Origin: Candidatus Moraniibacteriota bacterium
GTDB taxonomy: Bacteria > Patescibacteriota > Minisyncoccia > Moranbacterales > UBA1568
Assembly: GCA_028688415.1 (NCBI GenBank)
Contig: JAQTYF010000001.1
Location: 80,627-144,626, forward strand
Direction of reading: 5' to 3'
Length of the DNA stretch: 64,000 bases
In this document: one piece after another, positions 1 through 64,000 of the stretch
How the letters are laid out: each line of letters opens with the position of its first letter
Numbering within the stretch: position 1 is the first letter of the stretch
Made by a program: the position numbers and the translations under genes
Notes under the pieces: model-generated
The model's input: the letters and a program-made list of their open reading frames with translations, nothing else
Databases searched by the model: none
What the model was told of the DNA's origin: nothing

Positions 1-66
1 ACTTTTTTTGTCTCGATTTTTTATTCTTTTATTGAAAAATGAAGTATTGATTAGAAATTCTTTTCT

Positions 67-774
67 ATGATCATCAGTGGTATTCAAAAATTCACTCTCT
101 TGGACTTTCCTGGGAAAATAGCGTGCATCATCTTTACCGGTGGGTGCAATTATCGTTGTGGTTTTTGTCACAATCCGGAATTTGTTCTGCCGGAAGAACT
201 GGCGAAGATTTCCAAGAATTTCATTCCCGAAGAAGTAGTATTCAATTTTCTGAAGGAACGACAAGGGATGCTTCAGGGAGTAGTGATTACGGGTGGCGAG
301 CCGACGATTATGCCTGATCTCGAAGCATTTATTATGAAAGTGCGAGCGCTCGGATTTGCCGTGAAGCTCGATTCCAATGGCAATCGTCCAGAAGTACTCC
401 GTTCACTTATCGAGAAAAAATTGGTAGACTATATCGCGATGGATTTCAAGACGAGTCTCCCAGAATATCAGAAGCTCGTCGGGAAGTGGGCCGACAGAGA
501 GAAATTGCAGGAGAGTATCGATATGCTCAAGGATGGGAATGTCGACTATGAATTTCGTTCTACACTCATCAGAGAAATTCACACACCAGAAATTCTGCAA
601 GCGATGAGTGAAACGCTCGAGGGAGCCAATCGCCTCTATCTCCAGACATTTCGTAACGGCATCACACTTCATCCTGATTTCAAGAACTACCACCCATTTT
701 CTTCTGATGAAATGGAAGATATCGCCAAGCTTTTCAGAACAACAATTTCGGAGGTGTTCGTCCGCGGAGAATAA
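67..774 (+). CDS. Radical SAM glycyl-radical-enzyme activating protein family (NrdG/PflA-like activase)
   Basis: Seen in translation: Cys cluster 'GGCNYRCGFCHNPEF' (CxxxCxxC) near the N-terminus and 'VITGGEPT' SAM-binding-like motif. 235 aa is the typical length for this activase family. An upstream partner gene would lie off-window. Confidence 0.6.
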   Translation: MIISGIQKFTLLDFPGKIACIIFTGGCNYRCGFCHNPEFVLPEELAKISKNFIPEEVVFNFLKERQGMLQGVVITGGEPTIMPDLEAFIMKVRALGFAVKLDSNGNRPEVLRSLIEKKLVDYIAMDFKTSLPEYQKLVGKWADREKLQESIDMLKDGNVDYEFRSTLIREIHTPEILQAMSETLEGANRLYLQTFRNGITLHPDFKNYHPFSSDEMEDIAKLFRTTISEVFVRGE

Positions 775-795
775 GAGATGTGCTAGAGTGGAGGT

Positions 796-1605
796 ATGAA
801 ACAGAAATTCCTCTTTATTCTTTTGATGTTTTGTACGCTCGGAATGGCGATAGGATTTTTTGTTGTTTCTGTTGTGAGACAATCGAATGTCACTTCGGTT
901 CAGGATATCCCTCAGGGAGAGAAGGTAGAAGAAGAAAAGAACAGACCAATTGTTACTTCAGATGAAAAGAAAGAGTCTGATGAAAACAGGTCTGTCGAAA
1001 GAGAACCAAAAAAAGTGAGAGAAAGTAGTTTCCTCGAGAACGTTCCTTTTACGACACAGGCACCATTCGGAGAATGGGATGATCCAGTGTTTCAGAACGG
1101 TTGCGAGGAGGCAGCTCTCGTGATGGCAGAGTATTGGCTCACAGGAAAACCGTTGACGAAAGAAATCGCCAAGAAAGAAATCATCGCTCTCTCGAAATTT
1201 CAGAAAAAGACAATAGGACAATCAATCGACACATCTACAGAAGATACGGAAAAACTTCTCAGAGAATATTATAGTGTCACGACATCGACTGTGCAGACAA
1301 ATATCACACTTCTCGATATACGGGAAGCACTTTCTTCTGGAGTGCTCGTCATCGTACCAGCGGATGGGAGGAAACTTCATAATCCGAATTACACACAACC
1401 AGGACCGACGACACATATGTTGGTTATCATCGGATATGATGCCGAAAAGCAGGAATTCATCACCAATGATTCAGGCACTCGGAATGGCAAGGGATATCGA
1501 TATAGGGAAGATGTCTTGTTTGAAGCGATCAGAGATTATCCTACGGGGAATCATCTGCCTATACCAAAAATCGAAAAGAGTATGATCATTGTGAGAAAAG
1601 AGTAG
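796..1605 (+). CDS. Membrane-anchored protein with C39-like (papain-fold) peptidase domain
   Basis: N-terminal hydrophobic helix (LFILLMFCTLGMAIGFFVVSVV). Segment 'QAPFGEWDDPVFQNGCEEAALVMAEYW' and downstream 'HMLVIIGYD' resemble the Q...C...H catalytic arrangement of the Peptidase_C39-like family. Family assignment is from memory. Confidence 0.45.
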   Translation: MKQKFLFILLMFCTLGMAIGFFVVSVVRQSNVTSVQDIPQGEKVEEEKNRPIVTSDEKKESDENRSVEREPKKVRESSFLENVPFTTQAPFGEWDDPVFQNGCEEAALVMAEYWLTGKPLTKEIAKKEIIALSKFQKKTIGQSIDTSTEDTEKLLREYYSVTTSTVQTNITLLDIREALSSGVLVIVPADGRKLHNPNYTQPGPTTHMLVIIGYDAEKQEFITNDSGTRNGKGYRYREDVLFEAIRDYPTGNHLPIPKIEKSMIIVRKE

Positions 1606-1659
1606 ATTTTTTGTGATATAATAGAGGTATAATATGCTAATTAAAAAAGACTGTCGTTT

Positions 1660-1795
1660 TTTACAAGAATCTTTCTGGGAGAGTTGGAGTTTTTTCGAGC
1701 ACGGTGCCGTCGTCTTCGACGGATCGAAAAAAATCCATAAGAGAAATTCACCGCTGGGTGAATGAATGGCTCCCAGAAAGGTTACTTGTAAAAAA
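1660..1795 (+). repeat. Intergenic structured repeat element, copy A (family also at 27381-27512 and 51918-51988)
   Basis: Shares 'caagaatctttctggga...gagca.ggt.ccg.cg..ttcg.cggatc.aaaaaa...ccgctggg...aatgg.tcc.a.aaaggtt.cttg' with copy B. Terminal arms are inverted complements of each other. Internal hairpin 'ccgtcgtcttcgacgg'. Preceded by extended -10-like 'tgtgatataat' and 'ggtataat'. Confidence 0.5.
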
Positions 1796-1816
1796 CATGG
1801 TAAATAATATACACCT

Positions 1817-2164
1817 ATGGGACTTTTTTTCTCATCGAAGAAACCAGCCGTTCCTACGACACCGAGTGCGAAAGGAAGCGTTTCTTTGGCACACAAATAT
1901 GATCGCAATAGTAGAGGGCGCATCACTGAAACGGAATTCAAATTTCTCGAAACGAGATTGAAACAAGAAATGAGTCATTCTGATGCGAAGCGAATTCTCG
2001 AGGGGATCCGTCCAAACCTCGATTCCGATGGACACTATGGTGGCAAGAATATCAGCACAAAAGAAGCGAATGACTCACTGGACTATATGAAAAGGAATCA
2101 TCACAGCGGATTGTCAAACAGCGATATCGAAAAAGCGCGAGATATTTTGAGCGAATACCAATAA
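1817..2164 (+). CDS. Hypothetical protein (115 aa), no recognisable domain
   Basis: Plus-strand ORF in an otherwise unannotated gap, same strand as neighbours. No motif recognised. Overlapping minus ORFs are judged spurious. Confidence 0.35.
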   Translation: MGLFFSSKKPAVPTTPSAKGSVSLAHKYDRNSRGRITETEFKFLETRLKQEMSHSDAKRILEGIRPNLDSDGHYGGKNISTKEANDSLDYMKRNHHSGLSNSDIEKARDILSEYQ

Positions 2165-2183
2165 TACGATTCTGGAAGTTTGT

Positions 2184-2741
2184 ATGAGAGAGATGACTGT
2201 GTCTGATGAAAATGGCAACATTGTCTGTGTGGTCAAGAAAAATATACGGGCTCGTGCTCTGCGACTGGTCATCCAGAAGGATGGAAGAATAACACTTACT
2301 CTTCCATTTTTCATTTCGTATGAGCAGGGGCGACGTTTTCTCCAGAGTAAGCAAGAATGGATTTGTGAGAAAGTACGAGCATTCCTCTCGGCACCACAGC
2401 ACCTCATCCATCGAGGGAGTGTAGAAGAATACAAGGCGTCTCAGAAAGAGGCAAGAAAACTTATTGAAGCTCGTCTCATATATTTCCAGAATGCGTACGA
2501 TGTACATTGGAATCGTGTGAGTATACGCAATCAAAGTACGCGCTGGGGGAGCTGCTCACGTCATGGCAACCTCTCATTCAACTACCGTTTGCTTCTCCTC
2601 CCTCCGCACCTCTGTGACTATGTGATTGTGCACGAACTCTGTCATTTGCGAGAAATGAATCATTCACCGAAATTCTGGGCACTCGTAGCGCTCACCTTTC
2701 CAGACTATAAGAAACTTCGACAAGAAATGCGATTGTTGTGA
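2184..2741 (+). CDS. YgjP/DUF45-family (M48-like) zinc metallohydrolase
   Basis: C-terminal motif 'HELCHLREMNHSPKFWALV' (HExxH...NHSxxFW) is characteristic of the YgjP/WLM-like metal-dependent hydrolase family. Confidence 0.7.
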   Translation: MREMTVSDENGNIVCVVKKNIRARALRLVIQKDGRITLTLPFFISYEQGRRFLQSKQEWICEKVRAFLSAPQHLIHRGSVEEYKASQKEARKLIEARLIYFQNAYDVHWNRVSIRNQSTRWGSCSRHGNLSFNYRLLLLPPHLCDYVIVHELCHLREMNHSPKFWALVALTFPDYKKLRQEMRLL

Positions 2742-2759
2742 AACATATGAGAAATCTAT

Positions 2760-3460
2760 AGTTTTTGATTTATCTTTTTAGAGAATTATCAAAAGCCAAT
2801 TTTTCATCATCGTTCCACCTCTCACAAGAGCTCTCAGTATTACGAAAAAAGCAGTCTCCAATCTACACAATCACAACTTCTTTTTTCGATCTGAGAGCTC
2901 TTGCTCAGTCAGTGTGGAAAGGATGATGAAAAATTCTTTTGACAATTCTCCTCACAAGTTGGGCTGTTTTATGAGAATGTGAGGTCTCTTCTCCTCTCTT
3001 TCAATACCCAAAAGAATTTTTTGTTGGTTGCTCCACTTGTTTGAGACGGCCTTCTTTGATCGAAAAATTTCCTATGGATGCCGTAGAATGAGGGAATATT
3101 TTTCATAAGCAAAGAAGGCCGGTGAGGCTGGAGCAGAGACAAAAGATTGCTTTTGGGTTTTGAAAGAGTTGCACTTCAGAATAGAATTCAGTTACTCAGG
3201 CTTGACAGGACTGCTTTTTCCTGCTTTAATGAAGTTCTTACTCTAGAGCCTTTTAGATGGTTCTACATTCCTTTGATTGAGTCATATCCTCTAATCTGAA
3301 GGGAAGAGATAAGACTTAATCACTAAGGGGTCTTTCCTTTTAGCACATTTCTTTGTTACAAGTTCCGGTACTCACCGCTGTATGCGACATACAGCTTGTT
3401 CTGTTCCTCACTTGCGCCTCGAACTGTACATAAAAGTAAAAAACCCTCTATATATCGAAT
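2760..3460 (+). promoter_or_regulatory. Roughly 700-nt ORF-free, hairpin-rich region upstream of DEAD-box helicase (candidate long structured 5' leader or unrecognised ncRNA)
   Basis: No + strand ORF of 60 aa or more. Multiple perfect inverted repeats: 2929-2941 'aaaaattcttttg' with 3009-3021 'caaaagaattttt'; 'gagctctcag'/'ctgagagctc'; 'ggccttctttg'/'caaagaaggcc'; 'cctcaca'/'tgtgagg'. Confidence 0.4.
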
Positions 3461-4666
3461 ATGTTTAGTAGAAACTCGAGGGGACGATCTCCTCAAAGAA
3501 GCGTGTCCGCAAACCGTGCTGGCCGACCAAATATGAGAGGACGACGCAAACGTCCCGCAGAGCGTGAGCTCGATTTCACACAATTTGTGAAAAAAGCAGT
3601 GCAAACAACAGAAGTAGAAGCTTTCAATCCGACACACAAGTTCGCTGATTTTGAAATGCACAGCAAATTGAAGGCCAATGTCGCCAAAGCAGGATATGTT
3701 CATCCGACACCTATTCAGGACGGGGCTATTCCTCATATTTTGGAAGGCAAAGATGTGATCGGCGTAGCGAACACTGGTACCGGGAAAACAGCAGCTTTCC
3801 TTTTGCCACTCATTCACAAGACATTCAAGCACCCGACAGAAAAAGTATTGATCATTATCCCAACTCGCGAACTCGCACTTCAGATCGAAGACGAACTCCG
3901 TAAATTTGCTGATGGATCAGGACTCCGTTCTGCACTTTGTATCGGTGGATCACACATGGGAGATCAGATTCGTAGTCTCTCCCGCAATCCGAGCTTTGTT
4001 ATCGGAACACCGGGACGATTGAAAGACCTCGTCGAACGTGGCAAACTCCATCTCACAGATTTCAACAATGTGGTGCTCGACGAAGTAGATCGTATGCTTG
4101 ATATGGGATTTATCAACGATATCAAATATCTCATCGCACTGCTCAAAACCCCTCGTCAGTCTCTTTTCTTCTCTGCTACGATGCCGAGAGAAATTGCAGA
4201 ATTGACCAAGAAGTTTTCGAACAACGCTGTGACCATCACGATCAAATCCCGAGCGACTTCAGAAAATGTCGATCAGGATGTCGTACGAGTCTTGCCGAAA
4301 GAAGACAAGCTCGAGGTACTCCATAACCTCCTCCTCAAACCAGAGTTTACGAAAGTCCTCATTTTCGGACGAACAAAACACGGTGTAGAGAAACTCGCGA
4401 TGCGTCTCGAAGAACGTGGTTTCAAATCTGATTCTATTCATGGTGATAAATCACAGTCTCAACGCCAGCGTGCCCTCCGTCGTTTCAAACAGGATGAAAT
4501 CATCATCCTCGTCGCAACCGATGTAGCTGCTCGTGGACTCGACATCCCGGATGTTTCACACGTCATCAACTACGAACTCCCGGAAAATTACGAAGACTAT
4601 ATCCACCGCATCGGTCGTACCGGTCGTGGATCCAAGAAAGGCAATGCTTTGACATTCGTCGACTAA
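3461..4666 (+). CDS. DEAD-box ATP-dependent RNA helicase with Arg-rich N-terminal extension
   Basis: Motifs seen: Q-motif region 'TPIQ', Walker A 'ANTGTGKTAAF', 'PTRELA', 'DEVD' box, 'SAT', 'HRIGRTGR'. Start may be at a downstream Met. Confidence 0.9.
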   Translation: MFSRNSRGRSPQRSVSANRAGRPNMRGRRKRPAERELDFTQFVKKAVQTTEVEAFNPTHKFADFEMHSKLKANVAKAGYVHPTPIQDGAIPHILEGKDVIGVANTGTGKTAAFLLPLIHKTFKHPTEKVLIIIPTRELALQIEDELRKFADGSGLRSALCIGGSHMGDQIRSLSRNPSFVIGTPGRLKDLVERGKLHLTDFNNVVLDEVDRMLDMGFINDIKYLIALLKTPRQSLFFSATMPREIAELTKKFSNNAVTITIKSRATSENVDQDVVRVLPKEDKLEVLHNLLLKPEFTKVLIFGRTKHGVEKLAMRLEERGFKSDSIHGDKSQSQRQRALRRFKQDEIIILVATDVAARGLDIPDVSHVINYELPENYEDYIHRIGRTGRGSKKGNALTFVD

Positions 4667-4746
4667 GCAGGAATCTTCATTCCAAGAAATACGAAGAATG
4701 TACTGAGCGGTTGAATCGCTCAGTGAAGTCTTCACTGGCAAAAAAA

Positions 4747-4779
4747 GTTCTGCTGTGTAGCAGGACTCTTTTTTTTAGG
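4747..4779 (+). terminator. Rho-independent terminator after helicase
   Basis: Hairpin 'gttctgct-gtgt-agcaggac' followed by a T9 run. Confidence 0.6.
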
Positions 4780-4800
4780 CTATACTAAAGAAGCTCTTTT

Positions 4801-5517
4801 TTGAAGATTACTATGCATTTCTTTCATGCTATCGAACAATTTATTACTCATTTTTCGACGACAGTGCCTCTGCCGGTGTTTGTGTTTGTAGGATCTTTTT
4901 TAGAAGAAGTCATTAGTCCTATCCCTTCTGCTCTCGTGATGGGAACGGCTGGGACGCTGGCGATGATTGAGGGCAATCCGTTCTCGTACCTTTTTCTTCT
5001 GGCCGCTATCGGCAACATAGGAAAGGCGAGTGGTGCCTGGATCTACTATTTCATCGGTGACAAACTTGAAAATATTCTCGTGAAGCCACTAACAAAATAT
5101 TTCGGTATCAATCATCATGATATCGAGAATATCGGAAAACGTTTTACAGGACATCACTGGAAGGATGGAGGTGTTTTGTTTCTTATCCGTCTCTTCCCAC
5201 CGTTCCCGACGACACCAGTTTCTCTTGCGTGTGGAATTATCAAGATGGATACCAGAGTGTTTCTCGCTGCGACCTACGCCGGGAACTTTTTCAAAGATCT
5301 TCTTTATCTGTATATCGGGTACGCAGGTTTCGCGAGTCTCCATTTTCTCTGGCATCAGACCAACAAAATGAAACTCGGAGTAGATATTATAGTTACATTG
5401 GCCATTATTGCATTTTTCGTCTTTTTATTCTTTCATCAGAGAAGGGGAAAGAAATTTCTTCGCCATTGTCAGAGTCATTCTGTTGATTTTTTGAATTTTT
5501 TGAAGAGAAAAAAATAG
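4801..5517 (+). CDS. DedA/VTT-domain family membrane protein
   Basis: Multi-pass hydrophobic profile and DedA-type motif 'FLEEVISPIPS'. Real start may be the Met at 4813 (MHFF...). Confidence 0.65.
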   Translation: MKITMHFFHAIEQFITHFSTTVPLPVFVFVGSFLEEVISPIPSALVMGTAGTLAMIEGNPFSYLFLLAAIGNIGKASGAWIYYFIGDKLENILVKPLTKYFGINHHDIENIGKRFTGHHWKDGGVLFLIRLFPPFPTTPVSLACGIIKMDTRVFLAATYAGNFFKDLLYLYIGYAGFASLHFLWHQTNKMKLGVDIIVTLAIIAFFVFLFFHQRRGKKFLRHCQSHSVDFLNFLKRKK

Positions 5518-5518
5518 T

Positions 5519-7606
5519 ATGTCCGTATTCACATTACGAAGCAAATACAAACCAGCAGGGGATCAGCCAGAGGCCATCGCTTCTTTGATGCGTGGATTGA
5601 AGAAAAAAATGCGGTTCCAGACACTCCTCGGTGTCACAGGATCAGGCAAGACTTTTACTGCGGCCAATATCATTGCTCAGAATGACCAACCGACCCTCGT
5701 CATCGCTCACAACAAGACACTCGCCGCTCAACTCGCACAGGAGTATCAGGAATTTTTTCCCGATCATGCCGTGCACTATTTCGTCTCATACTACGACTAC
5801 TATCAGCCAGAAGCATATATGCCAGCCTCTGATACGTACATCGAGAAAGACGCACAGATCAACGCAGAGATTGACCGTCTCCGTCACGCTACCACGCAGT
5901 CGCTCCTCACCCGTCGTGACGTGATCATTGTCGCTTCCGTTTCCTGTATCTATGGATTAGGGAGTCCAGAAGAATACAAGAAAGAAAATATGCATCTCGA
6001 AATCGGTATGCGGATGGTGCGGACAGAGCTCCTTCACAAGCTCGTCTCTATCTTCTTCGAACGCACCAATGCTGATCTTGGCCCGGGACAATTCCGTAGT
6101 ATCGGCAATCGAGTCGAGATCATGCCAATCTCGGATACATTCACCTATTTGCTCGAGATAGAGAGTGGGAAACTCGTACATATCACCAAGATCGATCCTG
6201 TCTCCCAAAAAATCCTCGATACACCAGAAAATATTTTTCTTTTTCCTGCAAAACATTTCATCACTGATCCAAAACAGAAAGAAAAAGCGATCGTCTCGAT
6301 CCGTCAGGAACTTACGAAACAATTGAAAGTACTGGAAGCTGAAGGCAAACCACTCGAGGTGGAGCGTCTGAAACGTCGGACGAACTATGATCTCGCGATG
6401 ATGCAGGAGATCGGCTATTGCAATGGTGTCGAGAACTATTCCCGTCATCTCTCTGGAAAAAAACCAGGTGATCCGCCAGAAACACTGCTCTCATATTTCC
6501 CACACCATGAGGATGGAACACCAGACTTCCTCACGATCATCGATGAGTCACACGTGACCATACCTCAACTGCGTGGTATGTATGCCGGTGACCAGTCTCG
6601 CAAGAAGACGCTCGTCGAATACGGTTTCCGTCTCCCGAGTGCTCTCGACAACAGACCACTCCGTTCTGAAGAATTCCTCGAACGAGTAGGACAGATTGTA
6701 TTCACTTCGGCGACACCAGCAGACTATGAACGAGAGGTGAGTAGCCAGATAGTGGAGCAGGTTATCCGACCGACTGGACTGATCGATCCTGAGACGACGG
6801 TGCTTCCTGTACGAGAGAAAGACGAGCCTGTCCGCAATGCTTCCGTTTCGGATGCAGGAGGGTATCCAGGACAGATCGGAGATTTTATCAGACAGACTGA
6901 AGAAGAAATAAAAAAGGGTGGACGTGTCATCGCGACGACACTGACGAAGAAAATGGCCGAAGACCTGAGTACCTATCTGAAAGAACGTGGCGTGAAAGCA
7001 GAATACCTCCACAGTGATATCAAAACGATCGATCGTATCAAAATCCTCACGTCTTTTCGTAAGGGTGATTTCGACTGTCTCGTCGGAGTGAACCTGCTCC
7101 GCGAAGGTCTCGATCTTCCCGAAGTTACATTCATCGGTATTCTCGATGCTGATAAAGAAGGATTCCTCCGCTCCGAGACATCGCTCATCCAGATCATCGG
7201 GAGGGCTGCTCGCAATGTGAACGGACGAGTCGTCCTCTATGCTGATCGTATGACGGGATCGATGGAATATGCTCTCCGCGAGACCAATCGTCGTAGGAAA
7301 TTGCAGATAGAATATAATACGAAACACGGTATCACTCCGCAAACCATTCAGAAAAAAATTCACGATATTACCGAATCGATGGAGAGCGATCATGCCAAAG
7401 CCGTACGTGCAAACGTCACCCTCGATGAAGAAATATTTGCCAAGAATCCAGAGAAACTCATCCGTTTGAAAGGAAAAGAAATGCAGTCAGCCGTGAAAGA
7501 ACTCGATTTCGAGACGGCCGCTATCCTCCGCGATGAGATACGTGCCCTCGAAGAATCGATAGGCGGGAAAAAGAAGAAGCGCCCCGTCCGTTCCAAGATG
7601 TTTTAG
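5519..7606 (+). CDS. uvrB: Excinuclease ABC subunit B (UvrB)
   Basis: Walker A 'GVTGSGKTFT', helicase motifs, and C-terminal UVR domain 'ETAAILRDEIRALEE'. 695 aa. Confidence 0.95.
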   Translation: MSVFTLRSKYKPAGDQPEAIASLMRGLKKKMRFQTLLGVTGSGKTFTAANIIAQNDQPTLVIAHNKTLAAQLAQEYQEFFPDHAVHYFVSYYDYYQPEAYMPASDTYIEKDAQINAEIDRLRHATTQSLLTRRDVIIVASVSCIYGLGSPEEYKKENMHLEIGMRMVRTELLHKLVSIFFERTNADLGPGQFRSIGNRVEIMPISDTFTYLLEIESGKLVHITKIDPVSQKILDTPENIFLFPAKHFITDPKQKEKAIVSIRQELTKQLKVLEAEGKPLEVERLKRRTNYDLAMMQEIGYCNGVENYSRHLSGKKPGDPPETLLSYFPHHEDGTPDFLTIIDESHVTIPQLRGMYAGDQSRKKTLVEYGFRLPSALDNRPLRSEEFLERVGQIVFTSATPADYEREVSSQIVEQVIRPTGLIDPETTVLPVREKDEPVRNASVSDAGGYPGQIGDFIRQTEEEIKKGGRVIATTLTKKMAEDLSTYLKERGVKAEYLHSDIKTIDRIKILTSFRKGDFDCLVGVNLLREGLDLPEVTFIGILDADKEGFLRSETSLIQIIGRAARNVNGRVVLYADRMTGSMEYALRETNRRRKLQIEYNTKHGITPQTIQKKIHDITESMESDHAKAVRANVTLDEEIFAKNPEKLIRLKGKEMQSAVKELDFETAAILRDEIRALEESIGGKKKKRPVRSKMF

Positions 7607-7617
7607 TCAAAAAAAAT

Positions 7618-8319
7618 ATGAACCCAGAAATTCGTGAACGATTCATCATTACTGCCGATGATTATGGAATCCGTCAAACAGCGGAGCCTATACTTCGTCT
7701 CGTACGTGCGGGCAAACTCGACCGTGTCGCCGTGATGATCCGCTATATCTCACCCGAGGAGGCACAGGCACTCCTTGAGACGGGCGTGAAAATTGATCTC
7801 CATCTCGAGCTTATCGATATATTAAAAAGCGGTGAGAAGATGTATGATGGAGTGATCAAACGCGGAATCAATTTCGTCTTTCGTCTCGGACTCGGTATCG
7901 TGACCGCAAAGAAAGCAGAGGAGGCATGGCGTACCCAGATCGATCATTTCCAGGAACTCTTCGGACGTGTGCCAGACGGACTCGACTCGCATGAGCATCT
8001 CCATTATTTCCCCTCATTTTTCAGAGCGTGTGCACGCCTCGCCGAGGAATATCATATTCCTTTCATTCGTTTTGGGAGAGAGGGACTCCTGCCAGGACTG
8101 CACGGATCTCTCACGGGGAAGATTCTTCATTTCTTCTCGAGGAGAACACAGAGACCGTTTGCTGAGACGCACCTCACCACGACTGACTATGTCGTCAGTC
8201 TCGACTGGTTTTCTGATTTCGCAGATTTCATCACCCATCTTCCGAAAGAGGGGACGATCGAGCTCGTCGTCCATCCCGAGCGAGACGAGGACTATGATTC
8301 AATATTGAAGCACTTCTAA
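7618..8319 (+). CDS. YdjC/ChbG-family carbohydrate deacetylase-like protein
   Basis: N-terminal 'FIITADDYGIRQ' matches the 'I(T)ADDFG' signature of the YdjC/ChbG family. Length is 233 aa. Confidence 0.65.
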   Translation: MNPEIRERFIITADDYGIRQTAEPILRLVRAGKLDRVAVMIRYISPEEAQALLETGVKIDLHLELIDILKSGEKMYDGVIKRGINFVFRLGLGIVTAKKAEEAWRTQIDHFQELFGRVPDGLDSHEHLHYFPSFFRACARLAEEYHIPFIRFGREGLLPGLHGSLTGKILHFFSRRTQRPFAETHLTTTDYVVSLDWFSDFADFITHLPKEGTIELVVHPERDEDYDSILKHF

Positions 8320-8321
8320 CA

Positions 8322-8346
8322 AGCCATTTGGTGGCTTTTTTTTCTT
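8322..8346 (+). terminator. Rho-independent terminator after ydjC-like gene
   Basis: 'aagccat-ttg-gtggctt' stem followed by a T9 run. A TTGACA box for the next gene overlaps its 3' end. An extended -10 'tggtatact' lies at 8468-8477. Confidence 0.5.
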
Positions 8347-8498
8347 GACAACCTTTCTCCCCAAGGTGTATCATGCTATATGTAACTAGAGTAAACAAAT
8401 AAAATACTCTGAGAAAAGAATCATTCTTTTTGATTCGCAATTGAGAGTTGATATTTCTCTCGTTCTCTGGTATACTACATTTCCTTTTGATGATATGT

Positions 8499-11084
8499 AT
8501 GACGAAAAAAATCGCACCAAAAAACACGTCGCACACCGCTCAGCCATCCGAGTGGATCATCGTTCGGGGTGCGCGTACGCACAATCTGAAGAACGTGACA
8601 GTACAGATGCCACGGAACAAAATGGTTGTTTTCACTGGTCTCTCTGGATCAGGCAAATCGTCTCTCGCATTTGATACCATATTTGCCGAAGGACAGCGTC
8701 GCTATGTGGAGTCACTCTCTGCGTATGCACGGCAGTTTCTGAACACGATGCAGAAGCCGGACGTGGATGAAATCGTCGGACTCTCACCGGCCATCTCTAT
8801 CGATCAGAAATCCGCGAGTCGAAATCCTCGTTCGACCGTGGCGACGATCACCGAAATCTATGACTACCTGCGTGTACTCTACGCTCGTCTCGGTCGTCCG
8901 CACTGTCTCGTGTGTGATCGGGAAATCCAGAAACTTTCTACTGAAGAAATGCTCCTCATCGTCTCCGACAAAGTGAAGCAGGCCCTTACTGTCGCCAAGA
9001 AGAAAAAAATGTTACTGAGTATCACCGCTCCGGTCGTCCGTGGACGCAAGGGAGAATACTATCAGTTGCTCTACAATGCACTGAACAAAGGATTTGCAGA
9101 AATATTTCTCGATGGGGAACGCAAGAGTCTACGTGAGCGTGTCCTCCTCTCCAAAACCAAGAAACATAACATCGATCTGATCGTCGATGAGTTGCCATTG
9201 TTCGAATTTGAAAAATTTCCCGAGACATCGAGAGAACGATTGTCCGAAGCAGTGGAGCGAGCTCTCGAAGAAAGTGACGGACTCGTCAATGTGCGTATCG
9301 GTGATGAGAGTCTCGTTCTGTCCGCCAAGTTTTCTTGTCCGTACGATGGTTTCTCCTACCCGGAAGTCGAGCCGAGGCTGTTCTCGTTCAACTCTCCCTA
9401 TGGTGCATGTGAGGCCTGCAATGGACTCGGGACGAAACATTTTTTCGGTGATGAACCGTGCGAAGTCTGTCATGGATCACGTCTTCGCGAAGAGGCTCTT
9501 CATATCCGTATCGGTGGAAAAAATATCGTGGATGTGACGACGATGATGACCGAGGATGCCAAGAAATTTTTTGACACACTCGAGCTGACTGAACGTGAGA
9601 AACAGATCGCTGCTGTCGTACTCAAGGAAGTCGGTGGACGTCTCCAATTCCTCCTCAATGTCGGACTGAATTATCTCTCACTTTCTCGTCGTGCCAATAC
9701 GCTTTCAGGAGGAGAGGCTCAGCGTATCCGTCTCGCTTCTCAGCTCGGTTCACAACTCGTGGGCGCTCTCTATGTCCTCGATGAACCGACCGTCGGACTG
9801 CATCAGCGTGACAATGATCGTCTCATCGCGACACTCAAAGACCTTCGTGATCTGGGCAATACTATTATCGTCGTCGAACACGATGAAGACACGATCTATG
9901 CTTCTGATTATCTCGTCGATATCGGACCGGGTGCAGGGGTGCATGGTGGTAATGTTGTCGTGTCCGGGTATCTCGATGATTTGCTTCAGTCACCGAAGAA
10001 TGATTCACAGTCACTCACACTCGCGTACTTGCGAGGCGAAGAAAAAATCCGGGTCCCAGAGAAGAGACGCACCAAAGAAAAAGGAACACTGAAAGTGCGT
10101 GGTGGGAAACTGTTCAATATTCATGATATGAATGTCGATGTCCCACTCGGACGGCTCAACGTCATCACCGGTGTCTCCGGCTCGGGCAAGTCGACATTGC
10201 TCTATGAAATCATTCACAAAAACCTCCAGGCTCGTTTCGACAGACGCTACAAATCCAACGAAGTATTTCACTGCAACACATTTACCGGTTCTGAATATTT
10301 GTCGCGCGCCGTACTTATCGATCAGAGTCCGATCGGTCGTACACCAAGATCGAACCCAGCGACGTACACAGGAGCATGGACACATATCCGTGATTTGTTC
10401 GCATCGAGTGAGGACGCTCGGGTACGTGGTTGGAAGGCTGGACGTTTCTCATTCAACCGTCCTGGTGGACGCTGTGAGACCTGTGAAGGAAACGGATTCA
10501 TCGCTGTCGAAATGCATTTTCTCCCGACAGTCTATGTGCCGTGCGATGTCTGCAATGGCAAACGATTCACCAAAGAAACGCTCGAGATTCTCTACAAACA
10601 CAAGAACGTTTTTCAGGTGCTCGATATGACGATCGAAGAAGCGTTCTCGTTCTTCGTGGACATCCCAGCCATCGCTGATCGTCTGAAAACACTGAACGAA
10701 GTCGGTCTCGGATATCTCAAGCTCGGTCAATCGGCGACGACACTGTCGGGTGGTGAAGCGCAACGTGTGAAAATTTCCTCGGAACTCTACCGCAAGATGT
10801 ATGAACGCACGATCTATCTCCTCGATGAACCGACGATCGGACTGCATTATGAAGACGTAAGAAAACTGATCGAGATTCTCGAGAGCCTCGTTCAAAAGGG
10901 GAATACAGTGATCCTCATCGAACACAATATGGATATTATCAAATCAGCGGACTATATCATTGATATCGGTCCCGAAGGTGGAGCAGGTGGTGGCAAGATC
11001 GTCGCTTTTGGTACGCCGGAGGAAGTAGCTCAGATGCCACGCTCGTATACTGGTCAGTATCTGAAAAAAGTCTTGAAAAAATAA
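8499..11084 (+). CDS. uvrA: UvrA paralog (short form, lacks the insertion domain between the first Cys cluster and the second zinc finger)
   Basis: '[12 protein letters not shown]', Walker A '[14 protein letters not shown]', two 'LSGGEAQR' ABC signatures, zinc-finger cysteines. Between 'CEACNGLG' and 'CEVCHGSRL' there are only about 10 aa, versus about 120 aa in the second copy. Start moved to Met at 8499 (MTKKIAPKN), which follows the extended -10. Confidence 0.85.
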
Positions 11085-11111
11085 GGTTGCTTGTGATAAT
11101 AAAGTCTGATA

Positions 11112-11143
11112 AAAAGTCAAAAAAACCACTCAATGTTGAGTGG
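11112..11143 (-). terminator. Rho-independent terminator for - strand ORF 11263-11544
   Basis: Perfect hairpin 'ccactcaa-tg-ttgagtgg' (11126-11143). On the - strand it is followed by a U7 run (plus-strand A-run 11119-11125). Confidence 0.5.
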
Positions 11144-11262
11144 GATAAAAAAAGAGGGATGCCACGTGACACAATGTCTTTCGTAGCATCCCTGTAAAGT
11201 CTGATTCCCCTTGAATTCAGGAGGAGGGGACCTGAGAGGAATCAGCATGGCAACAAACCCCG

Positions 11263-11544
11263 TTACAATTCGTATCTCGATTTCGGTTGAAGTGTCGGCA
11301 TACGAACCGATGTGAGTACAAATTTCTTCGGTTGCGCGTTATATTTTTTGATCAACCGTTTGACTTCTCTTTCGGTTTCTCTTTTGAAATAAGGATAGGC
11401 TCCTGATTCAAAACTTCCTCTATTCATCTCAACGACTTTTTTGAAGTAAAAGAGAAATATCTCAAAAGAGAATTTTTGTTTTTCTGTGGCGAGAAAGAGA
11501 TCAAATGTCTCCTGCCCCATCTTTTTTACGAGAGGATAAGCCAT
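11263..11544 (-). CDS. Hypothetical small protein (93 aa), - strand, embedded in the NER cluster
   Basis: One of only two plausible - strand ORFs in the window. Has its own downstream terminator and hairpin-rich 3' region. Divergent from a good + strand promoter (TTGTCA-17-TATTAT at 11570-11598) for uvrC. No domain recognised. Confidence 0.45.
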   Translation of the reverse strand: MAYPLVKKMGQETFDLFLATEKQKFSFEIFLFYFKKVVEMNRGSFESGAYPYFKRETEREVKRLIKKYNAQPKKFVLTSVRMPTLQPKSRYEL

Positions 11545-11629
11545 GTTGAACCCTTTCTTGTTCGGTGTTTGGTTGTCAAAGAAACGTATTTAGTATATTA
11601 TACACCTTATTTCTCTCATTGTCAAGTAT

Positions 11630-12946
11630 ATGACACCGATCTCAGACTCTCACAGCCTGTCTCAAGAATGGAAAAAGCTTTTGAGCATAGACTCTTTTCA
11701 TAAAGAAAATAAGCTCCCAGAAGTGCCGGGGGTGTATTTCTTCTTGGACGAGAACCGAGAAATCCTCTATATAGGCAAGGCGACATCGCTCCGTGATCGG
11801 GTGAAGAGCTATTTCTCCCGAGATATACAGGAAACTCGCGGACCGAAAATCAGTTTGATGCTCGACCGTGCACGATACATCGCGTATCGAGAAACCGATT
11901 CGGTACTCGAGGCGCTCATCCTCGAGAGCAACCTCATCAAAGCAAAACAACCTCCGCACAACACCGATGCCAAAGATGACAAAAGCTATTATCTGGTCGC
12001 GATAACAAAAGAGCTCTATCCTCGTGTCCTCATGGTGAGAGGGAGGGACATCGAACAGAAAAAATTTATCGATCCTGTGAAATATCTTTTCGGACCATTC
12101 CCATCTGGAGGAGGATTGCGCGAAGCACTCAAAATCGTGCGAAAACTCTTTCCATTCCGAGACAAATGCAAGCCGTTCGAAAGAACAGCGAAGCATCCTG
12201 AGTTTGTCGAAGAGTTGCATATGAAAAATATTCCGCACCCTTGTTTTTCTGCACAAATAGGACTGTGTCCAGGAGTGTGTTCAGGAAGAATTTCTCGACA
12301 AGAGTATGGAAAAACAATCAATCATATCCGACTTTTCTTTGAAGGACATAAAAACGATATCATCAAACAATTGAAGAGAGAAATGAAAGTGTCTGCAAAA
12401 GAACTCCGATTCGAACGAGCAAACGAAATCAAAAAAACATTGTTCGGATTGCAACATATCCAAGACATCGCTCTTATCAAAGATGATCTGAAAGAACGAC
12501 ATGCGCATCGTATCGAAGCATATGATGTCGCGCATCTCGGAGGAACGGCGAGTGTCGGTGTGATGACCGTTGTAGAACAGAGTCGGAGCAATCCAAGTGA
12601 GTACCGGCAGTTCAAGTTGCGAGGGAAGCACAATGGCAATGATCTGACTGCGCTCGAAGAAATCCTGACACGACGTCTGAAGCACACAGAATGGGCACTA
12701 CCAGAAATCATCGTGGTGGATGGATCGTTGCCCCAAGTGGCAGTAGCGGAAAAAGTACTCACATGTGTGGGTCTTACCATCCCTGTCCTCGGTGTGGTAA
12801 AAGATGAGAAACATCGTCCAGACCATTTTGTCGGAGAAGAGGCGCTTACAAACCGTTTCAAAAAAGAGATGCTTCTCGCGAATAGTGAAGCGCATCGATT
12901 TGCTATTACCTTCCATAGAAAACGTCGTGCAAAAGAATTCCTCTAA
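11630..12946 (+). CDS. uvrC: Excinuclease ABC subunit C (UvrC), compact form without C-terminal (HhH)2 domain
   Basis: GIY-YIG 'PGVYFFLDENREILYIGKATSLRDRVKSYF', Cys motif 'CPGVCSG', UVR domain 'KELRFERANEIKKTLFGL', RNase-H-like endonuclease domain 'IEAYDVAHLGG...YRQFKL...IIVVDGSLPQ'. Ends at 438 aa before any HhH region. Confidence 0.85.
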   Translation: MTPISDSHSLSQEWKKLLSIDSFHKENKLPEVPGVYFFLDENREILYIGKATSLRDRVKSYFSRDIQETRGPKISLMLDRARYIAYRETDSVLEALILESNLIKAKQPPHNTDAKDDKSYYLVAITKELYPRVLMVRGRDIEQKKFIDPVKYLFGPFPSGGGLREALKIVRKLFPFRDKCKPFERTAKHPEFVEELHMKNIPHPCFSAQIGLCPGVCSGRISRQEYGKTINHIRLFFEGHKNDIIKQLKREMKVSAKELRFERANEIKKTLFGLQHIQDIALIKDDLKERHAHRIEAYDVAHLGGTASVGVMTVVEQSRSNPSEYRQFKLRGKHNGNDLTALEEILTRRLKHTEWALPEIIVVDGSLPQVAVAEKVLTCVGLTIPVLGVVKDEKHRPDHFVGEEALTNRFKKEMLLANSEAHRFAITFHRKRRAKEFL

Positions 12947-13096
12947 ACCGATCAAAAGAGCAGAGAAATCACATTTCTTAAAGAGAGAACGTTTCCTTTA
13001 CACCGCGTGAAAAAGGGTGTATCATTGAAACCAATGTATGTTTTTTCGAGGAGGAGTTTCATCTGTTCTAAAACGTTTTGAGAAAGAAATGACGTT

Positions 13097-15895
13097 ATGC
13101 CAGAGAAAAAATCAGTGATTGAGGTGCGCGGTGCTCGAGTCAATAATTTGAAGAACGTGGATGTCGATATACCGCGCAATTCCCTCGTGGTTATCACAGG
13201 ACTTTCTGGATCAGGAAAATCTTCACTGGCTTTTGATGTTCTTTTTGCAGAGGCGAATCGTCGTTATGTGGAGTCCCTTTCCTCCTACGCACGCAATTTC
13301 CTGGATGGTTTCAACAAACCAGATGTCGATGCGATTCACAATCTTTCTCCTGCTATTTCTATTGATCAGAAGAGTGTCTCTCGCAGTCCTCGTTCGACGG
13401 TTGGTACGATGACGGAAATCTATGATTATTTGCGTATTCTCTTCGCCAAGATAGGTGTGCCACATTGTCCGGACTGTGACAAACAATTGACACGTAAGAG
13501 TGTGAGATCCATCTTAGATGAGATACTCCTCTTGCCTACGGATACCTCTATTGCTTTCCTTGCTCAGAATAAAACGCTTGCTACCAAGACAGAACGAGAA
13601 GCTCTTGCGCTCATCAATACATGGGGGTATGTTCGTGTTTGTTTTCATGGAGCGTTGGTGCCGATCGCACAAGCGATAGCAGAAGCTTCTTCGACAGAAA
13701 TATCTGAAGTAATCATCGTGGTGGATCGACTCGTGTTGGATCTCACTCGTCCTGACAAAGAACGTATTCTCGATTCTCTCCAAACAGCTTTTCGTGTCGG
13801 CGAAGGAACACTGACGCTTCGTATCAATGGTACCGAAGAAGAGCGCGTCTATAATGAAGAATATCGTTGTGAAGAATGTGGAGTGAGTGTGCCAGAATTC
13901 ACACCAAGCAAATTCTCTTTCAATAGTCCAGAAGGAGCCTGTGTCAAATGTGCCGGACTCGGTGTGACGCTCGAATTCGATCCGGAATTGGTTATTCCGA
14001 ATAAGAATCTTTCTCTGGCAGAGGGAGCGATCCGTCCGTGGAGTAAGATGAATGGCGATCGTCATATGGGTAATGGACCAATGCAGTGGCTTCGGAGCGC
14101 GAGCCGTCGACAGAAATTTTCTCTTGATGTACCAGTGAAGAAATTATCGGCTAAACATCTCGCTCTTATTTTGAACGGTGAACTCGATGTACAGCAGGAT
14201 GCCTTTCCTGGAGTGATTGCTTTGCTTGAAAAAAAATACCGTGAGACAAAATCGGATCATTTGAGAGGGGATATCGAAGCCTATATGCTCACGAAACGTT
14301 GCCCGGTCTGTGAAGGGAAACGATTGCGACTTGTTTCTCTTGCGGTGAAGATTGAGGGGATGTCTATCTATGATTTTGTTTCACGAAGTGCCGAAGATTT
14401 TCTTCAGATGATCATGACACTCCATCAACATCTACTCAAAACGGAAGAACGAGGCGTGATCGATCCGCTCTTTCGAGAAATGGAATCTCGAATACGAGCA
14501 GTGGACAAAGTTGGTCTCGGATATATCGAATTGGCGCGAAGTGCTGATACGCTGTCTGGTGGTGAGGCTCAGCGTATACGCCTTTCTGTACAGATGCGAT
14601 CGGGACTATCAGGAATTATCTATGTCCTTGACGAACCGTCTGTCGGTCTTCATAGTCGAGATACTGAACAGCTGATCAGCGCACTCGAAGATCTACGCTC
14701 TGCGAACAATTCTCTCGTCGTTGTCGAGCACGATGTCGCTATTATGAGAAAAGCGGACTATATCATCGATCTCGGACCAGGAGCAGGGAGTGAGGGTGGT
14801 GAGATTATTTTTGCTGGTACTCCAGAAAAATTGATGCATTCCAAGATGTTGACTGGAGAATATCTTTCGGGAAAACGAAACATATCAAATAAAAAAATAA
14901 CACGGAAACTTACCAAAGAAGCTATCACTATTTTTGGAGCGACAGAACATAATCTGAAACATATCGATGTCAGTATTCCTCTCGGAATGCTCGTAGCGGT
15001 CTCAGGTGTTTCTGGCTCTGGAAAATCGACACTCATTCACGATATTCTTTCACGTGCATTATCGAAATATTTCTTCCGTGCCAAGACTGAACCGGGAGCG
15101 TATGAGAAAATGGAGGGATTTTCGAATATCGATAAAATAATCACTGTCACACAAGATCCTATCGGACGTACTCCTCGTTCCAATGCTGCTACATATACCG
15201 GTGTTTTTAGTCTGATTCGAGATCTTTTTGCAGAGACAACAGAAGCAGAACGAGAACGATATTCAGCGAGCTATTTTAGTTTCAATATGCGTGGTGGTCG
15301 GTGTGAGGCGTGTCAGGGTGGGGGACTGAAGAAAATAGAAATGTATCTCTTGCCGGATGTCTATGTACCGTGCGAAGTTTGTCAGGGGACGAGATATAAT
15401 GCGAAAACACTTGCTATTAAATATCGAGGAATGAGTATCGCTGATGTGTTACAGATGACTGTGACAGAAGCGAGACGCTTTTTCTTGGACCAGAAAATGA
15501 TCGAAGAAAAGTTGCGTGTGCTCGAAGAGGTAGGTCTTGGATATCTCGTCTTGGGACAGAATGCGACCAATCTCTCTGGTGGCGAGGCTCAGCGTATCAA
15601 GCTTGCTACGGAACTCGCTCGCAAATCGACCGGCAAAACACTTTATATCCTCGATGAACCGACAATTGGTCTTCATTTTGAGGATGTCCGTCGTTTGCTT
15701 GAAGTTCTCGAAGCACTGGTGGACAAAGGGAATAGTGTACTCGTCGTAGAACACAATATTGATGTGATACGGAGCGCTGATTGGGTGCTCGAACTCGGGC
15801 CTGATGGAGGCGCGCGAGGAGGAGAACTCATTTTTTCTGGACCACCAGAAAAGTTGAAACAATGCAAACGGTCTCCTACTGCAAAGTATCTGTAG
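13097..15895 (+). CDS. uvrA: Excinuclease ABC subunit A (UvrA), canonical full-length
   Basis: 932 aa. '[12 protein letters not shown]', '[13 protein letters not shown]', both ABC signatures, both zinc fingers and an intact insertion domain. Confidence 0.95.
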
Positions 15896-15950
15896 GTTGG
15901 AGATTTCTTTAGGAATTAGGTAGGTATTCGATATTAGGTATTTTATTCTT

Positions 15951-16874
15951 ATGTCCTATCGTTTAGGAAAAAACATCTTGGCAACCGTGACATATTATGA
16001 TGTTTTGGAGATGCCTCTGACTTCTTTCGAAATATGGAAACACCTCATCACGCAGAGTACGGACCAGCTTGCGTGTGATCGTCCTTGTACAATCGGTGAT
16101 ATTGTGAAATTTCTTCGGACGGGTCAATTAGAAAAGAAAATTGAAGAAAAAAATGGATTTTATTTTCTTCCTGGGCGAGAGGTACTCGTAGAGCATCGTA
16201 TCCGAGCGGAGAAAATCTCTGTTGCGAAACTGAAGCGTATGCAGAAACTCGTTGCTCTCCTCGCTTACCTTCCGTACGTCCGCATGCTCGGAGCGACTGG
16301 CAGTCTGGCAATGAAGAACGGCACACGTGAGAGTGATTGGGATATGTTTGTCGTCTTGCGATCAGGAAAAATCTGGATCGGACGAACCCTATTGACAGGT
16401 TTTCTCCATATCATAGGCAAGAGACGTCATGGCAGGAAGATACAGGATCGTGCCTGTCTGAATTATTTTATTACCGATGATAATTTAGAAATCGGAACAA
16501 AAGATCTTTTTTCGGCACACGAATATCGTTTTCTTATACCGTTTTTCGAGAAAAAGCTCTTTCAGACATTTGAGATAAAAAATCGTTGGATTGTGGAATA
16601 TAGACCAAATTTTACCCTGACCACGATACCTGCACTCTGGACAGTGAAAATGAAAAAGCAAAGAACAGCGATACAAGAGCGACTGGAGCAGTTTTTTGAT
16701 CTGCTTCATTTCGAAACATGGCTTGCCAAGTGGCAGAAGGAAAAAATCAAGCGAAATCCCAATACGTTTTTGGAAGGAAGTTTCATCAAGGCAGATGATC
16801 ATAATCTTATTTTTCTGCCTCGTCCACGTGGTCCGCAGGTATTTGAAAAATATAAAAATCGTCTGAGTGCATGA
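15951..16874 (+). CDS. Hypothetical protein with nucleotidyltransferase-fold signature
   Basis: 'GATGSLAMKNGTRESDWDMFVV' fits the minimal nucleotidyltransferase pattern hG[GS]-x(9-13)-DhD. Rest of the protein unrecognised. Confidence 0.45.
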   Translation: MSYRLGKNILATVTYYDVLEMPLTSFEIWKHLITQSTDQLACDRPCTIGDIVKFLRTGQLEKKIEEKNGFYFLPGREVLVEHRIRAEKISVAKLKRMQKLVALLAYLPYVRMLGATGSLAMKNGTRESDWDMFVVLRSGKIWIGRTLLTGFLHIIGKRRHGRKIQDRACLNYFITDDNLEIGTKDLFSAHEYRFLIPFFEKKLFQTFEIKNRWIVEYRPNFTLTTIPALWTVKMKKQRTAIQERLEQFFDLLHFETWLAKWQKEKIKRNPNTFLEGSFIKADDHNLIFLPRPRGPQVFEKYKNRLSA

Positions 16875-16951
16875 TAGAAGTCTACCTTTTTGAAATGAAT
16901 TGTGTTACAATAATGATATCGAAAAGTATTTTTGAACACACAAAAACAAAA

Positions 16952-18172
16952 ATGTCGAAATTTTTTTATACTGCAAAAAATATCACGACTGGAGAAAGTT
17001 CTGGTGGTGAATTGGAAGCCAAGGATGAAAAAAGTCTTGCTCAAGAATTACGTTCACAGGGACTTCTTTTGACTTCTCACAAGGCTCTAGAGGAAGAAAA
17101 AACTCTCAATATCAAATTCTTTGATCGTTTTTCGACAGTTCCTCTCAAAGAAAAAATGGTCTTTACTCGCAACTTGTCAGTAATGGTTTCGTCAGGTCTC
17201 ACTGTTTCTCGTGCTGTGCAAAACCTGAGTATCCAGACAAGTAATGCTCGATTCAAAGGTGTTCTCACTTCTGTCTATGATGATGTTCAGGCAGGTAGGA
17301 CGCTCTCCGAAGGTCTCGCACGTTTCCCGAGTGTTTTTGATGAGTTGTTTGTCAATATGGTGAGTGTCGGAGAGATGAGCGGAAACCTGGAAGAAATTCT
17401 CGATATCCTCGCTCTTCAACTCGAGAAAGAGCAGGATCTCTCGAGTAAAGTCAAAGGAGCACTCATCTACCCTGCAGTGATTGTGGTAGCGATGGTCGGT
17501 ATTTCTATATTGATGTTGACCTATATCCTCCCGAAGATCACAGGTGTTTTCAAGGATATGGACGTGACACTTCCTGCAACGACACTTTTCATCATGAAGA
17601 TGAGTGATCTCCTCCGAAATAATGCTATTATGGTGATTATTTTTACCATCATCTTTATTATTGGGGTAAAGATCTTTGCAGGGACTACCACCGGGAAGCG
17701 TTTCTTTAGTCTCTTGTACCTCTATTTGCCTATCGTAGGCGGTATCGTCATCAAGGTGAACTGTGCTCGTTTTGCTCGTATCTATAGCTCACTTTTGAAA
17801 AGTGGTGTTTCTGTAGTGACTGGACTAGGGATTGTCTCCAAGACACTCGGAAATGTGTACTATCAAGATGCTCTCGCAGAAGGTATCGAAGAGGTGCAGA
17901 AAGGCGTTGAACTCAGTAAAATCATCAGAAGATACCCTCATATTTTTCCGATTCTTGTTCCGCAGATTCTTGAAGTAGGTGAAGAAACTGGAAAAACCGA
18001 GACAGTACTTCGTCGTCTGGCAGAATTCTATGAAGAAGAAGTGTCTCAGATTACCAAAAATATGTCATCGATCATTGAACCGATTCTCATGCTTGTTATT
18101 GGTGGTGGTGTAGGATTTTTCGCGGTTGCTATGCTTCAGCCGATGTATAGTGTTCTCGAAAATATCAAATAG
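16952..18172 (+). CDS. pilC: Type IV pilus assembly / T2SS platform protein PilC (GspF family)
   Basis: Two GspF-type repeats, three hydrophobic segments, N-terminal 'MSKFFYTAKNITTGESSGGELEAKDEKSLAQELRSQGLLL'. Start moved from 16871 to the Met at 16952. Confidence 0.85.
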   Translation: MSKFFYTAKNITTGESSGGELEAKDEKSLAQELRSQGLLLTSHKALEEEKTLNIKFFDRFSTVPLKEKMVFTRNLSVMVSSGLTVSRAVQNLSIQTSNARFKGVLTSVYDDVQAGRTLSEGLARFPSVFDELFVNMVSVGEMSGNLEEILDILALQLEKEQDLSSKVKGALIYPAVIVVAMVGISILMLTYILPKITGVFKDMDVTLPATTLFIMKMSDLLRNNAIMVIIFTIIFIIGVKIFAGTTTGKRFFSLLYLYLPIVGGIVIKVNCARFARIYSSLLKSGVSVVTGLGIVSKTLGNVYYQDALAEGIEEVQKGVELSKIIRRYPHIFPILVPQILEVGEETGKTETVLRRLAEFYEEEVSQITKNMSSIIEPILMLVIGGGVGFFAVAMLQPMYSVLENIK

Positions 18173-18174
18173 TT

Positions 18175-18297
18175 TCAAAGTATTTTTTTTGGAAAATTTC
18201 ATTGTTAGACGCTCTGGTACTCGACACGGTACTCTGAGTACCGCTTACTCCATTCCTCACGTCTGTCGCGAACTTTTCTCAAAAAAAATACTTTGAA
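18175..18297 (+). repeat. Long inverted-repeat element between pilC and first pilin gene
   Basis: Arms 'tcaaagtatttttttt' (18175-18190) and 'caaaaaaaatactttgaa' (18280-18297). Inner perfect hairpin 'cggtactc-t-gagtaccg'. Arm motif shared with the 27110-27316 element. Confidence 0.5.
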
Positions 18298-18398
18298 GCT
18301 TATTACAAAAATCGTTTCTCAATAACAGATTTATAAACAGGGTTATTTGAGGAAATATTTTGATATTTTTTATGCTCGTTACGAGTCGCAAATTACAA

Positions 18399-19781
18399 AT
18401 GATAAGCCGTAAGGGCTTTACTCTTATTGAAGCACTTGTTTTGTTGTTTATTTTTTCTGTCGTATCGGTGACATTTTTTCAGACGTATGCTGTTGGAACA
18501 CGACTTATTCTCGATGCGAAGAATCGTCTCGGTGCGACGGCCCTCGCGAACCAAAAAATGGAAATTATCCGGAGTATTGATTATGATGCCATCGGGACAA
18601 AACATTGGAACGGAAGCGCATGGGTAACTGGTGTCCCAGCAGGAGATATCCTCGAAGATGAAGACGTAGCAGTGAGTACGACAATGTACCATGTTTATAC
18701 CGTTGTTCAGTATATCGATGATTCTTTTGATGGAGTATTTGGAGGCAGTCCGAATGATGCTATCCCGAATGATTATAAACGAGTGCGGCTGGAAGTGTCA
18801 TGGGGAGATGGTACTCCTGCGAGAACTGTTTCGCTTATTTCTACGCTCACACCAAACGGTATCGAGACTTCAGCTGGTGGTGGAGTGCTCGTGATCAATG
18901 TCTTGGACTCTGGTGGGGCAGGTATTTCGGGTGTACATACTCATATCGTCGGAAGCTCGACTGGTGTCGATACTACCACTGATACCGATGCAACAGGCAA
19001 CATCACTCTGCCTGCTACCCCAGCGAGTATCCCTCTCGGGGCTCAGGATTATGCTATCACTGTTTCCAAAGCGAATTATTATGGAACAACGACGTATGTG
19101 CCATATCCGACAACGACGTATGATCCTGTCGATGAACACATTTCAGTCGTAGCAGATACTCTCAATCCCATAACAATTGTTATGGATCAATCATCAGATA
19201 TTACGCTTCATACTGTCGATCCTTTTGGTACTGCTATACCTAATGTTGACTTCTCTCTCGTAGGAGGAAGGATACTTGGAAATAGTGTTCCGCCAGCCAC
19301 GATGGAATATGGATTTTCTCAAACGACGAGTACGGATGCATCAGGGAATAGAGTTTTTTCGAACGAAAGTTACGGACAATACACACTAACAGTCTCTCCT
19401 TCGGCACCATATGAATTGTACAAGATTGATCCTCCAGAGGCAGCTGCCGATATCCTTGTTGTTTCTCCTGGTGTTGACAAGGAAACGAATATTGTTCTTC
19501 TCGATACTTCGATCGCATCCGCAAAAATAAAAGTAGTGAATGATGCTGATAGTACTGTTCTTACTGGAGCTACCGTACGACTTTCGAACACGCTTCTTGC
19601 ATATGACGTGACGCTGACTACTGATTCGAATGGTTTCGTTTACTTTCCTTCTACATTACCAGCTCTTACCTCGGGAACGTACGATATTGCTGTATCTGTC
19701 GCTGGCTTTGCGGATAAAACAGATACTATTACGATAGAAAGTACTCTACAGAATAAAACGATAAGTCTGACAGCAAATTGA
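18399..19781 (+). CDS. Large type IV pilin-like protein (class III signal peptide) with repeated beta-sandwich (carboxypeptidase-regulatory-like) domains
   Basis: Prepilin motif 'RKG|FTLIEALVLLFIF' with Glu5. Two Thr/Val-rich segments resembling CarboxypepD_reg-like folds. 461 aa from the Met at 18399. Confidence 0.7.
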   Translation: MISRKGFTLIEALVLLFIFSVVSVTFFQTYAVGTRLILDAKNRLGATALANQKMEIIRSIDYDAIGTKHWNGSAWVTGVPAGDILEDEDVAVSTTMYHVYTVVQYIDDSFDGVFGGSPNDAIPNDYKRVRLEVSWGDGTPARTVSLISTLTPNGIETSAGGGVLVINVLDSGGAGISGVHTHIVGSSTGVDTTTDTDATGNITLPATPASIPLGAQDYAITVSKANYYGTTTYVPYPTTTYDPVDEHISVVADTLNPITIVMDQSSDITLHTVDPFGTAIPNVDFSLVGGRILGNSVPPATMEYGFSQTTSTDASGNRVFSNESYGQYTLTVSPSAPYELYKIDPPEAAADILVVSPGVDKETNIVLLDTSIASAKIKVVNDADSTVLTGATVRLSNTLLAYDVTLTTDSNGFVYFPSTLPALTSGTYDIAVSVAGFADKTDTITIESTLQNKTISLTAN

Positions 19782-19788
19782 TGCTTTT

Positions 19789-20415
19789 ATGACAAAAAAA
19801 AATCTCAAAGGGATGACTCTTGTGGAGCTTATGGTAGCGATCAGTATTATGCTGATTGCTATGGGAGGTTTTACGACGCTTTTTATTAAGAGTTGGGATA
19901 CGAATAAGTTTGTTCTCGAGGAAGGTATGGCATCCTCGAATGCTTCATATGCCTTGGGAAAAGTGATCAAACAGCTCCGTGGTGTGAAGCAAGCGGACAA
20001 TGGAGATTTTCCTGTTGAATCCGCTGATGATTTTGATCTGAAAGTCTATGTCGACATCGATCATGATGACGTGACAGAGCGTGTACACTATTTCCTCGAT
20101 CTCGATACACACGAGCTACAAAGAGGAGTGACCAATCCCACCGGATCAGCACCGGTCTCATATCCAGCATCCGATGACTCTGTCTCTGTGATTGCCGAGC
20201 ATATCACGAATACGAATGCCAATCCGCTTTTTCTCTATTACAACAAAAACTATCCTGGTGATACGACCAACAATCCAATCGCGACACCGGCCGATGTCTC
20301 TGCTATCCGATTGATTCAGGTGCATCTCTGGGTAGATGTCAATCCGGCTCATCCACCGAATAATATCAATATGGAATCATTTGTCGATCTGCGTAACCTG
20401 AAATATTATGAGTAG
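19789..20415 (+). CDS. Type IV pilin-like protein
   Basis: 'MTKKNLKG|MTLVELMVAISIMLIA': prepilin cleavage motif with Glu5. Confidence 0.7.
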   Translation: MTKKNLKGMTLVELMVAISIMLIAMGGFTTLFIKSWDTNKFVLEEGMASSNASYALGKVIKQLRGVKQADNGDFPVESADDFDLKVYVDIDHDDVTERVHYFLDLDTHELQRGVTNPTGSAPVSYPASDDSVSVIAEHITNTNANPLFLYYNKNYPGDTTNNPIATPADVSAIRLIQVHLWVDVNPAHPPNNINMESFVDLRNLKYYE

Positions 20416-20416
20416 T

Positions 20417-21958
20417 ATGAGTGCAAAACAAAAAGGTTCAGCATTGGTGTATGGTCTGGTCATTATGACAGCTGTGGCTATTATATTGACATCTCTTTTG
20501 ACATATATTACTTCACAAATAAAATACTCGTTGCGTATACATTCACGCGAACAATCGTTTCAGATAGCAGAGTCGGGCATTAGCTTTTATCGTTGGTATC
20601 TGGCACATCAGGCAGAAGGGAGAACCGCCCAACAGCTCGCTACCTTCTGGTCGAGTGGGAATCCATATGGTGTCGGAACTCCATATGTCGGGGTGTATTA
20701 TGATCCTTTCGGAACGGCGATAGGGGAATACTCTCTCACAGTGATTCCTCCGGCAGTAGGATCGACAATTGTCAGAGTGACATCGATTGGTGCAACGTAC
20801 AAATATCCGACTGATACTCGGACACTTACCGTACGTTTTCGTCGTCCTTCGTGGAGCGAGAGTGCGGTACTCGCCAATGATTTTATGCGTTTTGGAAATG
20901 GTACAGAAGTATTTGGCAAGATTATGTCCAATAAGGGCATTCGTTTTGATGGTTTGTCACATAATATTGTTTCCAGTGCTGTTTCTACATTCGATGATCC
21001 TGATCACACTGGTGCCAGTGAGTTTGGTGTTCATACACACAAAAATGTCCCTCCGACTACAGGGGTAAATGATACATTTCGTTCTGCGGAAGCACCGAAC
21101 TCTGCTGTTGCGCTACGATCCGATGTGTTCGAAGCCGGTCGATCTTTTCCTGTAGCGACGGTGGATTTCAATGGCGTGATCGGGGATATGAGTTTAATGA
21201 AATCAGAAGCGCAAGCAGGGAATGGAGAATATTTCAATACAACTGGTTTTGGACGAGAAATCGTACTCAAAACAAATGGTACTTTTGATATCTGTACGGT
21301 GAATACCTATGATGCCACCACTTATCAGCCGTCTAATTATGTCGGTGCTGTTTCGGGTGCGAGCGGTTCCTATGCCGGAACCAATGGAAATAGTTGTGTT
21401 GCAACAACTTGCTGTGTAGGAGTTGCCTGTCCATTGATTCAAAATAGTAAACCTACAAGAGGAAGATGTGCGAGTCAATCGAATCATACTATTGTGGATA
21501 ATGGAGTGATATTTGTTGAGAACAACGTGTGGGTGTCGGGTCAGATAGATACCAAGAAGATCACGATAGCTGCTGCGAATCTTGTCGGAGGCACTATTCC
21601 TTCGCTCTATGTGATGCACAATCTCTTGTATACCAATTATACAGGGACGGATATTATTGGTCTTATCGGACAGAAAAATGTCGATATTCCACGGAACAGC
21701 GATACGACACTTCGAATCGATGCTGCGCTCCTCGCTCAACAAGGGAGAGTGGGACGTGCGTGGTATAGCGGTCTGACAAAAAATACTATTACTATCTACG
21801 GAGCCATCGCTACGAGTCTTCGATACGGTTTTGCTTACACTGATGGCACCGGATATATAAATCGTAATTTGTATTATGATAATAATCTATTGTATTATCC
21901 ACCGCCATATTTCCCTACAGGGACACAATATCAGATGGATTTGTGGGAAGAAGATTAG
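20417..21958 (+). CDS. Large minor-pilin-like protein (non-canonical N-terminus, no Glu5)
   Basis: 'MSAKQKG|SALVYGLVIMTAVAIILTSLL': hydrophobic pilin-like N-terminus but with Tyr at +5. Sits in the pilin operon. An alternative start at 20408 overlaps the upstream stop. Confidence 0.5.
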   Translation: MSAKQKGSALVYGLVIMTAVAIILTSLLTYITSQIKYSLRIHSREQSFQIAESGISFYRWYLAHQAEGRTAQQLATFWSSGNPYGVGTPYVGVYYDPFGTAIGEYSLTVIPPAVGSTIVRVTSIGATYKYPTDTRTLTVRFRRPSWSESAVLANDFMRFGNGTEVFGKIMSNKGIRFDGLSHNIVSSAVSTFDDPDHTGASEFGVHTHKNVPPTTGVNDTFRSAEAPNSAVALRSDVFEAGRSFPVATVDFNGVIGDMSLMKSEAQAGNGEYFNTTGFGREIVLKTNGTFDICTVNTYDATTYQPSNYVGAVSGASGSYAGTNGNSCVATTCCVGVACPLIQNSKPTRGRCASQSNHTIVDNGVIFVENNVWVSGQIDTKKITIAAANLVGGTIPSLYVMHNLLYTNYTGTDIIGLIGQKNVDIPRNSDTTLRIDAALLAQQGRVGRAWYSGLTKNTITIYGAIATSLRYGFAYTDGTGYINRNLYYDNNLLYYPPPYFPTGTQYQMDLWEED

Positions 21959-22038
21959 TCAGAGAACAAAGAGAAAAACACAAAGAAACAAAACAGAAAA
22001 AATATGTTATACTACAAAAGAAATAAACATACAGACCA

Positions 22039-23133
22039 ATGAGTATTTTACAGAAGAATTTTTTCAATGTTTTCCCGAATGCTTTCGGACTTGATTTGAG
22101 TGATCTCTCTATCAAAGCTGTGTGGCTGGAACGTATGGGAAAACTCGACTCTATTTCGAGTTTTGGTTCCGTGCCATTACCTCTAGGCAGTGTTGTTGAT
22201 GGGGAGATTGTCAATCCTGATGCAGTTCAATCTGCAATTATAGATTTGCTTGACAAAACTGGACCTGGACGAATCACAACCCGAAAAGTAATATGTTCTC
22301 TCCCTGAAACCAAGGCTTTTTTACGTATCATATCTATCCCCATGATGGCTTCCAAGGAGGTAAAAGAGGCTATTAAATGGGAGATTGAAGCCAATATTCC
22401 GTTGACACTTGATCAGGTATACTATGATTGGCAGATTCTCGATGAGAATTTTATTCAAGAAAAAGGGAAAATGAGCGTGTTAGTTGTAGCTGTGGCACGC
22501 AGTGTTGTTGATCAGTTTCAGTCCGTTCTCACTTCTGCTGGACTCGAAGTTGTCGGACTCGAAACAGAATCTATTGCTCAGGCACGAAGTCTCTTGGCGG
22601 AGAAAAATGAGAAACAAACAACACTTATTGTTGACATCGGTGATCGACGTTCGAGCTTCTTGATTGCTATCGGAAGTACGACGTGTTTCACTTCGAGTGT
22701 CCCTCTCTCTTCTCAGATGATCACTGATGCTATTTCCAAATCACTTCAGATTCCTTTTGGAGAAGCAGAAGAGATCAAAATCAAGCAAGGCTTAGGATCA
22801 CTTGCTTTACAGAGTCCAGTGCTCAAAGCTGCTTTACCAGTACTCGAAAGCATTGCGACAGAAATAGAACGATCAATTGATTTCTACCTGAGTAATCTCC
22901 ATTATTCTGAAAATATCGATTCGATTGTGCTCTGCGGAGGAGGAGCTAACATGCAAGGACTTGTACCATTTCTGTCTCGACGGTTGGGACGATTGGTCGA
23001 ATTTGGAGATCCTTGGGTCAACGTCAATCTCGGTAAGAAAATACCTCTTATTGATCACAATCGTTCCGTACAGTATTCAACCGCTATCGGCCTCGCACTC
23101 CGAGGTCTCGACGAATATGAAAACTTTGCTTAA
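22039..23133 (+). CDS. pilM: Type IV pilus assembly protein PilM (actin-like ATPase fold)
   Basis: 'FGLDLSDLSIKAVWL' N-terminus and overall actin/FtsA-like layout. Followed by pilN and pilO with overlapping start/stop. Confidence 0.85.
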   Translation: MSILQKNFFNVFPNAFGLDLSDLSIKAVWLERMGKLDSISSFGSVPLPLGSVVDGEIVNPDAVQSAIIDLLDKTGPGRITTRKVICSLPETKAFLRIISIPMMASKEVKEAIKWEIEANIPLTLDQVYYDWQILDENFIQEKGKMSVLVVAVARSVVDQFQSVLTSAGLEVVGLETESIAQARSLLAEKNEKQTTLIVDIGDRRSSFLIAIGSTTCFTSSVPLSSQMITDAISKSLQIPFGEAEEIKIKQGLGSLALQSPVLKAALPVLESIATEIERSIDFYLSNLHYSENIDSIVLCGGGANMQGLVPFLSRRLGRLVEFGDPWVNVNLGKKIPLIDHNRSVQYSTAIGLALRGLDEYENFA

Positions 23134-23677
23134 CCTCTTACCAGAGGAAAATAAAAAAGATATCGAACGTAAAACACGCTTCCATTTTTTTCTGTGGCAG
23201 TTGTTTCTTATTTTTATGTTGGAAGTGTTATATGTCAGTATACTGGTTAGTTCCTATATCATTCTCGATTTTCAATTAAAAAATTTGACGATGTCCAAGA
23301 AGATAGAGAATGTAGAAAATGCGAAACAATCGACACTTGATACGTATCAGAAAAAATTCAAAGAAACAAACACGACAGTAGGTATAATAAAAAAAATAAG
23401 TGACAATCATTTTTCTTTTTCTCAGATTTTTCCATTACTAGACAGCTTGATTCCAGAGGGTATCGTTATCGATCAAATATCAACAAAAAACTACACGGTA
23501 TCCCTTAAAGGAAAAGCGAACACAAGAGAGCATTTCTTGATGCTTGATGCGAAACTCAAAGAATCAGCGTGTACAGAAAATGTCAATATTCCTCTTTCGA
23601 GTCTTTTTTCTCAGGAAAATATTGAATTTCAGATTGATTTTGAAATAAAGAAAGAATGTTTGAAAAAAACTCTATGA
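23117..23677 (+). CDS. pilN: PilN-like protein
   Basis: 'MKTLLNLLPEENKKDIERK' followed by a single TM. Start at 23117 overlaps the pilM stop by 17 nt. Typical pilMNO gene order. Confidence 0.65.
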   Translation: MKTLLNLLPEENKKDIERKTRFHFFLWQLFLIFMLEVLYVSILVSSYIILDFQLKNLTMSKKIENVENAKQSTLDTYQKKFKETNTTVGIIKKISDNHFSFSQIFPLLDSLIPEGIVIDQISTKNYTVSLKGKANTREHFLMLDAKLKESACTENVNIPLSSLFSQENIEFQIDFEIKKECLKKTL

Positions 23678-24426
23678 CAAGTCACTCATTTTCATTAAAA
23701 AAGTCTACACCATCGATTCTTCTGATCACACTTTTAGTGGCCGTAGGAGGTATGGTTTGGTTTGGTATTTTTCCTTTGAAGACATCGCTTCTTAATAAAG
23801 CACGAATGACCCAAGAATTTTATGCCGATGAAGAAAATCAATTGAAACAAATCGGTCGTTTACCAGAATTGCAGAATCAGTATACTACCATAGAAAATGA
23901 TGCATCTAAACTTGATATTTTGCTTTATGAAGGACAAGTGATCGATTTTATCAAAACGCTCGAAACGCTTGCTTCTGAGGCAAATGTGAAATTGATTATT
24001 GCTTCCAAGGATACAGGGAAAATCGTCGAGCCCAAAGCAACAACTAAAAAGCCTCCTGTCACAGCAGAAAAAGAAACAAAAACTGATACATCGAGTACGA
24101 CAAAAGCAAAAACAGTCGATATTCTCGAAGATATTCCCTTTGATAGATATCTGCGGTTGAGCATCAGTGCCACTGGACAATACGCCAATATCATCAATTT
24201 TCTCCATAAGATAGAGACATTGCCTGTTGGATTGGACGTGATCGGTATAGAAATAAAGAGAGCTGAGACAGAGAAGAAAGAAAAGCCTGTATTAGGAGCA
24301 GGTGTTCTTTTCTCGAGTGTTCCTTTGAATGGCAATCCACCTACTCAACCAGTAGCAGGAGAAGAAATTATAGAAAAAAATATTCTCGAGGGAGTATTTG
24401 ATCTTGTGGTGTATGTGAATAAATAA
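23674..24426 (+). CDS. pilO: PilO-like protein
   Basis: Single N-terminal TM (ILLITLLVAVGGMVWFGIF) then a coiled-coil. ATGA overlap with the pilN stop at 23674. Confidence 0.55.
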   Translation: MTSHSFSLKKSTPSILLITLLVAVGGMVWFGIFPLKTSLLNKARMTQEFYADEENQLKQIGRLPELQNQYTTIENDASKLDILLYEGQVIDFIKTLETLASEANVKLIIASKDTGKIVEPKATTKKPPVTAEKETKTDTSSTTKAKTVDILEDIPFDRYLRLSISATGQYANIINFLHKIETLPVGLDVIGIEIKRAETEKKEKPVLGAGVLFSSVPLNGNPPTQPVAGEEIIEKNILEGVFDLVVYVNK

Positions 24427-24436
24427 AAAGTATCGT

Positions 24437-24763
24437 ATGAATATTCCTTTTGGCGCTTCATTTAAAAAAATCAAAGAACAATCATCCTCCTGGCATATGA
24501 TTTTTTTCTGGTATCGTCATTATAAAGTGTTTTTCTTTCTTGGATTCCTTGTTGTGTGCGCATTGGGTGGATGGGATTATTACTACAGTGTTTTTCGGTT
24601 TCGCTTTACTGATGAAGAAAAGAAGCTCTATGTCGATTCATATTTCAAAGAAACGCTTTTTGATGAAGAGAAATTTCACAAAACAATTAATGGTCTCACA
24701 AATCGTGCTGAGCATCACAAAGAACCTCTTCATCTTGAAAAAAATATCTTTGAGGTGAAATAG
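24437..24763 (+). CDS. Small membrane protein (possible PilP-like accessory), hypothetical
   Basis: 108 aa with one TM (FFFLGFLVVCALGGW). Lies directly after pilO. Confidence 0.35.
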   Translation: MNIPFGASFKKIKEQSSSWHMIFFWYRHYKVFFFLGFLVVCALGGWDYYYSVFRFRFTDEEKKLYVDSYFKETLFDEEKFHKTINGLTNRAEHHKEPLHLEKNIFEVK

Positions 24764-24880
24764 TTTATTTGAAGTGATGTGTCTTGTGTGAACGGAATTG
24801 ACCCCGTATGTTTTTTGTCGTATACTGTTTGCTTACAGAGAAGAACGAATGAAGAACAAGTTACTTGAATTTTATAGAAT

Positions 24881-25930
24881 ATGCTTCTTTCCCGTAAACA
24901 ACAATTTGAAGCCTTATTTCCAGAAGCCCCCGCTTTCCGATGGCGTCAGATAGAAGAGGCTTTTTTTGATATTTCTCTCAAATCTGTGACAGAAATCTCC
25001 AATATTCCTCTTACTATGCGTGAAATTCTTGTAAAAGAATTACCCTGGCTTACTGTCAAAGAAGTACGAGTATTTGAAAGTGTCAAAAAAGACACATTCA
25101 AGGCAGTGGTAGAGATAGAAGGAGGCCATCGGGTAGAAACTGTGCTTATGAAAAATGCACGAGGACAATGGACGGTGTGTGTCTCATCGCAGGTAGGGTG
25201 TGCGATGGCGTGTACGTTTTGTGCGACGGGAACGATGGGTTTCACTCGTAATCTCATATCCGATGAAATTGTCGATCAGATACGTTTCTGGAATATTTTT
25301 CTTGCTTCGCGTCCAAATCTCGCCCCTCGTATCAGCAACGTAGTCTTTATGGGAATGGGAGAACCACTCGCTAACTACGATAATGTGAAAGAAGCGATTC
25401 GACAATTGCTTACTTATACTGATCTTGGACCGACACACATTACGGTATCGACTGTCGGACTGTTACCGATGCTTCGCAAGATTCTTACAGATGAGAAGTG
25501 GCCACCTGTCCGTCTCGCTGTCTCGCTTCATAGTGCTGTGACTGAAACACGGAAGAAAATGATGCCCAGCTCGTTTGAAACTTTTTTAGATGAACTCATT
25601 GTGTGGACTCATGAATATTTTGCAAAGAATGAGACGAGACGTCGTCATCTCACGTTTGAATATGTGATGTTGTCAAAGATCAATGATACCGAAGAACACG
25701 CTACCTCTCTTATTCGTTTTGCGAAACAGATGGAAAATGTGAAAATAAATCTCATTCCTTACAACTTTACCGGAAGCGTGTACAGAGATAGTCTTCCTGG
25801 AGACTTTGATCGCTTTCAAAAACAACTCGAAGATGCAGGTGTCACGGTTACTCGTCGCAAAACAATGGGAGATGATATCGCTGCCGCTTGTGGACAACTC
25901 ATTGTAGAAGGTAATACAACCACGAAATAG
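24881..25930 (+). CDS. rlmN: 23S rRNA m2A2503 / tRNA m2A37 radical SAM methyltransferase RlmN
   Basis: 'GHRVETVLM...TVCVSSQVGCAMACTFCATGTMGFTRNL' aligns with the RlmN core. Also 'MGMGEPLANY'. Confidence 0.9.
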   Translation: MLLSRKQQFEALFPEAPAFRWRQIEEAFFDISLKSVTEISNIPLTMREILVKELPWLTVKEVRVFESVKKDTFKAVVEIEGGHRVETVLMKNARGQWTVCVSSQVGCAMACTFCATGTMGFTRNLISDEIVDQIRFWNIFLASRPNLAPRISNVVFMGMGEPLANYDNVKEAIRQLLTYTDLGPTHITVSTVGLLPMLRKILTDEKWPPVRLAVSLHSAVTETRKKMMPSSFETFLDELIVWTHEYFAKNETRRRHLTFEYVMLSKINDTEEHATSLIRFAKQMENVKINLIPYNFTGSVYRDSLPGDFDRFQKQLEDAGVTVTRRKTMGDDIAAACGQLIVEGNTTTK

Positions 25931-25934
25931 ATGT

Positions 25935-27080
25935 ATGACAAAAAAATTTTTCCTCAAAACTTTCGGGTGTCAGCAAAATGTCGCTGATTCAGAACGGATC
26001 GAGAGTTTCTATCTCTCTCGTGGTTTTTCTCGTGCTGAAACAATAGAAGAAGCTGATGTGCTTCTTCTCAATACGTGCGTCATTCGTGATAAAGCGGAAG
26101 AGAAGGTGTACGGTATGATCAAAAGTCTCCGTACACGTCTCGGTAATAAATCACCGCATATCGTCGTGACAGGATGTCTCATCGGAGCGGCGAGTCGTGT
26201 CCCTGGTGGTAAAATGATGAAACGTCTGACGACACGTCTCCCTGATGTTGAATTTCTTCCTCTTGAAGAAGTCGGTTTTGAATATACGCCGACCCGAGCT
26301 TCTGGCAAGACAGCATCTATCGTCATTTCCAATGGGTGTAATAATTACTGTGCTTTTTGTATTGTACCGTTTTCTCGTGGCAAAGAACGATCACGAGCCT
26401 TCGCTGATATTCTTTCTGAAGCCAAACAGGTGATAGCAGATGGATATGAGGAAATAGTACTCCTTGGTCAGAATGTGAATTCGTACGGGGCTGATTTTTT
26501 GCAAGAAAAAATACAAGAAGAGGAAGAATATATTTTGCCAGATGGTAAGAAAGTGAAGCCAGTGATGGTAAAACATCTGAACCGACACCGTATTCCGACA
26601 TTGTTTCCATACCTTCTTGAAAGTGTTGCACAAATACCCAAAGTGAAAAAAGTCACTTTTATTTCTTCGAACCCATGGGACTTTTCCGATGAATTGATCA
26701 ATGTGATGGCACGATACGAAAATATCAATCGAGAGCTTCATCTCCCTGTGCAATCAGGAAATGATGAAATATTGAAAAAGATGAATCGTTGGTATACGCG
26801 TGAAGAATATCTCAGTCTCATTGACCGTATTCGTCAGGCAATACCCAAGATGACATTCACGACTGATATCATCGTCGGATTCCCTGGTGAGACGAGAGAA
26901 CAATTCGAAGACAGTATTGATATCGTAAAGCGTGTCGGTTTTGTCAAGACATTCATCGCGTGGTATTCACCACGTCCGGGAACATCAGCTACCAAAGGAA
27001 TGGAAGATGATGTTCGTATCGAAGAAAAACAGCGTCGTTTTCACGAACTTGATGCTATCGCGTTCAAAGGAAAGAAGTAG
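25935..27080 (+). CDS. MiaB/RimO-family radical SAM methylthiotransferase, short form apparently lacking C-terminal TRAM domain
   Basis: MTTase N-domain 'FFLKTFGCQQNVADSE...LNTCVIRDKAEEKV' and radical SAM 'GCNNYCAFCIVPFSRG'. 381 aa, ends right after the radical SAM core. Confidence 0.85.
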   Translation: MTKKFFLKTFGCQQNVADSERIESFYLSRGFSRAETIEEADVLLLNTCVIRDKAEEKVYGMIKSLRTRLGNKSPHIVVTGCLIGAASRVPGGKMMKRLTTRLPDVEFLPLEEVGFEYTPTRASGKTASIVISNGCNNYCAFCIVPFSRGKERSRAFADILSEAKQVIADGYEEIVLLGQNVNSYGADFLQEKIQEEEEYILPDGKKVKPVMVKHLNRHRIPTLFPYLLESVAQIPKVKKVTFISSNPWDFSDELINVMARYENINRELHLPVQSGNDEILKKMNRWYTREEYLSLIDRIRQAIPKMTFTTDIIVGFPGETREQFEDSIDIVKRVGFVKTFIAWYSPRPGTSATKGMEDDVRIEEKQRRFHELDAIAFKGKK

Positions 27081-27109
27081 TAAGAATTTTTATCTCTAGG
27101 GCGGTATTG

Positions 27110-27316
27110 TTTTTCAAAAGTATTTTTCTTCTTCCGTACCCCGCTTCGAACGATTCATGTCTTAGCGAAGAGAAAGTCGTCTCATTCTCGCTCTCAAAGA
27201 GCGAGTTCAGATAAAAACTGAACCATGAGACGATTTTCCTTGCTCCGCTTTCACCTCGAATCGTTATCGAATACAGGCTAAAGGAAGAGAAAAATACTTT
27301 TGAAAAATAATACCAT
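27110..27316 (+). repeat. Roughly 200-nt near-perfect nested palindrome (candidate MITE-like element or structured RNA)
   Basis: Outer arms 'ggtattgtttttcaaaagtatttttcttcttcc' and 'ggaagagaaaaatacttttgaaaaataatacc'. Nested pairs 'cgaacgattc'/'gaatcgtt', 'gtcgtctcat'/'atgagacgat'. Central hairpins 'gctctcaaagagcgag' and 'ttcagataaaaactgaa'. Confidence 0.55.
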
Positions 27317-27380
27317 CTGTAGACAGGGAGCGATATCAAAACAATATTTGCACCATCAAAAGATATGAGGAAATTTTCTG

Positions 27381-27512
27381 TCGCAAGAATCTTTCTGGGA
27401 AGCCTGAAGTTTTTTTGAGCATGGTTCCGACGTTTCGTCGGATCAAAAAAAGTTCACGCAAAGAGTTTTTCCGCTGGGAAAAATAAATGGTTCCAAAGAA
27501 AGGTTGCTTGCG
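27381..27512 (+). repeat. Intergenic structured repeat element, copy B
   Basis: Alignable to copy A over its whole length. Internal hairpin here is 'ccgacgtttcgtcgg' versus 'ccgtcgtcttcgacgg' in copy A, which is a compensatory change preserving pairing. Confidence 0.5.
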
Positions 27513-27682
27513 ATAGAAAATTCACAAACTCTATAGCAACAGAAGAAGTTTACCGATTTTTTCTATTGAAAGCCACAGAAGAAAAATATTTTTGGAGAAC
27601 AATGTTGTTCATTGATTTTTGAAAATTGATTGAAGATTATTGTTTGGATGTGCTAATATAGGGAAGTATTCTATCTATTATT

Positions 27683-28495
27683 ATGTCCAAAAAACTCCTC
27701 ACAATCATATCGTGGAATGTCAACGGTATTCGTGCTGTCCATAAAAAAGGCCTTTTTTTGCCATTTATAGAGAAATATCAACCAGATATTCTCTGTTTAC
27801 AAGAAACCAAGGCTCTCGAGGGTCAGGCGGAAATTGACTTACCAGAATACGAAGAGTATTGGAATTCTGCTGACAGAAAAGGCTATTCCGGGACAGCGAT
27901 ATTTACAAAAACAAAACCACTCTCTGTTATCAATGGCATTTTTCCTGAGATAGCTGAGCGATTTCATCTGACACACGATAGTTATGGTGATCCGACGAGA
28001 GAAGGACGAGTGATTACGGCAGAATATGATACTTTCTATCTTGTGACAGTGTATACCCCCAACGTGAAAGAAGATTTGAGTCGTCTCTCACTTCGTAAAA
28101 AACAGTGGGACCCTGCTTTTCTCGCTTTCTGTCAAGAACTAGAAAAGAAGAAGCCCGTTGTTTTTTGTGGAGATCTGAACGTGGCCTATACAGAAGACGA
28201 TCTCGCGAATCCAAAAGCCAATATCGGGAAGCATGGTTTCACCAATGAAGAACGAAATGGTTTCCATAATTTTATCACAGCAGGATTTGTCGACACGTTC
28301 CGTATTTTTCACCAGGGCAATGGTTTCTATAGTTGGTGGTCGTACTTCGCGAATTCACGATCCCGCAATGTCGGTTGGCGGATCGATTATTTCCTCACGA
28401 GTCAGTCTCTCACCCCGAGAATCCATGACGCGTATATCCTCCCCGAAGTGACAGGCTCGGATCATTGTCCTGTCGGTATCACATTTTCCTTATGA
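27683..28495 (+). CDS. xthA: Exodeoxyribonuclease III (AP endonuclease)
   Basis: 'ISWNVNGIRAV', 'LCLQETK', 'GDLNVA', 'GWRIDY', 'SDHCPV'. Extended -10 'tgtgctaatat' upstream. Confidence 0.9.
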   Translation: MSKKLLTIISWNVNGIRAVHKKGLFLPFIEKYQPDILCLQETKALEGQAEIDLPEYEEYWNSADRKGYSGTAIFTKTKPLSVINGIFPEIAERFHLTHDSYGDPTREGRVITAEYDTFYLVTVYTPNVKEDLSRLSLRKKQWDPAFLAFCQELEKKKPVVFCGDLNVAYTEDDLANPKANIGKHGFTNEERNGFHNFITAGFVDTFRIFHQGNGFYSWWSYFANSRSRNVGWRIDYFLTSQSLTPRIHDAYILPEVTGSDHCPVGITFSL

Positions 28496-29697
28496 ACACT
28501 ATTCCTCTCGCGGAACGGATGCGTCCGAAGACAATCGAAGAATTCTTGGGTCAGGAAAAAATATTTGGCGAAGGATCATTCCTCCGTGACGCTATCAAAC
28601 AGAATCACGTCCCATCACTCATCCTCTGGGGACCACCAGGGAGTGGCAAGACGACACTGGCACGCATCCTCTCGACGGCACTCGATGCGGATTTTATTGC
28701 TCTCTCGGCAGTGAGTAGTGGGAAGAAAGACTTACAAACAGTGCTCCTCCGAGCACAAGAGAATCATACACAAGGGAAGCAGACGATTCTCTTTCTTGAT
28801 GAAATACATCGCTGGAACAAGGCGCAGCAAGATGCACTCCTTCCTTTTGTCGAGTCCGGTATATTGACCCTCGTCGGTGCAACGACCGAGAACCCGAGTT
28901 TCGAAGTGAATTCTGCTCTTCTCTCTCGATCTCGAGTACTCGTACTTGAGAAGCATACGACTGCCACACTGACACTGCTTCTCAAACGTGCACTCACTGA
29001 TGATGCCGAAATGAAAAAGAAAAAAATAACCGCCCGAGACGAGACGCTTTCTTTTATTGCGGAAGTCGCAGGAGGGGATGGACGGCAAGCACTCAATATT
29101 CTCGAGGCTTGTGCAACTCGTACCAAAAATATCACTCCAGAAATCGTCGGCACTATCGTCGAGCGTTCGCACATTCTCTATGACAAGGGAGGGGAGCAAC
29201 ATTACAATATTATTTCTGCTTTGCACAAATCCCTGCGGGGAGGGGACGTCGATGCGAGTTTGTATTGGCTCGGACGGATGCTTGTCGCAGGAGAAGATCC
29301 TCTCTATGTTGCACGACGTCTCGTCCGTTTTGCTTCTGAGGATATCGGACTGGCGAACTCATTTGCATTACCACAAGCAGTCGCTGTTTTTCAGTCCTGT
29401 CAGATGCTTGGGATGCCAGAATGTGAAGTCCATCTCGCTCAGGCAGTGGTCTATCTCGCGAAGTCCAAGAAATCCAACGCACTCTATGTTGCTTATGGAA
29501 AGGTTAAGGATGATGTGGCTCGTTTCCCGAACGAACCAGTACCCCTCCATCTTCGTAATGCCCCGACAAAATTGATGAAAGAAATAGGTTATGGAAAAGA
29601 CTATAAATACACCCCTGATTTCAAGGACGAAAAATCAGCCAAACAAGACTATCTTCCAGAAAAACTCCGTGGGAGAAAATATATTGATTTTGTATAG
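28492..29697 (+). CDS. rarA: Replication-associated recombination protein A (RarA/MgsA AAA+ ATPase)
   Basis: 'LILWGPPGSGKTTLARIL', 'LFLDEIHRWNKAQQDALLPFVE', 'TENPSFEV'. ATGA overlap with the xthA stop. Confidence 0.9.
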   Translation: MNTIPLAERMRPKTIEEFLGQEKIFGEGSFLRDAIKQNHVPSLILWGPPGSGKTTLARILSTALDADFIALSAVSSGKKDLQTVLLRAQENHTQGKQTILFLDEIHRWNKAQQDALLPFVESGILTLVGATTENPSFEVNSALLSRSRVLVLEKHTTATLTLLLKRALTDDAEMKKKKITARDETLSFIAEVAGGDGRQALNILEACATRTKNITPEIVGTIVERSHILYDKGGEQHYNIISALHKSLRGGDVDASLYWLGRMLVAGEDPLYVARRLVRFASEDIGLANSFALPQAVAVFQSCQMLGMPECEVHLAQAVVYLAKSKKSNALYVAYGKVKDDVARFPNEPVPLHLRNAPTKLMKEIGYGKDYKYTPDFKDEKSAKQDYLPEKLRGRKYIDFV

Positions 29698-29833
29698 TAT
29701 TTCTTGATGATTGATAGGGAGTGTTTTTTTGTGCTATGATTGCAAAGCCGAGAAATGAGGAACAAGTTACCCGGTAGTGGTCTTTTGAGATCACTTTTCG
29801 TTTTTTGACAATTGAAACAAGAAGGATAATAGT

Positions 29834-30187
29834 ATGCAGGTATTTTGTGAGGTGGTAAAAAAAGAACAATATTCTTGGAAAAAACACGTAGTGTGGTTTC
29901 TTACTTTTTCAAAATCATATCTCGAAAAAGATATGACAATACAAAACAAGGAGAAAAAAATGATTGAAGACGTTATTAAACAGGCTGAAAAAGCTATCGA
30001 ACGAAGAGACCTCGTGGTCGCTCTCGCGGCACGAAAGGTTTTTGTCTATATCACTCGAGAGGAGCGATATCGGGATCATGAGTATTTCACGGCGAAATAT
30101 CGTGAGATATGTGCTGGCATAGATAAACTCATTTACGCCGATGAAGCACTAGGTGAATCGAAAACGACGAAAAGACTCGTTGCGTAA
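29834..30187 (+). CDS. Hypothetical protein (117 aa)
   Basis: ORF followed by a clear terminator. No domain recognised. Confidence 0.35.
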   Translation: MQVFCEVVKKEQYSWKKHVVWFLTFSKSYLEKDMTIQNKEKKMIEDVIKQAEKAIERRDLVVALAARKVFVYITREERYRDHEYFTAKYREICAGIDKLIYADEALGESKTTKRLVA

Positions 30188-30204
30188 ATATGCAATGAGT
30201 AGGG

Positions 30205-30248
30205 CTCGGTAATCAGGGAAACTTCCTTGGTTACCGAGTTTTTGTTTT
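30205..30248 (+). terminator. Rho-independent terminator
   Basis: 'ctcggtaatc...ggttaccgag' 10-bp stem (one mismatch) followed by 'tttttgtttt'. Confidence 0.5.
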
Positions 30249-30290
30249 CTCGTGAAAAATGATACACTAGAATACTTACTTTTTAAATAT

Positions 30291-30764
30291 ATGACTATGG
30301 CTCTCGCTCTCGGTACGCAAGCACCAGATTTTTCTCTCCCAGATCAGAATGGTGTTCTCCATCATTTTGAGACCTCTCTCGGAAAATGGGTGATTCTCTA
30401 TTTCTACCCCAAGGATGATACCCCTGGATGTACGATCGAAGCCTGTAGTTTCCGAGACAATTTTTCTGCACTTACAGAAGCTGGGATTGTTGTGCTCGGC
30501 GTTTCTGTCGATTCAGTGGTCAAACATGCAAAGTTCGTGTCGAAATATGAACTTCCATTCACACTTCTTTCTGATGAAGAAAAAGAGGTTGTTGCACTGT
30601 ATGGAGTGTGGGGGAAGAAGAAATTTATGGGACACGAGTATATGGGGACGAGCCGGGTGTCTTTTCTTATCGATCCGACAGGGAAGATTGTGAAGATCTA
30701 TGATCCGGTGAAGACGCTTGGTCATGCCAAAGAAGTATTGGCAGATGTTCAATCATTGAAATAA
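30291..30764 (+). CDS. bcp: Peroxiredoxin Bcp (thiol peroxidase, AhpC/TSA family)
   Basis: 'GTQAPDFSLPDQNG...WVILYFYPKDDTPGCTIEACSFRD' with peroxidatic Cys in TPGC context. Start at Met 30291 or 30297. Confidence 0.85.
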   Translation: MTMALALGTQAPDFSLPDQNGVLHHFETSLGKWVILYFYPKDDTPGCTIEACSFRDNFSALTEAGIVVLGVSVDSVVKHAKFVSKYELPFTLLSDEEKEVVALYGVWGKKKFMGHEYMGTSRVSFLIDPTGKIVKIYDPVKTLGHAKEVLADVQSLK

Positions 30765-30773
30765 TAGAGGACT

Positions 30774-32177
30774 ATGCAATTTCTTTTTACAAAAAATGTT
30801 TCCGAGAAAAGTGTGTTGGCGCATATTACAGACAAAGAAACTGATGAGGTAGTCCATAAAGGAGAAAGAGAAGAACTCTTGCTCGGTATTGGTTCACGAG
30901 AAAAAATGACCAGACGAAAGTTATTGCTTCTTCCTCGTCGTATGGTGATGCTCGCTCAGTCAAAGAATATGAGGGAAATTTCGATTGATTGGCAGGAATG
31001 GCACTTTCCACATTTGAATATCGATGAAGTGGAGCTGGCAGAAATATTTGCGACGAATGCACTCATGGCCGATTTCTCTTTTGATGTATTCAAGACAAAG
31101 CCGAAAAACGGCTTTTCAAAAGTAGAGAAAATATTTTTTGATATATCAGTCAGAAAACAAGTCCTCGCTGGACTAAACAAGGGAATCATCATTGGAGAAG
31201 AAGTGAATGCCTCACGTCATATTGCGACGATGCCCGGAGGGGAGATGACTCCATCAATACTGGCGATGCACGCAAAAAAGGCAATCAAAAATCTTCCCAT
31301 CAAACTCTCTGTCCTTGATGAAAAAGCGATGGGAAAATTGAAAATGGGAGGAATACTCGGTGTCGGTAAAGGTTCTATAGAGAAATCATATTTTATCGTA
31401 TTGGAATATTGGGGAGCTGGAAAGCCCGCCCAGGGCGGGTCCGCCTTTGACGGAAAAGGGCCAGTTGTTTTGGTTGGCAAAGGCGTGACTTTTGATACTG
31501 GTGGTATCAATCTGAAACCGAGTGATAGTATCCTCGGAATGAATATGGATATGTCAGGAGGAGCATCGGTAATACACGCTCTCGCTTCAGCTGCACGTCT
31601 GAAAATGAAAAAAAATATTGTCGCTTTGATTCCGGCGGTGGAAAATATGGCATCGGGTTCGAGTTATCGTCCAGGTGATGTGCTCCGTTCGATGTCTGGA
31701 AAAACAATTGAAGTTTTGAATACGGATGCTGAAGGAAGAATTATTCTTGCTGATGCACTCATCTATGCAAAGAGGTATCATCCGAAATTGGTCGTTGATG
31801 TCGCGACGCTGACCGGTGCGTCTCTCGTCGCGCTTGGTGAGCGAGCTTCAGCTCTGTTCACACAGGACGAGAAACTAGAACAACTGTTTCGTCATCTCGG
31901 TGAAGAAAGTGGAGATCATGTTTGGCCACTGCCACTTTGGGATGAATATGATGATGAAGTGAAGGGTACTTTTGGTGATGTTGCCAATCTCGGAAAGACA
32001 CGCTGGGGCGGTGCTATCACTGCTGCCGTTTTCCTGAAACAATTTGTCGACAAGGCATATCCGTGGGTACATCTCGATATTGCACCACGGATGACGACCC
32101 TTTCTGATGAATTTCTTGCCAGGGGATCAGCTGGCGCGCCAGTTCGTTTGCTGGTAAAATTATTGGAAAAATTCTAG
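30774..32177 (+). CDS. pepA: Leucyl aminopeptidase (M17 family)
   Basis: 'VGKGVTFDTGGINLKP' and 'NTDAEGRIILADAL' M17 signatures. Confidence 0.9.
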   Translation: MQFLFTKNVSEKSVLAHITDKETDEVVHKGEREELLLGIGSREKMTRRKLLLLPRRMVMLAQSKNMREISIDWQEWHFPHLNIDEVELAEIFATNALMADFSFDVFKTKPKNGFSKVEKIFFDISVRKQVLAGLNKGIIIGEEVNASRHIATMPGGEMTPSILAMHAKKAIKNLPIKLSVLDEKAMGKLKMGGILGVGKGSIEKSYFIVLEYWGAGKPAQGGSAFDGKGPVVLVGKGVTFDTGGINLKPSDSILGMNMDMSGGASVIHALASAARLKMKKNIVALIPAVENMASGSSYRPGDVLRSMSGKTIEVLNTDAEGRIILADALIYAKRYHPKLVVDVATLTGASLVALGERASALFTQDEKLEQLFRHLGEESGDHVWPLPLWDEYDDEVKGTFGDVANLGKTRWGGAITAAVFLKQFVDKAYPWVHLDIAPRMTTLSDEFLARGSAGAPVRLLVKLLEKF

Positions 32178-32204
32178 AGAAGATATCTTAAAAGAAAGAT
32201 ATAA

Positions 32205-32230
32205 TAAAAAAATGGCTTTTATGAGCCATT
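32205..32230 (+). terminator. Rho-independent terminator after pepA, followed by mraZ promoter
   Basis: 'aaatggct-tttatg-agccattttttt'. Then TTGACG-17-TAAAAT at 32256-32284. Confidence 0.6.
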
Positions 32231-32333
32231 TTTTTGGTGCATAACTTTTGTGTTGACGGCTGTGAGAGAGTGGCGTAAAATGGGGACATGTGAAAGAGAA
32301 GTGGGACAGAGTGGGGAAATTAACAAAAATGTT

Positions 32334-32768
32334 ATGTTCATCGGAGAATACTCACATACGATCGATCCCAAGAAGCGCCTCGCGCTTCCTTCAAAGTTTC
32401 GTGGTGAACTCGGAAGCAAAGTTGTAGTGACACGAGGACTCGATAATTGTTTGTTTGTGTATCCGATGAAGGTATGGGAAGAACTCGCAATCAAACTCGG
32501 GACACTACCAGTTGGTGAAGCAGGAACGCGAAGTTTTATTCGTGTGATGCTCGCAGGTGCGACTGATGTCGAGCTCGATAATCAGGGACGCATTCTTCTT
32601 CCGGAATATTTGAAGAATGATGGTGGCTTGAAAAAAGATGTCACGATTGTTGGACTCTTCAATCGTCTCGAAATATGGGACACGACGAAGTGGAACAAAT
32701 ACAAGAGTCAGGCAGAGAAGAATACAGGAAAGATTGCAGAGGATTTAGGTAAGCTGGGCATTTACTAA
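32334..32768 (+). CDS. mraZ: Transcriptional regulator MraZ
   Basis: 'MFIGEYSHTIDPKKRLALPSKFRGEL' and second repeat 'LDNQGRILLPEYL'. Start moved to the Met at 32334. Confidence 0.85.
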   Translation: MFIGEYSHTIDPKKRLALPSKFRGELGSKVVVTRGLDNCLFVYPMKVWEELAIKLGTLPVGEAGTRSFIRVMLAGATDVELDNQGRILLPEYLKNDGGLKKDVTIVGLFNRLEIWDTTKWNKYKSQAEKNTGKIAEDLGKLGIY

Positions 32769-32904
32769 AATACGAAAAATTCAAAAATCTCAGCCAAAGG
32801 CGGATCAGCCTTTGGCGGAAAACAGTTCTAAAGAAAAAACAAAAAAAATTCAAAACACAAAATATCAATACAAAATTTGCTTGCATTAATATTTTGAAGG
32901 TTGA

Positions 32905-33879
32905 ATGAATACTATGGAAGAAGTGAAACATATACCAGTTCTTTTGCAAGAAGTAGTCGATGGACTTTCTCTTCATCCAGGGGATATTGTCGTTGACGCA
33001 ACATTCGGTGGAGGTGGGTATACCAAAGAAATACTCACACGTATTCTCCCAGGAGGAAGAGTTATTGCTATTGATACCGATCTGTCTACTCTCGAATCTT
33101 TCCGAAAAAGAGTAAAGGAAGACGTGTTCCTTTCTCAAAGACTCGAGAAAGAAGAACTTGTACTCGTGCACAGTAATTATTCCGCACTGGAATCAGTACT
33201 CGAGAATCAAGGTATAGAGAGAATCGATGCTCTCGTCGCTGATCTCGGATTTTCCTCTGATCAGATAGAAGCAAGCGAAAGAGGATTGAGCTTTATGCTT
33301 GATGGACCGCTCGATATGCGACTCAATCGTGAAACAGGGATTACTGCTGGGGAAATAGTGAATACATTTTCTCTGGAAGCTCTCGAAAAAATCCTTCGTG
33401 ATTTTGGAGACGAAAGCGAATGTCGGCGTATAGCCAAGGCCCTTGTAAAAGAGAGAGAAGAGAAGCCTTTTACGACAACAGATGAATTACGAGAAATGAT
33501 CGAAAGAGTATATCCCAGAGGAAAACGATATAAGATGAAGATTCATCCTGCAACCAAGACATTTCAGGCACTCCGTATCGCTGTCAACGAAGAAGAAAAA
33601 CATCTGGACGAATTTCTCAAACAATCGGGAAATCGAATGAAGAAGGGTGGACGGATAGCTATCGTCACATTCCATTCTGGAGAAGATCGAAGAGTAAAAC
33701 AGTTTTGGAAAGAACAAGCAGAGGGTTGTGTCTGTCCACCAGGGTTCCCGGTCTGCCGTTGTGGGAATATGCCAAAAGTAAAAATACTCACGAAAAAACC
33801 AATTATCCCAACAGACGAAGAAATCAAAAAAAATCCGAGAGCTCGTAGTGCCAAGCTCCGTATCGCAGAAAAAATCTGA
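32905..33879 (+). CDS. rsmH: 16S rRNA m4C1402 methyltransferase RsmH (MraW)
   Basis: 'HIPVLLQEVVDGL...VDATFGGGGYT', 'DLGFSSDQ'. Follows mraZ. Confidence 0.9.
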   Translation: MNTMEEVKHIPVLLQEVVDGLSLHPGDIVVDATFGGGGYTKEILTRILPGGRVIAIDTDLSTLESFRKRVKEDVFLSQRLEKEELVLVHSNYSALESVLENQGIERIDALVADLGFSSDQIEASERGLSFMLDGPLDMRLNRETGITAGEIVNTFSLEALEKILRDFGDESECRRIAKALVKEREEKPFTTTDELREMIERVYPRGKRYKMKIHPATKTFQALRIAVNEEEKHLDEFLKQSGNRMKKGGRIAIVTFHSGEDRRVKQFWKEQAEGCVCPPGFPVCRCGNMPKVKILTKKPIIPTDEEIKKNPRARSAKLRIAEKI

Positions 33880-33915
33880 TAGAGTGGCACCAAAAAATAA
33901 AAAACAAAAAAGAAT

Positions 33916-34284
33916 ATGAGAACGTATTACTGCAAAATAGCAGAGACAAAAAGAAAAAGGGAAGATAGCAGATCTCGAACATTGACCGGGTCTGTTCATA
34001 TTGCTCTCCTTAGTATGCTTATGATGACTTTTGTAGGAGGAGGTATCTATCTCTATTCTGTCAATAAAAGTGCCGTCCAGGGATATCATATGAGGACTCT
34101 TGAAAAAGAAATCGGAGTATTGAAACAAGAAAATGAAAATTTGAGAATAAGTGAAGCAGATGCTCGTTCGCTCTATCGTATGGAAACAGTCAGAGAAGAC
34201 CTCCATATGCAAAAAATTGAAGCCCCTCTCTTTCTCGAGGATACCGAAAGAGAAAGCCACGATCGTTCAGTAGCTCTCAGATAG
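33916..34284 (+). CDS. ftsL: FtsL-like cell division protein
   Basis: Small protein with one TM (IALLSMLMMTFVGGGIYLY) then a coiled coil. Positioned between rsmH and ftsI as in dcw clusters. Confidence 0.5.
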   Translation: MRTYYCKIAETKRKREDSRSRTLTGSVHIALLSMLMMTFVGGGIYLYSVNKSAVQGYHMRTLEKEIGVLKQENENLRISEADARSLYRMETVREDLHMQKIEAPLFLEDTERESHDRSVALR

Positions 34285-34313
34285 CATCAGATATTTCTGG
34301 AGATAAATCATAG

Positions 34314-36101
34314 ATGAGACAGGCAGATATGCAAGGCTCTAGAAATCTTTTTTTGAAAAAGACAACAAAGAACACTTCTGGTTCGAGATATATGAGTCGT
34401 ACCCATTCTCTCTTCTTCATCTTTCTTTTCATTGGAACTTTGCTCACGGGTCGTATGATTTTTCTTCAAATCATCGATCATGAAAAATGGGTCGCGATAG
34501 CAGAAAATCAACACACGGTCTCTCAAGGACTTTCAGCGGATCGTGGGGAGATATACATTCATGATGGTGATAGTCGATATCCTCTGGCAGTCAATCGTGA
34601 ATATCAGACCGTCTATGTCTCACCCAAAGATGTTGTAGAGAAAGATCGGATGACACTGGAACTCTCACGCATTCTTGGATTGGAAACAGATTTTGTGCAG
34701 AATAAGCTCAAGATTCCTGACGATCCGTTTGAAATACTGAAAAAACGTTTGACGGATGATGAAATACAAGGTATTAAAAATCTTCATCTTAAAGGAGTTT
34801 CTTTCTTGTCCGAGAAATATCGATACTATCCAGGCGGACAACTTGCTGCGCATGTTGTGGGATTCGTCGGTTCCAACGAAAATGGAAAATCGAATGGATA
34901 TGGTATAGAAGCATCAAAAAATATTCTCCTTCAAGGTGAGTCTGGCACTGTCTCTCAAGAGAAAGATGCTTCAGGAAGGTGGCTTCCTCTTTCTGATCGT
35001 GAAATGATAGCTCCGAAAAATGGTGATAATGTGGTATTGACTATTGATCGTGTTGTACAGTATGAAACAGAAAAGATTCTCAAAGAATCAGTAGAACTTT
35101 ATGGTGCCGATGGCGCTACGGCTATCGTGATGGATCCGAAGACAGGAAATATTCTTTCTATGGCAAGTTTTCCCCAATTTGATCCTAATTCATATGGCGA
35201 GCAGGAAGATTATTCGATATTTCTCAATCCAGCAGTGAGTGTTTCGTATGAGCCAGGATCAATCATGAAACCAATTACGATGGCTATTGGCATTGAAGAA
35301 GAGAAGGTGTCTCCTCGAACAGAATATGTCGATACAGGATCAGTGAACGAATCTGGATATGTCATTCGTAATTCGGAAGAAAAAGTGTACGGAAGGAGTA
35401 CAATGACACATGTTTTGGACATGTCAATCAATACTGGTGTTATTTTTGTAGAGAAACTCGTCGGTAATCAGTTGTTTGGTGAATATCTGAAAAAATTTGG
35501 TTTTGGAGAGAAAACGAGTATAGATTTACCAGCAGAACTTTCTGGAAACATAAGTAACTTACGCAATCCTCGAGCAACACTCAACTTCTTCACAGCTTCT
35601 TTTGGTCAGGGGATTGCAGCGACACCTCTTCAAATGATCACAGCCTATGCTGTTCTCGCTAATGGTGGTAATTTGGTGAAACCAAGGATTATTGAGAGTA
35701 TTTCTGACGAAAATAATCAGGAAGAGACTGTGCCAACAGAAATTGTACGACGAGTCATTAGAGAAGAAACGAGTCGGTCCATGGGAGAAATGTTACGGAG
35801 TGTTGTTGTGAATGGACACGGAAAACGAGCTGATGTCCCTGGATATCTCGTTGGCGGAAAAACAGGAACAGCTCAGGTAGCCAAAACAGGAAGCAAAGGA
35901 TACGAAGACAGTGTCACAATAGGATCATTTGTGGGTTATGCGCCGATTAATAATCCAAGATTTGTTGTGCTTGTGAAGCTTGATAATCCAAAAAATGTAG
36001 AATGGGCAGAGTCGAGTGCTGCACCAGCATTTGGTAGAATCATGAAATTTCTGCTAGAATACGCCAAGATTCAACCGACTGAGACAATTCCAATAAAGTG
36101 A
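34314..36101 (+). CDS. ftsI: Penicillin-binding protein (FtsI/PBP2-type transpeptidase)
   Basis: N-terminal TM, 'SxxK' (GSIMKP), 'KTGTA' motif, PBP dimerisation region. True start possibly the Met at 34392. Confidence 0.85.
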   Translation: MRQADMQGSRNLFLKKTTKNTSGSRYMSRTHSLFFIFLFIGTLLTGRMIFLQIIDHEKWVAIAENQHTVSQGLSADRGEIYIHDGDSRYPLAVNREYQTVYVSPKDVVEKDRMTLELSRILGLETDFVQNKLKIPDDPFEILKKRLTDDEIQGIKNLHLKGVSFLSEKYRYYPGGQLAAHVVGFVGSNENGKSNGYGIEASKNILLQGESGTVSQEKDASGRWLPLSDREMIAPKNGDNVVLTIDRVVQYETEKILKESVELYGADGATAIVMDPKTGNILSMASFPQFDPNSYGEQEDYSIFLNPAVSVSYEPGSIMKPITMAIGIEEEKVSPRTEYVDTGSVNESGYVIRNSEEKVYGRSTMTHVLDMSINTGVIFVEKLVGNQLFGEYLKKFGFGEKTSIDLPAELSGNISNLRNPRATLNFFTASFGQGIAATPLQMITAYAVLANGGNLVKPRIIESISDENNQEETVPTEIVRRVIREETSRSMGEMLRSVVVNGHGKRADVPGYLVGGKTGTAQVAKTGSKGYEDSVTIGSFVGYAPINNPRFVVLVKLDNPKNVEWAESSAAPAFGRIMKFLLEYAKIQPTETIPIK

Positions 36102-37483
36102 TATTCTTTGAAAGATTTTCTTTTAAAGAGGGGGTAAATGTATATATGATGAATCATCAGAAAAAAAATTTTTTGCAGAGCATACTGCGATTTATGGCAC
36201 AAGTGATACTGAAAAAGTATCATCCGCTTGTAGTTGCTATTACTGGATCTGTAGGAAAGAGTTCGACCAAAGAAGCAATAGCATTGGTATTGTCACGAGC
36301 GTATAATATCCGTAAATCAGAGGGGAATTATAATAATGAGATCGGAGTACCGTTAACGATTATTGGTATTGAAAGTGGTGGATCATCGATAATAGCCTGG
36401 ATCAAAGTTGTCTTTTTTTGGTTGCAAAGAGTTCTGTTCCCTGTGAAGTATCCACAAATATTGATTCTTGAGATGGCCATTGATCGTCCTCTCGATATGC
36501 AGTATCTGCTCAGTTTTGTTCCGGTAGACATCGGTATTATCACTCAAATCTCTTCGAGTCATTTGGAATTCTTCGGATCATTGGGAGAAATTGCGAAGGA
36601 AAAAGGAAAGCTTGTTTCTGCTATACCTGAGAATGGATTTGCAATACTCAATTTTGACGACAAGCGAGTGATGAAAATGCAAGAGAAGACGAAGGCCAAA
36701 GTGTTGACATATGGTTTTGGTGAAGGAGCGATGTTTCGTGTTGATAACATACTCTTCCACCGCGATATCAAACAAACAGAAGGACTTAGCTTCAAATTGA
36801 ATTATGCCGGAAAAACTATTCCAGTGCGACTGCCAAAAATTATTGCGCAGCATTCTTTGTCAGCCGTTTTGTCTGCGGTGGCAGTGGGCATTGCTCTCAA
36901 GATGCATTTAGTAGAAATTGCAGAAACGTTAGAGGGTTTTGAGTCATTACCAGGAAGACTGCGATTGCTCCCGGGGAAGAACGGTATGTTTCTTTTTGAT
37001 GACACCTACAACGCTTCGCCTGTTTCTACTCTGGTCGCCCTGGAAACGTTGAGAGAATTTATGGCACCTCGTAAAGTAGTTGTACTCGGTGATATGCTGG
37101 AACTCGGACCAAGCGCGAAGGAAGAGCATCAATCTTTGAAGGACGCTGTCATTACCTCAGGTGCTTTGATAGTCATCCTTGTCGGAACATATATGAAGGC
37201 ACTTGCAGATGTATTACGGAAAGAGGGTTTTTCACAGAAACAGTTGTACTGGTTTCCTGATGAGACATCTGCTCGTATAGAAATCTCAAATATTGTCCGG
37301 TCAGAGGATCTCATACTCATCAAGGGTTCTAGAGGAATGCGTATGGAAAAAATTACCGAGATGCTTCTTCAGGATCCTCGTGATGCAAAGACACTGCTTT
37401 GTTGTCAGTCCAAGGAATGGCGTGATCGTCCATTTATAGCACCAAAGGAATGGGAGAAAAATGAAGATACTCTATTCCGATGA
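36098..37483 (+). CDS. murF: UDP-N-acetylmuramoyl-tripeptide--D-alanyl-D-alanine ligase MurF
   Basis: Mur ligase P-loop 'VAITGSVGKSSTKEA' and 'DDTYNASP' (MurF-type). Confidence 0.8.
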   Translation: MIFFERFSFKEGVNVYMMNHQKKNFLQSILRFMAQVILKKYHPLVVAITGSVGKSSTKEAIALVLSRAYNIRKSEGNYNNEIGVPLTIIGIESGGSSIIAWIKVVFFWLQRVLFPVKYPQILILEMAIDRPLDMQYLLSFVPVDIGIITQISSSHLEFFGSLGEIAKEKGKLVSAIPENGFAILNFDDKRVMKMQEKTKAKVLTYGFGEGAMFRVDNILFHRDIKQTEGLSFKLNYAGKTIPVRLPKIIAQHSLSAVLSAVAVGIALKMHLVEIAETLEGFESLPGRLRLLPGKNGMFLFDDTYNASPVSTLVALETLREFMAPRKVVVLGDMLELGPSAKEEHQSLKDAVITSGALIVILVGTYMKALADVLRKEGFSQKQLYWFPDETSARIEISNIVRSEDLILIKGSRGMRMEKITEMLLQDPRDAKTLLCCQSKEWRDRPFIAPKEWEKNEDTLFR

Positions 37484-37603
37484 TTGTTTTATAAAATAAA
37501 AAGTGTGAAGGATAGAGAGGACTTGCACACCTCGAAAAAGAAAGCTATACTAGCAAGAGAAGATGTATTCTTCAATAATGATTTAATCCGTATATCAAGT
37601 CTT

Positions 37604-37981
37604 ATGACAGACAATGTGAAAGACAGAGATTTTATCGAGTACGCTGTGAAGATGCTCGTAGACAATCCAGAAGATGTGAAGGTAGAAAGAAAGATCGATG
37701 AGATGGGAGTGCTTATTACACTCGATGTAAATCCGAAAGATATGGGTATGGTAATTGGTCGTGAAGGTATGACCGCCAAGGCTTTGCGAACTCTGCTTCG
37801 TGTGATTGGAGCACGCAACAATGCTCGTGTGAATCTTAAAATCAATGAACCAGAAGGATCGGAGCGTCCACCACGTGAACCTCGTGAACATGTCGCACCT
37901 GTAGTTTCTTCAGTAACTGAAACTCCTAAATCAGAAGAGAAGAAAACCTTGGATGACGTGATGAATGATATTCAGATATAA
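37604..37981 (+). CDS. KH-domain RNA-binding protein (KhpA-like) with C-terminal extension
   Basis: 'LVDNPEDVKV...GMVIGREGMTAKALRTLLRVIG' KH fold with GxxG loop. Start moved to the Met at 37604. Confidence 0.65.
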   Translation: MTDNVKDRDFIEYAVKMLVDNPEDVKVERKIDEMGVLITLDVNPKDMGMVIGREGMTAKALRTLLRVIGARNNARVNLKINEPEGSERPPREPREHVAPVVSSVTETPKSEEKKTLDDVMNDIQI

Positions 37982-38000
37982 TTTTTGTTGATAGTATCGA

Positions 38001-38029
38001 AAAACCACCCTCATTGGGTGGTTTTTTTG
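38001..38029 (+). terminator. Rho-independent terminator
   Basis: 'aaccaccc-tcatt-gggtggtt' followed by T7. Confidence 0.65.
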
Positions 38030-38093
38030 CTTTTCTTTCTTGGATATTTTATAATGGAAATATTGTGAAAATAATTTTAAAAAATTGCTACGT

Positions 38094-38654
38094 ATGCAGA
38101 CAGAAAAAACACCCCTGGAAGGAGTGATAATTATTACACCAGATATTTTTTCAGATGAACGAGGTTTTTTTGTGGAAACGTTTCAAGAAAAACGTTATCA
38201 GGAAATATTTGGTGCCGATGTGCATTTCGTACAGGACAATTTTTCTGCTTCCAAAAAAGGTGTGCTTCGAGGACTGCATTATCAGGCATCTCCATTTGCT
38301 CAAGCAAAACTTGTACAAGTAGTGAAAGGGAGGGTACTTGACGTAGCAGTCGATGTTCGTTTTGGATCGCCGACATTCGGACAATTTGTTTCTGTAGAAC
38401 TTTCAGAAGAAAATCACAAGCAATTTTTTATTCCTGCAGGTTTTGCTCACGGGTTTGTCGCTCTCGAAGATGATACATTGTTTCAATACAAATGTACGAA
38501 TGTTTATTCCAAAGAACATGAACGAGGAATTATCTGGAATGACAAAGCAATTGGGATAGAATGGGGTATAAAGCAACCTCTCGTTTCGGGAAAAGATAAT
38601 GAGCACCCGCTCCTTCAAGATATTGTACAAGATTTTGTATATCAGAAAAAATGA
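38094..38654 (+). CDS. rfbC: dTDP-4-dehydrorhamnose 3,5-epimerase
   Basis: 'TPLEGVIIITPDIFSDERGFFVETF' and the cupin core of RmlC. Confidence 0.9.
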   Translation: MQTEKTPLEGVIIITPDIFSDERGFFVETFQEKRYQEIFGADVHFVQDNFSASKKGVLRGLHYQASPFAQAKLVQVVKGRVLDVAVDVRFGSPTFGQFVSVELSEENHKQFFIPAGFAHGFVALEDDTLFQYKCTNVYSKEHERGIIWNDKAIGIEWGIKQPLVSGKDNEHPLLQDIVQDFVYQKK

Positions 38655-38703
38655 TAGGAAATATATTGAAACAATTTGTATAAGGAAAAGCATATTGAAA
38701 AAC

Positions 38704-38796
38704 ATCTGAAAATATCTTCAGAATGTTTTTTAGGAAACCATTGGGCGAAACCTCTTCGGACGGGTTTATCTAAAAATATTCTGAAGATATTTTCTT
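38704..38796 (+). repeat. Intergenic long inverted repeat between rfbC and rfbB
   Basis: Arms 'tctgaaaatatcttcagaatgttttt' and 'aaaaatattctgaagatattttct' (about 24 bp, 2 mismatches) flank a roughly 45-nt loop containing 'gaaacctcttcggacgggttt'. Confidence 0.5.
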
Positions 38797-38834
38797 TCTA
38801 TTAAGCATCGCATTTAATTTATCTCTTTCTTATT

Positions 38835-39812
38835 ATGAAAATACTTGTTACCGGAGGAGCTGGATTTATAGGGAGCAATTTTGTTCATCATATTCTGAAT
38901 ACCTATCCTCTTTATGAAGTCATCAATCTTGATGTACTGACATACGCAGGAAACCTAGAAAACCTGAAACAATGGGAAGATGATAAGCGATATCGTTTTG
39001 TGAAAGGGAGTATTACTGATTCGACCATCGTTGACCCTCTTGTAGCAGAATCTGACGTAATAGTGCATTTTGCAGCGGAATCACACGTGGATCGTTCTAT
39101 TACTGGGCCGGATGTTTTTATTGATACCAATATCAAAGGTACATTTACACTCCTCGAATCAGCCCGCAAACAGAACAAACGTTTCCACCATGTCTCTACT
39201 GATGAAGTATTTGGAGCGCTCGGACCAAATGATGCACCTTTTGATGAATCCACCCCGTATGATCCTCGAAGTCCGTATAGTGCTTCCAAGGCATCCTCTG
39301 ATCATCTCGTTCGTTCATATTTTCATACGTATGATCTTCCGGTGACGATTTCCAATTGTTCGAATAATTATGGCCCGTATCACTTTCCAGAAAAACTCAT
39401 TCCTCTTATTATTACCAATCTTCTCGAAAATAAAAAAATACCAGTTTATGGTGACGGACTACAGGTACGCGATTGGCTATACGTCGAGGATCACTGTAAG
39501 GCTATTGATCTCATTTTGCATCAGGGAAAAATCGGTGAAACATATTGTATCGGAGGGAATAGTGAACGAGAGAACATTTGGATTGTCAAGAAAGTGATTG
39601 AGCTGTTAGACAAAGACGAGAATATGATCGAATATGTGAAAGATCGTGCCGGACATGATCGGAGATATGCAATCAATTATTCTAAAATTGAGCGTGAGTT
39701 GGGCTGGCGCCCAGAGGTCAATTTGGAAGCCGGACTTCTAAAAACAGTGGAGTGGTTCAGAGAGCATGAAGCTTGGTGGAAAAACATCAAGTCTGGAAAT
39801 TATCAAAAATAG
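38835..39812 (+). CDS. rfbB: dTDP-glucose 4,6-dehydratase
   Basis: 'MKILVTGGAGFIGSNFV' Rossmann motif, 'YSASKAS' catalytic YxxxK. Confidence 0.95.
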   Translation: MKILVTGGAGFIGSNFVHHILNTYPLYEVINLDVLTYAGNLENLKQWEDDKRYRFVKGSITDSTIVDPLVAESDVIVHFAAESHVDRSITGPDVFIDTNIKGTFTLLESARKQNKRFHHVSTDEVFGALGPNDAPFDESTPYDPRSPYSASKASSDHLVRSYFHTYDLPVTISNCSNNYGPYHFPEKLIPLIITNLLENKKIPVYGDGLQVRDWLYVEDHCKAIDLILHQGKIGETYCIGGNSERENIWIVKKVIELLDKDENMIEYVKDRAGHDRRYAINYSKIERELGWRPEVNLEAGLLKTVEWFREHEAWWKNIKSGNYQK

Positions 39813-39893
39813 TATTAGCAGTACTTACAAAAAATGATAAAAAAGAAGTGATCGGAGCAGTTGCTGCCAATCACTTTTTTTATGTACGATCAG

Positions 39894-40223
39894 TCAGTCA
39901 ATGAGCTGACAAATATCGTATGGAAAGCGAGAAACAATAGGATGAAGACGTCTCCATTGTTCTGCTATTTCATTTTTATCGAGGTATACCAAGACCTCAG
40001 TAACGGTTATGGTAGGGACTGCAAAACCATTTGGATTATTTCTGTCCCTCCAGTCACCACCGTCTGGATTTTCAGAAGGCAACGGAAAAATGATACCAAT
40101 CCATTGCCTATAGAACAACTCCCCCGGAACATTTCTTGGAGGTATGTCAATAATTTTTATTTTCACTATTTCTCCTTTCGATGTGGTGTTGTAGATATGC
40201 ATCCGTTTATGCAATGTGTGCAT
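39894..40223 (-). CDS. Hypothetical protein (109 aa), - strand
   Basis: Convergent with rfbB. A bidirectional terminator-like hairpin 'gaagtgat...atcactttttttt' lies in the 82-nt gap. No domain recognised. Confidence 0.4.
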   Translation of the reverse strand: MHTLHKRMHIYNTTSKGEIVKIKIIDIPPRNVPGELFYRQWIGIIFPLPSENPDGGDWRDRNNPNGFAVPTITVTEVLVYLDKNEIAEQWRRLHPIVSRFPYDICQLID

Positions 40224-40326
40224 TTTAACACTGCCTTATTTTTTGTAAAGTACTGGTGCTCTATTTCCTCAAAAAGCTCTTTTTTGTTAAAATATAAAAA
40301 GAAGGTATTTTTAGATATATATAAAT

Positions 40327-41196
40327 ATGATGACTACAAAGGTTCTGATCCTTGGGGCAAAGGGGATGCTCGGACAAGAATTGGTTGATGTTTTCTCTCA
40401 GGATGAAAAGTATACGGTGACGAGTTGGGATTTCGAAGATATTGATGTGACTGATTTTGTCTCAGCAGAAGAGAAGATTCGTTCTTTCGCGTCAGATATT
40501 ATTGTTAATGCAGTTGCATACAACGCTGTTGATAAATGTGAAGAGAGTGATGAAGAATATGAGAAAGCAATGATGCTCAATGCTCTCGTGCCGAAATTTC
40601 TCGCGCATCTTGCTCAGACATTGGACAATATTTTTGTACATTATTCTACTGACTATGTATTTGATGGAACGAATCAATCGGGTTATGCTGAGAATGCTCT
40701 TCCTCAGCCTCTTTCACGGTATGGTATGAGTAAAAGAATGGGAGAAGAAAATGTACTTGCCGTAGATGGGAAAAATTATATCATCCGACTTTCCAAGCTT
40801 TTCGGGAAACCGGCAATTAGTACTATCGCCAAAAAGAGCTTTTTTGATGTGATGTTACAAATTGCCAAGACAAAAGAACGAGTACAGGCAGTTGATGATG
40901 AGAAGAGTTGTTTCACTTATGCTCCAGATCTTGCTCAGGAAACGAAGGCTCTTCTGGAAGATAGGGCTCCCTGGGGGATTTATCATTTACCCAATAGTGA
41001 TGATGTAACGTGGTATGAGGCCGTACAAGAGCTCTATACACAAGCCAAAATTGGGGTTACAATACAACCTGTAGGCAGTGATGCCTTTCCTCGTCCTGCC
41101 AGGCGCCCACAATATTCGAAACTTCTCAATACCAAGCGCGTACCGCTTCGATCATACAAAGAAGCGTTGCAAGCATATCTCGCACATATGGAATAA
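40327..41196 (+). CDS. rfbD: dTDP-4-dehydrorhamnose reductase
   Basis: 'KVLILGAKGMLGQELV' and overall RmlD similarity. Confidence 0.85.
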   Translation: MMTTKVLILGAKGMLGQELVDVFSQDEKYTVTSWDFEDIDVTDFVSAEEKIRSFASDIIVNAVAYNAVDKCEESDEEYEKAMMLNALVPKFLAHLAQTLDNIFVHYSTDYVFDGTNQSGYAENALPQPLSRYGMSKRMGEENVLAVDGKNYIIRLSKLFGKPAISTIAKKSFFDVMLQIAKTKERVQAVDDEKSCFTYAPDLAQETKALLEDRAPWGIYHLPNSDDVTWYEAVQELYTQAKIGVTIQPVGSDAFPRPARRPQYSKLLNTKRVPLRSYKEALQAYLAHME

Positions 41197-41252
41197 AATT
41201 TTCAATACGGAGTTTGATACAATACAATACACTGAAAATTTACTGTAATACT

Positions 41253-42497
41253 ATGATGAAATATACGACTATCAAAAAACAAGATGCAAAAGTGTACGAC
41301 GCGCTGATGGGTGAGACGAAGAGGCAAGAAGAAGGTTTTGAAATGATTGCTTCAGAGAACTACGTCTCCCTCTCTGTATTAGAAGCTATTGGTACAGTTT
41401 TCACAAACAAATATTCCGAAGGCTATCCAGGCCGTCGTTATTATGGTGGTCAGGAGTTTACTGATATTGTCGAAACACTCGCCATCGAACGTGCAAAAAA
41501 ATTGTTCGGAGCAGAGCATGCGAATGTCCAGCCTCACGCTGGTGCTCCAGCCAATCTCGCGGCATATTCCGCCATCCTCAAGCCAGGAGATGTTGTCCTT
41601 GGTATGGACCTCTCTCACGGAGGGCATCTCACTCATGGTCATCCTCTCACTTTGCCTGCACAGATCTATCGATTTGTGGGATACAAAACAGAAGCAGACG
41701 GCACTATCGATTATCGTAAACTCGAAGCTCTCGCCAAGCAGGAGAAACCAAAACTTATTTTGGCAGGATTTTCCTCATACACACGACAACTCGATTATGA
41801 AAAAATTACGGCTATTGCCAAGAAAGTTGGCGCTTATTCAATGATGGATATGGCTCACATTGCAGGTTTGGTAGCGGGCAAGGTAGTTCCGAGTCCTGTA
41901 CCGTATTTTGATATCGTGACGACAACGACACACAAGACACTTCGTGGTCCTCGAGGAGGGATGATTCTTTGTAAAGCAGAATTGGCAAAACAGATAGATA
42001 GGGCAGTGTTCCCAGGACTTCAGGGTGGACCACTTATGAATACTATTATGGCCAAAGCGGTAGCTTTTGAAGAAGCGCTCCAGCCAGCTTTCAAAAAATA
42101 TGCGAAGCAAATACTGAAGAATGCAAAGACGCTCGAAAAAGAAATGCGGAAATATGATGCAGTCCTTCTTTTCGGTGGAACTGAGAATCATATGATTATG
42201 CTTGATACGGTGAAAAGTTATGGGATTTCAGGGAAGGAAGCAGAGAAATTTCTCGATATTGTGGGTATTACTGTGAACAAAAATGTGATTCCTGATGATC
42301 CTCGCGGACCGATGGACCCGAGTGGTATCCGTGTCGGCGTGCCTGCTGTGACCACTCGCGGATTGAAAGAGAAAGAAATAAAAATGATTGCGAAGTGTAT
42401 TCATTTTACACTTTCTTCTGGTGGAGATACTGAGGTGCTTTCTAGTATACGTACGACCGTGAAAAAACTCTGTCGTCAGTTTCCTGTGTATCGCTAG
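41253..42497 (+). CDS. glyA: Serine hydroxymethyltransferase
   Basis: 'MIASENYVSLSVLEAIGTVFTNKYSEGYPGRRYYGG', PLP lysine region 'TTTTHKTLRGPRGG'. Start moved to the Met at 41253. Confidence 0.95.
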   Translation: MMKYTTIKKQDAKVYDALMGETKRQEEGFEMIASENYVSLSVLEAIGTVFTNKYSEGYPGRRYYGGQEFTDIVETLAIERAKKLFGAEHANVQPHAGAPANLAAYSAILKPGDVVLGMDLSHGGHLTHGHPLTLPAQIYRFVGYKTEADGTIDYRKLEALAKQEKPKLILAGFSSYTRQLDYEKITAIAKKVGAYSMMDMAHIAGLVAGKVVPSPVPYFDIVTTTTHKTLRGPRGGMILCKAELAKQIDRAVFPGLQGGPLMNTIMAKAVAFEEALQPAFKKYAKQILKNAKTLEKEMRKYDAVLLFGGTENHMIMLDTVKSYGISGKEAEKFLDIVGITVNKNVIPDDPRGPMDPSGIRVGVPAVTTRGLKEKEIKMIAKCIHFTLSSGGDTEVLSSIRTTVKKLCRQFPVYR

Positions 42498-42522
42498 GCA
42501 TGTAATTGTTAATGAAGATTCT

Positions 42523-43317
42523 ATGAAAGGTATTATTCTTGCAGGAGGGACAGGCACGAGACTTCTTCCTTTGACTGCTGTCACTTCCAAACAGCTCTTG
42601 CCAGTCTATGATAGACCGATGATTTTCTATCCACTCAACACACTTATCAGTGCTGGTATCAAAGATATTCTCATCATCGTTGCACCAGATCATTCGGGGC
42701 ATTTCCTTAATCTGCTCGGTTCAATGTTTCATAAGTTTGGTATCAATATTTCTTTTATTGTACAGAAACAGCCTCGTGGTTTAGCAGAAGCATTTATTCT
42801 TGCTGAGGATTTCATCGATGGAGAATCGACGACGCTTATTCTTGGTGATAACATTTTTGAAGATGATTTTACGGAAGCGATTCAATCATTTACTGCTGGT
42901 GGACGTATTTTTGCAAAACACGTTTCAGATCCAGAGAGATTTGGTGTTGTAGAATTTGATGAGAAGAATGAAGTAATTTCTATCGAAGAAAAACCGAAAA
43001 TGCCCAAGAGTTCTTTTGCTATACCAGGGATTTATATTTTTGACAAGGAAGTAGTAGAAGTAGCAAAATCTATCGTACCGTCAGAACGTGGAGAACTCGA
43101 AATTACTGATGTGCACAAATATTATTTGAAGAAAAAAAAGCTTGATGTGAGAGTGATAGAAGGAGCATATTTCGATACTGGTACACACGAGTCACTTTTC
43201 GAAGCAAGTAATTATGTGAGAGAGCACGATTTTCGGAGTCGTTTCCATCCGATGGTCAATGATGCAATTACTGAGTTTAATACAGAGTTTAAGAAAACTG
43301 TTTCCCTTAAAAAATAA
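42523..43317 (+). CDS. rfbA: Glucose-1-phosphate thymidylyltransferase
   Basis: 'MKGIILAGGTGTRLLPLT' nucleotidyltransferase motif, 'LGDNIF'. Confidence 0.9.
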   Translation: MKGIILAGGTGTRLLPLTAVTSKQLLPVYDRPMIFYPLNTLISAGIKDILIIVAPDHSGHFLNLLGSMFHKFGINISFIVQKQPRGLAEAFILAEDFIDGESTTLILGDNIFEDDFTEAIQSFTAGGRIFAKHVSDPERFGVVEFDEKNEVISIEEKPKMPKSSFAIPGIYIFDKEVVEVAKSIVPSERGELEITDVHKYYLKKKKLDVRVIEGAYFDTGTHESLFEASNYVREHDFRSRFHPMVNDAITEFNTEFKKTVSLKK

Positions 43318-43331
43318 TTTTCTACACATAT

Positions 43332-44219
43332 ATGGATAATGCAACGCCGAGAAAAATCAAAAAAGCCATTCTTCCTGTTGCTGGTTTTGGAACACGTTTT
43401 TTGCCTGCGACCAAGGCTCAACCAAAAGAAATGCTCCCAGTTGTTGATAAACCTGTCGTACAATATTTGGTTGAAGAGGCAGTTGCATCAGGAATCGAAG
43501 AAATTATTTTTGTGACTGGTCGTGGCAAAAGAGCTATTGAAGATCATTTTGATATTTCATATGAACTCGAAGATACCCTCGTGGAGAAAAATAAACACGA
43601 TTTACTCGAAGTAGTACAAAAAATATCGACACTTGCAAAGTTCTCTTATGTGAGACAGCCTATTCCGCTCGGTGATGGACATGCTCTTCTCCAGGCCGCC
43701 CATCTGATCGATGATGATGAATCGGTACTCGTGATATTTGGTGATTGTATCTACGATAGCAATGTTCCTGCTGCCAAACAGCTCATCGATGCGTATGCGC
43801 AATATCAGACACCAATTATAGGACTTTCAGAAGTGGCACTCGAGGATGTATCAAAGTTCGGTGTTGTCGCAGGGGAAAAAGTGAGTGACAATGATTGGAA
43901 AGTGACACGTATCGTCGAAAAACCAAATCCAGAAGATGCTCCGAGTCGACTCGTGGCTGTGGGAAAATATATTATTACTCACGATGTTTTTCAAACACTC
44001 GCCAGTATGGAATCAGGAAAATCAGGTGAGATTCGTCTCGCCGATGCCTTTGATGTCATGCTGGAAAAAGGTCTGCCAATACATGGACGAACACTCGAAG
44101 GAGAATGGCTCGATACAGGAGACAAATTCAACTTCCTCAAAACAACGATTCATTTCGGATTAAAACATCCTGAAATAGGAGAAAAATTCCGTGCATATCT
44201 GAAAGGTCTTTCACTGTAA
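43332..44219 (+). CDS. galU: UTP--glucose-1-phosphate uridylyltransferase
   Basis: 'KAILPVAGFGTRFLPATKAQPKEMLPVVDKP' and 'VEKP' motifs typical of GalU. Confidence 0.9.
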   Translation: MDNATPRKIKKAILPVAGFGTRFLPATKAQPKEMLPVVDKPVVQYLVEEAVASGIEEIIFVTGRGKRAIEDHFDISYELEDTLVEKNKHDLLEVVQKISTLAKFSYVRQPIPLGDGHALLQAAHLIDDDESVLVIFGDCIYDSNVPAAKQLIDAYAQYQTPIIGLSEVALEDVSKFGVVAGEKVSDNDWKVTRIVEKPNPEDAPSRLVAVGKYIITHDVFQTLASMESGKSGEIRLADAFDVMLEKGLPIHGRTLEGEWLDTGDKFNFLKTTIHFGLKHPEIGEKFRAYLKGLSL

Positions 44220-44269
44220 AGAGATTACCGACATTTTTGACGCATTAAATACTTGAATACTGGTAAGTT

Positions 44270-44983
44270 ATGTATTGGATATATCTCGCAATCTTTATTT
44301 TTATTGTTTTCGTTCCAAAAATTATCCAAACAGGCTACTTTTTCTTTCAAGAGGAAGACATTGAGTCGCTTATTCTTTTCTTTTTTGGTATTTTTATTTT
44401 CATTCTTTATTTTTCCAAAGAAAGGACTTTGCTCCATGTTTTTCAAGAAAAACTCCATCTGCAGAAAAAAACCAACATCGTTACCAAGGATCTTTCTGAT
44501 TCGTATTCTTATATAGGGGGACTTAACAGAAAGTTTGATATCGTAAAAGATTTCATCTTTCATATTCCGGAAGATACTGCGGATGTACTCCTCTCAAAAA
44601 AACAAGAAACGTATCGATCAGTGTTGAACACTGTAAAAATCCTCGCAAAGTCAAAGTCGATATCGCTTCGTTTTGTAAATGTGAAGAAGAAAACAATTGA
44701 AACAGTGGTGGAGGTTGGAAAAAATGACGAATTCCATCTTTTCACGGCACAGGTACTTTTGAAGTCCAAAAAGAAATCTCTAGAAAAAAATGGTTACGCT
44801 ATTGTGCAATCACCTTCTCTCGCGCACAGTATGACTGCCTTCCTTATTTTTCCGAAGCTCACCAATCAGATAGAGGATGTAGAAATGTTCAAGATTCTTG
44901 CATCACAAGCACTTCTTTTATTCTGTATAAACAAATATATTCTTCCGAATAACGACACCCTCCCTCCCACCAAGAAAAAATAA
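44270..44983 (+). CDS. Hypothetical membrane protein
   Basis: Two N-terminal hydrophobic helices then a soluble domain. No motif recognised. Confidence 0.4.
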   Translation: MYWIYLAIFIFIVFVPKIIQTGYFFFQEEDIESLILFFFGIFIFILYFSKERTLLHVFQEKLHLQKKTNIVTKDLSDSYSYIGGLNRKFDIVKDFIFHIPEDTADVLLSKKQETYRSVLNTVKILAKSKSISLRFVNVKKKTIETVVEVGKNDEFHLFTAQVLLKSKKKSLEKNGYAIVQSPSLAHSMTAFLIFPKLTNQIEDVEMFKILASQALLLFCINKYILPNNDTLPPTKKK

Positions 44984-45006
44984 TTATCAAAAGAGCGTAC
45001 TGAAAT

Positions 45007-46170
45007 ATGAAAATAGGTATAGATGCCAGGTTCTATGGCTCCATTGGGAAAGGACTCGGTCGTTATACGGAAAAACTTATCGAGTATCTTGAGCGAGTGG
45101 ATTCAGAAAACGATTACGTCGTTTTTTTGTTGCCAGAAAATTTTGATGAGTACATTCCGAAAAATGTACGTTTTCAGAAAGTTCTCTCACGGTATCCATG
45201 GTATGGTTTCTCAGAACAGTTTTTCTTTCCTTTTCAGCTTCTTTCGTATCATTTTGATCTCATGCACTTCCCTCATTTCAATGTCCCTATTCTGTATTGG
45301 AAGAAATTTGTCGTGACCATCCATGATTTGATACTTCTTCATTATCCGACAGCAGAGAATACTACCCGTTCACGATTTTTCTACGCAATGAAATTTATCG
45401 CATATCGTTTTGTGATTGCGTGTGCCGTATATCGATCCCATCATATTATCACTGTCTCTGCTTTTACGAAGGAGGATATCATTGCTACCTATCCCTCAAC
45501 ACAGAAGAAAATATCAGTGACGTATGAAGCAACGGATGAATGGTGTCAATTTCTTCTAAGAGAACAAGAATTAAAGTTATTTCGAACATTTGATTTACTG
45601 AAGTCTGATGTATCGGAAGAGCCTCTATCCAAACAGGTGAAATCGTATGTGCTCTATGTCGGCAATGCGTATCCGCATAAAAATCTGGATATATTCCTTG
45701 AACTTTCACCACGATTTCCAGAACAACTCTTTGTGCTCGTTGGAAAAGAAGATTTCTTCTATAAACGTCTTAAAAAAAGAGTGCAGGATAGACGTATTCA
45801 AAACATTCTTTTTCTTGGTTTCGTCGATGATTGGCAACTGAATACACTCTATCGTTTCGCTTCTTGTTATTTTTTCCCATCACTGTATGAGGGTTTCGGA
45901 CTCCCTCCTCTTGAAGCAATGGCACGAGGAATACCAGTACTTTCTTCTTCTCGAGGATCTCTCCCTGAGATTTTAGGCAATGCCGCACTTTATTTTGACC
46001 CCGATAGAGTAGATGATGGAGAGAAGAAACTTACAGAAATCCTTATTTCTGATACACTACGTATGAAGTGTATACGTCTGGGATATGCACATATCAGGCA
46101 ATACAGTTTTGATCGCATGGCAAGAGAAACGCGAGACGTGTATGAACGGAGTATAAAAAACAAACAGTAA
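45007..46170 (+). CDS. Family 4 (GT-B) glycosyltransferase
   Basis: '[20 protein letters not shown]' GT4 E-x7-E region. Confidence 0.8.
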
Positions 46171-46179
46171 AAAAGTGTT

Positions 46180-48360
46180 ATGGCGTTTCTTCCTCATCGA
46201 CAGTCATCACGTTTTTCTGATATCCGATCGGTCACGCCATCATCGGAGTTTATGTCGACCAAGAAATACCCGTTGTATACAAAACCACTTTCAAAACAAT
46301 TCTCAAAGGAGAATATTTTGTATACTCCGATATCTTCTGCATCAATAATTGCTCGAAAGGAAAAACAAGAAGAACAAGGAAAGATATTAAGAAAGAAACG
46401 AAAAATTTTTCTTCAAATCGCTATCGTGATGGTGATTATTTTTTCGATATATGGTATTGTTCACAAAATTTCTGATACTGAACAAAAAGTATTAGCAGAT
46501 GGTGAAACAGGTTTTCGATCCCTTTTATTTGCTGTTGAAAATATCAAATCTGGAGAGTTTGATAAAGCACATCAATCGTTTGAGAATGCATATCAGGCAT
46601 TTTCGAGAGGAGAAAAACGTCTTTTGTGGTTTGGTGGTTCGATGCTTCGGTTGACGAGATTCGTCCCAGGACTGTCTCAGGTGGCAAGTGGTTCGTATGT
46701 GCTCGAATCAGGAAAGCATTTTTCTCTGGCTGGTATTTCGTCAGTCGCTATTATTGAAGAACTGTTTCTTTCCAAAGAGGCCTCGGCCCAAGGAGAGAAA
46801 GTATCTTGGCTTGATTTTTTCTCTCGTGTCGAGAAACCCTTGGAGGACATATTGGCAGAGCTTACTTTGGGTAACCAGTCTATCGAAAAAGTCCATCTCG
46901 ATGATATCCCAGAAGAAAAGCGCGAACAATTTCTTTTGGCACGAAAGAGTCTACCGACCACTATCGGATTGATAAAAAGTGTTCATCAAAACAAAGCGAT
47001 TATTCAGGAATTGCTCGGAGGCAATGGTCCTCGCAAGTATCTTTTTTTGTTGCAGAATAATCAAGAATTACGAGCCACAGGAGGATTTATCGGAACGTAT
47101 GCACTCATGGATATACAGACTGGTTCCGTCAAACAATTTTTTGTGGATGGTATTTTCAATCCCGATGGACAGTTGAAAGAAAATATTGTCCCACCAAAAC
47201 CCATACAAAAGATCAGTGCTGCGTGGAGTCTCCATGATAGCAATTGGTTTCCTGATTTCCCGACATCAGCAGAAAAGGCAATCTTTTTTTATGAAAAAAC
47301 AGGTGGTCCAACAGTAGATGGAGTGATTACTCTGACACCGACAGTGATGCAAAAATTATTGGTTGTGACAGGCCCGATCACTCTGCCTCAATACGGAATT
47401 ACTGTTGATGCAGAGAACTTCATCCCTATTATTCAGGAACAAGTAGAAACAAAATATGATAAGGAAGAAAATCAACCAAAAAAAGTATTAGCAGACCTGA
47501 CGGCATTATTAGTCGAGACCGTACTTGCTTCTCAAGACAAAGAGACGCTGTATGGCATGATGAGCGCTCTTACTGAGGGTTTGAATGAGAAGCAGATACT
47601 TATCTATATGCGCCATGCGGAAACAGAAGCGTTGATAGATGAGGCTGGTTGGTCTGGTCGCATACTTTCAACTGAGAAAGATTATCTAAGTGTCGTGCAT
47701 TCGAATATCAATGGATACAAGACAGACGGTGTGATAGACGAAACGATTCACCACAGCGCCGAGATACAGGAGAATGGTTCTATCATAGATACTGTTACGA
47801 TCACGCGTATTCATAAGGGAGGGGATACCCCGTATGATTGGTGGAACAAAGTAAATGCTGATTATATGCGAGTGTATGTACCAGAAGGATCGACACTGTT
47901 GTCTGCCAAGGGTTCCACATGGGAATTTGGAGAGGATCCACTTGATTACAAAGCACTTGGTTTCCGTGTCGACGTTGATGTGGAACGTGAGGAAAAATCG
48001 ATTACTGTCGATGAGAAAACGGGGACGAGAATATATTCCGAGGCAGGAAAAACAGTTTTTGGAGGATGGGTATATGTGAGTCCTCAAGAATCAGTAGTCG
48101 TGGAATATCGGTATCTGTTGCCTTTCACTCTCGATATGTCGAATATTCAAAACGGAGGAGTGGATTCATACACGACACTTTTTCAGAAACAATCAGGATC
48201 GATCGGAAGTAAACTTCTTCTTTCTGTGCATTTTCCGAATACGATAGAGCCTGTTTGGCAGACGGGCGGGAATTTGATACCGTATAATAGACAATGGAAA
48301 TGGGAAACCAATCTCAAGACTGATGTATTCTCTGGTATGGTTTTCAATGCTAAAAAATAA
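46180..48360 (+). CDS. Large membrane-anchored extracytoplasmic protein (DUF4012-like; assignment from memory)
   Basis: Single TM (IAIVMVIIFSIYGIV) near the N-terminus. Segment 'LLQNNQELRATGGFIGTYALMD' resembles the E-L-R-x-T-G-G-F-I-G core I associate with DUF4012. 726 aa. Confidence 0.5.
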   Translation: MAFLPHRQSSRFSDIRSVTPSSEFMSTKKYPLYTKPLSKQFSKENILYTPISSASIIARKEKQEEQGKILRKKRKIFLQIAIVMVIIFSIYGIVHKISDTEQKVLADGETGFRSLLFAVENIKSGEFDKAHQSFENAYQAFSRGEKRLLWFGGSMLRLTRFVPGLSQVASGSYVLESGKHFSLAGISSVAIIEELFLSKEASAQGEKVSWLDFFSRVEKPLEDILAELTLGNQSIEKVHLDDIPEEKREQFLLARKSLPTTIGLIKSVHQNKAIIQELLGGNGPRKYLFLLQNNQELRATGGFIGTYALMDIQTGSVKQFFVDGIFNPDGQLKENIVPPKPIQKISAAWSLHDSNWFPDFPTSAEKAIFFYEKTGGPTVDGVITLTPTVMQKLLVVTGPITLPQYGITVDAENFIPIIQEQVETKYDKEENQPKKVLADLTALLVETVLASQDKETLYGMMSALTEGLNEKQILIYMRHAETEALIDEAGWSGRILSTEKDYLSVVHSNINGYKTDGVIDETIHHSAEIQENGSIIDTVTITRIHKGGDTPYDWWNKVNADYMRVYVPEGSTLLSAKGSTWEFGEDPLDYKALGFRVDVDVEREEKSITVDEKTGTRIYSEAGKTVFGGWVYVSPQESVVVEYRYLLPFTLDMSNIQNGGVDSYTTLFQKQSGSIGSKLLLSVHFPNTIEPVWQTGGNLIPYNRQWKWETNLKTDVFSGMVFNAKK

Positions 48361-48374
48361 CTTTCTCAATATTC

Positions 48375-50030
48375 ATGGTTAGGAAATGGTACAACAATTT
48401 CTCTTCTTGGACCCTCACTCCAAGTAAGACGGTAGGAAGCGCTGCACTGCTTATTGCGCTGGCTGGTATCGTTAGCCGTATTCTCGGATTTTTCCGTGAT
48501 CGTATTTTGGCATCGCAATTTGGTGCTGGAGATGTATTGGATGCATATTATGCCGCTTTTCGTATTCCCGATTTGCTTTATAGCCTCCTTGTTCTCGGTG
48601 CTCTGAGTGCGGCATTCATCCCTGTGTTTACTGAGTTAGTTGCAGAAAAGAAACAAGAAGAAGCCTGGAGATTGACCTCAGGTGTTTTGCAATTGCTTTT
48701 TCTCGTACTTGGCAGTCTTTCGTTGTTAGGTATTATATTCGCTCCAATGCTGATACCACTCATCACCCCAGGATTTTCTCGTGAGAAGACGGATATTGTG
48801 ATCCTTTTGACTCGAGTCATGCTCCTTTCACCTATTTTCCTTTCAGTGAGCGCTGTGTTTGGGAGCGTGCTTGTTTCTTTCAAACAATTTGTAGCATATT
48901 CTCTTGCTCCGATTTTTTATAATGTTGGTATTATTATCGGAGCAGTTCTTTTTGTTCCTTTTTTTGGTCCTGTTGGATTGGCATGGGGAGTCGTGATGGG
49001 TTCGATGCTTCATATGACAATACAGTATCCGTCATTGAAAAAATCAGGATTTCGTTTTGTTCTGCAACCTTTTATTTTTTGGCGAGATCCGACCGTACGA
49101 AAAGTTGTTCGGCTGATGATTCCTCGGTCACTTGGTTTGGCAGTGAGTCAGATGAGCCTTTTTACAATGACGATATTTGCTTCGACCCTTGCTTCGGGAA
49201 GTCTCGCCGTATTCACGCTTGCAAATAATATCCAGAGTGTCCCTCTCGGACTTTTTGGTATAGCATTTTCTGTCGCTGTTTTCCCATCACTTGCCTTTTT
49301 CTCTGCCAAGAAAAAAGAAAAAGATTTTTTCGTGATATTGTCACAGACATCAACACGTATTCTTTTTTTCGTAGTACCTATCTCCATGTTTATGGTTTTG
49401 TTCCGGGCTCAATTCGTACGCGTGATTCTTGGTGCAGGACAATTCGATTGGGAGGATACGATACTTACATTCGAAACATTGGAAATACTTGCCCTGAGTC
49501 TCTTCGCACAGAGTCTGATCCCTCTTTTTGCACGAGCCTTCTTTGCTCTCCAGGATACCAAAACACCGTTCTATATTGCCCTCGTGAGCGCAGGAGTACA
49601 GATAGCTCTCATACCATTTTTTCTTCCAGCATATTCTGTTCTTGCTCTTGCTCTCGCTTTTTCTTTGAGTAACGTGCTCAATGTGATTCTTTTGTATCTC
49701 TTCTTGCGCTCCAAACTCACTTTCTGGAATGATCGAGAATTCTTTCTTCCTATTATAAAAATTATTTTTGCAACACTTGGGGCTGGCATTATTGCTCAGA
49801 TTTCGAAATCTGTTTTCGCTCTAACGATAGATGAACTTGATACATTTGCAAAAGTGTTTTTCCAGCTGTGTTCAGGAATTGCTATCGGAGGCGTATCTTT
49901 CCTCGTTTTCTGTCACTGGCTCGGAGTAGAGGAGCTTGGTATGGTGAAACGATTTATTTTGTGCAAGATCTTGCGTCAACCGGAAACAGCGACGGTAGCA
50001 GAAGATCACCCAGAACGAGGTGATTGGTAA
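48375..50030 (+). CDS. murJ: Lipid II flippase MurJ (MviN)
   Basis: 'SRILGFFRDRILASQFGAGDVLDAYYAAFRIPDLLYSLLVLGALSAAFIPVF' plus the multi-TM profile throughout. Confidence 0.85.
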   Translation: MVRKWYNNFSSWTLTPSKTVGSAALLIALAGIVSRILGFFRDRILASQFGAGDVLDAYYAAFRIPDLLYSLLVLGALSAAFIPVFTELVAEKKQEEAWRLTSGVLQLLFLVLGSLSLLGIIFAPMLIPLITPGFSREKTDIVILLTRVMLLSPIFLSVSAVFGSVLVSFKQFVAYSLAPIFYNVGIIIGAVLFVPFFGPVGLAWGVVMGSMLHMTIQYPSLKKSGFRFVLQPFIFWRDPTVRKVVRLMIPRSLGLAVSQMSLFTMTIFASTLASGSLAVFTLANNIQSVPLGLFGIAFSVAVFPSLAFFSAKKKEKDFFVILSQTSTRILFFVVPISMFMVLFRAQFVRVILGAGQFDWEDTILTFETLEILALSLFAQSLIPLFARAFFALQDTKTPFYIALVSAGVQIALIPFFLPAYSVLALALAFSLSNVLNVILLYLFLRSKLTFWNDREFFLPIIKIIFATLGAGIIAQISKSVFALTIDELDTFAKVFFQLCSGIAIGGVSFLVFCHWLGVEELGMVKRFILCKILRQPETATVAEDHPERGDW

Positions 50031-50099
50031 AGTATCTTTTGTAGAAACAAAGAGAGCATGCGCCTTGCTTTTAGGGCGTTTTTGCTTTATTCTGAGGAA

Positions 50100-51917
50100 A
50101 TGAATGAAATTACCCCACAAAAAAATATTCGAAACTTTTGCATTATTGCTCATATTGACCATGGAAAATCTACTCTAGCTGACCGTTTGATCGATCTGAC
50201 ACATACGGTGGAAAAACGGAAAATGAAAGAACAATTGCTCGATCAGATGGATCTCGAACGAGAACGTGGCATCACTATCAAGCTTCAGCCAGTCCAGATG
50301 CACTATATCTATGAGGGAGTGGAGTATATGTTGAATCTGATCGACACACCAGGACACGTAGACTTTCATTACGAAGTATCGCGCTCGCTTGCTGCAGTCG
50401 AGGGCGCTATCCTTCTCGTGGATGCTACCAAAGGAGTGCAGGCTCAGACACTTGCCAATCTCTATCTCGCTATTGAACAGGGTCTTGAAATCGTTCCTGT
50501 GATCAATAAAATTGATTTGCCGAATGCACAGGTAGAAAAAACCAAAAAAGAAATTGTTCATATTCTCGGATGCAAAGAAGAAGACATTCTCCTCGCTTCT
50601 GGGAAGACAGGGATGGGTGTACAAGCAGTACTCGAGCGAGTTATTACTCTTGTCCCTCCACCAAATGGAGATGCGGAAAAACCTCTTCGGGCACTTATTT
50701 TTGATTCTGTTTACAACACGTACAAAGGAGTCGTCGCGTATGTGAAAGTTGTTGATGGAAGTGTGAAGCGTGATGATATGCTCCATATGCTCGGAACAGA
50801 GAAAGAAGGAGTAACTGTTGAAGTAGGACTTTTTCATCCAAACCTCGTACCAACTGATATTCTTCGTGCTGGAGAGATCGGTTATATCGCTACAGGACTC
50901 AAAGAAGTGGGACACTGTCGCGTCGGAGATACAGTGACGTGGCGACTCAGAGACCGAGAAAAAGTGTTCGTGGAACGTCTCCCAGGGTACAAAGAAATCA
51001 AACCAGCCGTGTATGCGAGTTTCTATCCGCTTGATGGTGATGATTATACATTGATGCGTGACGCCTTGGATAAACTCAAGCTCAATGATGCTGCGTTCAC
51101 TTTCGAACCAGAAAGCAATCAGGCTCTCGGAAGAGGGTTTCGTTGTGGATTTCTCGGACTGCTCCATCTCGAAATTATTCAGGCCAGACTTGAGAGAGAA
51201 TTCGATCTCAGCCCGACGATTACAACACCGTCAGTTGTCTATGAAATTGCTTTGCATGGTGAGGAGAAACGCATTCCGTTGTATTCACCGACAAATCTTC
51301 CTGATCCATCAAGTATCGAGAAAATTTACGAACCATATGTCGCTCTTTCTATCGTGACGCCGAGTGAATATTTGGGAAATGTGATTACACTGACTTCGTC
51401 TATTCGTGCGGAATACAAAAATACAGAATACATCGATGAGGAACGGGTGCTCCTCTCTTTTGAAGCACCCCTGATGGATGTTATTGTCAACTTTCATGAT
51501 GATCTGAAAAGCGCTTCCTCGGGATATGCTTCGATGAATTATGAACCAATAGAATATCGAGCAAGCGACGTTGTCAAGCTTGAGATTCTCGTTGCGAATG
51601 AACACGTGGACGCTTTTGCTCGTATGATCCCTCGTCGGGATGCATACGGAGAAGGAAAACGTGTGGTAGAGAAATTGAAAGAAGTAATTCCGAAACAGAA
51701 TTTTGCTGTGGCTATCCAGGCTGCTATCGGAGGAAAAGTCATCGCTCGTGAGACGATCGCTGCGTTCCGTAAGGATGTGACAGGTGGTCTCTATGGGGGA
51801 GATTTTTCACGGAAGAAAAAGCTCCTTGAGAAGCAGAAAAAAGGGAAGAAGAAGATGCGTGATATCGGGAAAGTTTCTATTCCAGGAAGTGCTTTTCTCG
51901 CTGTGCTGAAGAAATAA
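50100..51917 (+). CDS. lepA: Elongation factor 4 (LepA)
   Basis: 'IRNFCIIAHIDHGKSTLADRL', 'DTPGHVDF', 'NKIDL', and the LepA C-terminal domain. Start moved to the Met at 50100. Confidence 0.95.
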   Translation: MNEITPQKNIRNFCIIAHIDHGKSTLADRLIDLTHTVEKRKMKEQLLDQMDLERERGITIKLQPVQMHYIYEGVEYMLNLIDTPGHVDFHYEVSRSLAAVEGAILLVDATKGVQAQTLANLYLAIEQGLEIVPVINKIDLPNAQVEKTKKEIVHILGCKEEDILLASGKTGMGVQAVLERVITLVPPPNGDAEKPLRALIFDSVYNTYKGVVAYVKVVDGSVKRDDMLHMLGTEKEGVTVEVGLFHPNLVPTDILRAGEIGYIATGLKEVGHCRVGDTVTWRLRDREKVFVERLPGYKEIKPAVYASFYPLDGDDYTLMRDALDKLKLNDAAFTFEPESNQALGRGFRCGFLGLLHLEIIQARLEREFDLSPTITTPSVVYEIALHGEEKRIPLYSPTNLPDPSSIEKIYEPYVALSIVTPSEYLGNVITLTSSIRAEYKNTEYIDEERVLLSFEAPLMDVIVNFHDDLKSASSGYASMNYEPIEYRASDVVKLEILVANEHVDAFARMIPRRDAYGEGKRVVEKLKEVIPKQNFAVAIQAAIGGKVIARETIAAFRKDVTGGLYGGDFSRKKKLLEKQKKGKKKMRDIGKVSIPGSAFLAVLKK

Positions 51918-51988
51918 TAAAAAAGTTCACGCAAAGAGTTTGCCCGCTGGGGCAAATGAATGGCTACCCAGAGAGATTGCTTGTGATA
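51918..51988 (+). repeat. Intergenic structured repeat element, copy C (3' half only)
   Basis: 'aaaaaagttcacgcaaagagttt.cccgctgggg.aaatgaatggct.cccaga.ag.ttgcttg' matches the 3' halves of copies A and B. Begins immediately after the lepA stop. Confidence 0.4.
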
Positions 51989-52080
51989 AGAAATCTTCCA
52001 TCTAAAGAATGGAATGATTTTTGCAAAATTGGGACGAAAACGGTATAATAAATGTGTAATATATTTTTATATAAATTCTT

Positions 52081-52398
52081 ATGGCAATGCAATTTACAGA
52101 CGCAAATTTCGAAGCAGAAGTATTGAAAAGTGATAAAATAACACTCGTCGATTTTTGGGCACCATGGTGTGGACCTTGTCAGTTGATGGGGCCAGTAATT
52201 GATGAACTCGCAGGAGAGATGACTACAGCCAAAATTGGTAAAGTAAACGTTGATGAAAACCCCAAGACAGCTGGCGCATACGGTATTATGTCTATTCCTA
52301 CCATCAAGGTGTTCAAGGCAGGTCAAGTAGTGAAGGAATTCGTCGGTGTTCAGGCCAAGGACAAATTGAAAGGTGAGCTCGAAAGTCTCGCAAAATAG
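52081..52398 (+). CDS. trxA: Thioredoxin
   Basis: 'WAPWCGPCQ' active site, 105 aa. Confidence 0.9.
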   Translation: MAMQFTDANFEAEVLKSDKITLVDFWAPWCGPCQLMGPVIDELAGEMTTAKIGKVNVDENPKTAGAYGIMSIPTIKVFKAGQVVKEFVGVQAKDKLKGELESLAK

Positions 52399-52435
52399 AT
52401 TCTTTGCGTCTTCTCGTTTATAAAAACAAAAAAGT

Positions 52436-52876
52436 ATGAAAATCCACAATGAAAAAATTTTGTTGGAAAGCAAAACTCAGATAGAGTTTATAGACATCAC
52501 TGATCGAGTCCAAGAAATCATCGATCATTCTGGTATCCGTGAAGGACAGGTGCTCGTGTATGTGCCTCATACGACTATGGGTGTCTGTATCAACCATAAT
52601 GAGCCGATGCTTATCCAGGACTTTATGCGGATTCTCTACAAAACGGTTCCTGTGGATGATCATTATTCTCATGACCTTTTTGAACTGCGTCGCGAGTCTG
52701 GCTCGGATGGTCGGAGCAATGGACACTCACACTGCAAATCTATTCTCTTGGGGAATAGTGAGACCGTTCCTCTCGAGAAAGGCAAACTTTCTCTTACGGA
52801 ACGTCAGAATATTTTCGCTGTCGAATTTGATGGCTCTCGGAAACGCGACATCAGTATCCAGGTCATTGGATTATAA
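52436..52876 (+). CDS. YjbQ-family protein (UPF0047, secondary thiamine-phosphate synthase-like)
   Basis: 'VPHTTMGVCINHNEP' and C-terminal 'GKLSLTERQNIFAVEFDGSRKR' match the YjbQ signature. Confidence 0.75.
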   Translation: MKIHNEKILLESKTQIEFIDITDRVQEIIDHSGIREGQVLVYVPHTTMGVCINHNEPMLIQDFMRILYKTVPVDDHYSHDLFELRRESGSDGRSNGHSHCKSILLGNSETVPLEKGKLSLTERQNIFAVEFDGSRKRDISIQVIGL

Positions 52877-52906
52877 TCTTTTTCTTTTGTAAGACAGTAT
52901 TCTTCT

Positions 52907-53920
52907 ATGCGTGTATTTCTTTTTATTGCTCTTACTCTCTCCCTTCTCACTCTCGGAGCTTTCTTTTTTCTTTCGTATGCGGAGGATGATTCTCATGGAT
53001 CCAGACGAGACATGCAGCGTTTTGTCGTGAACGAGGGGGATAATGTACTTACTCTATCGGAACATCTCGAGGATGCTCAGATTATCACATCACGTTATAT
53101 TTTGATGTGGCATCTGGCTCGTATCGGCAAGACACATGATCTCGTAGCAGGAACCTATAGTTTGAGCGGGGATCTCTCACCAACAGAAATTGCCTTCTTG
53201 ATTACTGAGGGCCGAGTCATTCCTCGAGATATCAAGGTGACCTTTCCAGAAGGATGGGAAAGCAAGAAGATGGCAGAACGACTCACTGCAAATAGTCTCC
53301 CTGGTGCGGATTTTTTGGCGTTGGCACAGACGCCAAAAGCTGAATGGCGAGAGAGATTTGATTTTTTGAAAGAAATCCCAGAAGATGCTTCTCTCGAAGG
53401 TTTTCTTTTCCCTGATACATACCTCTTTGATCGAGAAGCGTCGGCTCAGACTATCATCGAAAAAATGCTGACGAATTTCGAGAAAAAATGGAATACTTCT
53501 TTCCGTACCACAGCAAGAGATGAGAATAAAAATATTTATGAAATAGTGACGCTTGCCAGTATTGTCGAAAATGAAGTGAAATCGAATGCAGATCGAGCAA
53601 TGGTTGCTGACCTCTTCCTTCGTCGATTGAGTATCGGTCAAGCGCTGCAGAGCGATGCGACACTTCAATACATACTCGGATTGGACAAGGTAAAACATTC
53701 TTTCGAAGAGACCCGCACAGAGTCACCCTACAATACGTATGTGAATCCTGGTCTCCCACCGGGACCAATCGGTAATCCTGGAACATCCTCTCTACAAGCA
53801 ACCCTTTTTCCCAAGAAAAATCCTTATTTTTATTTTTTGAATGATACAAAGACAGGAGAAACTATTTTCTCGGTCACATTCGAAGAACACGTGAAAAACA
53901 AAAGTCTGCACGGATTGTAA
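52907..53920 (+). CDS. mltG: Endolytic murein transglycosylase MltG (YceG family)
   Basis: N-terminal TM, 'SPYNTYVNPGLPPGPIGNPG' YceG signature. Confidence 0.85.
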   Translation: MRVFLFIALTLSLLTLGAFFFLSYAEDDSHGSRRDMQRFVVNEGDNVLTLSEHLEDAQIITSRYILMWHLARIGKTHDLVAGTYSLSGDLSPTEIAFLITEGRVIPRDIKVTFPEGWESKKMAERLTANSLPGADFLALAQTPKAEWRERFDFLKEIPEDASLEGFLFPDTYLFDREASAQTIIEKMLTNFEKKWNTSFRTTARDENKNIYEIVTLASIVENEVKSNADRAMVADLFLRRLSIGQALQSDATLQYILGLDKVKHSFEETRTESPYNTYVNPGLPPGPIGNPGTSSLQATLFPKKNPYFYFLNDTKTGETIFSVTFEEHVKNKSLHGL

Positions 53921-53941
53921 GATTGATAGGATGTTTGTAGT

Positions 53942-55042
53942 ATGAAAATAGCTCTGGTACATGATTATTTGGTGCAATACGGGGGAGCAGAGCGAGTACT
54001 CGAGGCTTTCACTGAGCTGTTTCCGTATGCCCCGATCTATACACTCATCTATGACAAAGAAGCGATGCATGGGGTTTTCGAAAACAAACGTATCTACACG
54101 TCATTTCTCCAGCACTTTCCCTTTTCACGCAAACGACATCGTTTTTTTCCACCGCTTATGCCACTGGCTATTGAGCAGTTTGACTTGAGTAAGTATGATG
54201 TCGTATTGTCGGATTCATCGAGCTATGCCAAGGGTATCATCACTCGTCCTGAGACCCTCCATATCTGCTATATGCACACCCCGATGCGCTACGCGTGGGA
54301 TGATTGTCAGAAGTATACTCAAGATTTCGGATTTCCAGCGCTGGTGAAAAAAATTGTTCCATTTTTTATGAACCCGATTCGTCTCTGGGACAAATCTTCA
54401 GCTGACCGTGTGGATCATTTTCTGACGAATTCACAATTTGTTACTAAACGTATCAAGAAATATTATAACAAAGAAGCTCTCGTTGTTCATCCGCCAGTCA
54501 ATGTCAACCATTTCTTTCTTTCAGAAGAAAGACAGGATTATTTTCTTATTGTCGGTCGTCTCATTGCTTACAAGCGTCACGACATCGCTATCGAGGCCTT
54601 CAATCGGTTGAAACTCCCACTCAAAATTATCGGACGAGGACCAGAACTCGAACGTCTGAAGAAAATAGCTGGTCCGACGATCGAATTCCTTGGTCGTGTT
54701 CCCGAAGAAGAATTGCCAACATACTATGCCAAGTGTCGGGGATTTATTTTTCCTCAGGAAGAAGATTTTGGTATTGTGGCGATAGAAGCGATGGCGTCCG
54801 GTCGTCCGATCATTGCCTATCGTGCTGGAGATATCGTAGAACATCTGGAAGAGGGAAAGATGGGAGTTTTCTTTGATACACAGACGCCAGAAGCAATCAT
54901 TGATGCCGTACATCGTTTCCGTGACGACGACTACGACCCGGCGTATATCAGGAGTAGAGCCCTCCCTTTTGACAAAGAGCGATTTAAGACTACAATAAAG
55001 GACTATATAGAAAAAGCTTTGAAGAATCACCTTCAAAGCTAA
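53942..55042 (+). CDS. Family 4 glycosyltransferase
   Basis: GT-B fold, 'FPQEEDFGIVAIEAMASGRPIIAY'. Confidence 0.8.
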   Translation: MKIALVHDYLVQYGGAERVLEAFTELFPYAPIYTLIYDKEAMHGVFENKRIYTSFLQHFPFSRKRHRFFPPLMPLAIEQFDLSKYDVVLSDSSSYAKGIITRPETLHICYMHTPMRYAWDDCQKYTQDFGFPALVKKIVPFFMNPIRLWDKSSADRVDHFLTNSQFVTKRIKKYYNKEALVVHPPVNVNHFFLSEERQDYFLIVGRLIAYKRHDIAIEAFNRLKLPLKIIGRGPELERLKKIAGPTIEFLGRVPEEELPTYYAKCRGFIFPQEEDFGIVAIEAMASGRPIIAYRAGDIVEHLEEGKMGVFFDTQTPEAIIDAVHRFRDDDYDPAYIRSRALPFDKERFKTTIKDYIEKALKNHLQS

Positions 55043-55127
55043 AAATGATACAATGAACTAATTTCGAAATTGTGACATTAGAAATTGTTTGAAAATTAGA
55101 AATTGAAAATTGGTTAATTAAATTCGT

Positions 55128-55739
55128 ATGGAACTGAGAGAATATCTCGACATTTTCAAGAGACAAATCAAATGGTTTTGGATAACTATTCTTTTGTTTC
55201 TTTTCATAGCGGGAGCATGGCAACAAAATCAGCCAGAGACATTGGAAGCCACACTGCTCCTCAATATTGGTCGTGCCAGTGTTCAAGATACTCGAGACTA
55301 CACATTCGATAGTTTTTATCGATTGCAGGCAGACGAACGTTTTGCCGATACAGTAGTGAGGTGGCTCGGTTCTTCTCGTGTCGCAGAAGATATCTATAGA
55401 GCAGTTGACAGAGAGACGAGAGATATGAGCACTCAGACACTCGAGAACGTTTTTGAAGCGAAGCGCTTGTCTTCTCAGATGATCGAAGTGACGTATGCAC
55501 ATCCAGACTATGAGACACTCCAAAAAATGTCTGAAGCGACAGTCACGCATCTGAACAACTACGCAGAACAATTGAACAAAGAAAGTCGTGAACAAACCCA
55601 TTGGTTTACGATTGTGGGCAGCGACCCTATCATTCGTGATGTACGGATTACTCTTTCTTTTGCTCTTTCGGTCGGACTGGCTTTTGGAATATTTATCGGA
55701 TTTTGGGTGGCGCTTATAAAACACTATTTCTCAAAGTGA
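55128..55739 (+). CDS. Wzz-like polysaccharide chain-length determinant family protein (short form)
   Basis: 'LREYLDIFKRQIKWFWITILLFLFIAGAW' Wzz N-terminal pattern. TM at both termini. Confidence 0.5.
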   Translation: MELREYLDIFKRQIKWFWITILLFLFIAGAWQQNQPETLEATLLLNIGRASVQDTRDYTFDSFYRLQADERFADTVVRWLGSSRVAEDIYRAVDRETRDMSTQTLENVFEAKRLSSQMIEVTYAHPDYETLQKMSEATVTHLNNYAEQLNKESREQTHWFTIVGSDPIIRDVRITLSFALSVGLAFGIFIGFWVALIKHYFSK

Positions 55740-56899
55740 TGCGGATAGGAATCGATATACGGTGTCTGGCAGAAGGAAAACGTACGGGAGTGGAAGAATA
55801 TACTATTGCTCTTCTTTCTGGACTTTTCGAACAATTTCCAGAGAATGACTACATTCTTTTTTTCAATGCATGGAAGAAGCAACTTCCTGATTTCTCGTGG
55901 GCGACTCGGTATCCCAATGTGACACTGCGAGTGTTCCATTTTCCAAATAAATTGCTCAATTTCTCACTCTGGTACTTCCGTTTTCCGAAACTCGATACAC
56001 TTATTGGCGGTACGGATGTATTTTTTCTTCCGAATTTGAACTTCTCCGCTGTTTCTCGTAAGACGAAACTGGTGGTGACAGCACACGACCTGTCATTCGA
56101 ACTCTTCCCAGACACTTTCTCTCTGAAACGTCGTATCTGGCATTTTTTCATCAATTTCAGAAGTCTAGTTCGGAACGCTGACGCTGTGATTGCCGTATCA
56201 GAATCGACCAAGAATGACCTCATAGATTACTACGGTGTTTCAGAAAAGAAAATAACCGTGATCCACAGTGGCATAGGAGAACAATTCTCCGTGATGAGTC
56301 GTAATGATACGAACCTTGTTCGAGTACAGGAGAAATATCATCTGCCATACAAATTCATCCTTTCTCTTTCGACATTCGAACCACGCAAGAACCTACTTGC
56401 TCTCATATCAGCCTTTGATGCATTGATGGCACTCGACCATCCTGTACTCAAGAAATATATGCTCGTGATTGCTGGTACACGTGGGTGGAAATATCGAGAG
56501 ACGTTTCAAGCGATCAAAAACTCTCCATACAGAAAAAACATTCTCCTGACGGGATTTATCGCCGATGAGGACAAATCCGCGCTTTATAATCTTTCGAGTC
56601 TTTTTGTTTACCCATCATTTTATGAAGGATTCGGATTTCCACCTCTCGAAGCGATGGCGTGCGGTGTGTCTGTCATCGCTTCCCATTCGTCTTCTCTCCC
56701 AGAAATAGTCGGTTCGGCAGGGATACTCGTCGATCCGTATCGACCAGACGAGCTCTTCCAGGCGATGAAACAGGTCTTGCTCGATCCAGAACTCCTAGAC
56801 ACACTCCGTAAACAAAGCGAACTGCGAGCACGTGATTTCCAGTGGAGCACTTCCATCGCATCGACGGCTCATATCTTCTCTTCGATTGTTGAAAACTGA
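55739..56899 (+). CDS. Family 4 glycosyltransferase
   Basis: 'YEGFGFPPLEAMACGVSVIAS'. Start at the Met at 55739 (MRIGIDIR) overlaps the previous stop by 1 nt. Confidence 0.8.
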   Translation: MRIGIDIRCLAEGKRTGVEEYTIALLSGLFEQFPENDYILFFNAWKKQLPDFSWATRYPNVTLRVFHFPNKLLNFSLWYFRFPKLDTLIGGTDVFFLPNLNFSAVSRKTKLVVTAHDLSFELFPDTFSLKRRIWHFFINFRSLVRNADAVIAVSESTKNDLIDYYGVSEKKITVIHSGIGEQFSVMSRNDTNLVRVQEKYHLPYKFILSLSTFEPRKNLLALISAFDALMALDHPVLKKYMLVIAGTRGWKYRETFQAIKNSPYRKNILLTGFIADEDKSALYNLSSLFVYPSFYEGFGFPPLEAMACGVSVIASHSSSLPEIVGSAGILVDPYRPDELFQAMKQVLLDPELLDTLRKQSELRARDFQWSTSIASTAHIFSSIVEN

Positions 56900-56927
56900 G
56901 CATTGTTTCGAAAAATGATGTTTTTTC

Positions 56928-56956
56928 GAGCTTCCTTGACAGCTCGTTTTTTTTTG
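56928..56956 (+). terminator. Rho-independent terminator after glycosyltransferase
   Basis: 'cgagct-tccttgac-agctcg' followed by T9. Confidence 0.55.
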
Positions 56957-57102
56957 CAAAAAATATGATACAATTACCACAGAGAGATGTCGATATCTCT
57001 TCTCGTTAGACTCTCTGACGAAAATGTAAGAAAACAAACAGTTGTGCGTCATAAGAAACAGAGAGGAATATAATCCTCATAGTAAATAATAATAAAAAGT
57101 GT

Positions 57103-58506
57103 ATGAAGGAGAAAAACACAAAGAAGATAGGCACAGGAGCAGCATTACTCATAGCAGTAATGTCTTTTAGTTCGTTTTTTGCCGTGGCATCGTTGGTAGG
57201 GAAGAACCAATCTCCTCTGACTCCAGTCAGTCTTGCGAGTGATAATGAGGGGGAAGATGGTAATGATTCAGATGAGAACAAAGACGAGGAAGATGATGAC
57301 AAGGATGAGGTGAAGTCTGCTTCTGAAAAAGCTAAGAAAGAGAAAGAAAAATCTCGAGAAGATTTGAAGAAGCGTTCTGAACGTGCAAAAGAGTCCAATA
57401 AGCAAACCACAGAACAAGATTCTGATGATGAAGAAGATAATAATGATGAAAACGAAGGAGATGAAAACGACGAGAACGACGACAATGATGGAGATGTAGA
57501 TGACGATATGGATGAAGAAGATGATGATTCTTATGGTCAGGCACGAGGAGGGGATTTCGAGGGCATGTACAAAGACAGCGCGAAAACCCTTTCAAAATTG
57601 CAGGAAAATATAGCAGAAGCTGAGAAACATATTCTCGAAAAACAAGCAGAAGGAGTCGATGTGACTACTGCTCTTGCTGAGCTGAGTCTTGCCAAGGCCA
57701 AATTGGCTGGAGTAAGTACAGCATTTACTGCAAGCAATTTCGAGATGGCCAAGAAATTGTCCAAAGAAATCAAAAAAGAATCACTTTTCAGCGAGAAAGA
57801 TCTCGAGTTCAAGAAAGATATGACTGAGTCGATAGCAGAAGTGATGAAGAAATTTACGAAAGTAGAGAAGAAAATTGCCTCGCTCGTCGCTCTTGGTGGC
57901 GATTCGACGACGTTCAACACACAATTGGCGTCACTCCGAGCTGATTTTGATGTCTTACAAACTTCATCACTCGTGACACGAACTGATGCGAGAGCTTTCG
58001 AGAAAAAAGCTGAACGATTGAAGAATCTCGTCGAGCAATCAATTTTTGCTCTCGGTGGCACAGAAGAAGATGATGATCTCTATGCCGATCATGAAGAAGA
58101 TGCGGATGATCTCGATGAAGATTTGAATGATGTGGCTGAGATCGAAGACGGTGATGACAATGGTGTTGCGAAGAAGGTTCGTGCTATTGCAGCAGAACAC
58201 CGCTCATCAGTAGCTGATATCGCCAAAAGTTTGAGTGATATTCAGAATCAGAGCGGATTTACAAAAACAGTTTTTGGTCCTGATGCTACCGCCTTGAATG
58301 GTCTCACAGCACAGACGACTGCTATGACGGCTCGTGCTGATGCATTGACGACTGCCTCTACACAGGTGACCGATCCTGATGTGAAACAGATTCTCACAGA
58401 TCGTGCATCAGCACTGCGTAGTGAGGCTTCCAAGCTTCAGGCGTATCTCACTGCTACGACAAACCAGTTCAGTATCTTCGGAAAATTCCTCTCTCTCTTT
58501 CGCTAG
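57103..58506 (+). CDS. Membrane-anchored, highly acidic (D/E-rich) coiled-coil protein
   Basis: N-terminal TM (AALLIAVMSFSSFFAVASLV). About 100-aa Asp/Glu/Asn low-complexity region, then long helical heptad-like segments and a second acidic block (EEDDDLYADHEEDADDLDEDLND). Confidence 0.5.
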   Translation: MKEKNTKKIGTGAALLIAVMSFSSFFAVASLVGKNQSPLTPVSLASDNEGEDGNDSDENKDEEDDDKDEVKSASEKAKKEKEKSREDLKKRSERAKESNKQTTEQDSDDEEDNNDENEGDENDENDDNDGDVDDDMDEEDDDSYGQARGGDFEGMYKDSAKTLSKLQENIAEAEKHILEKQAEGVDVTTALAELSLAKAKLAGVSTAFTASNFEMAKKLSKEIKKESLFSEKDLEFKKDMTESIAEVMKKFTKVEKKIASLVALGGDSTTFNTQLASLRADFDVLQTSSLVTRTDARAFEKKAERLKNLVEQSIFALGGTEEDDDLYADHEEDADDLDEDLNDVAEIEDGDDNGVAKKVRAIAAEHRSSVADIAKSLSDIQNQSGFTKTVFGPDATALNGLTAQTTAMTARADALTTASTQVTDPDVKQILTDRASALRSEASKLQAYLTATTNQFSIFGKFLSLFR

Positions 58507-58526
58507 CGAAGAGAAGGAAAGAAAAC

Positions 58527-58557
58527 AATCCCTTATCCTTGATGAGGGATTTTTTCT
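58527..58557 (+). terminator. Rho-independent terminator
   Basis: 'aatccct-tatccttgatg-agggatt' followed by 'tttttc'. Confidence 0.55.
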
Positions 58558-58622
58558 TTTGTGATTTCTGTGATATTCTAATGGTGTAGCAAATTTTGTA
58601 AAATAAATCGACACGTATCACT

Positions 58623-59234
58623 ATGGATAAGAAATCAAAAATATTTTTTGCCGTATTTTTTCTACTCATTGTTCTCTCTGTTGGAGCGACCTACTATCGG
58701 TATGTCGTGGCGCATGACTATATGATTCAGGCAGAGTTAGACTGTGATCCCTATACTGAATCTTGTTTCGTCTATGTTTGTGATCCGGAAGCTGATGAAG
58801 AATGTACCGGAGATCCGATAGAAGATACTTCGTATTACAAACTTATCGATCGCAATGCCAAGAATATTCCTCTTTGTGATCCTGCCGATGAAAATTGTAC
58901 TGCTCTCGTGTGTGAAGAAGGGGAGGTAGACTGCTCATACACACTCTGTGATCCAGAGACAGCCGAAGAGGGTGAAGTGTGTAATGATCCAGTTGTGTAT
59001 ACAGCCGAGAATCCGATAGAAGAAGAAACAGATGAAGCAGTGGATGAAGAAGGAGCTACTACTCTGACTGAGGACGAAGAAAGTATCCCTGCTACCGAAG
59101 GCGAAGAAACAGCAAATGAAACAGTCGAAGGAGAAGAAACAACAGAAACTCCTGCAAATGCTAATGAAACAGAACCTGTATCTACCGAAGCATCCATCAC
59201 TCCTGCAGTTTCTGGGACGGTTATCGTGCCCTAG
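58623..59234 (+). CDS. Membrane-anchored Cys-rich protein with four C-D-P-x(n)-C repeats and acidic Glu/Thr-rich tail
   Basis: N-terminal TM (IFFAVFFLLIVLSVGATYY). 'CDPYTESC', 'CDPEADEEC', 'CDPADENC', 'CDPETAEEGEVC' repeats (12 Cys). C-terminal E/T-rich low complexity. Confidence 0.5.
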   Translation: MDKKSKIFFAVFFLLIVLSVGATYYRYVVAHDYMIQAELDCDPYTESCFVYVCDPEADEECTGDPIEDTSYYKLIDRNAKNIPLCDPADENCTALVCEEGEVDCSYTLCDPETAEEGEVCNDPVVYTAENPIEEETDEAVDEEGATTLTEDEESIPATEGEETANETVEGEETTETPANANETEPVSTEASITPAVSGTVIVP

Positions 59235-59365
59235 TATATTTGATTCATATCGCTATCGGTATTTAGCTATGACATAGCAGAAGAGGGTTTTTTCGGACAC
59301 GTTTCGAAGTCTTTTTTTATTTTGCAGATCTTACAAATATAGTAGCCAAGAAGCTCACACAATCT

Positions 59366-59394
59366 TTGAAAGTACAGGTGAAAACCGGTATAAT
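59366..59394 (+). promoter_or_regulatory. Near-consensus sigma70-type promoter (TTGAAA-17-TATAAT) about 100 nt upstream of the fusion gene
   Basis: 'ttgaaa' 59366-59371, a 17-nt spacer, and 'tataat' 59389-59394. Confidence 0.45.
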
Positions 59395-59494
59395 GGACGG
59401 GTATATCACCGATGCGCATGTGTACAAAAACACCTATGACGATGCATTCGATATCCTGAGTACGTATCTTAATCAAACAGCTACAGCTTAATAT

Positions 59495-61213
59495 ATGAAG
59501 CTTTATTGTATTTCAGGGAATAAAAAGAAACTTGATCATTATCAAGAATTGCAAAAGATATTTTCTTCACGTCTTTTTGACATTGTTCCCAAAGAGATAA
59601 CTACTTCCGAAATACAGTCAGTAAAAGGAGAAGAGGTTGTCCGGGAGAAAATGAATCAAATACGTAAACAAACATCGATGCCTTTTATTGTTGATGATGT
59701 TTCTTTGCTTGTTGGATCGAATGCTTACCCAGGAGCACTAATAAAGCATCTACTAGAAAATAATAATACCGAAACGATACCACAATTCTTGCCAGACAAA
59801 ACACCTGTTGTAGTGGTTTGTTATCTCGGATATTTTGATGGTTTTGACTCTTTCATATTTAAGGGTGAGTTACGAGGAGAAACTCACTTTGATTCTTTGG
59901 ATGTCCGTGCCCCGATTCAGTTGGATACTCTCATCTTTGCTCATGGTGTCCCTCTTGGTGTTGTTGATTCTACCGAAAATCATCGAGGGAAAGCCTTTCA
60001 GGAATTAGTGAAACACATTGAATCAGTCAGAGAAGAGCGTGAACGACATAATGTACAGGTAGCTGAACGTTGGAGCAAACGAGCAAACGAGTGGCAATCA
60101 GTACGTGAGGATGTTGCGTCCTATGTGAATCATGAGAATGGCTATGATCGTTTCGATACTGAAGTAAACCGTATTTTGCCTTTTATATTTGGTACGGCTA
60201 TTGATGTTGGTTGCGGTGATGGAGCTGTCACGAGGCTTATTTCCTCGAATGCGAACATAAAGAACATCATTGGAATGGACATCAGTTCAGAAATGATCCA
60301 AACAGCTACAAAGAACACAACAGACAGTCGAATTCGGTATGAAGTTAGTTCATTTTTGAATACTAATAAAAGAAAGTATCATCTTATCACCTCGAGAGGT
60401 GTCGTGTTGTCGCATATGCATAAGACAGATGTTCTTCCGACGCTTATAGCGTTTGCAGAGTCTCTTGAGACAGATGGTTTCCTCGTCTTTGATTATATTA
60501 GTAATATAGATAACAATGATGATGCAGGGAGAATGCAGAAAAATCAGTTGAGTAAAGAGTGGATCCTTGCCGTTTTGACAGAGCTTGGGCTCGTAAATAT
60601 TTCGTATAACGGATCCGAGACTCATAGAGTGAGTATACTCGTATTTCATAAACCAATTCCACAATCAGTATATTTTGCCACTGGCAATGCTACCAAGGTT
60701 CTCGAACTGAAAAATAAATGTAAGAATCATATCATTCATTTGGCAAATGTTGATGTTACAGAAATCAAGAGTGATGACATTGTGGAGATTGCAAAAGATA
60801 AGGCAATGAAGAGTTACACTGTATTACATCACCCTGTCATTGTGACCGATGGAGGTATATTTATTCATGCGTTGAATGAATTCCCTGGTCCAAATTCTAA
60901 ACAGGCAGCGATGCTTCTCGGGCCAAAAAAGATACTCGCCTTGATGGAGAATGAAATTGATAGAACTGCTATCAGGCGAAATTGTATGGTTTTTTTTGAC
61001 GGACATAACTATAAAATTTGTATTGCAGAAGTACCTCTTCTTATAAGTCATGATATTACGACGAGTAAATATGATGCCTATCCATTGGATTCTATACTGA
61101 TACCAATACATACTGACAATCTTAAAAAACAAACCTATAAGCAAATGACTGTTACGGAACGCTTGATGTTTACCGAATTACCATTTTTTGAAGAATTCCT
61201 TGCTACACTTTGA
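59495..61213 (+). CDS. Tri-domain fusion: HAM1/ITPase-like NTP pyrophosphatase + class I SAM-dependent methyltransferase + second HAM1/ITPase-like domain
   Basis: N-terminus: 'YCISGNKKKL...E', 'VDDVSLLVGSNAYPGALIKH', 'NHRGKAF' match the Ham1/RdgB motifs (ATGNxGKxxE; DDSGLxVxALxGxPGxYS; SHRGxA). Middle: 'AIDVGCGDGAVTRL...IIGMDIS' is MTase motif I/II. C-terminus: 'YFATGNATKVLE', 'VTDGGIFIHALNEFPGPNSKQAA' are a second Ham1-like set. Confidence 0.6.
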   Translation: MKLYCISGNKKKLDHYQELQKIFSSRLFDIVPKEITTSEIQSVKGEEVVREKMNQIRKQTSMPFIVDDVSLLVGSNAYPGALIKHLLENNNTETIPQFLPDKTPVVVVCYLGYFDGFDSFIFKGELRGETHFDSLDVRAPIQLDTLIFAHGVPLGVVDSTENHRGKAFQELVKHIESVREERERHNVQVAERWSKRANEWQSVREDVASYVNHENGYDRFDTEVNRILPFIFGTAIDVGCGDGAVTRLISSNANIKNIIGMDISSEMIQTATKNTTDSRIRYEVSSFLNTNKRKYHLITSRGVVLSHMHKTDVLPTLIAFAESLETDGFLVFDYISNIDNNDDAGRMQKNQLSKEWILAVLTELGLVNISYNGSETHRVSILVFHKPIPQSVYFATGNATKVLELKNKCKNHIIHLANVDVTEIKSDDIVEIAKDKAMKSYTVLHHPVIVTDGGIFIHALNEFPGPNSKQAAMLLGPKKILALMENEIDRTAIRRNCMVFFDGHNYKICIAEVPLLISHDITTSKYDAYPLDSILIPIHTDNLKKQTYKQMTVTERLMFTELPFFEEFLATL

Positions 61214-61288
61214 CAATTGACTCTTTTGAGAATAGTAAATGGTGGTGCAATAATGCAACATCATGCCTATTCTGAAAAGGAGAGAGCG

Positions 61289-61867
61289 ATGAAAAAGATA
61301 ACTATCTGTGTTTTTGGTGTCAATGGTGTTGGCAAGTCAGTTCTTTTGGAAGCTGTGCAGGATATACATCCTGATGCTATTGTTGTGCGTGGAAGTACTC
61401 TCCTCAAAGAGGCTTTGAGCGTAGCTTCTTATGAAGCTCTGGAATCGATGTCTTCATGCGTGAAGAAGAAGGCAATAATCGATAGTATCATAGCGCTGAC
61501 TGAGGATACGAAAAGTCCTATCACAATAGTGGACACACATTTGGTTGTGCCTATCCGTAAATCTCATGAATTGACTGTCGAAGATATGTGGGATGATGGA
61601 TTGCTTGGATGCTTTCAAGGCTTCATTTACATTCAGGCACATCCATCGATGGTTTCTGAACGACGTCAGATCAACGGAGATCGCGTATTACGTGCTCTCA
61701 ATTCCAGTTCAGAGGTCTGCTCTGAGGATCTTCGGTTGAATGCTTGTCGTTGGGATGAGATTTGCCCGAAGATGCAGAACAAGAAAGTGATAGTGAATGA
61801 CCAGTCAGTGTTTATTGGAGCGATGAAGATATCTCACTTCATCAGAGAATTGCAGGTATCTTTTTGA
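61289..61867 (+). CDS. P-loop NTPase, small kinase-like protein (putative nucleoside/nucleotide kinase)
   Basis: Walker A 'ICVFGVNGVGKS', Walker-B-like 'ITIVDTHLVV', Arg-rich lid-like 'RRQINGDRVLRAL'. About 190 aa. Start moved to the Met at 61289. Confidence 0.5.
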   Translation: MKKITICVFGVNGVGKSVLLEAVQDIHPDAIVVRGSTLLKEALSVASYEALESMSSCVKKKAIIDSIIALTEDTKSPITIVDTHLVVPIRKSHELTVEDMWDDGLLGCFQGFIYIQAHPSMVSERRQINGDRVLRALNSSSEVCSEDLRLNACRWDEICPKMQNKKVIVNDQSVFIGAMKISHFIRELQVSF

Positions 61868-61975
61868 CTTCACGAGATGTTGTGCGAGAGATGGGCGTTC
61901 CGAATAATATTTGGAGCCCCATTTTTTTATGTAAAGCTATTTTTTATGATAAAATAGGGTATAATCAAATAAAAT

Positions 61976-62761
61976 ATGTTAAATCTTTTGAAAAAAATAC
62001 TCATTGTAGGAAGTACTCACGGTCACGAAAGGATCGGTTTAAAGGTGATCGATGAATTGAAAAAACTGAATGTAGGGAGCGATGTGCTTCAGTTTGAAGT
62101 TGGCAATCCAAGGGCTTCAGAAAAAAACATTCCTTTTACTGAGAATGATTTGAATCGTGTTTTTCCAGGGAAAGAACATGGTACCTATGAAGAAATGCGA
62201 GCGTATGAATTGTCTCCGAAAATCAAAGAATCGGACTTGGTGATAGATATCCATTCGACAAATACTACAGATCTGAGTGATAGATCCGTGCTTATAGTGA
62301 CTAGCTATAACCAGGCGACGAAAGATATTATAGACGTAATCAAGCCACCCAAGGTTCTCTATATGAAGTATAAAGGAGACAACGCATTAATCTCTCAAGC
62401 AAAAGTTGGTATAGCTTTCGAATATGGTAAAGATTCGAGTACTGAAGTACTCAATGCTATTTTGTATGATATCGCAGAAGTATTGATGTATTACGGTCTT
62501 GTGGAAAAAAATCCCTATAAAACGATCAAACCTATAACTGAAACTGAAATATTTGAAGTGTATGATGTATTCAAGAAAGATTTCGTCGGTCCTCACAAAT
62601 TTTATCCAAATATAAAAAATTTCGTAAATGTAGCGAAAGGTGAGACAATCTGTAGTACAGAGAGTGATGAGCAGATACTCGCAGAAGAAGATTTTATACC
62701 AATATTATTTGGCGAGAACAGATATACGGATATACTCGGGTTCAAGGCGAAGAAGATTTAA
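61976..62761 (+). CDS. AstE/AspA-family (succinylglutamate desuccinylase/aspartoacylase-like) zinc hydrolase
   Basis: 'ILIVGSTHGHERIG' (HxxE zinc motif) and 'NRVFPG' are hallmarks of the AstE_AspA / M14-like family. TATAAT at 61956-61961 upstream. Confidence 0.65.
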   Translation: MLNLLKKILIVGSTHGHERIGLKVIDELKKLNVGSDVLQFEVGNPRASEKNIPFTENDLNRVFPGKEHGTYEEMRAYELSPKIKESDLVIDIHSTNTTDLSDRSVLIVTSYNQATKDIIDVIKPPKVLYMKYKGDNALISQAKVGIAFEYGKDSSTEVLNAILYDIAEVLMYYGLVEKNPYKTIKPITETEIFEVYDVFKKDFVGPHKFYPNIKNFVNVAKGETICSTESDEQILAEEDFIPILFGENRYTDILGFKAKKI

Positions 62762-62942
62762 TAATACACACTATTTTTTGCAAAAAATGGGGATTTGGGG
62801 TAGAACATGAGTGCAAGAAGTGCCTTTTTTTTGAAGAAGAGAGTTTTTAGATTTTTGACAGTTTTATACTTCTGATGTATTGTTTTATTTTAGTCGAATG
62901 AATCAATAATTCATTTTTTAAACTTTATTTTTTAAAAAATAC

Positions 62943-64000
62943 ATGAACACAATAGATACATCTGATAATATTAAGGGAAACAGTGAAGTTAATGTGAGTA
63001 AATTTGGAGTAGCTCCACAATTGGATGGTTACTATTTTTCACCAGAAAGAGCAAGAGAAGCGAGAGATCAGGGGCGACTATTGTCTATAAGGATTGAGCC
63101 AAGTTTTCGGTGTAATTTACGTTGTGAGTATTGTTATAATAAAAATTATCAATCTTTACCTGATGAAATTAGTTATTCTGAATTGGAAGACATTATTTAT
63201 CAAGCAAAAGAACTCGGCGCTGAATCTATTGTGAATATCGGAGGAGGGGAACCGACCATTTACCCTCGATTTAAGGATTTGACGATATTTATTAATTCGC
63301 TAGGTATGGTCCCTGTTATTTTCACGAACGCTCAAACAATGACAAAGGATCTCGCAAAGTTTTTATTTGATAATAACGTTTCGGTAATTATTAAATTTGA
63401 TTCATTAACGGAAAGTATACAAGATTCTTTATCAGGAGTGAAGGGTGCTCACAGAAATATTATGCAAGGGCTGGATAATTTATTGAAGGCCGGTTATGCT
63501 CACACAAAAAGTGACCAAAAGCTTAAATTAGGAGCCTCGTTCGTTATAAGCAAGAAGAATGCACATGAAGTTGTTGGCTTGTGGAAATTTTGTAGAGAGC
63601 GGAAAATATTTCCAAACTTGGAGATGATGACTCCTAATGAAACAGGAACGAATGCTGAGAAAAATCTTTTAAGCAGACAAGAATGGAAAGAAATTAAAAT
63701 GCAACTTCTGGAAATTGACCGGAACGACTACGGTTTTGATTGGTTACCATTTACTCCCTTAGTTGGAAGTGGTTGTTTCCAGTTAATGTATAGTTTTTAT
63801 ATTACTGCAAGAGGATTTGTTCGCCCATGCGCTGCGATTGAAGTAGAATACGCAAATATAAAAGATTATTCTTTAAAAAATATAATGAAACTTCCTTTTT
63901 ATCAGATGGCAAGAAATATTGACAAACATTTACAGGGGAAGTGTGGTGGATGTAAACATATATTAAATTGTCTGGGGTGTAGAGGAATGGCGTTCTCAAT
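62943..64000 (+). CDS. Radical SAM enzyme with C-terminal SPASM/twitch-like Cys-rich domain (partial; runs off window end)
   Basis: My own translation from ATG 62943 has no stop to position 64000. 'PSFRCNLRCEYCYN' (CxxxCxxC), 'NIGGGEPT'. C-terminal cysteines in 'GSGCF', 'RPCAA', 'GKCGGCKHILNCLGCRG'. Confidence 0.7.
   Translation, partial: MNTIDTSDNIKGNSEVNVSKFGVAPQLDGYYFSPERAREARDQGRLLSIRIEPSFRCNLRCEYCYNKNYQSLPDEISYSELEDIIYQAKELGAESIVNIGGGEPTIYPRFKDLTIFINSLGMVPVIFTNAQTMTKDLAKFLFDNNVSVIIKFDSLTESIQDSLSGVKGAHRNIMQGLDNLLKAGYAHTKSDQKLKLGASFVISKKNAHEVVGLWKFCRERKIFPNLEMMTPNETGTNAEKNLLSRQEWKEIKMQLLEIDRNDYGFDWLPFTPLVGSGCFQLMYSFYITARGFVRPCAAIEVEYANIKDYSLKNIMKLPFYQMARNIDKHLQGKCGGCKHILNCLGCRGMAFS

Follow-up and report, generated by a model that had tools for sequence, protein, structure and literature searches.

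A folded intergenic repeat of about 150 nt was found in the window, meaning the whole 64-kb stretch of DNA that was analysed, and in the genomes of related Moranbacteria, and it is probably a non-autonomous, non-coding element of the REPIN/MITE-like kind that is propagated by way of its folded single strand. Using a pattern scan together with a covariance model (R1), it was possible to recover 46 distinct full copies from 11 Moranbacteria MAGs. These copies form three subfamilies which differ in the sequence of their closing stem and share a common plan. As far as the searches show, the family was previously undescribed and is the first such repeat described in CPR bacteria.

A sequence-only reading of the window had proposed a structured intergenic repeat family with two copies, A and B, that can be aligned from end to end, and this was supported by blastn within the 64-kb window (77% identity over 128 nt, E=1e-18). 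The element it described is real, but the length of roughly 130 nt that it gave is too short. Folding with flanking sequence places copy A at positions 1650..1801 of the plus strand (152 nt; R1 score 162 bits, E=2e-43; limits set by the MFE fold) and copy B at approximately 27369..27525 of the same strand (R1 score 144.5 bits, E=2.5e-38), because the closing stem continues past the conserved CAAG...CTTG into sequence that is specific to each copy. Copy C (51919..51993, plus strand) is a truncated 3' half; in the window search 65 nt of it proved 83% identical to the 3' half of B (E=2.5e-14), and nhmmer aligned it with model positions 68-136 (E=1.9e-11). It had been placed right after the lepA stop codon (51915-51917), and it does begin 2 nt past it. 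Directly left of the window there is a fourth copy, D, on the minus strand (L124 2043-2204), and the sequence of C is almost identical to its 3' half. The window genome consequently carries four copies (A-D) in approximately 75 kb, or about one every 20 kb. No further copies were detected inside the 64-kb window by nhmmer, blastn or the covariance model with its filters off. A word match at window position 14003 falls within the coding region of a uvrA-like gene and was rejected as chance, and candidate copies at L060 21013 and in L093 were rejected as coding or pattern-only matches.

All real genes in the window are on the plus strand, and the neighbours of the copies are unrelated housekeeping genes, encoding a C39-like peptidase, a MiaB-like radical SAM enzyme, exonuclease III, LepA and thioredoxin. 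A scan of the window for tRNA and tmRNA genes found none. The proposal that all copies lie just downstream of a stop codon is true of C but not of B, which is separated from the stop at 27080 by about 290 nt that include another foldback element, and has the next start 157 nt beyond it. Four or five other foldback elements were noted in the window, three of them with homologues in other Moranbacteria; foldback elements occupy most of its long spacers and break short-read assemblies. Short-read contigs from the same organism terminate within copies C and A, where contig ends are to be expected since these are repeats.

Every copy takes the form of a three-way junction. The inverted-complement termini, which had been interpreted as a closing stem, do form one (P1), and the folds of A and B have z scores of -7.7 and -5.9 against shuffled sequences, with none of 200 shuffles being as stable. 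In copy A, the 5' arm of P1 (1650..1681) consists of an outer variable part (1650-1663) and an inner conserved part, CAAGAATCTTTCTGGGAG (1664-1681). It pairs with the 3' arm at 1770..1801, in which the folds leave a single A bulged at position 1784. The composite hairpin P2 (1685..1737) is built in the folds from UGGAG, UUUUUUCGA, the internal loop GCACGGUG (1699-1706), the apical hairpin CCGUCG-UCUU-CGACGG, a lone A, UCGAAAAAA and UCCA. The purine-rich junction J2/3, UAAGAGAA (1738..1745), is unpaired in every fold and is followed by the hairpin P3 (1746..1763), AUUCACC-GCUG-GGUGAAU; all of these parts are read on the plus strand. The corresponding parts of copy B, also on the plus strand, are the P1 arms at 27369-27401 and 27491-27525, P2 at 27405-27456 and P3 at 27466-27483. 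The apical hairpins of the two copies were found exactly as first quoted, ccgtcg-tctt-cgacgg in A (1707-1722) and ccgacg-ttt-cgtcgg in B (27427-27441), and the difference between them does preserve pairing. Copy C retains the 3' strand of lower P2, J2/3, P3 (51939-51956), the junction J3/1 and the 3' arm of P1.

Across the family, P1 is present in all copies and measures 30-32 bp. In its inner 18 bp (CAAGAATCTTYCYGGGAG in the main subfamily) a single purine is bulged from the 3' arm and a U·G pair is conserved, and its outer 12-14 bp are hypervariable yet complementary. Insertion into pre-existing terminator hairpins was considered as the origin of the outer stem and rejected, as copies from the same genome have a common outer stem (L068, L105, L118) and no U-run follows the stem. 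P2 is composed, in order, of UGRAG, UUUUUUYGA, an 8-nt internal loop on the 5' side (GCAYGGUK) facing a single A, and a GC-rich apical stem that is sometimes longer or invaded by extra palindromes. In one copy (L076) the top of P2 has been flipped between its inverted repeats. J2/3 is purine-rich and occurs as two subtypes, AUAAGAGAAG or ACGCAAAGAG, P3 has 7 bp and a conserved GCUG loop, and J3/1 is GAAUGR. An alternative P2 pairing of YGGU with AUCR, suggested by the comparison of A with B and by RNAalifold on three sequences, was rejected: of the two Y positions in P2, the first covaries perfectly with R (TA 25, CG 18), but the second does not (TA 14, CA 11, CG 10, TG 8). Also rejected was a loop-loop pseudoknot of AGC with GCU, which is not kept in subfamily 3.

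By its LepA the window was assigned to a Candidatus Moranbacteria MAG (GCA_028699965.1, contig JAQVTP010000002.1). The pattern used for scanning was the interior common to the window copies and to a homologous element in a relative whose LepA is 92% identical. In that relative the element lies on the opposite strand between murJ and lepA, and its closing stem is wholly different while the interior is shared. Among one-genome-per-species GTDB contigs the pattern found 57 loci, of which 36 belong to Moranbacteria/Patescibacteria MAGs or a mis-binned contig; the remaining 21 match the pattern only, scoring no more than 21 bits, so that no copies outside Moranbacteria were found among the 57. The pattern imposed invariance on the P2 segments GAGCA, GGT, CC and GGATC. 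Several of the copies recovered by R1 do not fit it, and at one of the P2 pairs that the pattern forces, copy D, which was found without it, carries C-G in place of G-C. At least 11 copies are present in a single MAG of approximately 1 Mb (E14). The copies are mutually 65-92% identical, and for only 16 of the 46 is the nearest relative found within the same genome. The copies are old, and their divergence lends no support to recent transposition.

Searches further afield gave chance matches or none. A pattern built on the 3' core (CCGCTGGG..AATRAATGG..) had 15 matches in viral contigs, all due to chance, 38 in JGI metagenomes, all chance as judged by nhmmer, and none in GTDB genomes. A P2-core pattern had none in viral contigs, and blastn with copy A had none in phage and plasmid collections. 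A search of Rfam, which had been recommended at the outset, gave no family at gathering score anywhere in the window, and around A and B just noise up to E=10. The literature on MITEs, REPINs, ncRNAs and repeats in CPR bacteria, Patescibacteria and Moranbacteria yielded nothing relevant.

Strong evidence for the fold came from covariation. In the model-fitted alignment of the 46 copies, 93.1% of cells are paired as opposed to 74.4% in shuffles, double changes occur in 47 of the 57 pairs (46 copies, 11 genomes), and double-change cells number 503 against 130, none of 500 shuffles attaining any of the observed measures; these are counts of cells that are not independent events, compared with a null that is not phylogeny-aware, and some P2 columns were fixed by the scan pattern. 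Slid controls were 40-55% paired. A structure-blind MAFFT alignment gave 84.7% versus 75.5% paired cells and 288 versus 119 double-change cells. Covariation was seen in 29 of 30 P1 pairs, and double changes occur family-wide in 6 of the 7 pairs of P3. At the Y-R pair of the P2 U/A stem, 25 copies have UA and 18 have CG, and there are no exceptions. Mismatches of the G·U kind outnumber A·C by 126 to 42 overall and by 68 to 6 in inner P1. The sense strand folds more stably than the antisense strand in all 46 copies, by a mean of 12 kcal/mol, and its advantage is alike in copies co-oriented with their neighbours (-14.6 kcal/mol) and antisense to them (-12.7 kcal/mol). The sequence-only reading had taken the compensatory changes as the mark of a functional RNA. 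The covariation is amply confirmed, but it shows a constraint on one single strand, which could be either ssDNA or RNA.

Copies are found just past stop codons in either orientation, and in tandem contexts the median distance from the preceding stop is approximately 16-25 nt, which is shorter than that to the next start. No recurrent neighbouring protein or linked gene was found across the family loci, where the neighbours are unrelated housekeeping genes. No target-site duplication was detected, the longest word common to both flanks measuring 3.0 nt compared to 2.93 nt in mismatched-flank controls, with no TA rule, and no conserved flanking or target word was seen at the loci.

The presence of the element varies between close relatives. 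The window has nothing inserted between murJ and lepA; in nzgw505 this spacer is occupied by a subfamily-2 copy in reverse, and in another relative by a different foldback element. Downstream of lepA, the half-copy C occurs only in the window's lineage and is missing from L059, L060, L062, L063 and L130, whose LepA proteins are 90-97% identical; L130 has a gene other than trx after lepA. E14, 48_12 and 45_14 differ in which of the two spacers flanking a uvrA-like gene contain a copy, and presence also differs between L109 and L114. Partial and compound copies were found as well. A solo 5' end fragment lies in L075, and head-to-head dimers of two subfamilies, joined by the conserved linker TGTGACATCGTGTGA (pattern TGTGA-N5-TGTGA), were seen at four loci, and one genome has two of these. 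The family is therefore polymorphic for presence and absence, dispersed in both orientations, and includes truncated and dimeric copies. Syntenic copies that have been retained show 1 compensatory pair among 8 differences in one case (L073 and L115) and 9 compensatory pairs in another (L071 and L095). Such changes in syntenic copies would also fit a host function at each locus, which is a point against a mobile element.

A constraint on a single strand, independent of host transcription, in a dispersed and polymorphic repeat without target duplications is most simply read as a fold that is needed by the element itself. Of the candidates that had been put forward from the sequence, a REP- or MITE-like mobile repeat fits best. 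On this reading the sense strand, once single-stranded, would fold to the three-way junction, and selection would act on the fold itself and not on the flanking genes. A trans-acting enzyme would recognise the fold and copy or move the element; it would most likely be an ssDNA-handling (HUH/Y1-type) transposase or something similar that leaves no target-site duplication. The nearest parallel is with REPINs and their RAYT transposase, or with further elements that transpose as ssDNA. Copies would then persist where they are harmless, just past stop codons, and would be inherited vertically for long periods. We infer from this that the strand would be DNA and not RNA, that the enzyme would be of the kind named, and that mobility may be continuing. 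A tblastn search with E. coli RayT of 489 kb of Moranbacteria DNA, approximately 5% of the carrier genomes, gave no match (best E 0.07), and no transposase or other mobilising gene was found within that same 5%. In a look for a parent insertion sequence with the same ends, the end motifs at 42 loci were found at the short elements only.

A more far-reaching proposal, which we put forward tentatively and regard as having a minor chance of being correct, is that the three-way junction is the recognition fold of an undescribed mobilisation or RNP system. This could be a replicator peculiar to CPR bacteria that an enzyme moves in folded, single-stranded form, or a new class of structured RNA, serving as a scaffold or catalyst, that has multiplied in reduced genomes. 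If so, the combination of a variable but paired outer stem with invariant loops would represent the functional interface, and the spacers of Moranbacteria may house a whole guild of foldback replicators.

It is rather unlikely that the element is a host-beneficial cis-acting RNA, whose 30-bp stem in read-through mRNA would block 3' exonucleases, be a site for RNase III, or insulate or terminate neighbouring units. Cis-acting roles of this kind have been proposed for REP, ERIC and Correia elements. The short distance from preceding stops and the preservation of pairing in syntenic copies are consistent with such a role, and the antisense strand also forms a long stem (-44 to -51 kcal/mol). The only terminator-like call inside copy A is on the antisense strand, where the P3 hairpin followed by UUCUCUUAU scored as terminator-like, with UUCUCUUAUG as the tail; other calls on the minus strand were one downstream of copy A and one at copy B that does not involve P3. 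In the sense direction, however, the U-run comes before P2 and an A-run after it, no U-run follows any GC hairpin, and the element does not have the form of an intrinsic terminator. No terminator occurs at a fixed distance from it. Canonical terminators often adjoin the element anyway, so that it is not needed as one. The orientation of the copies bears on all of these roles: of the 31 copies with both neighbours on one strand (a number that counts half-copy C), 20 run antisense to these genes and 11 in the same direction, with a further 9 in mixed settings. Given this mixture, and a strand asymmetry that is equal in both classes, host read-through transcripts cannot shape the fold, and the suggestion of a terminator or insulator is disfavoured. 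A simple stem role would moreover leave the internal loop, the GCUG loop and the junctions unexplained.

Less likely again is a site in double-stranded or cruciform DNA for a host protein of the nucleoid, of replication or of site-specific recombination, with symmetry kept at the DNA level. The long, near-perfect dyad symmetry would suit such a site, as would the conserved TGTGA-N5-TGTGA linker between dimer partners and the inverted P2 apex of L076, which a DNA-level site could tolerate. A duplex or cruciform predicts that G·T and A·C would be tolerated equally, which is at odds with the excess of the former reported above, above all in the inner stem. The asymmetric 8-nt/1-nt internal loop and the two unlike side hairpins are not symmetric features, and the cores of integron attC sites (RYYYAAC/GTTRRRY) were judged on reading the sequence to be missing from the stem base.

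We consider it more doubtful still that the copies are small structured RNAs, each transcribed independently, that make up a multi-copy family with a role such as RNP scaffold, sponge or ribozyme. In favour of this are the three-way junction, which is strand-specific, covaries strongly and has conserved unpaired motifs, and the lack of a link between the orientation of copies and that of their neighbours, as is usual for separate genes. The -10-like boxes that had been pointed out before copy A are present (1612-1633, 15-35 nt before the element), but they do not extend to a promoter at a fixed distance across the family. Hexamers resembling -10 boxes occur upstream in the sense direction of 16 of the 46 copies, compared to 15-18 of 46 in three control flanks, and full -35/-10 promoters were found at 3 of the 46, although the organism does use canonical promoters, as at trx (TTGCAA-17-TATAAT). 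The reading as a family of ncRNAs is accordingly disfavoured by this comparison. The copies also have no terminator at a fixed distance and no Rfam match even at E=10, and those that are truncated, flipped or invaded by palindromes resemble decaying repeats. Chance similarity between intergenic regions, or an assembly artefact, might be suspected from just 2.5 copies inside the window, but can be dismissed in view of the within-window E values of 1e-18 and 2.5e-14 and the finding of 46 copies in independent NCBI, ENA and JGI assemblies.

CPR/Patescibacteria have genomes of about 1 Mb that are considered streamlined, with little mobile DNA. The Moranbacteria lineage nonetheless holds a structured repeat that reaches the density given above in the window genome. 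The family provides a ready covariance model for the annotation of Moranbacteria genomes and an explanation for contig ends in Moranbacteria MAGs. Its 47 covarying pairs make it a well-powered natural experiment on the upkeep of a single-strand fold in a population of repeats, and it offers a handle for finding the mobilising enzyme in uncultivated bacteria.

REPINs and REP-BIMEs, which are mobilised by RAYT transposases, are known from Pseudomonas and Enterobacteria (PMC3116915, PMC3337134). The Moranbacteria element resembles them in being non-coding, extragenic, multi-copy and present in either orientation. It also has in common with them long single-strand hairpins whose pairing is kept by compensatory change, the lack of a target-site duplication, vertical inheritance over long periods as a population within the genome, and, as in BIMEs, inverted pairs with defined linkers. 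It is unlike them in its size and form, a three-way junction of approximately 150 nt as opposed to the REP palindrome of 20-40 nt or a doublet of about 70-110 nt, in having no GTAG-type 5' tetranucleotide at the foot of the hairpin, and in its host lineage, the CPR/Patescibacteria; no RAYT was found in the 5% of carrier genomes that was searched.

In size and setting the element is close to the Correia elements (CREE) of Neisseria, to RUP and to ERIC (127-bp imperfect palindromes). These are 100-200 nt long with terminal inverted repeats of 20-30 bp, are intergenic and near gene ends, form long RNA stem-loops when transcribed, and show insertion polymorphism between relatives. With classical MITEs it shares terminal inverted repeats, their sequence differing by subfamily, as well as a multi-copy, non-coding nature and insertion polymorphism. 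Unlike classical MITEs it has no target-site duplication, whereas Correia elements duplicate TA, and its fold is strand-specific with conserved internal loops. Its terminal repeats vary between subfamilies while the interior is conserved; where terminal inverted repeats are bound by a transposase, it is the ends and not the interior that are expected to be conserved.

Strand-specific hairpins as the recognised feature, the lack of a target-site duplication and an enzyme that needs no terminal inverted repeats are likenesses to PATEs, elements derived from IS200/IS605 and transposed as ssDNA by HUH enzymes (PMC6006769). In PATEs, however, there are separate subterminal hairpins at each end and insertion takes place beside a fixed tetra- or pentanucleotide, while the Moranbacteria element is one closed fold with no conserved flanking word. 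The attC sites of integrons, including the Vibrio cholerae repeats, recall the element described here in several ways: they are imperfect palindromes (60-140 nt), it is as a folded single strand that they undergo recombination, their structure is conserved and their sequence variable, extrahelical bases give strand choice, and they are located at the 3' ends of genes. It differs from them in having no RYYYAAC/GTTRRRY cores, its stem base being CAAGAAT/GGTTGCTTG, and in occurring in both orientations among housekeeping genes, where attC sites form one-way arrays of cassettes. No integrase was seen. Readings of the element as a DGR, retron, integron attC, hammerhead or omega-RNA were dropped on reading the sequence. 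The hammerhead and other three-way-junction ribozymes were rejected on the grounds that the junctions of the element are AG(U), UAAGAGAAG and CGAAUGRCU, with no CUGANGA/GAAA core, and that no ribozyme family appears in the Rfam lists at E=10. Because it lacks defining traits of REP, MITE, attC and hammerhead families and has no Rfam match, we place the element as a new family within the structured interspersed bacterial repeats.

Most of the long spacers of the window were found to be filled by foldback families together with three long intergenic hairpins, located at 2775–2960 (186 nt, with the minus strand giving the more stable fold), 18155–18315 (161 nt) and 38695–38805 (111 nt). The hairpin at 18155–18315 has a 75% homolog at positions 7109–7249 of L073 and another at the start of L120 (L-numbers denote retrieved sequences with coordinates of their own, mostly Moranbacteria MAGs), and these occurrences are possibly syntenic.

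Besides the family studied here, the intergenic foldback repeat of approximately 150 nt, two further foldback elements were identified. The first of these, unrelated to that family, occupies 226 nt (27095–27320) and adjoins copy B on its upstream side. It possesses terminal inverted repeats of 27 nt (GGTATTGTTTTTCAAAAGTATTTTTCT) with 96% complementarity, and a fragment of one arm occurs at 27577–27603. No Rfam match was obtained for this element. A homolog at 83% is present in another Moranbacteria MAG (L120, 2316–2520), 3′ of a uvrA-like gene, at a site which is not orthologous to that in the window. The other represents a third foldback family, with a member of 191 nt at 2985–3175 (sense fold of −80.7 kcal/mol). 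A 93% homolog of this member resides in the murJ–lepA spacer of relatives (L063–L066), with weaker matches in L114, L119, L120 and L090. In L063 its ends (CAAGAAT.../...GATTGCTTG) are similar to the inner part of the closing stem in the family studied.

An additional copy of the latter family, copy D, was located in the genome from which the window comes, immediately to the left of its base 1 (L124, 2043–2204, minus strand), antisense to the nrdD/nrdG-like genes on its flanks. Copy C, a 3′ half, is nearly identical to the 3′ half of copy D. At one pair of P2, the composite hairpin of the fold, copy D has C-G in place of G-C, and the apparent invariance at this pair was forced by the search pattern used in the genome scan.

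Short-read Logan contigs of the same organism terminate within copies of the family, namely at the 3′ ends of L001, L002 and L125. Such contigs break off 31 nt into copy C and, in copy A, approximately 87 nt past the peptidase stop, and these ends are the assembly signature of a repeat. A copy is also carried by a contig of 2.6 kb binned as 'uncultured Bdellovibrionales' (L072, CAYGEA010000087.1); it is 97% identical to one in the Moraniibacteriota MAG nzgw503 (L119), and its flanks are the same, and the placement of this contig under Bdellovibrionales is probably a binning error.

The window also encodes two uvrA-like paralogs, of 878 aa (8448–11084) and 932 aa (13097–15895), which explain the coding direct repeats D1–D3 and D12 of the window repeat scan. 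In other MAGs, the gene for the 932-aa protein has copies of the family studied on its flanks.

Head-to-head dimers of subfamilies 1 and 2 of this family were identified in L068 (7250–7584), L103 (2931–3269), L104 (~2400–2687) and L111 (7443–7786), with the partners approximately 20 nt apart and the spacer containing TGTGACATCGTGTGA, a conserved direct repeat of TGTGA. One genome holds two such dimers at different loci, and hence the unit may be the dimer as such. A rearranged copy occurs in L076 (2959–3117), where the top of P2, comprising the internal loop and the GC hairpin, is inverted between the U/A-rich inverted repeats, with the remainder of the element in the usual orientation.

Smaller structures were also present in relatives. 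The spacer 3′ of lepA in L129 (LepA 94%) contains two copies of another small, perfectly paired hairpin, one reading CTACTTAGAGGTTCAACCTCTAAGTAG and the other a variant of it, at 8852–8880 and 9025–9055. A GC-rich perfect palindrome of approximately 20 nt, CCTGCCTGCCGGCAGGCAGG, was found with close variants in L073 (~1905–1925), L082 (7596–7795), L111 (7621–7786) and L063 (9790–9820). In one spacer it appears as an insertion relative to a sister genome, and several copies of the family studied also contain it within P2, either in the loop or in the apical stem. This palindrome looks like a separate mini-palindrome of the REP-like type.

Follow-up and report, generated by a model that had tools for sequence, protein, structure and literature searches.

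Four consecutive plus-strand genes lie at the right-hand end of the 64-kb stretch of DNA analysed here (the window, by which we mean that whole stretch), and the question that they raise is whether they form one functional unit. An earlier note on this DNA took them to be a dedicated nucleotide-modification cassette. Its description of four co-oriented genes, of the gaps between them, of their motifs and of a TTGAAA-17-TATAAT promoter sequence is confirmed in the sequence, and its picture of a reduced, probably host-dependent genome agrees with the source, a Candidatus Moranbacteria MAG.

The genes and the sites between them

The ORF listing of the window gives four genes, g1 to g4, separated by 75, 108 and 181 nt. 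The first, g1 (59495-61213, 572 aa), encodes a fusion protein in which a class I SAM methyltransferase domain (60041-60658) lies between an N-terminal HAM1 domain (N-HAM1, 59495-60040) and a C-terminal one (C-HAM1, 60659-61210). It is followed by genes for a P-loop NMP kinase that resembles archaeal adenylate kinases (g2, 61289-61867, 192 aa), an AstE/AspA-family zinc deacylase (g3, 61976-62761, 261 aa) and a radical SAM/SPASM enzyme (g4); the motifs GVNGVGKS, HGHERIG, NRVFPG and CNLRCEYC are present in the translations. The listed start of g2 was TTG 61217; because an AAGGAG site precedes ATG 61289 and this codon aligns with Met1 of all homologues, we take the latter to be the true start, which makes the gap from g1 75 nt. 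The radical SAM gene begins at ATG 62943 and runs out of the window (62943-64000, 352 of 374 codons inside); when it is completed past position 64000 on the source contig, as the earlier note had advised, it ends at window-equivalent 64067 and encodes 374 aa.

The promoter-like TTGAAA-17-TATAAT at 59366-59394 (plus strand, 11 of 12 matches) is indeed present, but it lies within the truncated relic of a thymidylate synthase (TS)-like gene, and promoter-like sites are no commoner here than in shuffled sequence (21 found in 58500-64000, against 18.6 +/- 4.5). Since the intact TS-like genes of relatives do not share the two hexamers (CTTGGG...TATCAT, CTTAGA...AATTAT and similar), the site could serve as a secondary promoter of g1-g2. 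Further plus-strand sites are a hairpin with a trailing T-run between g2 and g3, which resembles a terminator (61897-61917), and a promoter-like TTGACA-17-TATTGT (62855-62883) 60 nt upstream of g4. No precursor-peptide ORF was found in the ORF listing, and no Rfam element in an Rfam search.

The fusion and kinase genes across relatives

In Pfam, g1 matches Ham1p_like with 103 bits over two stretches and Methyltransf_25 with 45 bits; its NCBIfam equivalog score of 134 bits is below the cutoff of 203. Its AF2 model has a pLDDT of 90 and a pTM of 0.86, and by Foldseek and profile comparison the HAM1 parts match MJ0226, ITPA and KomB, and the middle domain matches small-molecule methyltransferases. 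C-HAM1 aligns with MJ0226 (PDB 1b78) with a profile E-value of 1e-35, 30% identity and a target-normalised TM-score of 0.86. It keeps the Lys/Glu/Asp catalytic motifs, and the fold and catalytic motifs are those of the RdgB/HAM1/ITPA house-cleaning pyrophosphatases such as MJ0226; unlike them, g1 has two HAM1 domains in one chain with a methyltransferase in between, and the purine-reading SHR motif has become an invariant TEL in C-HAM1. N-HAM1 retains the canonical NHRGKA motif. The classical substrates of HAM1 pyrophosphatases are purine nucleotides (ITP/XTP), and this, together with the canonical motif of N-HAM1, is a counterpoint to the cytidine model discussed below.

The kinase matches only AAA_17 in Pfam, weakly, but a profile of its family aligns along the full length with archaeal adenylate kinases (1nks, E=1e-7); its homologue in lineage L009 matches NCBIfam PRK04040 (E=1.7e-13), and the family keeps the P-loop and the LID arginines. 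Both families are rare, with 28 clusters for g1 and 53 representatives in 1.84 billion for g2. In the window neither gene has signs of decay, which would be unexpected were the pathway dead.

All loci examined have the kinase gene next to the fusion gene and in the same orientation, with anything from a 4-nt overlap to an 80-nt gap between them and with fusion identities of 34-66%. Of the 13 other lineages that allow a judgement, 12 have a TS-like gene abutting or overlapping the start of the fusion (on the P0009-carrying contig the adjacency is taken from listed gene calls only). The methyltransferase domain is missing in two lineages (L019 and L020) and an intact TS-like gene is missing in one lineage and in this window, so that no step besides HAM1 and the kinase is universal. 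TS-like enzyme, HAM1-MTase-HAM1 fusion and NMP kinase, in that order, make up a rare, uncharacterised CPR operon, confined as far as seen to Patescibacteria/CPR genomes; no relatives of it were found in IMG/VR or among GenBank phages. Its context varies by lineage: it stands next to ThsB-TIR, reverse-transcriptase and HTH genes in L009 and next to a bAvd gene in L007, and two dCTP-deaminase-like genes are near it in L004. A QueC-like ATPase, a HisC-like PLP enzyme and a TS-NUDIX fusion also recur beside it, again representatives of nucleotide-type enzyme families.

The deacylase, the radical SAM enzyme and the variable segment

The deacylase g3 scores 50.7 bits with Pfam AstE_AspA_cat and passes the PF24827 cutoff. 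Its His-Glu-His zinc ligands, NRVF motif and catalytic Glu align with those of ASPA (2gu2) and Mlr6093 (2qj8); it differs from known AstE/AspA deacylases in length (261 aa against about 310-350 aa), in scoring far too low for any equivalog (60.7 bits where 180 are required, for example) and in belonging to a CPR-wide family of its own, with more than 282 clusters. Orthologues with 68% and 59% identity are found among TrpRS/GreA/ATP-synthase genes and GrpE-DnaK-DnaJ genes, and no fusion gene, g2-family kinase or g4-like radical SAM gene was found near these two. At other fusion loci an AstE-like gene occurs in one lineage only (L004), as a 26%-identical paralogue on the opposite strand; the presence of such genes near the operon in both the window and L004 might at most reflect a loose link to g3. 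As judged from sequence and gene context, g3 is a CPR zinc deacylase of AstE/AspA fold that is widely conserved and stands alone, with no conserved partnership with g1-g2.

Pfam scores for g4 are 66 bits (Radical_SAM) and 29 bits (SPASM), and like other radical SAM/SPASM enzymes (SkfB, CteB-like, PqqE; NirJ/AhbD) it has a CX3CX2C motif and the complete set of SPASM cysteines. Among solved structures SkfB is nearest to it (1e-11), followed by 5v1q and PqqE. Unlike the named enzymes of this class it reaches no NCBIfam equivalog (best score 81 bits against a cutoff of 500) and has no precursor peptide nearby. Its family has more than 153 clusters; its members, 45-50% identical, are spread over archaea and many phyla of bacteria, and their neighbours vary. 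An 81%-identical orthologue lies in the same chromosomal backbone, with GT4 genes upstream and genes for a PLP enzyme, a 344-aa protein, an APH kinase, a PPase, an aminotransferase and a HAD protein downstream; there, DsbA and PDDEXK genes occupy the place of g1-g3. More distant homologues have different neighbours again, and no g4-like gene was found at other fusion-carrying loci. By homology g4 is a widely conserved radical SAM/SPASM enzyme and part of the backbone to its right, which is shared with the related genome L103; this shared backbone may reflect common descent rather than function.

L103 lacks a variable segment of about 5.8 kb that in the window holds g1, g2 and g3 and, upstream of them, genes for two acidic surface-type proteins. 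This segment is bounded on both sides by a 15-nt palindromic repeat: the left copy, TTTTTTGCAAAAAAT(A), is at 56950-56965, 51 nt after the second GT4 glycosyltransferase gene ends, and the right copy, TTTTTTGCAAAAAAT, is at 62774-62788, 12 nt past the stop of g3. Positions 56950 and 62774 are the only places in the window where the 14-mer TTTTTTGCAAAAAA is found.

The thymidylate synthase-like gene and its relic

The relic at 59321-59491 (plus strand) comprises the final 56 codons and stop of the TS-like gene; the first 190 or so codons are absent from the window. In tblastn it aligns with amino acids 192-243 of the 249 in the TS-like proteins of L004 and L007 (63% identity, E=8e-19 and 2e-17). 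It is in frame, and as in relatives with an intact gene only 3 nt separate its stop from the start of g1; the truncated arrangement recurs in two independent Logan assemblies.

The intact TS-like enzyme of relatives passes the Pfam cutoff and carries the catalytic Cys and the His/Tyr pair. Its best NCBIfam match is the methanogen-type thymidylate synthase TIGR03283, and its closest solved relative is the CMP 5-hydroxymethylase MilA (E=2e-10). The position of ThyA-N177, which separates cytosine- from uracil-specific enzymes (PMC5175136), is occupied by Asp. Residues for sugar preference are mixed (Lys as in CMP enzymes, Ser as in dCMP enzymes), and the ThyA-L143 position holds Tyr or His, where known hydroxymethylases have Asp/Glu and methylases have Leu. 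Among the MilA/BcmA enzymes (mildiomycin, bacimethrin), MilA shares with it the Lys at the Arg126' position and the Asp at the N177 position, and differs from it in having Ala176 in place of its Ser, and Asp in place of its Tyr or His at L143. A methyltransferase and a kinase likewise take part in bacimethrin synthesis.

Alternative explanations of the locus

Could g1-g4 nevertheless be a single biosynthetic or tailoring cassette (modified nucleoside, peptidyl-nucleoside or RiPP-like) transcribed from the 59366 promoter? The enzyme classes would be plausible for nucleoside tailoring, g3 shares the repeat-bounded segment with g1-g2, an AstE-like gene is also near the operon in L004, and all four genes are on one strand with short gaps; but co-orientation is weak evidence, as the earlier note itself had cautioned, because almost the entire window is on the plus strand. 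The synteny comparison which that note proposed went against a single cassette for g3 and g4, whose homologues are scattered and not co-localised: g3 orthologues are in unrelated contexts, the g4 orthologue occupies the same backbone without g1-g3, and other fusion loci have no g4-like gene. Family sizes are far apart, a terminator-like and a promoter-like site lie in the g2-g3 and g3-g4 gaps, and neither a precursor-peptide ORF nor an Rfam element was found. We consider a four-gene cassette very improbable; the idea of nucleotide modification holds up for g1 and g2 alone, which are neighbours in all related loci examined.

That pair might instead serve nucleotide-pool sanitation and salvage, with HAM1 clearing non-canonical NTPs, the kinase recycling host-scavenged NMPs and the TS-like enzyme acting as the lineage's thymidylate synthase. 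CPR bacteria depend on nucleotide salvage, and the canonical HAM1 fold and catalytic motifs close to MJ0226, the NHRGKA motif, the TIGR03283 match and the dCTP-deaminase-like genes of L004 would all fit. We think this unlikely, since the Asp at N177 speaks against a dUMP substrate, the conserved SAM methyltransferase between the HAM1 domains is left unexplained, both families are far too rare for housekeeping, one nucleotide handled by both a pyrophosphatase and a kinase would be cycled futilely, and this genome has lost the TS-like gene while keeping the other two. It is also quite unlikely that the operon serves as a weapon against phages or other microbes, making a toxic or chain-terminating cytidine analogue (cf. 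viperin products and bacimethrin/mildiomycin-type antimetabolites on 5-hydroxymethylcytosine) or using HAM1 as a nucleotide sensor as in Kongming. Its context does differ in each lineage, with defence-type genes beside it in L009 and bAvd in L007, MilA comes from an antibiotic pathway, and a TS-like enzyme, a methyltransferase and a kinase are also the bacimethrin gene set, as Cooper et al. reportedly described in 2014. The Kongming protein KomB is, moreover, a structural neighbour of C-HAM1 (PMC13454610). However, defence-type neighbours occur in just one or two lineages, no effector (SIR2, TIR, nuclease or membrane protein) is conserved beside the operon, and PADLOC gave no system-level match, only a generic methyltransferase match to mad2; unlike the MilA/BcmA pathways the operon has HAM1 domains, no MilB/BcmB-type N-glycosidase, and a kinase of NMP-kinase rather than ThiD type.

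A proposed cytidine nucleotide pathway

In our analysis g1, g2 and the relic are probably the remnant of the three-gene TS-like/fusion/NMP-kinase operon, with g3 and g4 as unrelated neighbours and with a T4-like cytidine nucleotide pathway as the proposed function. Phage T4 makes its hydroxymethyl-dC precursors with the dCTPase/dUTPase gp56, the dCMP hydroxymethylase gp42 (a TS homologue) and the dNMP kinase gp1 (PMC13326640, PMC6400193). The operon likewise combines an NTP pyrophosphatase, a TS-fold enzyme with a cytosine-marking Asp and an NMP kinase, in the window's relatives as one tight operon. Unlike that of T4 it is cellular (on CPR chromosomes) and not viral, its pyrophosphatase has the HAM1 and not the gp56 fold, its kinase resembles archaeal adenylate kinases and not gp1, a SAM methyltransferase domain is added, and its TS-like enzyme is of a small, methanogen/MilA-like type (T4 dCH matches only at E=6e-4), truncated in the window.

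By analogy with T4 gp56/gp42/gp1, a HAM1 domain would convert a (deoxy)cytidine-type NTP to NMP and PPi, and the TS-like enzyme would attach a one-carbon unit to the cytosine nucleotide at C5; the SAM methyltransferase domain would methylate the base or the new substituent, and the adenylate-kinase-like enzyme would re-phosphorylate the modified NMP and so return it to the NTP pool. The parts of this scheme that we infer are the order of reactions, cytidine as the HAM1 substrate, what receives the methyl group and what becomes of the product. In this genome the TS-like step has been deleted, and at most a branch of pyrophosphatase, methylation and kinase may still run, perhaps from a promoter that has evolved within the relic.

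Four genes at the 3' end of the window

Listing and translating the open reading frames recovered the four consecutive + strand genes that the earlier note had described, confirming this observation, and Pfam and NCBIfam returned for all four the domain content that had been named. The first, g1 (59495-61213, + strand, 572 aa), has Ham1p_like in two stretches that flank a class I methyltransferase (MTase); the second, g2 (+ strand, 192 aa), begins at ATG 61289; the third, g3 (61976-62761, + strand, 261 aa), has an AstE_AspA_cat domain; and the fourth, g4 (+ strand), has Radical_SAM and SPASM domains and runs from 62943 past the window end. With g2 begun at ATG 61289 the gaps between them are 75, 108 and 181 nt, all as previously given, and this ATG is the true start, as it is preceded by an AAGGAG site and aligned with Met1 of all homologues. 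Sequence beyond 64000 completes the radical SAM (rSAM) gene, which encodes 374 aa on the 219.6-kb contig JAQVTP010000002.1 (GCA_028699965.1), whose proteins NCBI labels Candidatus Moranbacteria and where 12,025 overlapping bases are identical to the window; the further genes downstream are described below.

The interpretation offered with this observation, a single four-gene cassette for nucleotide modification, is partly supported. The nucleotide-modification idea holds for g1-g2 and not for g3 or g4, and the cassette is unsupported, as all four families do not co-localise in related genomes: g1 and g2 are always adjacent, and g3 and g4 homologues lie elsewhere. Annotating these genes as a four-gene cassette would be misleading; synteny shows a different unit, part of which is missing here. 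The g2-g3 gap has a hairpin with a T-run after it (61897-61917), and a TTGACA-17-TATTGT site lies 5' of g4 (62855-62883); both are compatible with separate expression. Promoter-like sites around g1-g4 are not enriched (21, versus 18.6 +/- 4.5 in shuffled sequence). A search of 56800-64000 with Rfam found no riboswitch or other RNA family, and there are no tRNAs in the window.

g1 and g2 form a rare conserved pair

The g1 fusion family comprises 28 clusters among 5.8 billion sequences, from Moranbacteria or other Patescibacteria wherever a source is named. Loci with the fusion gene were gathered by exact-protein look-ups, one scan of species-representative genomes and one metagenome scan, and were annotated with phmmer and tblastn; the metagenome scan gave mostly generic methyltransferase noise, its only true relatives being loci L021-L023. 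About 15 distinct lineages carry the fusion gene, with fusion proteins 34-66% identical, and in every one of them the next gene 3', on the same strand, is a g2 homologue, the spacing varying between 4 nt of overlap and 80 nt. Just as small is the g2 family: phmmer, run exhaustively over 1.84 billion representatives, gave 53 matches at E<=1e-3, of which 15 reach E<=1e-10. Since the two genes are adjacent in every lineage and both families are rare, g1 and g2 are a genuine conserved unit, and the window's copies retain every invariant residue of their families. Most of the window has a G+C content of about 0.40-0.45; the value falls to 0.39 in the 60-62 kb interval and to 0.35 in the 62-64 kb interval, and GC skew reaches +0.22 within 60001-64000.

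The AlphaFold2 model of g1 is a single body (pLDDT 90, pTM 0.86), and its HAM1 match (PF01725, two stretches) scores 103 bits against a cutoff of 22.5. The second HAM1 domain is 30% identical to MJ0226, with a target-normalised TM-score of 0.86 and a profile E=1e-35, and the catalytic residues K401, E404 and D452 are invariant. The base-pocket SHR motif of this domain is replaced by an invariant TEL, which hints at a substrate other than ITP or XTP; g1 also falls short of the XTP/dITP diphosphatase equivalogs NF011396 and TIGR00042 (133.9 versus 203 and 93.8 versus 145 bits, respectively). In the first HAM1 domain DDVS, PGA..K and NHRGKA are retained in the long members of the family and partly deleted in others. 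The MTase between them is of class I, scoring 45.1 bits against the Methyltransf_25 cutoff of 27, with an invariant SAM motif I of the GxGxG type (G-C-G-x-G). Its nearest structures are small-molecule N- and O-methyltransferases (phosphoethanolamine MTases, NodS, DhpI and TehB), and the domain lacks the catalytic Cys typical of C5-methyltransferases. As for g2, it gives a weak AAA_17 match and a weak match to archaeal adenylate kinase. A profile of its family aligns over the full length of archaeal adenylate kinase 1nks (E=1e-7), which supports fold-level similarity, and the P-loop and LID arginines are conserved within the family. Neither g2 (20.5 bits) nor its homologue in locus L009 (50.5 bits) reaches the cutoff of 155 for the equivalog NF003122 (PRK04040).

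A truncated thymidylate-synthase-like gene lies upstream of g1

In most related CPR (Patescibacteria) loci the fusion and kinase genes are preceded by a thymidylate-synthase-like (TS-like) gene, and we refer to the three together as the operon. The TS-like gene, of 204-257 aa, abuts or overlaps the fusion start in 12 of the 13 other lineages whose upstream side can be judged (loci L004/L011/L021, L007/L013, L012, L014, L015, L016, L019, L020, L022, L100, L101 and the P0009 contig, the last from listed gene calls only); L009/L018 is the only lineage without it. The window holds a relic of this gene (59321-59491, + strand), truncated at its 5' end and comprising the last 56 codons, which are 63% identical to intact homologues. 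The tblastn match covers 59321-59476 in frame +2 (63% identity, E=8e-19, residues 192-243 of 249) and continues to a stop, and the 260-nt "intergenic" stretch 5' of g1 is therefore a gene relic. The stop, at 59489-59491, lies 3 nt 5' of the g1 start, the spacing seen in intact relatives. No trace of the first ~190 codons was found by tblastn anywhere in the window. An intact TS-fold (d)NMP-modifying gene thus does not accompany the pyrophosphatase and kinase here, about codons 192-249 being what is left, and the same truncation occurs in two independent Logan assemblies.

The near-consensus promoter (TTGAAA-17-TATAAT) that had been placed ahead of the four genes is present at 59366-59394, but it lies inside this relic. 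Its hexamers are absent from the intact TS-like genes of relatives, which would fit a promoter arising once the deletion had taken the operon's own.

The intact TS-like enzymes pass the Pfam TS cutoff and, by HMMER alignment, keep the catalytic Cys and the His/Tyr pair. Their best NCBIfam match is the small methanogen-type TS, which one subfamily matches over its full length at 124.6 bits, below the cutoff of 174.55. The best solved relative is MilA, a CMP 5-hydroxymethylase (E=2e-10), with T4 dCMP hydroxymethylase behind it (6e-4). At the Arg126' position they have Lys, as do MilA and BcmA, and at the Ser167 position Ser, as do deoxy-specific enzymes. The equivalent of ThyA L143 is Tyr or His; hydroxymethylases have Asp or Glu there (PMC13326640). 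The ThyA-N177 position, which falls 5' of the part retained in the window, is a nearly invariant Asp (alignment A2) aligned with MilA D186; Asp at this position is common to cytosine-specific enzymes and Asn to uracil-specific ones (PMC5175136). Given this Asp, the predicted substrate of the TS-like enzyme is a cytosine nucleotide.

Variation among intact operons

The recurrent neighbours of the operon belong to nucleotide-type enzyme families. In a longer subfamily a QueC-like PP-loop ATPase gene, a HisC/CobD-like PLP enzyme gene, or both, lie directly 5' of the TS-like gene on the same strand (L012 41-1126, L014 3579-5448, L015 2954-3733 and L022 3628-4839), which hints at a more elaborate base hypermodification at the mononucleotide level. 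At L016 (8282-9476) the TS-like gene directly 5' of the fusion gene is read in two ORFs and carries a NUDIX domain (PF00293, E=1.7e-9) fused to its C-terminal half. Locus L004 has two dCTP-deaminase-like genes near the operon. At L019 (10004-10912) and L020 (9650-10663) the middle gene, still placed between the TS-like and kinase genes, has no MTase domain and consists of HAM1 with an N-terminal extension of 118-153 aa.

The fusion-kinase pair of L009/L010 (5102-7607) lies about 2.4 kb from ThsB-type TIR, reverse-transcriptase and HTH genes, a defence-island-like context, and at L007 a bAvd (DGR accessory) gene lies 5' of the operon.

g3, g4 and the variable segment

The g3 family is large and well conserved within Patescibacteria, with >282 clusters, many of them 60-70% identical. 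An orthologue with 68% identity lies between a chorismate-mutase/GNAT gene and greA, beside the ATP-synthase operon, and one with 59% identity lies 3' of grpE-dnaK-dnaJ; neither has a fusion gene, g2-family kinase gene or g4-like rSAM gene nearby. Among the other fusion loci an AstE-like gene occurs in the L004 lineage only, as a 26%-identical paralogue on the opposite strand beside a GCS2 gene. The g3 protein scores 50.7 bits against the PF24827 cutoff of 25, and alignment with ASPA and Mlr6093 shows its His-Glu-His zinc ligands, NRVF motif and catalytic Glu to be conserved; it is below the aspartoacylase, AstE and DoeB equivalog cutoffs (60.7 versus 180, 21.8 versus 305 and 19.7 versus 402). 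The enzyme is a putative zinc deacylase or carboxypeptidase-like enzyme, widespread in CPR and not a partner of g1-g2.

The Radical_SAM (66 versus 29.5 bits) and SPASM (29 versus 21.5 bits) matches of g4 are both above cutoff. Its cysteines form CNLRCEYC (CX3CX2C), C-X12-G-X4-C and CX2CX5CX2C, with further Cys residues, a complete SPASM set; among solved structures g4 is closest to SkfB, a CteB-like enzyme and PqqE, and it reaches no NCBIfam equivalog cutoff. Identification as a prokaryotic viperin, suggested by the PADLOC pVip match (E=2e-18), was rejected on the viperin_w_prok score (56.8 versus 180) and the SPASM domain, which lies outside the viperin model. As regards a RiPP precursor, 62640-64000 holds no ORF of at least 50 aa except out-of-frame ORFs overlapping g3 and g4, and inspection by eye of the 181-nt g3-g4 gap, the ORF listing having covered those of at least 50 aa, gave no convincing precursor peptide.

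Members of the g4 family are 45-50% identical across Planctomycetota, Actinomycetota, Dehalococcoidia, Gracilibacteria, Nanoarchaeota and Methanolobus. At locus L104 the homologue has an ornithine/arginine decarboxylase gene on one side and a PPDK-like gene on the other; immediately 5' of the decarboxylase is a second rSAM/SPASM gene. In Methanolobus sp. ZRKC3 (CP146982.1; L107 6164-10088) it is 45% identical and is followed 3' by EgtD-like Methyltransf_33 and DDAH/ADI-fold genes; three tiny ORFs lie 5' of it, one with a PEF-CTERM motif. Genes of arginine, ornithine or polyamine metabolism recur loosely near g4 homologues.

On L103, a 256-kb contig from a related genome, an 81% identical g4 orthologue lies in the same backbone as the window's. 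The shared genes are a GT4 gene (81% identity), a 203-aa protein (47%), a second GT4 (62%) and then, with the rSAM, the genes found 3' of g4 on the source contig (L001 12163-20531, window-equivalent 64138-72506): a HisC/CobD-like PLP enzyme (53%), a 344-aa protein (63%), an APH-type kinase (58%), an inorganic pyrophosphatase (90%), a class III aminotransferase (89%), a 441-aa protein (67%) and an MtnX-like HAD-IB phosphatase (62%). A saccharopine-dehydrogenase-fold protein follows on L001, and conservation of the block in L103 extends through the HAD gene. The 344-aa and 441-aa proteins match no family; BLAST and phmmer gave no support for the 344-aa protein as a relative of the L004 GCS2 protein. 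This block with g4 ('Module B') may be a small-molecule cluster or plain synteny, the latter because L103 is a close relative and distant g4 homologues have other neighbours.

Between the second GT4 and the rSAM gene L103 has DsbA and PDDEXK genes, and the window has two acidic proteins, the TS relic, g1, g2 and g3; because different genes fill the same interval, 57103-62761 is a variable segment. The acidic low-complexity proteins (57103-58506, 467 aa; 58623-59234, 203 aa, Cys-rich) both have a hydrophobic N-terminus, no Pfam match and no counterpart in L103, and resemble surface proteins common in CPR genomes. The palindrome TTTTTTGCAAAAAA (TTTTTTGCAAAAAAT over 56950-56965 and 62774-62788) has only two copies in the 64 kb, at 56950 and 62774, one on either edge of the ~5.8-kb variable segment, and is absent from L103. 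As a recombination or insertion boundary the pair is only suggestive, because the window has about 20 exact repeat pairs of at least 15 nt and the placement is a post hoc observation. An exact 23-nt repeat, AAAAAAGTTCACGCAAAGAGTTT, occurs at 27446-27468 and 51919-51941, both intergenic-looking, the second copy directly 3' of the stop of ORF 50058-51917.

Possible function of the operon

The operon is a rare, tight linkage of an NTP pyrophosphatase, a TS-fold enzyme typed as cytosine-specific, a methyltransferase and an NMP kinase, found so far in CPR genomes only. Since the pyrophosphatase and the NMP kinase, invariably encoded together, would by themselves make a futile cycle, we infer that the NMP is changed between the two steps, for which the TS-like enzyme and the methyltransferase would be the obvious candidates. 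The NTP pyrophosphatase would act first, the resulting NMP would be modified by the TS-like enzyme and the methyltransferase, and the NMP kinase would follow; this order is inferred, as are the substrates and what becomes of the product. In the window the C5 step is gone: either the branch that remains is still of use, as in L009, where the TS-like gene is missing altogether, or the gene was lost recently. The closest known logic is that of T4 gp56, gp42 and gp1, the hydroxymethyl-dC precursor pathway, and the closest enzyme relatives of the TS-like gene are MilA and BcmA of nucleoside-antimetabolite pathways. The operon differs in several respects: it sits in cellular CPR chromosomes, a methyltransferase interrupts the tandem HAM1 domains of its pyrophosphatase, its kinase resembles archaeal adenylate kinase, and it has no N-glycosidase. 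Elsewhere, to our knowledge, this logic is seen only in phages whose DNA has its cytosine replaced.

A recent phage origin is not supported. No viral relatives of the operon turned up in the collections searched: IMG/VR, scanned with alignments of the fusion and of the kinase, yielded none, nor did g1 match any of 50,697 GenBank phages by tblastn. Identity between the TS-like enzyme and phage TS is only ~26%, and PHROGs returned generic matches for g1, g4 and the TS-like enzyme and nothing for g2 or g3. A defence-system label was rejected because PADLOC gave only a generic MTase match (mad2) and sub-threshold pVip matches. The Kongming system (KomABC) was likewise set aside, as the likeness to KomB is one of fold only, the examined neighbours include no SIR2 and no deaminase, and PADLOC gave no match. 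In the literature on HAM1-MTase fusions, TS-like genes of Patescibacteria, methanogen-type TS and the rSAM/polyamine link we found no account of the operon or the fusion.

It is conceivable, and in our judgement rather unlikely, that the operon is a cellular counterpart of phage pre-replicative base modification, through which some CPR would make a 5-substituted, possibly methylated (deoxy)cytidine triphosphate for their own DNA or RNA or for export as an antimetabolite. If the operon is such a counterpart, the window genome would be a natural knockout of the C5 step, and the longer operons (L012, L014, L015, L022) would lead to a hypermodified base at the mononucleotide level.

Nature offers controls: besides the genomes whose operon is intact, one lacks the TS-like gene, two lack the MTase domain, and the window has its TS-like gene truncated. 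The window's own copy is decayed, but it draws attention to a CPR operon that is uncharacterised and makes testable predictions, and if a modified cytidine nucleotide is made, bulk-modified DNA or RNA and a nucleotide antimetabolite in uncultured CPR would become testable questions.

Follow-up and report, generated by a model that had tools for sequence, protein, structure and literature searches.

A Ham1-methyltransferase-Ham1 fusion protein in Patescibacteria as a possible module of a modified-cytosine nucleotide operon

The reading that we favor, with about even confidence, is that a 572-aa Patescibacteria protein, in which two Ham1-type domains flank a methyltransferase, is the fused nucleotide-handling module of an operon that works on mononucleotides to make a cytosine nucleotide both modified at C5 and methylated. 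Its gene lies within the window, by which we mean the whole 64,000-nucleotide stretch of Candidatus Moraniibacteriota DNA that was analyzed. The reading is built on observed domain identities, conservation, operon structure, and diagnostic residues, together with a network of related fusions. In the tight cassette to which the gene belongs, a thymidylate synthase-like (TS-like) gene, the Ham1-methyltransferase-Ham1 gene, and a P-loop NMP-kinase-like gene follow one another in that order. The original prediction missed this operon context, a TS-like remnant upstream and a kinase downstream, which turns a "sanitizing enzyme" into a module of a modified-pyrimidine pathway. Its broader suggestion of a nucleotide-directed protein that hydrolyzes and methylates is still the most reasonable reading.

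The open reading frame (59495..61213, + strand, ATG start) has the coordinates, the length, and all of the motifs that had been reported for it. Its translation contains SGNKKK (aa 7-12), VDDVSLLVGSNAYPGA (aa 66-81), and NHRGKAF (aa 162-168) in the N-terminal Ham1 domain (N-Ham1); DVGCGDG (aa 237-243) and GMDIS (aa 260-264) in the center; and ATGNATKVLE (aa 395-404), TDGGIFIHALNEFPGPNSKQAA (aa 451-472), and YDAYPLD (aa 526-532) in the C-terminal Ham1 domain (C-Ham1). A profile search and a structure prediction had been proposed as checks, and both returned the three-domain protein. With the N-terminal, middle, and C-terminal pieces each scanned alone, Pfam Ham1p_like (PF01725; cut-off, 22.5 bits) was found twice, in the N-terminal piece (E = 1.9e-11, 44.7 bits) and in the C-terminal piece (E = 8.3e-18, 65.4 bits), and Methyltransf_25 (cut-off, 27 bits) was found between them (E = 4.2e-12, 47 bits), each a genuine domain above its threshold. 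AlphaFold2 gave a confident single-chain model (mean pLDDT, 90.5; pTM, 0.86), which Foldseek matched to the solved ITPases 1b78 (target TM, 0.86), 2j4e, and 1v7r, with a probability of 1.00, and to small-molecule methyltransferases. By profile and fold, the protein belongs to the Ham1/ITPase family. With only 22% identity between the Ham1 copies (E = 2.4), a recent internal duplication is ruled out.

About 30 full-length homologs, down to 34% identity, were recovered from independent Patescibacteria assemblies. The fusion is therefore real and not a concatenation of separate genes: homologs that are collinear over their full length, together with the confident single-chain model, dispose of an assembly artifact or frameshift. 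The family is nevertheless rare, with 10 loci among about 185,000 species genomes. A phage origin was considered and rejected, since a tblastn search of 50,697 phage records found no homolog of the tri-domain protein and a search of BFVD no multidomain match. To call the architecture unprecedented, as the original prediction did, was too strong: the protein is already deposited under a generic name (MDD2766251.1), it has these homologs, and human ASMTL offers a precedent for joining an ITPase-superfamily domain to a methyltransferase. A literature search of incomplete coverage returned no description of this architecture or cassette in Patescibacteria.

C-Ham1 (aa 389-572 plus the stop codon; 60659..61213, + strand) appears to be the invariant core pyrophosphatase domain of the family. 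Its core residues N398, K401, E423, K436, D452, and K469 are in place, with T451 replacing the first acidic residue. Across the family, the signature reads N/S398-K401-E423-K436-T451-D452-K469-Y529-D532 plus T560-E561-L562, in which T-D in place of E/D-D and TEL in place of SHR are invariant noncanonical features. All matches of at least 216 bits carry this signature, which is mostly missing from ordinary Ham1 proteins, scoring 133 bits or less; judged by its T-D/TEL signature and this clear score gap, C-Ham1 is a distinct subfamily. The domain aligns with Mj0226 (1b78; E = 1.8e-16, 30% identity, target TM of 0.86), and its YDAYPLD, with Y-P-L-D at the FGYDP-type position, falls on the FAYDSIFIP stretch of that enzyme.

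N-Ham1 (aa 1-180; 59495..60034, + strand) keeps the core residues N9, K12, E39, K52, D67-D68, and K84 and an SHR-like H163-R164 within NHRGKAF, a set retained in 22 of 27 members, but it has no FGYDP-type aromatic motif. Conservation is lowest in this module (mean pairwise identity of 0.32 versus 0.57 for C-Ham1), and its truncation in five members marks it as dispensable; in some lineages it is degenerate or lost. Its closest solved sequence relative is KomB (8zsg; E = 2.8e-6), and the Plasmodium falciparum and human ITPases are further solved relatives. The FGYDP equivalent of this copy had been taken to be HFDSLD. That assignment is probably wrong, as the family alignment, in our reading, places the equivalent stretch at aa ~142-148 (QLDTLIF). 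The associated guess that the N-terminal copy is a pseudoenzyme picked the wrong feature: canonical catalytic residues lie in N-Ham1 and the invariant substitutions in C-Ham1. The core catalytic and phosphate-binding residues (GN..K, E, K, (E/D)D, and PG..K) are present in both copies, T451 excepted. Neither copy has both FGYDP and SHR, the motifs for purine (6-keto) recognition, and for this reason both domains, although Ham1-fold, are probably not orthodox ITP/XTPases.

Gene synteny links the fusion to nucleotide enzymes. Outside the window, a TS-like gene lies directly 5' of the fusion in 11 of the 13 distinct loci that could be assessed, and in related loci the stop and start codons of the two genes often overlap; the kinase gene lies directly 3' of C-Ham1 in every locus examined. 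Within the window, tblastn with the TS-like protein of locus L007 located a 3' remnant of the gene, its last ~56 codons plus the stop codon (59321..59491, + strand), with aa 192-247 of the query matching 59321..59488 at 75% identity (E = 3e-23). The remnant reads ...ADLTNIVAKKLTQSLKVQVKTGIMDGYITDAHVYKNTYDDAFDILSTYLNQTATA up to its stop codon, with stops upstream. The 5' ~190 codons are gone, and 59321..59491 is thus, from its alignment, a pseudogene fragment. The same search of the 64-kb window returned neither the rest of the L007 protein nor a TS-like gene elsewhere. One related species (L003/L004/L020) has no TS-like gene and retains both the fusion and the kinase, which, together with the remnant, indicates that these two can persist without it. 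The best sigma-70-like match of the region (TTGAAA-17-TATAAT, 11/12; 59366..59394, + strand) lies within the remnant, some 100 nt 5' of the ATG. It is a consensus match in a region where such sites are no more numerous than shuffled expectation, and a possible promoter of the truncated operon.

Downstream, the kinase-like gene (61289..61867, + strand; 192 aa) starts at the ATG at 61289, where the mechanical open reading frame starts at a TTG at 61217. It is homologous to the putative kinases of all the other loci, sharing 54% identity over 189 aa with that of L001. Its own matches to AAA_17 and to archaeal adenylate kinase PRK04040 are weak; the L003 homolog passes the threshold (AAA_17, 49.8 bits; PRK04040, E = 1.7e-13). 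The L007 kinase looked truncated through gene calling only and is full length by tblastn. A terminator-like hairpin and T-run 3' of the gene (61897..61917, + strand; a pattern match) likely ends a two-gene transcription unit. The cassette sits in a Patescibacteria chromosome, among genes for MurJ, LepA, YceG, and aminoacyl-tRNA synthetases. In L010 and L012, a NUDIX gene adjoins the TS-like gene and may stand in as the pyrophosphatase there. Intact cassettes are exemplified by those of L007 and L016, the L016 type including QueC-like and PLP genes.

The loci that lack an intact TS-like gene (the window and L003/L004/L020) invite an alternative hypothesis, that the protein is a stand-alone house-cleaning enzyme whose Ham1 pair hydrolyzes noncanonical or methylated purine NTPs while the methyltransferase marks or detoxifies the nucleotide, independently of any TS-like gene. 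N-Ham1, with all canonical ITPase residues including H-R, would suit such a role, and Maf pyrophosphatases, which act on methylated NTPs, are fused to methyltransferases in ASMTL (PMC3899018). Yet the fusion gene is repeatedly and tightly linked to TS-like genes, the same methyltransferase subfamily is itself fused to TS-like domains, and it is the constant domain, C-Ham1, that has lost the SHR purine-recognition motif. An NMP kinase beside a sanitizing pyrophosphatase would, moreover, form a futile cycle unless the monophosphate were altered between the two steps. On balance, we regard house-cleaning as an unlikely explanation.

The residues of the TS-like enzyme point toward cytosine. The proteins of related loci pass the Pfam TS threshold and have the catalytic Cys. 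Mapped by a single-sequence phmmer alignment to MilA and by published residue rules, their invariant D188 occupies the ThyA-N177/MilA-D186/T4 CH-D179 position, where Asp is the cytosine determinant (PMC5175136; PMC8670742; PMC13326640). A short TS-like variant also has Asp at the ThyA-N177 position, as we read "RSQDVGKKIYADI". On this residue, the TS-like enzyme of related loci would be of the cytosine type. Its S178, at the MilA-A176 position, is of the deoxyribose type (PMC5175136), but a Lys stands where deoxyribo-specific enzymes have Arg126' (PMC5175136), which leaves sugar specificity ambiguous. The ThyA-L143 position, which separates methylation from hydroxymethylation (PMC13326640), is a Tyr and is uninformative on that choice. 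By TM-score, AfhB, a dCMP hydroxylase, and MilA are the structures closest to its model; the family profile matched nothing among PDB sequences at an E value of 0.01 or below.

The same gene order of pyrophosphatase, TS, and kinase mirrors Dut, ThyA, and Tmk, and the cassette could be imagined as a variant housekeeping dTTP pathway in which Ham1 is the dUTPase equivalent, the TS-like enzyme is the thymidylate synthase that its source annotation names, the kinase is thymidylate kinase, and the methyltransferase is an accessory. Two dCTP-deaminase-family genes near the L001 cassette would fit. We consider this reading very unlikely, however, given the invariant Asp rather than Asn at the N177 position, the presence of the cassette in only 10 of about 185,000 species, the reduction of the TS-like gene to a remnant in the window while its partners are intact, and the accompanying methyltransferase and QueC-like, PLP, and B12-radical-SAM accessory genes, which have no place in dTMP synthesis.

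The central region (aa 181-388; 60035..60658, + strand) comprises a long helix and a class I SAM-dependent methyltransferase with a Rossmann-like fold, motif I (DVGCGDG), and the invariant acidic D262 of motif II. Five Pfam methyltransferase models exceed their thresholds (Methyltransf_25/23/11/31/12), and Foldseek relatives include NodS, DhpI, BioC, and ChlM. In the family alignment, its N-terminal extension is Arg rich and invariant (R192, W193, R196, and SYVNHENGYxRF). The same subfamily recurs in other fusions: TS-like+MT, LOG+MT+Ham1, LOG+MT, and Ham1+MT, where MT is the methyltransferase. At locus L023, the TS-like enzyme, a B12-radical-SAM protein, Ham1, methyltransferase, and kinase are encoded unfused, as separate genes of one operon. 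Beside TS-MT fusions lie a weak MazG-like gene (sub-threshold Pfam matches), weak Nuc_deoxyrib_tr-like matches (E = 0.012, sub-threshold), and, in one case, a cytidylate-kinase domain and NDK. We treat the MazG-like and glycosidase-like readings as hints; the former would be another alternative pyrophosphatase, and the cytidylate-kinase domain and NDK, as neighbors that handle cytidine nucleotides, agree with the favored reading.

This gene set also resembles that of bacimethrin biosynthesis, a pathway reportedly described by Cooper, O'Leary and Begley in 2014, with genes for BcmA, a glycosidase, a methyltransferase, and a kinase. LOG proteins have nucleotide N-glycosidase activity, and a LOG/SLOG domain is confined here to the variant proteins P0169 (LOG+MT+Ham1, with LOG in the N-terminal position) and P0177 (LOG+MT). 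A pathway to a free base, antimetabolite, or cofactor could thus be envisaged, in which CTP is converted to CMP and, by the TS-like enzyme, to 5-hydroxymethyl-CMP, after which an N-glycosidase frees the base, the methyltransferase methylates it, and the kinase activates it. BcmA is itself TS-like with Asp at the specificity position (PMC5175136), and the weak Nuc_deoxyrib_tr-like matches beside TS-MT fusions would fit such a route. Against this, those matches are sub-threshold, the window-type cassette has no glycosidase, its kinase is an adenylate-kinase-like NMP kinase and not ThiD-like, and the Ser at the MilA-A176 position favors deoxyribonucleotides. A bacimethrin-type pathway therefore strikes us as improbable.

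We return to the preferred reading, a pathway at the mononucleotide level, whose substrates, order of steps, product, and destination (DNA, RNA, or free metabolite) we infer as follows. C-Ham1, with its altered base-recognition motifs, would hydrolyze (d)CTP to (d)CMP and PPi, feeding the next enzyme and lowering the canonical triphosphate pool. The TS-like enzyme would then place a one-carbon or hydroxyl group on C5 of the cytosine nucleotide, and the central methyltransferase would methylate the product, most plausibly at the hydroxyl or hydroxymethyl group just added or at a ring O or N atom. The NMP-kinase-like protein may rephosphorylate the modified monophosphate, with general kinases completing the triphosphate. 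N-Ham1, being dispensable in some lineages, could act as a second pyrophosphatase (pool sanitizing or exclusion of an unwanted NTP) or could bind nucleotides as a partner of C-Ham1. Because the TS-like gene of the window is a 3' remnant, the pathway there may be cut short, may be completed by a gene at another place in the genome, or may have shrunk to its pyrophosphatase, methyltransferase, and kinase functions. Several points weigh against this reading. Canonical Ham1-family enzymes prefer ITP and XTP, and pyrimidine specificity would be unusual; to our knowledge, replacement of a DNA base at the nucleotide level is known from viruses and not from cellular genomes, and the tri-domain protein has no phage homolog in the records searched.

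A bolder version is that some Patescibacteria make, for example, 5-methoxymethyl- or 5-methoxy-(d)CTP as a free nucleotide and incorporate it into their own DNA or RNA by means of a Ham1-type (d)CTPase, a cytosine-specific TS-like enzyme, the methyltransferase, and the kinase, with QueC-like, PLP, B12-radical-SAM, and LOG add-ons diversifying the product. We offer this as speculation with a small chance of being right. If true, cellular genomes would have their first example of a pathway that hypermodifies pyrimidines at the nucleotide level, and the Ham1 family a new branch directed at pyrimidines. If the preferred reading is right, the Ham1/ITPase family, whose members are known as stand-alone house-cleaning enzymes for purines, would gain a biosynthetic feeder branch with changed base-recognition motifs, hard-wired to a methyltransferase. 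The strategy of pyrophosphatase, TS-like enzyme, and kinase, so far a hallmark of phage DNA hypermodification, would extend to ultrasmall symbiotic bacteria, whose nucleotide metabolism is minimal and relies on scavenged nucleotides. That their DNA or RNA contains modified cytosines, or that they secrete a pyrimidine antimetabolite against hosts, would become a testable possibility. The fusion network (the methyltransferase with TS-like, LOG, or Ham1 domains and the unfused B12-radical-SAM operon) would provide candidate enzymes for new nucleotide chemistry. The window itself is less dramatic, as its cassette is eroded and its TS-like gene a remnant.

The relationship of N-Ham1 to KomB, its best solved relative, raises the possibility of anti-phage defense or conflict, with the protein sensing or depleting nucleotides through a Ham1-like activity, in the manner of KomB of Kongming or of defenses that deplete dCTP. 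ThsB_TIR and a reverse transcriptase lie near L003/L004, restriction-modification genes lie near L011, and the QueC-like partner weakly resembles QatC. PADLOC, however, gave only a generic methyltransferase match, which leaves a known defense system unsupported; SIR2, deaminase, and nuclease effectors are all absent from the linked genes, housekeeping genes form the flanks in the window and at most loci, and the constant partners are all biosynthetic-type enzymes. We judge a defense role extremely unlikely. KomB, the HAM1-like subunit of Kongming, exemplifies a use of the Ham1 fold outside house-cleaning, but the fusion protein has no KomA (deaminase) or KomC (SIR2) partner: neither was a neighbor at any locus examined, and PADLOC gave no Kongming match.

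Canonical Ham1/ITPase proteins stand alone and are about 190 aa long. Like the Ham1/RdgB/ITPA enzymes (Mj0226, PH1917, and human ITPA), both domains of the fusion protein have this fold and the core N, K, E, K, D, and K residues for phosphate and metal; they differ from these enzymes in the T-D and TEL of C-Ham1 and the missing FGYDP aromatic motif of N-Ham1. As in human ASMTL and eukaryotic Maf-methyltransferase fusions, an ITPase-superfamily pyrophosphatase is covalently joined to a SAM methyltransferase, an arrangement that, with archaeal Maf-methyltransferase gene linkage, has been taken to suggest a functional relationship (PMC3899018). ASMTL, however, has a single pyrophosphatase domain, which is Maf (PF02545) and not Ham1, a C-terminal methyltransferase, and no TS-like or kinase linkage, whereas both pyrophosphatase domains here match Ham1p_like in a PPase-MT-PPase order; the resemblance is one of analogy, at the superfamily level only.

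With bacimethrin (BcmABCD) and mildiomycin (MilA/MilB) biosynthesis, the cassette shares a predicted cytosine-specific TS-like enzyme, a hydroxymethylase in those pathways, with Asp at the specificity position and alongside a methyltransferase and kinase, and the LOG+MT+Ham1 variant adds a LOG/SLOG domain to the likeness. Those pathways have CMP as their substrate, liberate the base, use a ThiD-type kinase, and have no fused pyrophosphatase; the window-type cassette has neither an N-glycosidase nor a ThiD-type kinase and carries the deoxyribose-type Ser at the MilA-176 position. The T4-type modified dCTP pathway, which leads to 5-hydroxymethyl-dCTP and comprises gp56 dCTPase, gp42 dCMP hydroxymethylase, and gp1 dNMP kinase, differs in other ways. 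The cassette pyrophosphatase has the Ham1/ITPase fold, where the phage dCTPase type was matched to dCTP pyrophosphatase structures (PMC13326640); its kinase resembles archaeal adenylate kinase rather than gp1; its pyrophosphatase polypeptide also includes a SAM methyltransferase; and it resides on the chromosome of cellular Patescibacteria rather than in a viral genome, with no phage homolog. A TS-like enzyme with the catalytic Cys and Asp at N177 stands beside the pyrophosphatase in related loci, where the window has its 56-codon remnant, and a putative dedicated nucleotide kinase is in the operon. As in T4 and the related phage 5-hydroxy-dCMP and 5-hm-dUMP pathways (PMC13326640), these related loci bring together in one cluster a pyrophosphatase that would supply the monophosphate, a TS-superfamily enzyme that has Asp at N177 and would modify C5, and a kinase that would rephosphorylate the product.

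The open reading frame (ORF) at 59495..61213 (+) encodes a 572-aa protein in which Pfam profiles place two Ham1p_like domains with a class I methyltransferase (MT) between them. All motifs quoted in the original prediction of this tri-domain fusion were located in its translation, and the Ham1-MT-Ham1 observation is confirmed. When the three pieces of the protein were additionally scanned one by one against Pfam, the N-terminal piece matched Ham1p_like over aa 4-132 (44.7 bits, E = 1.9e-11; curated cutoff, 22.5), the middle piece matched Methyltransf_25 (47 bits; curated cutoff, 27), and the C-terminal piece again matched Ham1p_like (65.4 bits, E = 8.3e-18; curated cutoff, 22.5). An AlphaFold2 model built from a family alignment of 27 sequences was confident along the whole protein (mean pLDDT, 90.5; pTM, 0.86; 0 disordered segments), with a ~40-residue helix (aa 163-205) predicted to connect the N-terminal Ham1 domain (N-Ham1) to the MT. 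Foldseek matched the model to ITPases (1b78; target TM, 0.86) and, for the MT, to generic small-molecule methyltransferases such as NodS, DhpI, BioC, and ChlM. Both its profile matches and its fold thus assign the protein to the Ham1 and class I methyltransferase superfamilies. The top solved relative of the C-terminal Ham1 domain (C-Ham1) is Mj0226 of M. jannaschii (1b78; E = 1.8e-16), and that of N-Ham1 is KomB (8zsg; E = 2.8e-6), the HAM1-like subunit of the Kongming system. The nearest NCBIfam model for C-Ham1 is that of archaeal XTP/dITP diphosphatase, with a score far under the equivalog cutoff. Because it departs from the purine-recognition motifs, the fusion protein is probably not an orthodox ITP/XTPase.

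Mean pairwise identity within the family is 0.32 for N-Ham1, 0.48 for the MT, and 0.57 for C-Ham1. C-Ham1 is complete in all members and carries an invariant signature (N/S398, K401, E423, K436, T451-D452, K469, Y529, D532, and T560-E561-L562), in which Thr occupies the first acidic position of the canonical "(E/D)D" pair and "TEL" stands where canonical Ham1 has the purine-recognizing "SHR." This signature is present in every database match of at least 216 bits to the C-Ham1 model, whereas ordinary stand-alone Ham1 proteins reach at most 133 bits and mostly carry the canonical "(E/D)D ... (F/W)xD." The signature and this separation in score therefore set C-Ham1 apart as a subfamily of its own, probably with an altered base specificity. 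N-Ham1 retains N9, K12, E39, K52, D67-D68, K84, and H163-R164 in 22 of the 27 members and is shortened to ~90 to 120 degenerate residues in 5; in the type found at loci L011 and L022, N-Ham1 and half of the MT are missing, so that only C-Ham1 and an MT remnant lacking motif I remain. A fresh Ham1 duplication is ruled out by the 22% identity (E = 2.4) of the two copies, and, judged by sequence, two long-separated Ham1 lineages are fused in one protein. The MT has DVGCGDG as motif I, a conserved Arg-rich N-terminal extension (R192, W193, R196, SYVNHENGYxRF, and R219), and the further invariant residues R301 and R378; these Arg-rich features would suit a substrate that carries a phosphate group.

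Ham1-MT-Ham1 proteins form a genuine, rare, and restricted family. Among 5.8 billion proteins searched, 28 relatives were recovered, with identity as low as 34%; most are full length and collinear. As these collinear relatives come from independent metagenome assemblies, frameshift concatenation of separate genes, which the original prediction had named as its possible undoing, is excluded. When 1.84 billion cluster representatives were scanned exhaustively with HMMER, 49 proteins reached E ≤ 1e-30, with full or near-full architecture in ~16 of these 50%-identity clusters, and a local HMM census of the matches counted N-Ham1+MT+C-Ham1 in 32 and MT+C-Ham1 in 8. Across 185,579 species, at one genome each, the search picked up only 10 loci, and those informatively named belong to Patescibacteria or Uhrbacteria. 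The window protein is deposited as MDD2766251.1/MDD3964816.1 ("non-canonical purine NTP pyrophosphatase," Candidatus Moranbacteria bacterium, 939-kb contig), and a literature search for the Ham1-MT-Ham1 family found no paper describing it. Five loci from TPA metagenome-assembled genomes (L014, L015, L016, L017, and L022) are titled "uncultured Gammaproteobacteria bacterium" despite a Patescibacteria-type cassette, which looks like a placeholder or misassignment. The 1.84-billion-representative scan also contained a 388-aa tandem Ham1 pair without an MT (P0175); covalent Ham1 tandems therefore occur beyond this family.

In related genomes, the fusion gene occupies the center of a compact cassette whose stop and start codons often overlap, in the order thymidylate synthase-like (TS-like) gene (~245 aa, or ~205 aa in some loci), Ham1-MT-Ham1 gene, and a gene for a ~190-aa P-loop protein resembling archaeal adenylate kinase. 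The kinase-like gene lies 3' of C-Ham1 in every locus examined. Outside the window, 13 distinct loci could be assessed for a TS-like gene directly upstream, and 11 of them have one. In the window, the kinase-like gene is intact (61289..61867; 54% identical to the kinase of related locus L001), and the TS-like gene is represented by its last 56 codons (59321..59488; E = 3e-23 and 75% identity to the L007 protein), a remnant that stops 3 nt short of the fusion-gene ATG; none of its remaining parts was found elsewhere within the 64 kb. Pattern matching alone places the best promoter-like site of the region inside this remnant (59366..59394) and a terminator-like hairpin after the kinase (61897..61917).

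In the window, the genes upstream of the cassette are of cell-envelope and housekeeping types, and therefore the region is not a prophage. The cell-envelope block (43332..56899) includes a nucleotidyl transferase, three GT4 glycosyltransferases (two with GT4-conflict Pfam matches), a DUF4012 protein, MurJ, LepA, and YceG/MltG. It is followed by two genes without a Pfam family, one (57103..58506) for a low-complexity protein of 467 aa that is extremely acidic (D/E-rich) and has a hydrophobic segment at its N terminus and one (58623..59234), adjoining the truncation point of the TS-like gene, for an acidic, Cys-rich protein of 203 aa whose N terminus contains a transmembrane-like segment. Nearly all gene-like ORFs of at least 180 aa are on the + strand, and cumulative GC skew climbs almost monotonically through 1..64000, as would be expected of one replichore whose genes strongly favor one strand. 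The outer flanks of the cassette are not constant among loci; aminoacyl-tRNA synthetase, Ddl/Alr, and ABC transporter genes are among them. Downstream of the kinase, the window has an AstE/AspA-family (succinylglutamate desuccinylase/aspartoacylase-like) gene (61976..62761), and the same Pfam family occurs near the cassette in L001/L002 (3014..3943) with GCS2 (carboxylate-amine ligase) and Peptidase_S66 genes. Some cassettes have conflict-type genes nearby: ThsB_TIR, a reverse transcriptase, and HTH regulators in L003/L004 (1102..3607) and, in L005/L006 (L005 4879..5232), a bAvd-like (diversity-generating retroelement accessory) gene immediately 5' of the TS-like gene.

The TS-like family scores above the Pfam TS threshold; its nearest model is archaeal TS TIGR03283, under that model's cutoff. 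Its invariant residues include "DYLPC" (the nucleophile context), "RSxD," and "DxHxYxNT." Residues were mapped by phmmer alignment to MilA, with a constant +4 offset from the residue numbers of the MilA publication. C152 corresponds to the catalytic nucleophile (MilA C155), S178 to MilA A176 (Ser in deoxyribo-specific and Ala in ribo-specific enzymes), and K126 to MilA K133', which is Arg in TS and T4 CH. Y149 falls at ThyA L143, where Leu marks methyl and Asp/Glu hydroxymethyl transfer and Tyr is uninformative, and D180 falls at ThyA D169, which is Asn in 5-hydroxy-dCMP synthases. D188 aligns with MilA D186, T4 CH D179, and ThyA N177, a position where Asp marks cytosine-specific and Asn uracil-specific enzymes (PMC5175136; PMC8670742; PMC13326640). 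We read Asp at this position in the short TS-like variant of L014, L016, and L017 as well ("RSQDVGKKIYADI"). By TM-score, the nearest structures to a predicted model of the TS-like protein (pLDDT, 78.7) are those of the phage dCMP hydroxylase AfhB (9iqu) and MilA, both ahead of canonical thymidylate synthases. That the cassette is a variant housekeeping dTMP pathway is highly improbable given this Asp, the rarity of the cassette, and its accessory enzymes.

Across loci, TS-like genes are paired with different pyrophosphatases: the Ham1 fusion, stand-alone Ham1, NUDIX (L010 and L012), or a weakly MazG-like gene. Lineage-specific extras comprise a QueC-like PP-loop protein, a HisC/CobD-like PLP enzyme, a B12-binding radical-SAM enzyme, a cytidylate-kinase-domain protein, and NDK. 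In some cassettes, the short TS-like gene is preceded by inserted genes for a divergent QueC-like protein and the PLP enzyme, and in a Saccharibacteria-type locus with NUDIX instead of Ham1, a QueC-like gene lies 3' of the TS-like gene; such insertions or partners (L014 41..1126; L016 499..2368; L017 1494..2273; L010 5732..6481) suggest lineage-specific extra chemistry on the same nucleotide. The MT subfamily, with its characteristic N-terminal extension, recurs in direct ~410-aa TS-like+MT fusions (P0171, P0172, P0173, P0217, and P0293-295), in LOG/SLOG fusions (LOG+MT+Ham1 in P0169 and LOG+MT in P0177), and in N-Ham1-only fusions (P0160-162). The L023 operon encodes as separate genes a TS-like protein (288 bits to our TS-like model), a B12-radical-SAM enzyme, a C-Ham1-type Ham1, an MT of the same subfamily, and a kinase. 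Because of these Rosetta-stone links, it is very likely that the MT acts on the nucleotide or base produced by the TS-like enzyme. The L023 radical-SAM gene (2713..4176, -) lies between the TS-like and stand-alone Ham1 genes; B12-binding radical-SAM enzymes often methylate unactivated carbons. In L024, the neighbor of a TS-MT fusion is a 731-aa protein (2925..5120, -) that combines an above-cutoff match to a cytidylate-kinase domain (37.7 bits) with a weak, subthreshold likeness (E = 0.04) to the Mom family of phage DNA-modification proteins; an AAA_17 kinase and NDK are nearby. The LOG-containing variants and weak glycosidase-like neighbors would suit a bacimethrin-like pathway on a free base, but the kinase is of the NMP-kinase type and the window's cassette type has no glycosidase, and we consider such a pathway unlikely.

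In phage modified-pyrimidine pathways, a pyrophosphatase produces the monophosphate while lowering the canonical triphosphate, C5 is modified by an enzyme of the TS superfamily, and a dedicated kinase returns the product toward the triphosphate (PMC13326640). The cassette appears to mirror this logic, and we therefore propose, with confidence evenly balanced, a nucleotide-level pathway for a methylated, C5-modified cytosine nucleotide. Of its elements, the analysis establishes the domain identities, the gene linkage, and the diagnostic residues, and from there we infer substrates, product, and product fate. First, C-Ham1 would act as a (d)CTP pyrophosphatase; Glu-Leu in place of His-Arg would suit recognition of an amino base over a 6-keto base. 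Second, the TS-like enzyme would modify C5 of (d)CMP. Third, the MT would methylate that product, most plausibly by capping a new hydroxyl or hydroxymethyl or, alternatively, at a ring O or N, as in bacimethrin. Fourth, the kinase would rephosphorylate the product. For N-Ham1, two roles are conceivable: an additional pyrophosphatase, more orthodox than C-Ham1, or a partner that binds nucleotides. As counterevidence to this proposal, the window lacks an intact TS-like gene and one related species lacks this gene, and both keep the fusion and kinase; therefore, either this pair has a value of its own or the loss is recent. The same retention leaves room for the sanitizing enzyme of the original prediction, which we also regard as improbable. 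A defense system is more improbable than any of these, with no PADLOC support and no effector.

The window locus is an eroded copy, and every biochemical statement made here is an inference. The architecture and fusion network should surprise a specialist and are directly testable. The fusion protein lies outside the ASMTL, Kongming, and bacimethrin systems. Among its closest known counterparts, canonical Ham1 enzymes share its fold but differ in specificity motifs, and ASMTL, a Maf-methyltransferase fusion, is analogous at the level of the ITPase superfamily (PMC3899018). Like the cassette, BcmA/MilA pathways have a cytosine-specific TS-like enzyme together with tailoring enzymes. The T4-type modified-dCTP pathway has the same logic but is viral and uses different protein families. 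We rate the cassette as a putative cellular form of the strategy of modifying pyrimidines at the nucleotide level, one that is built on Ham1 and includes a methyltransferase.
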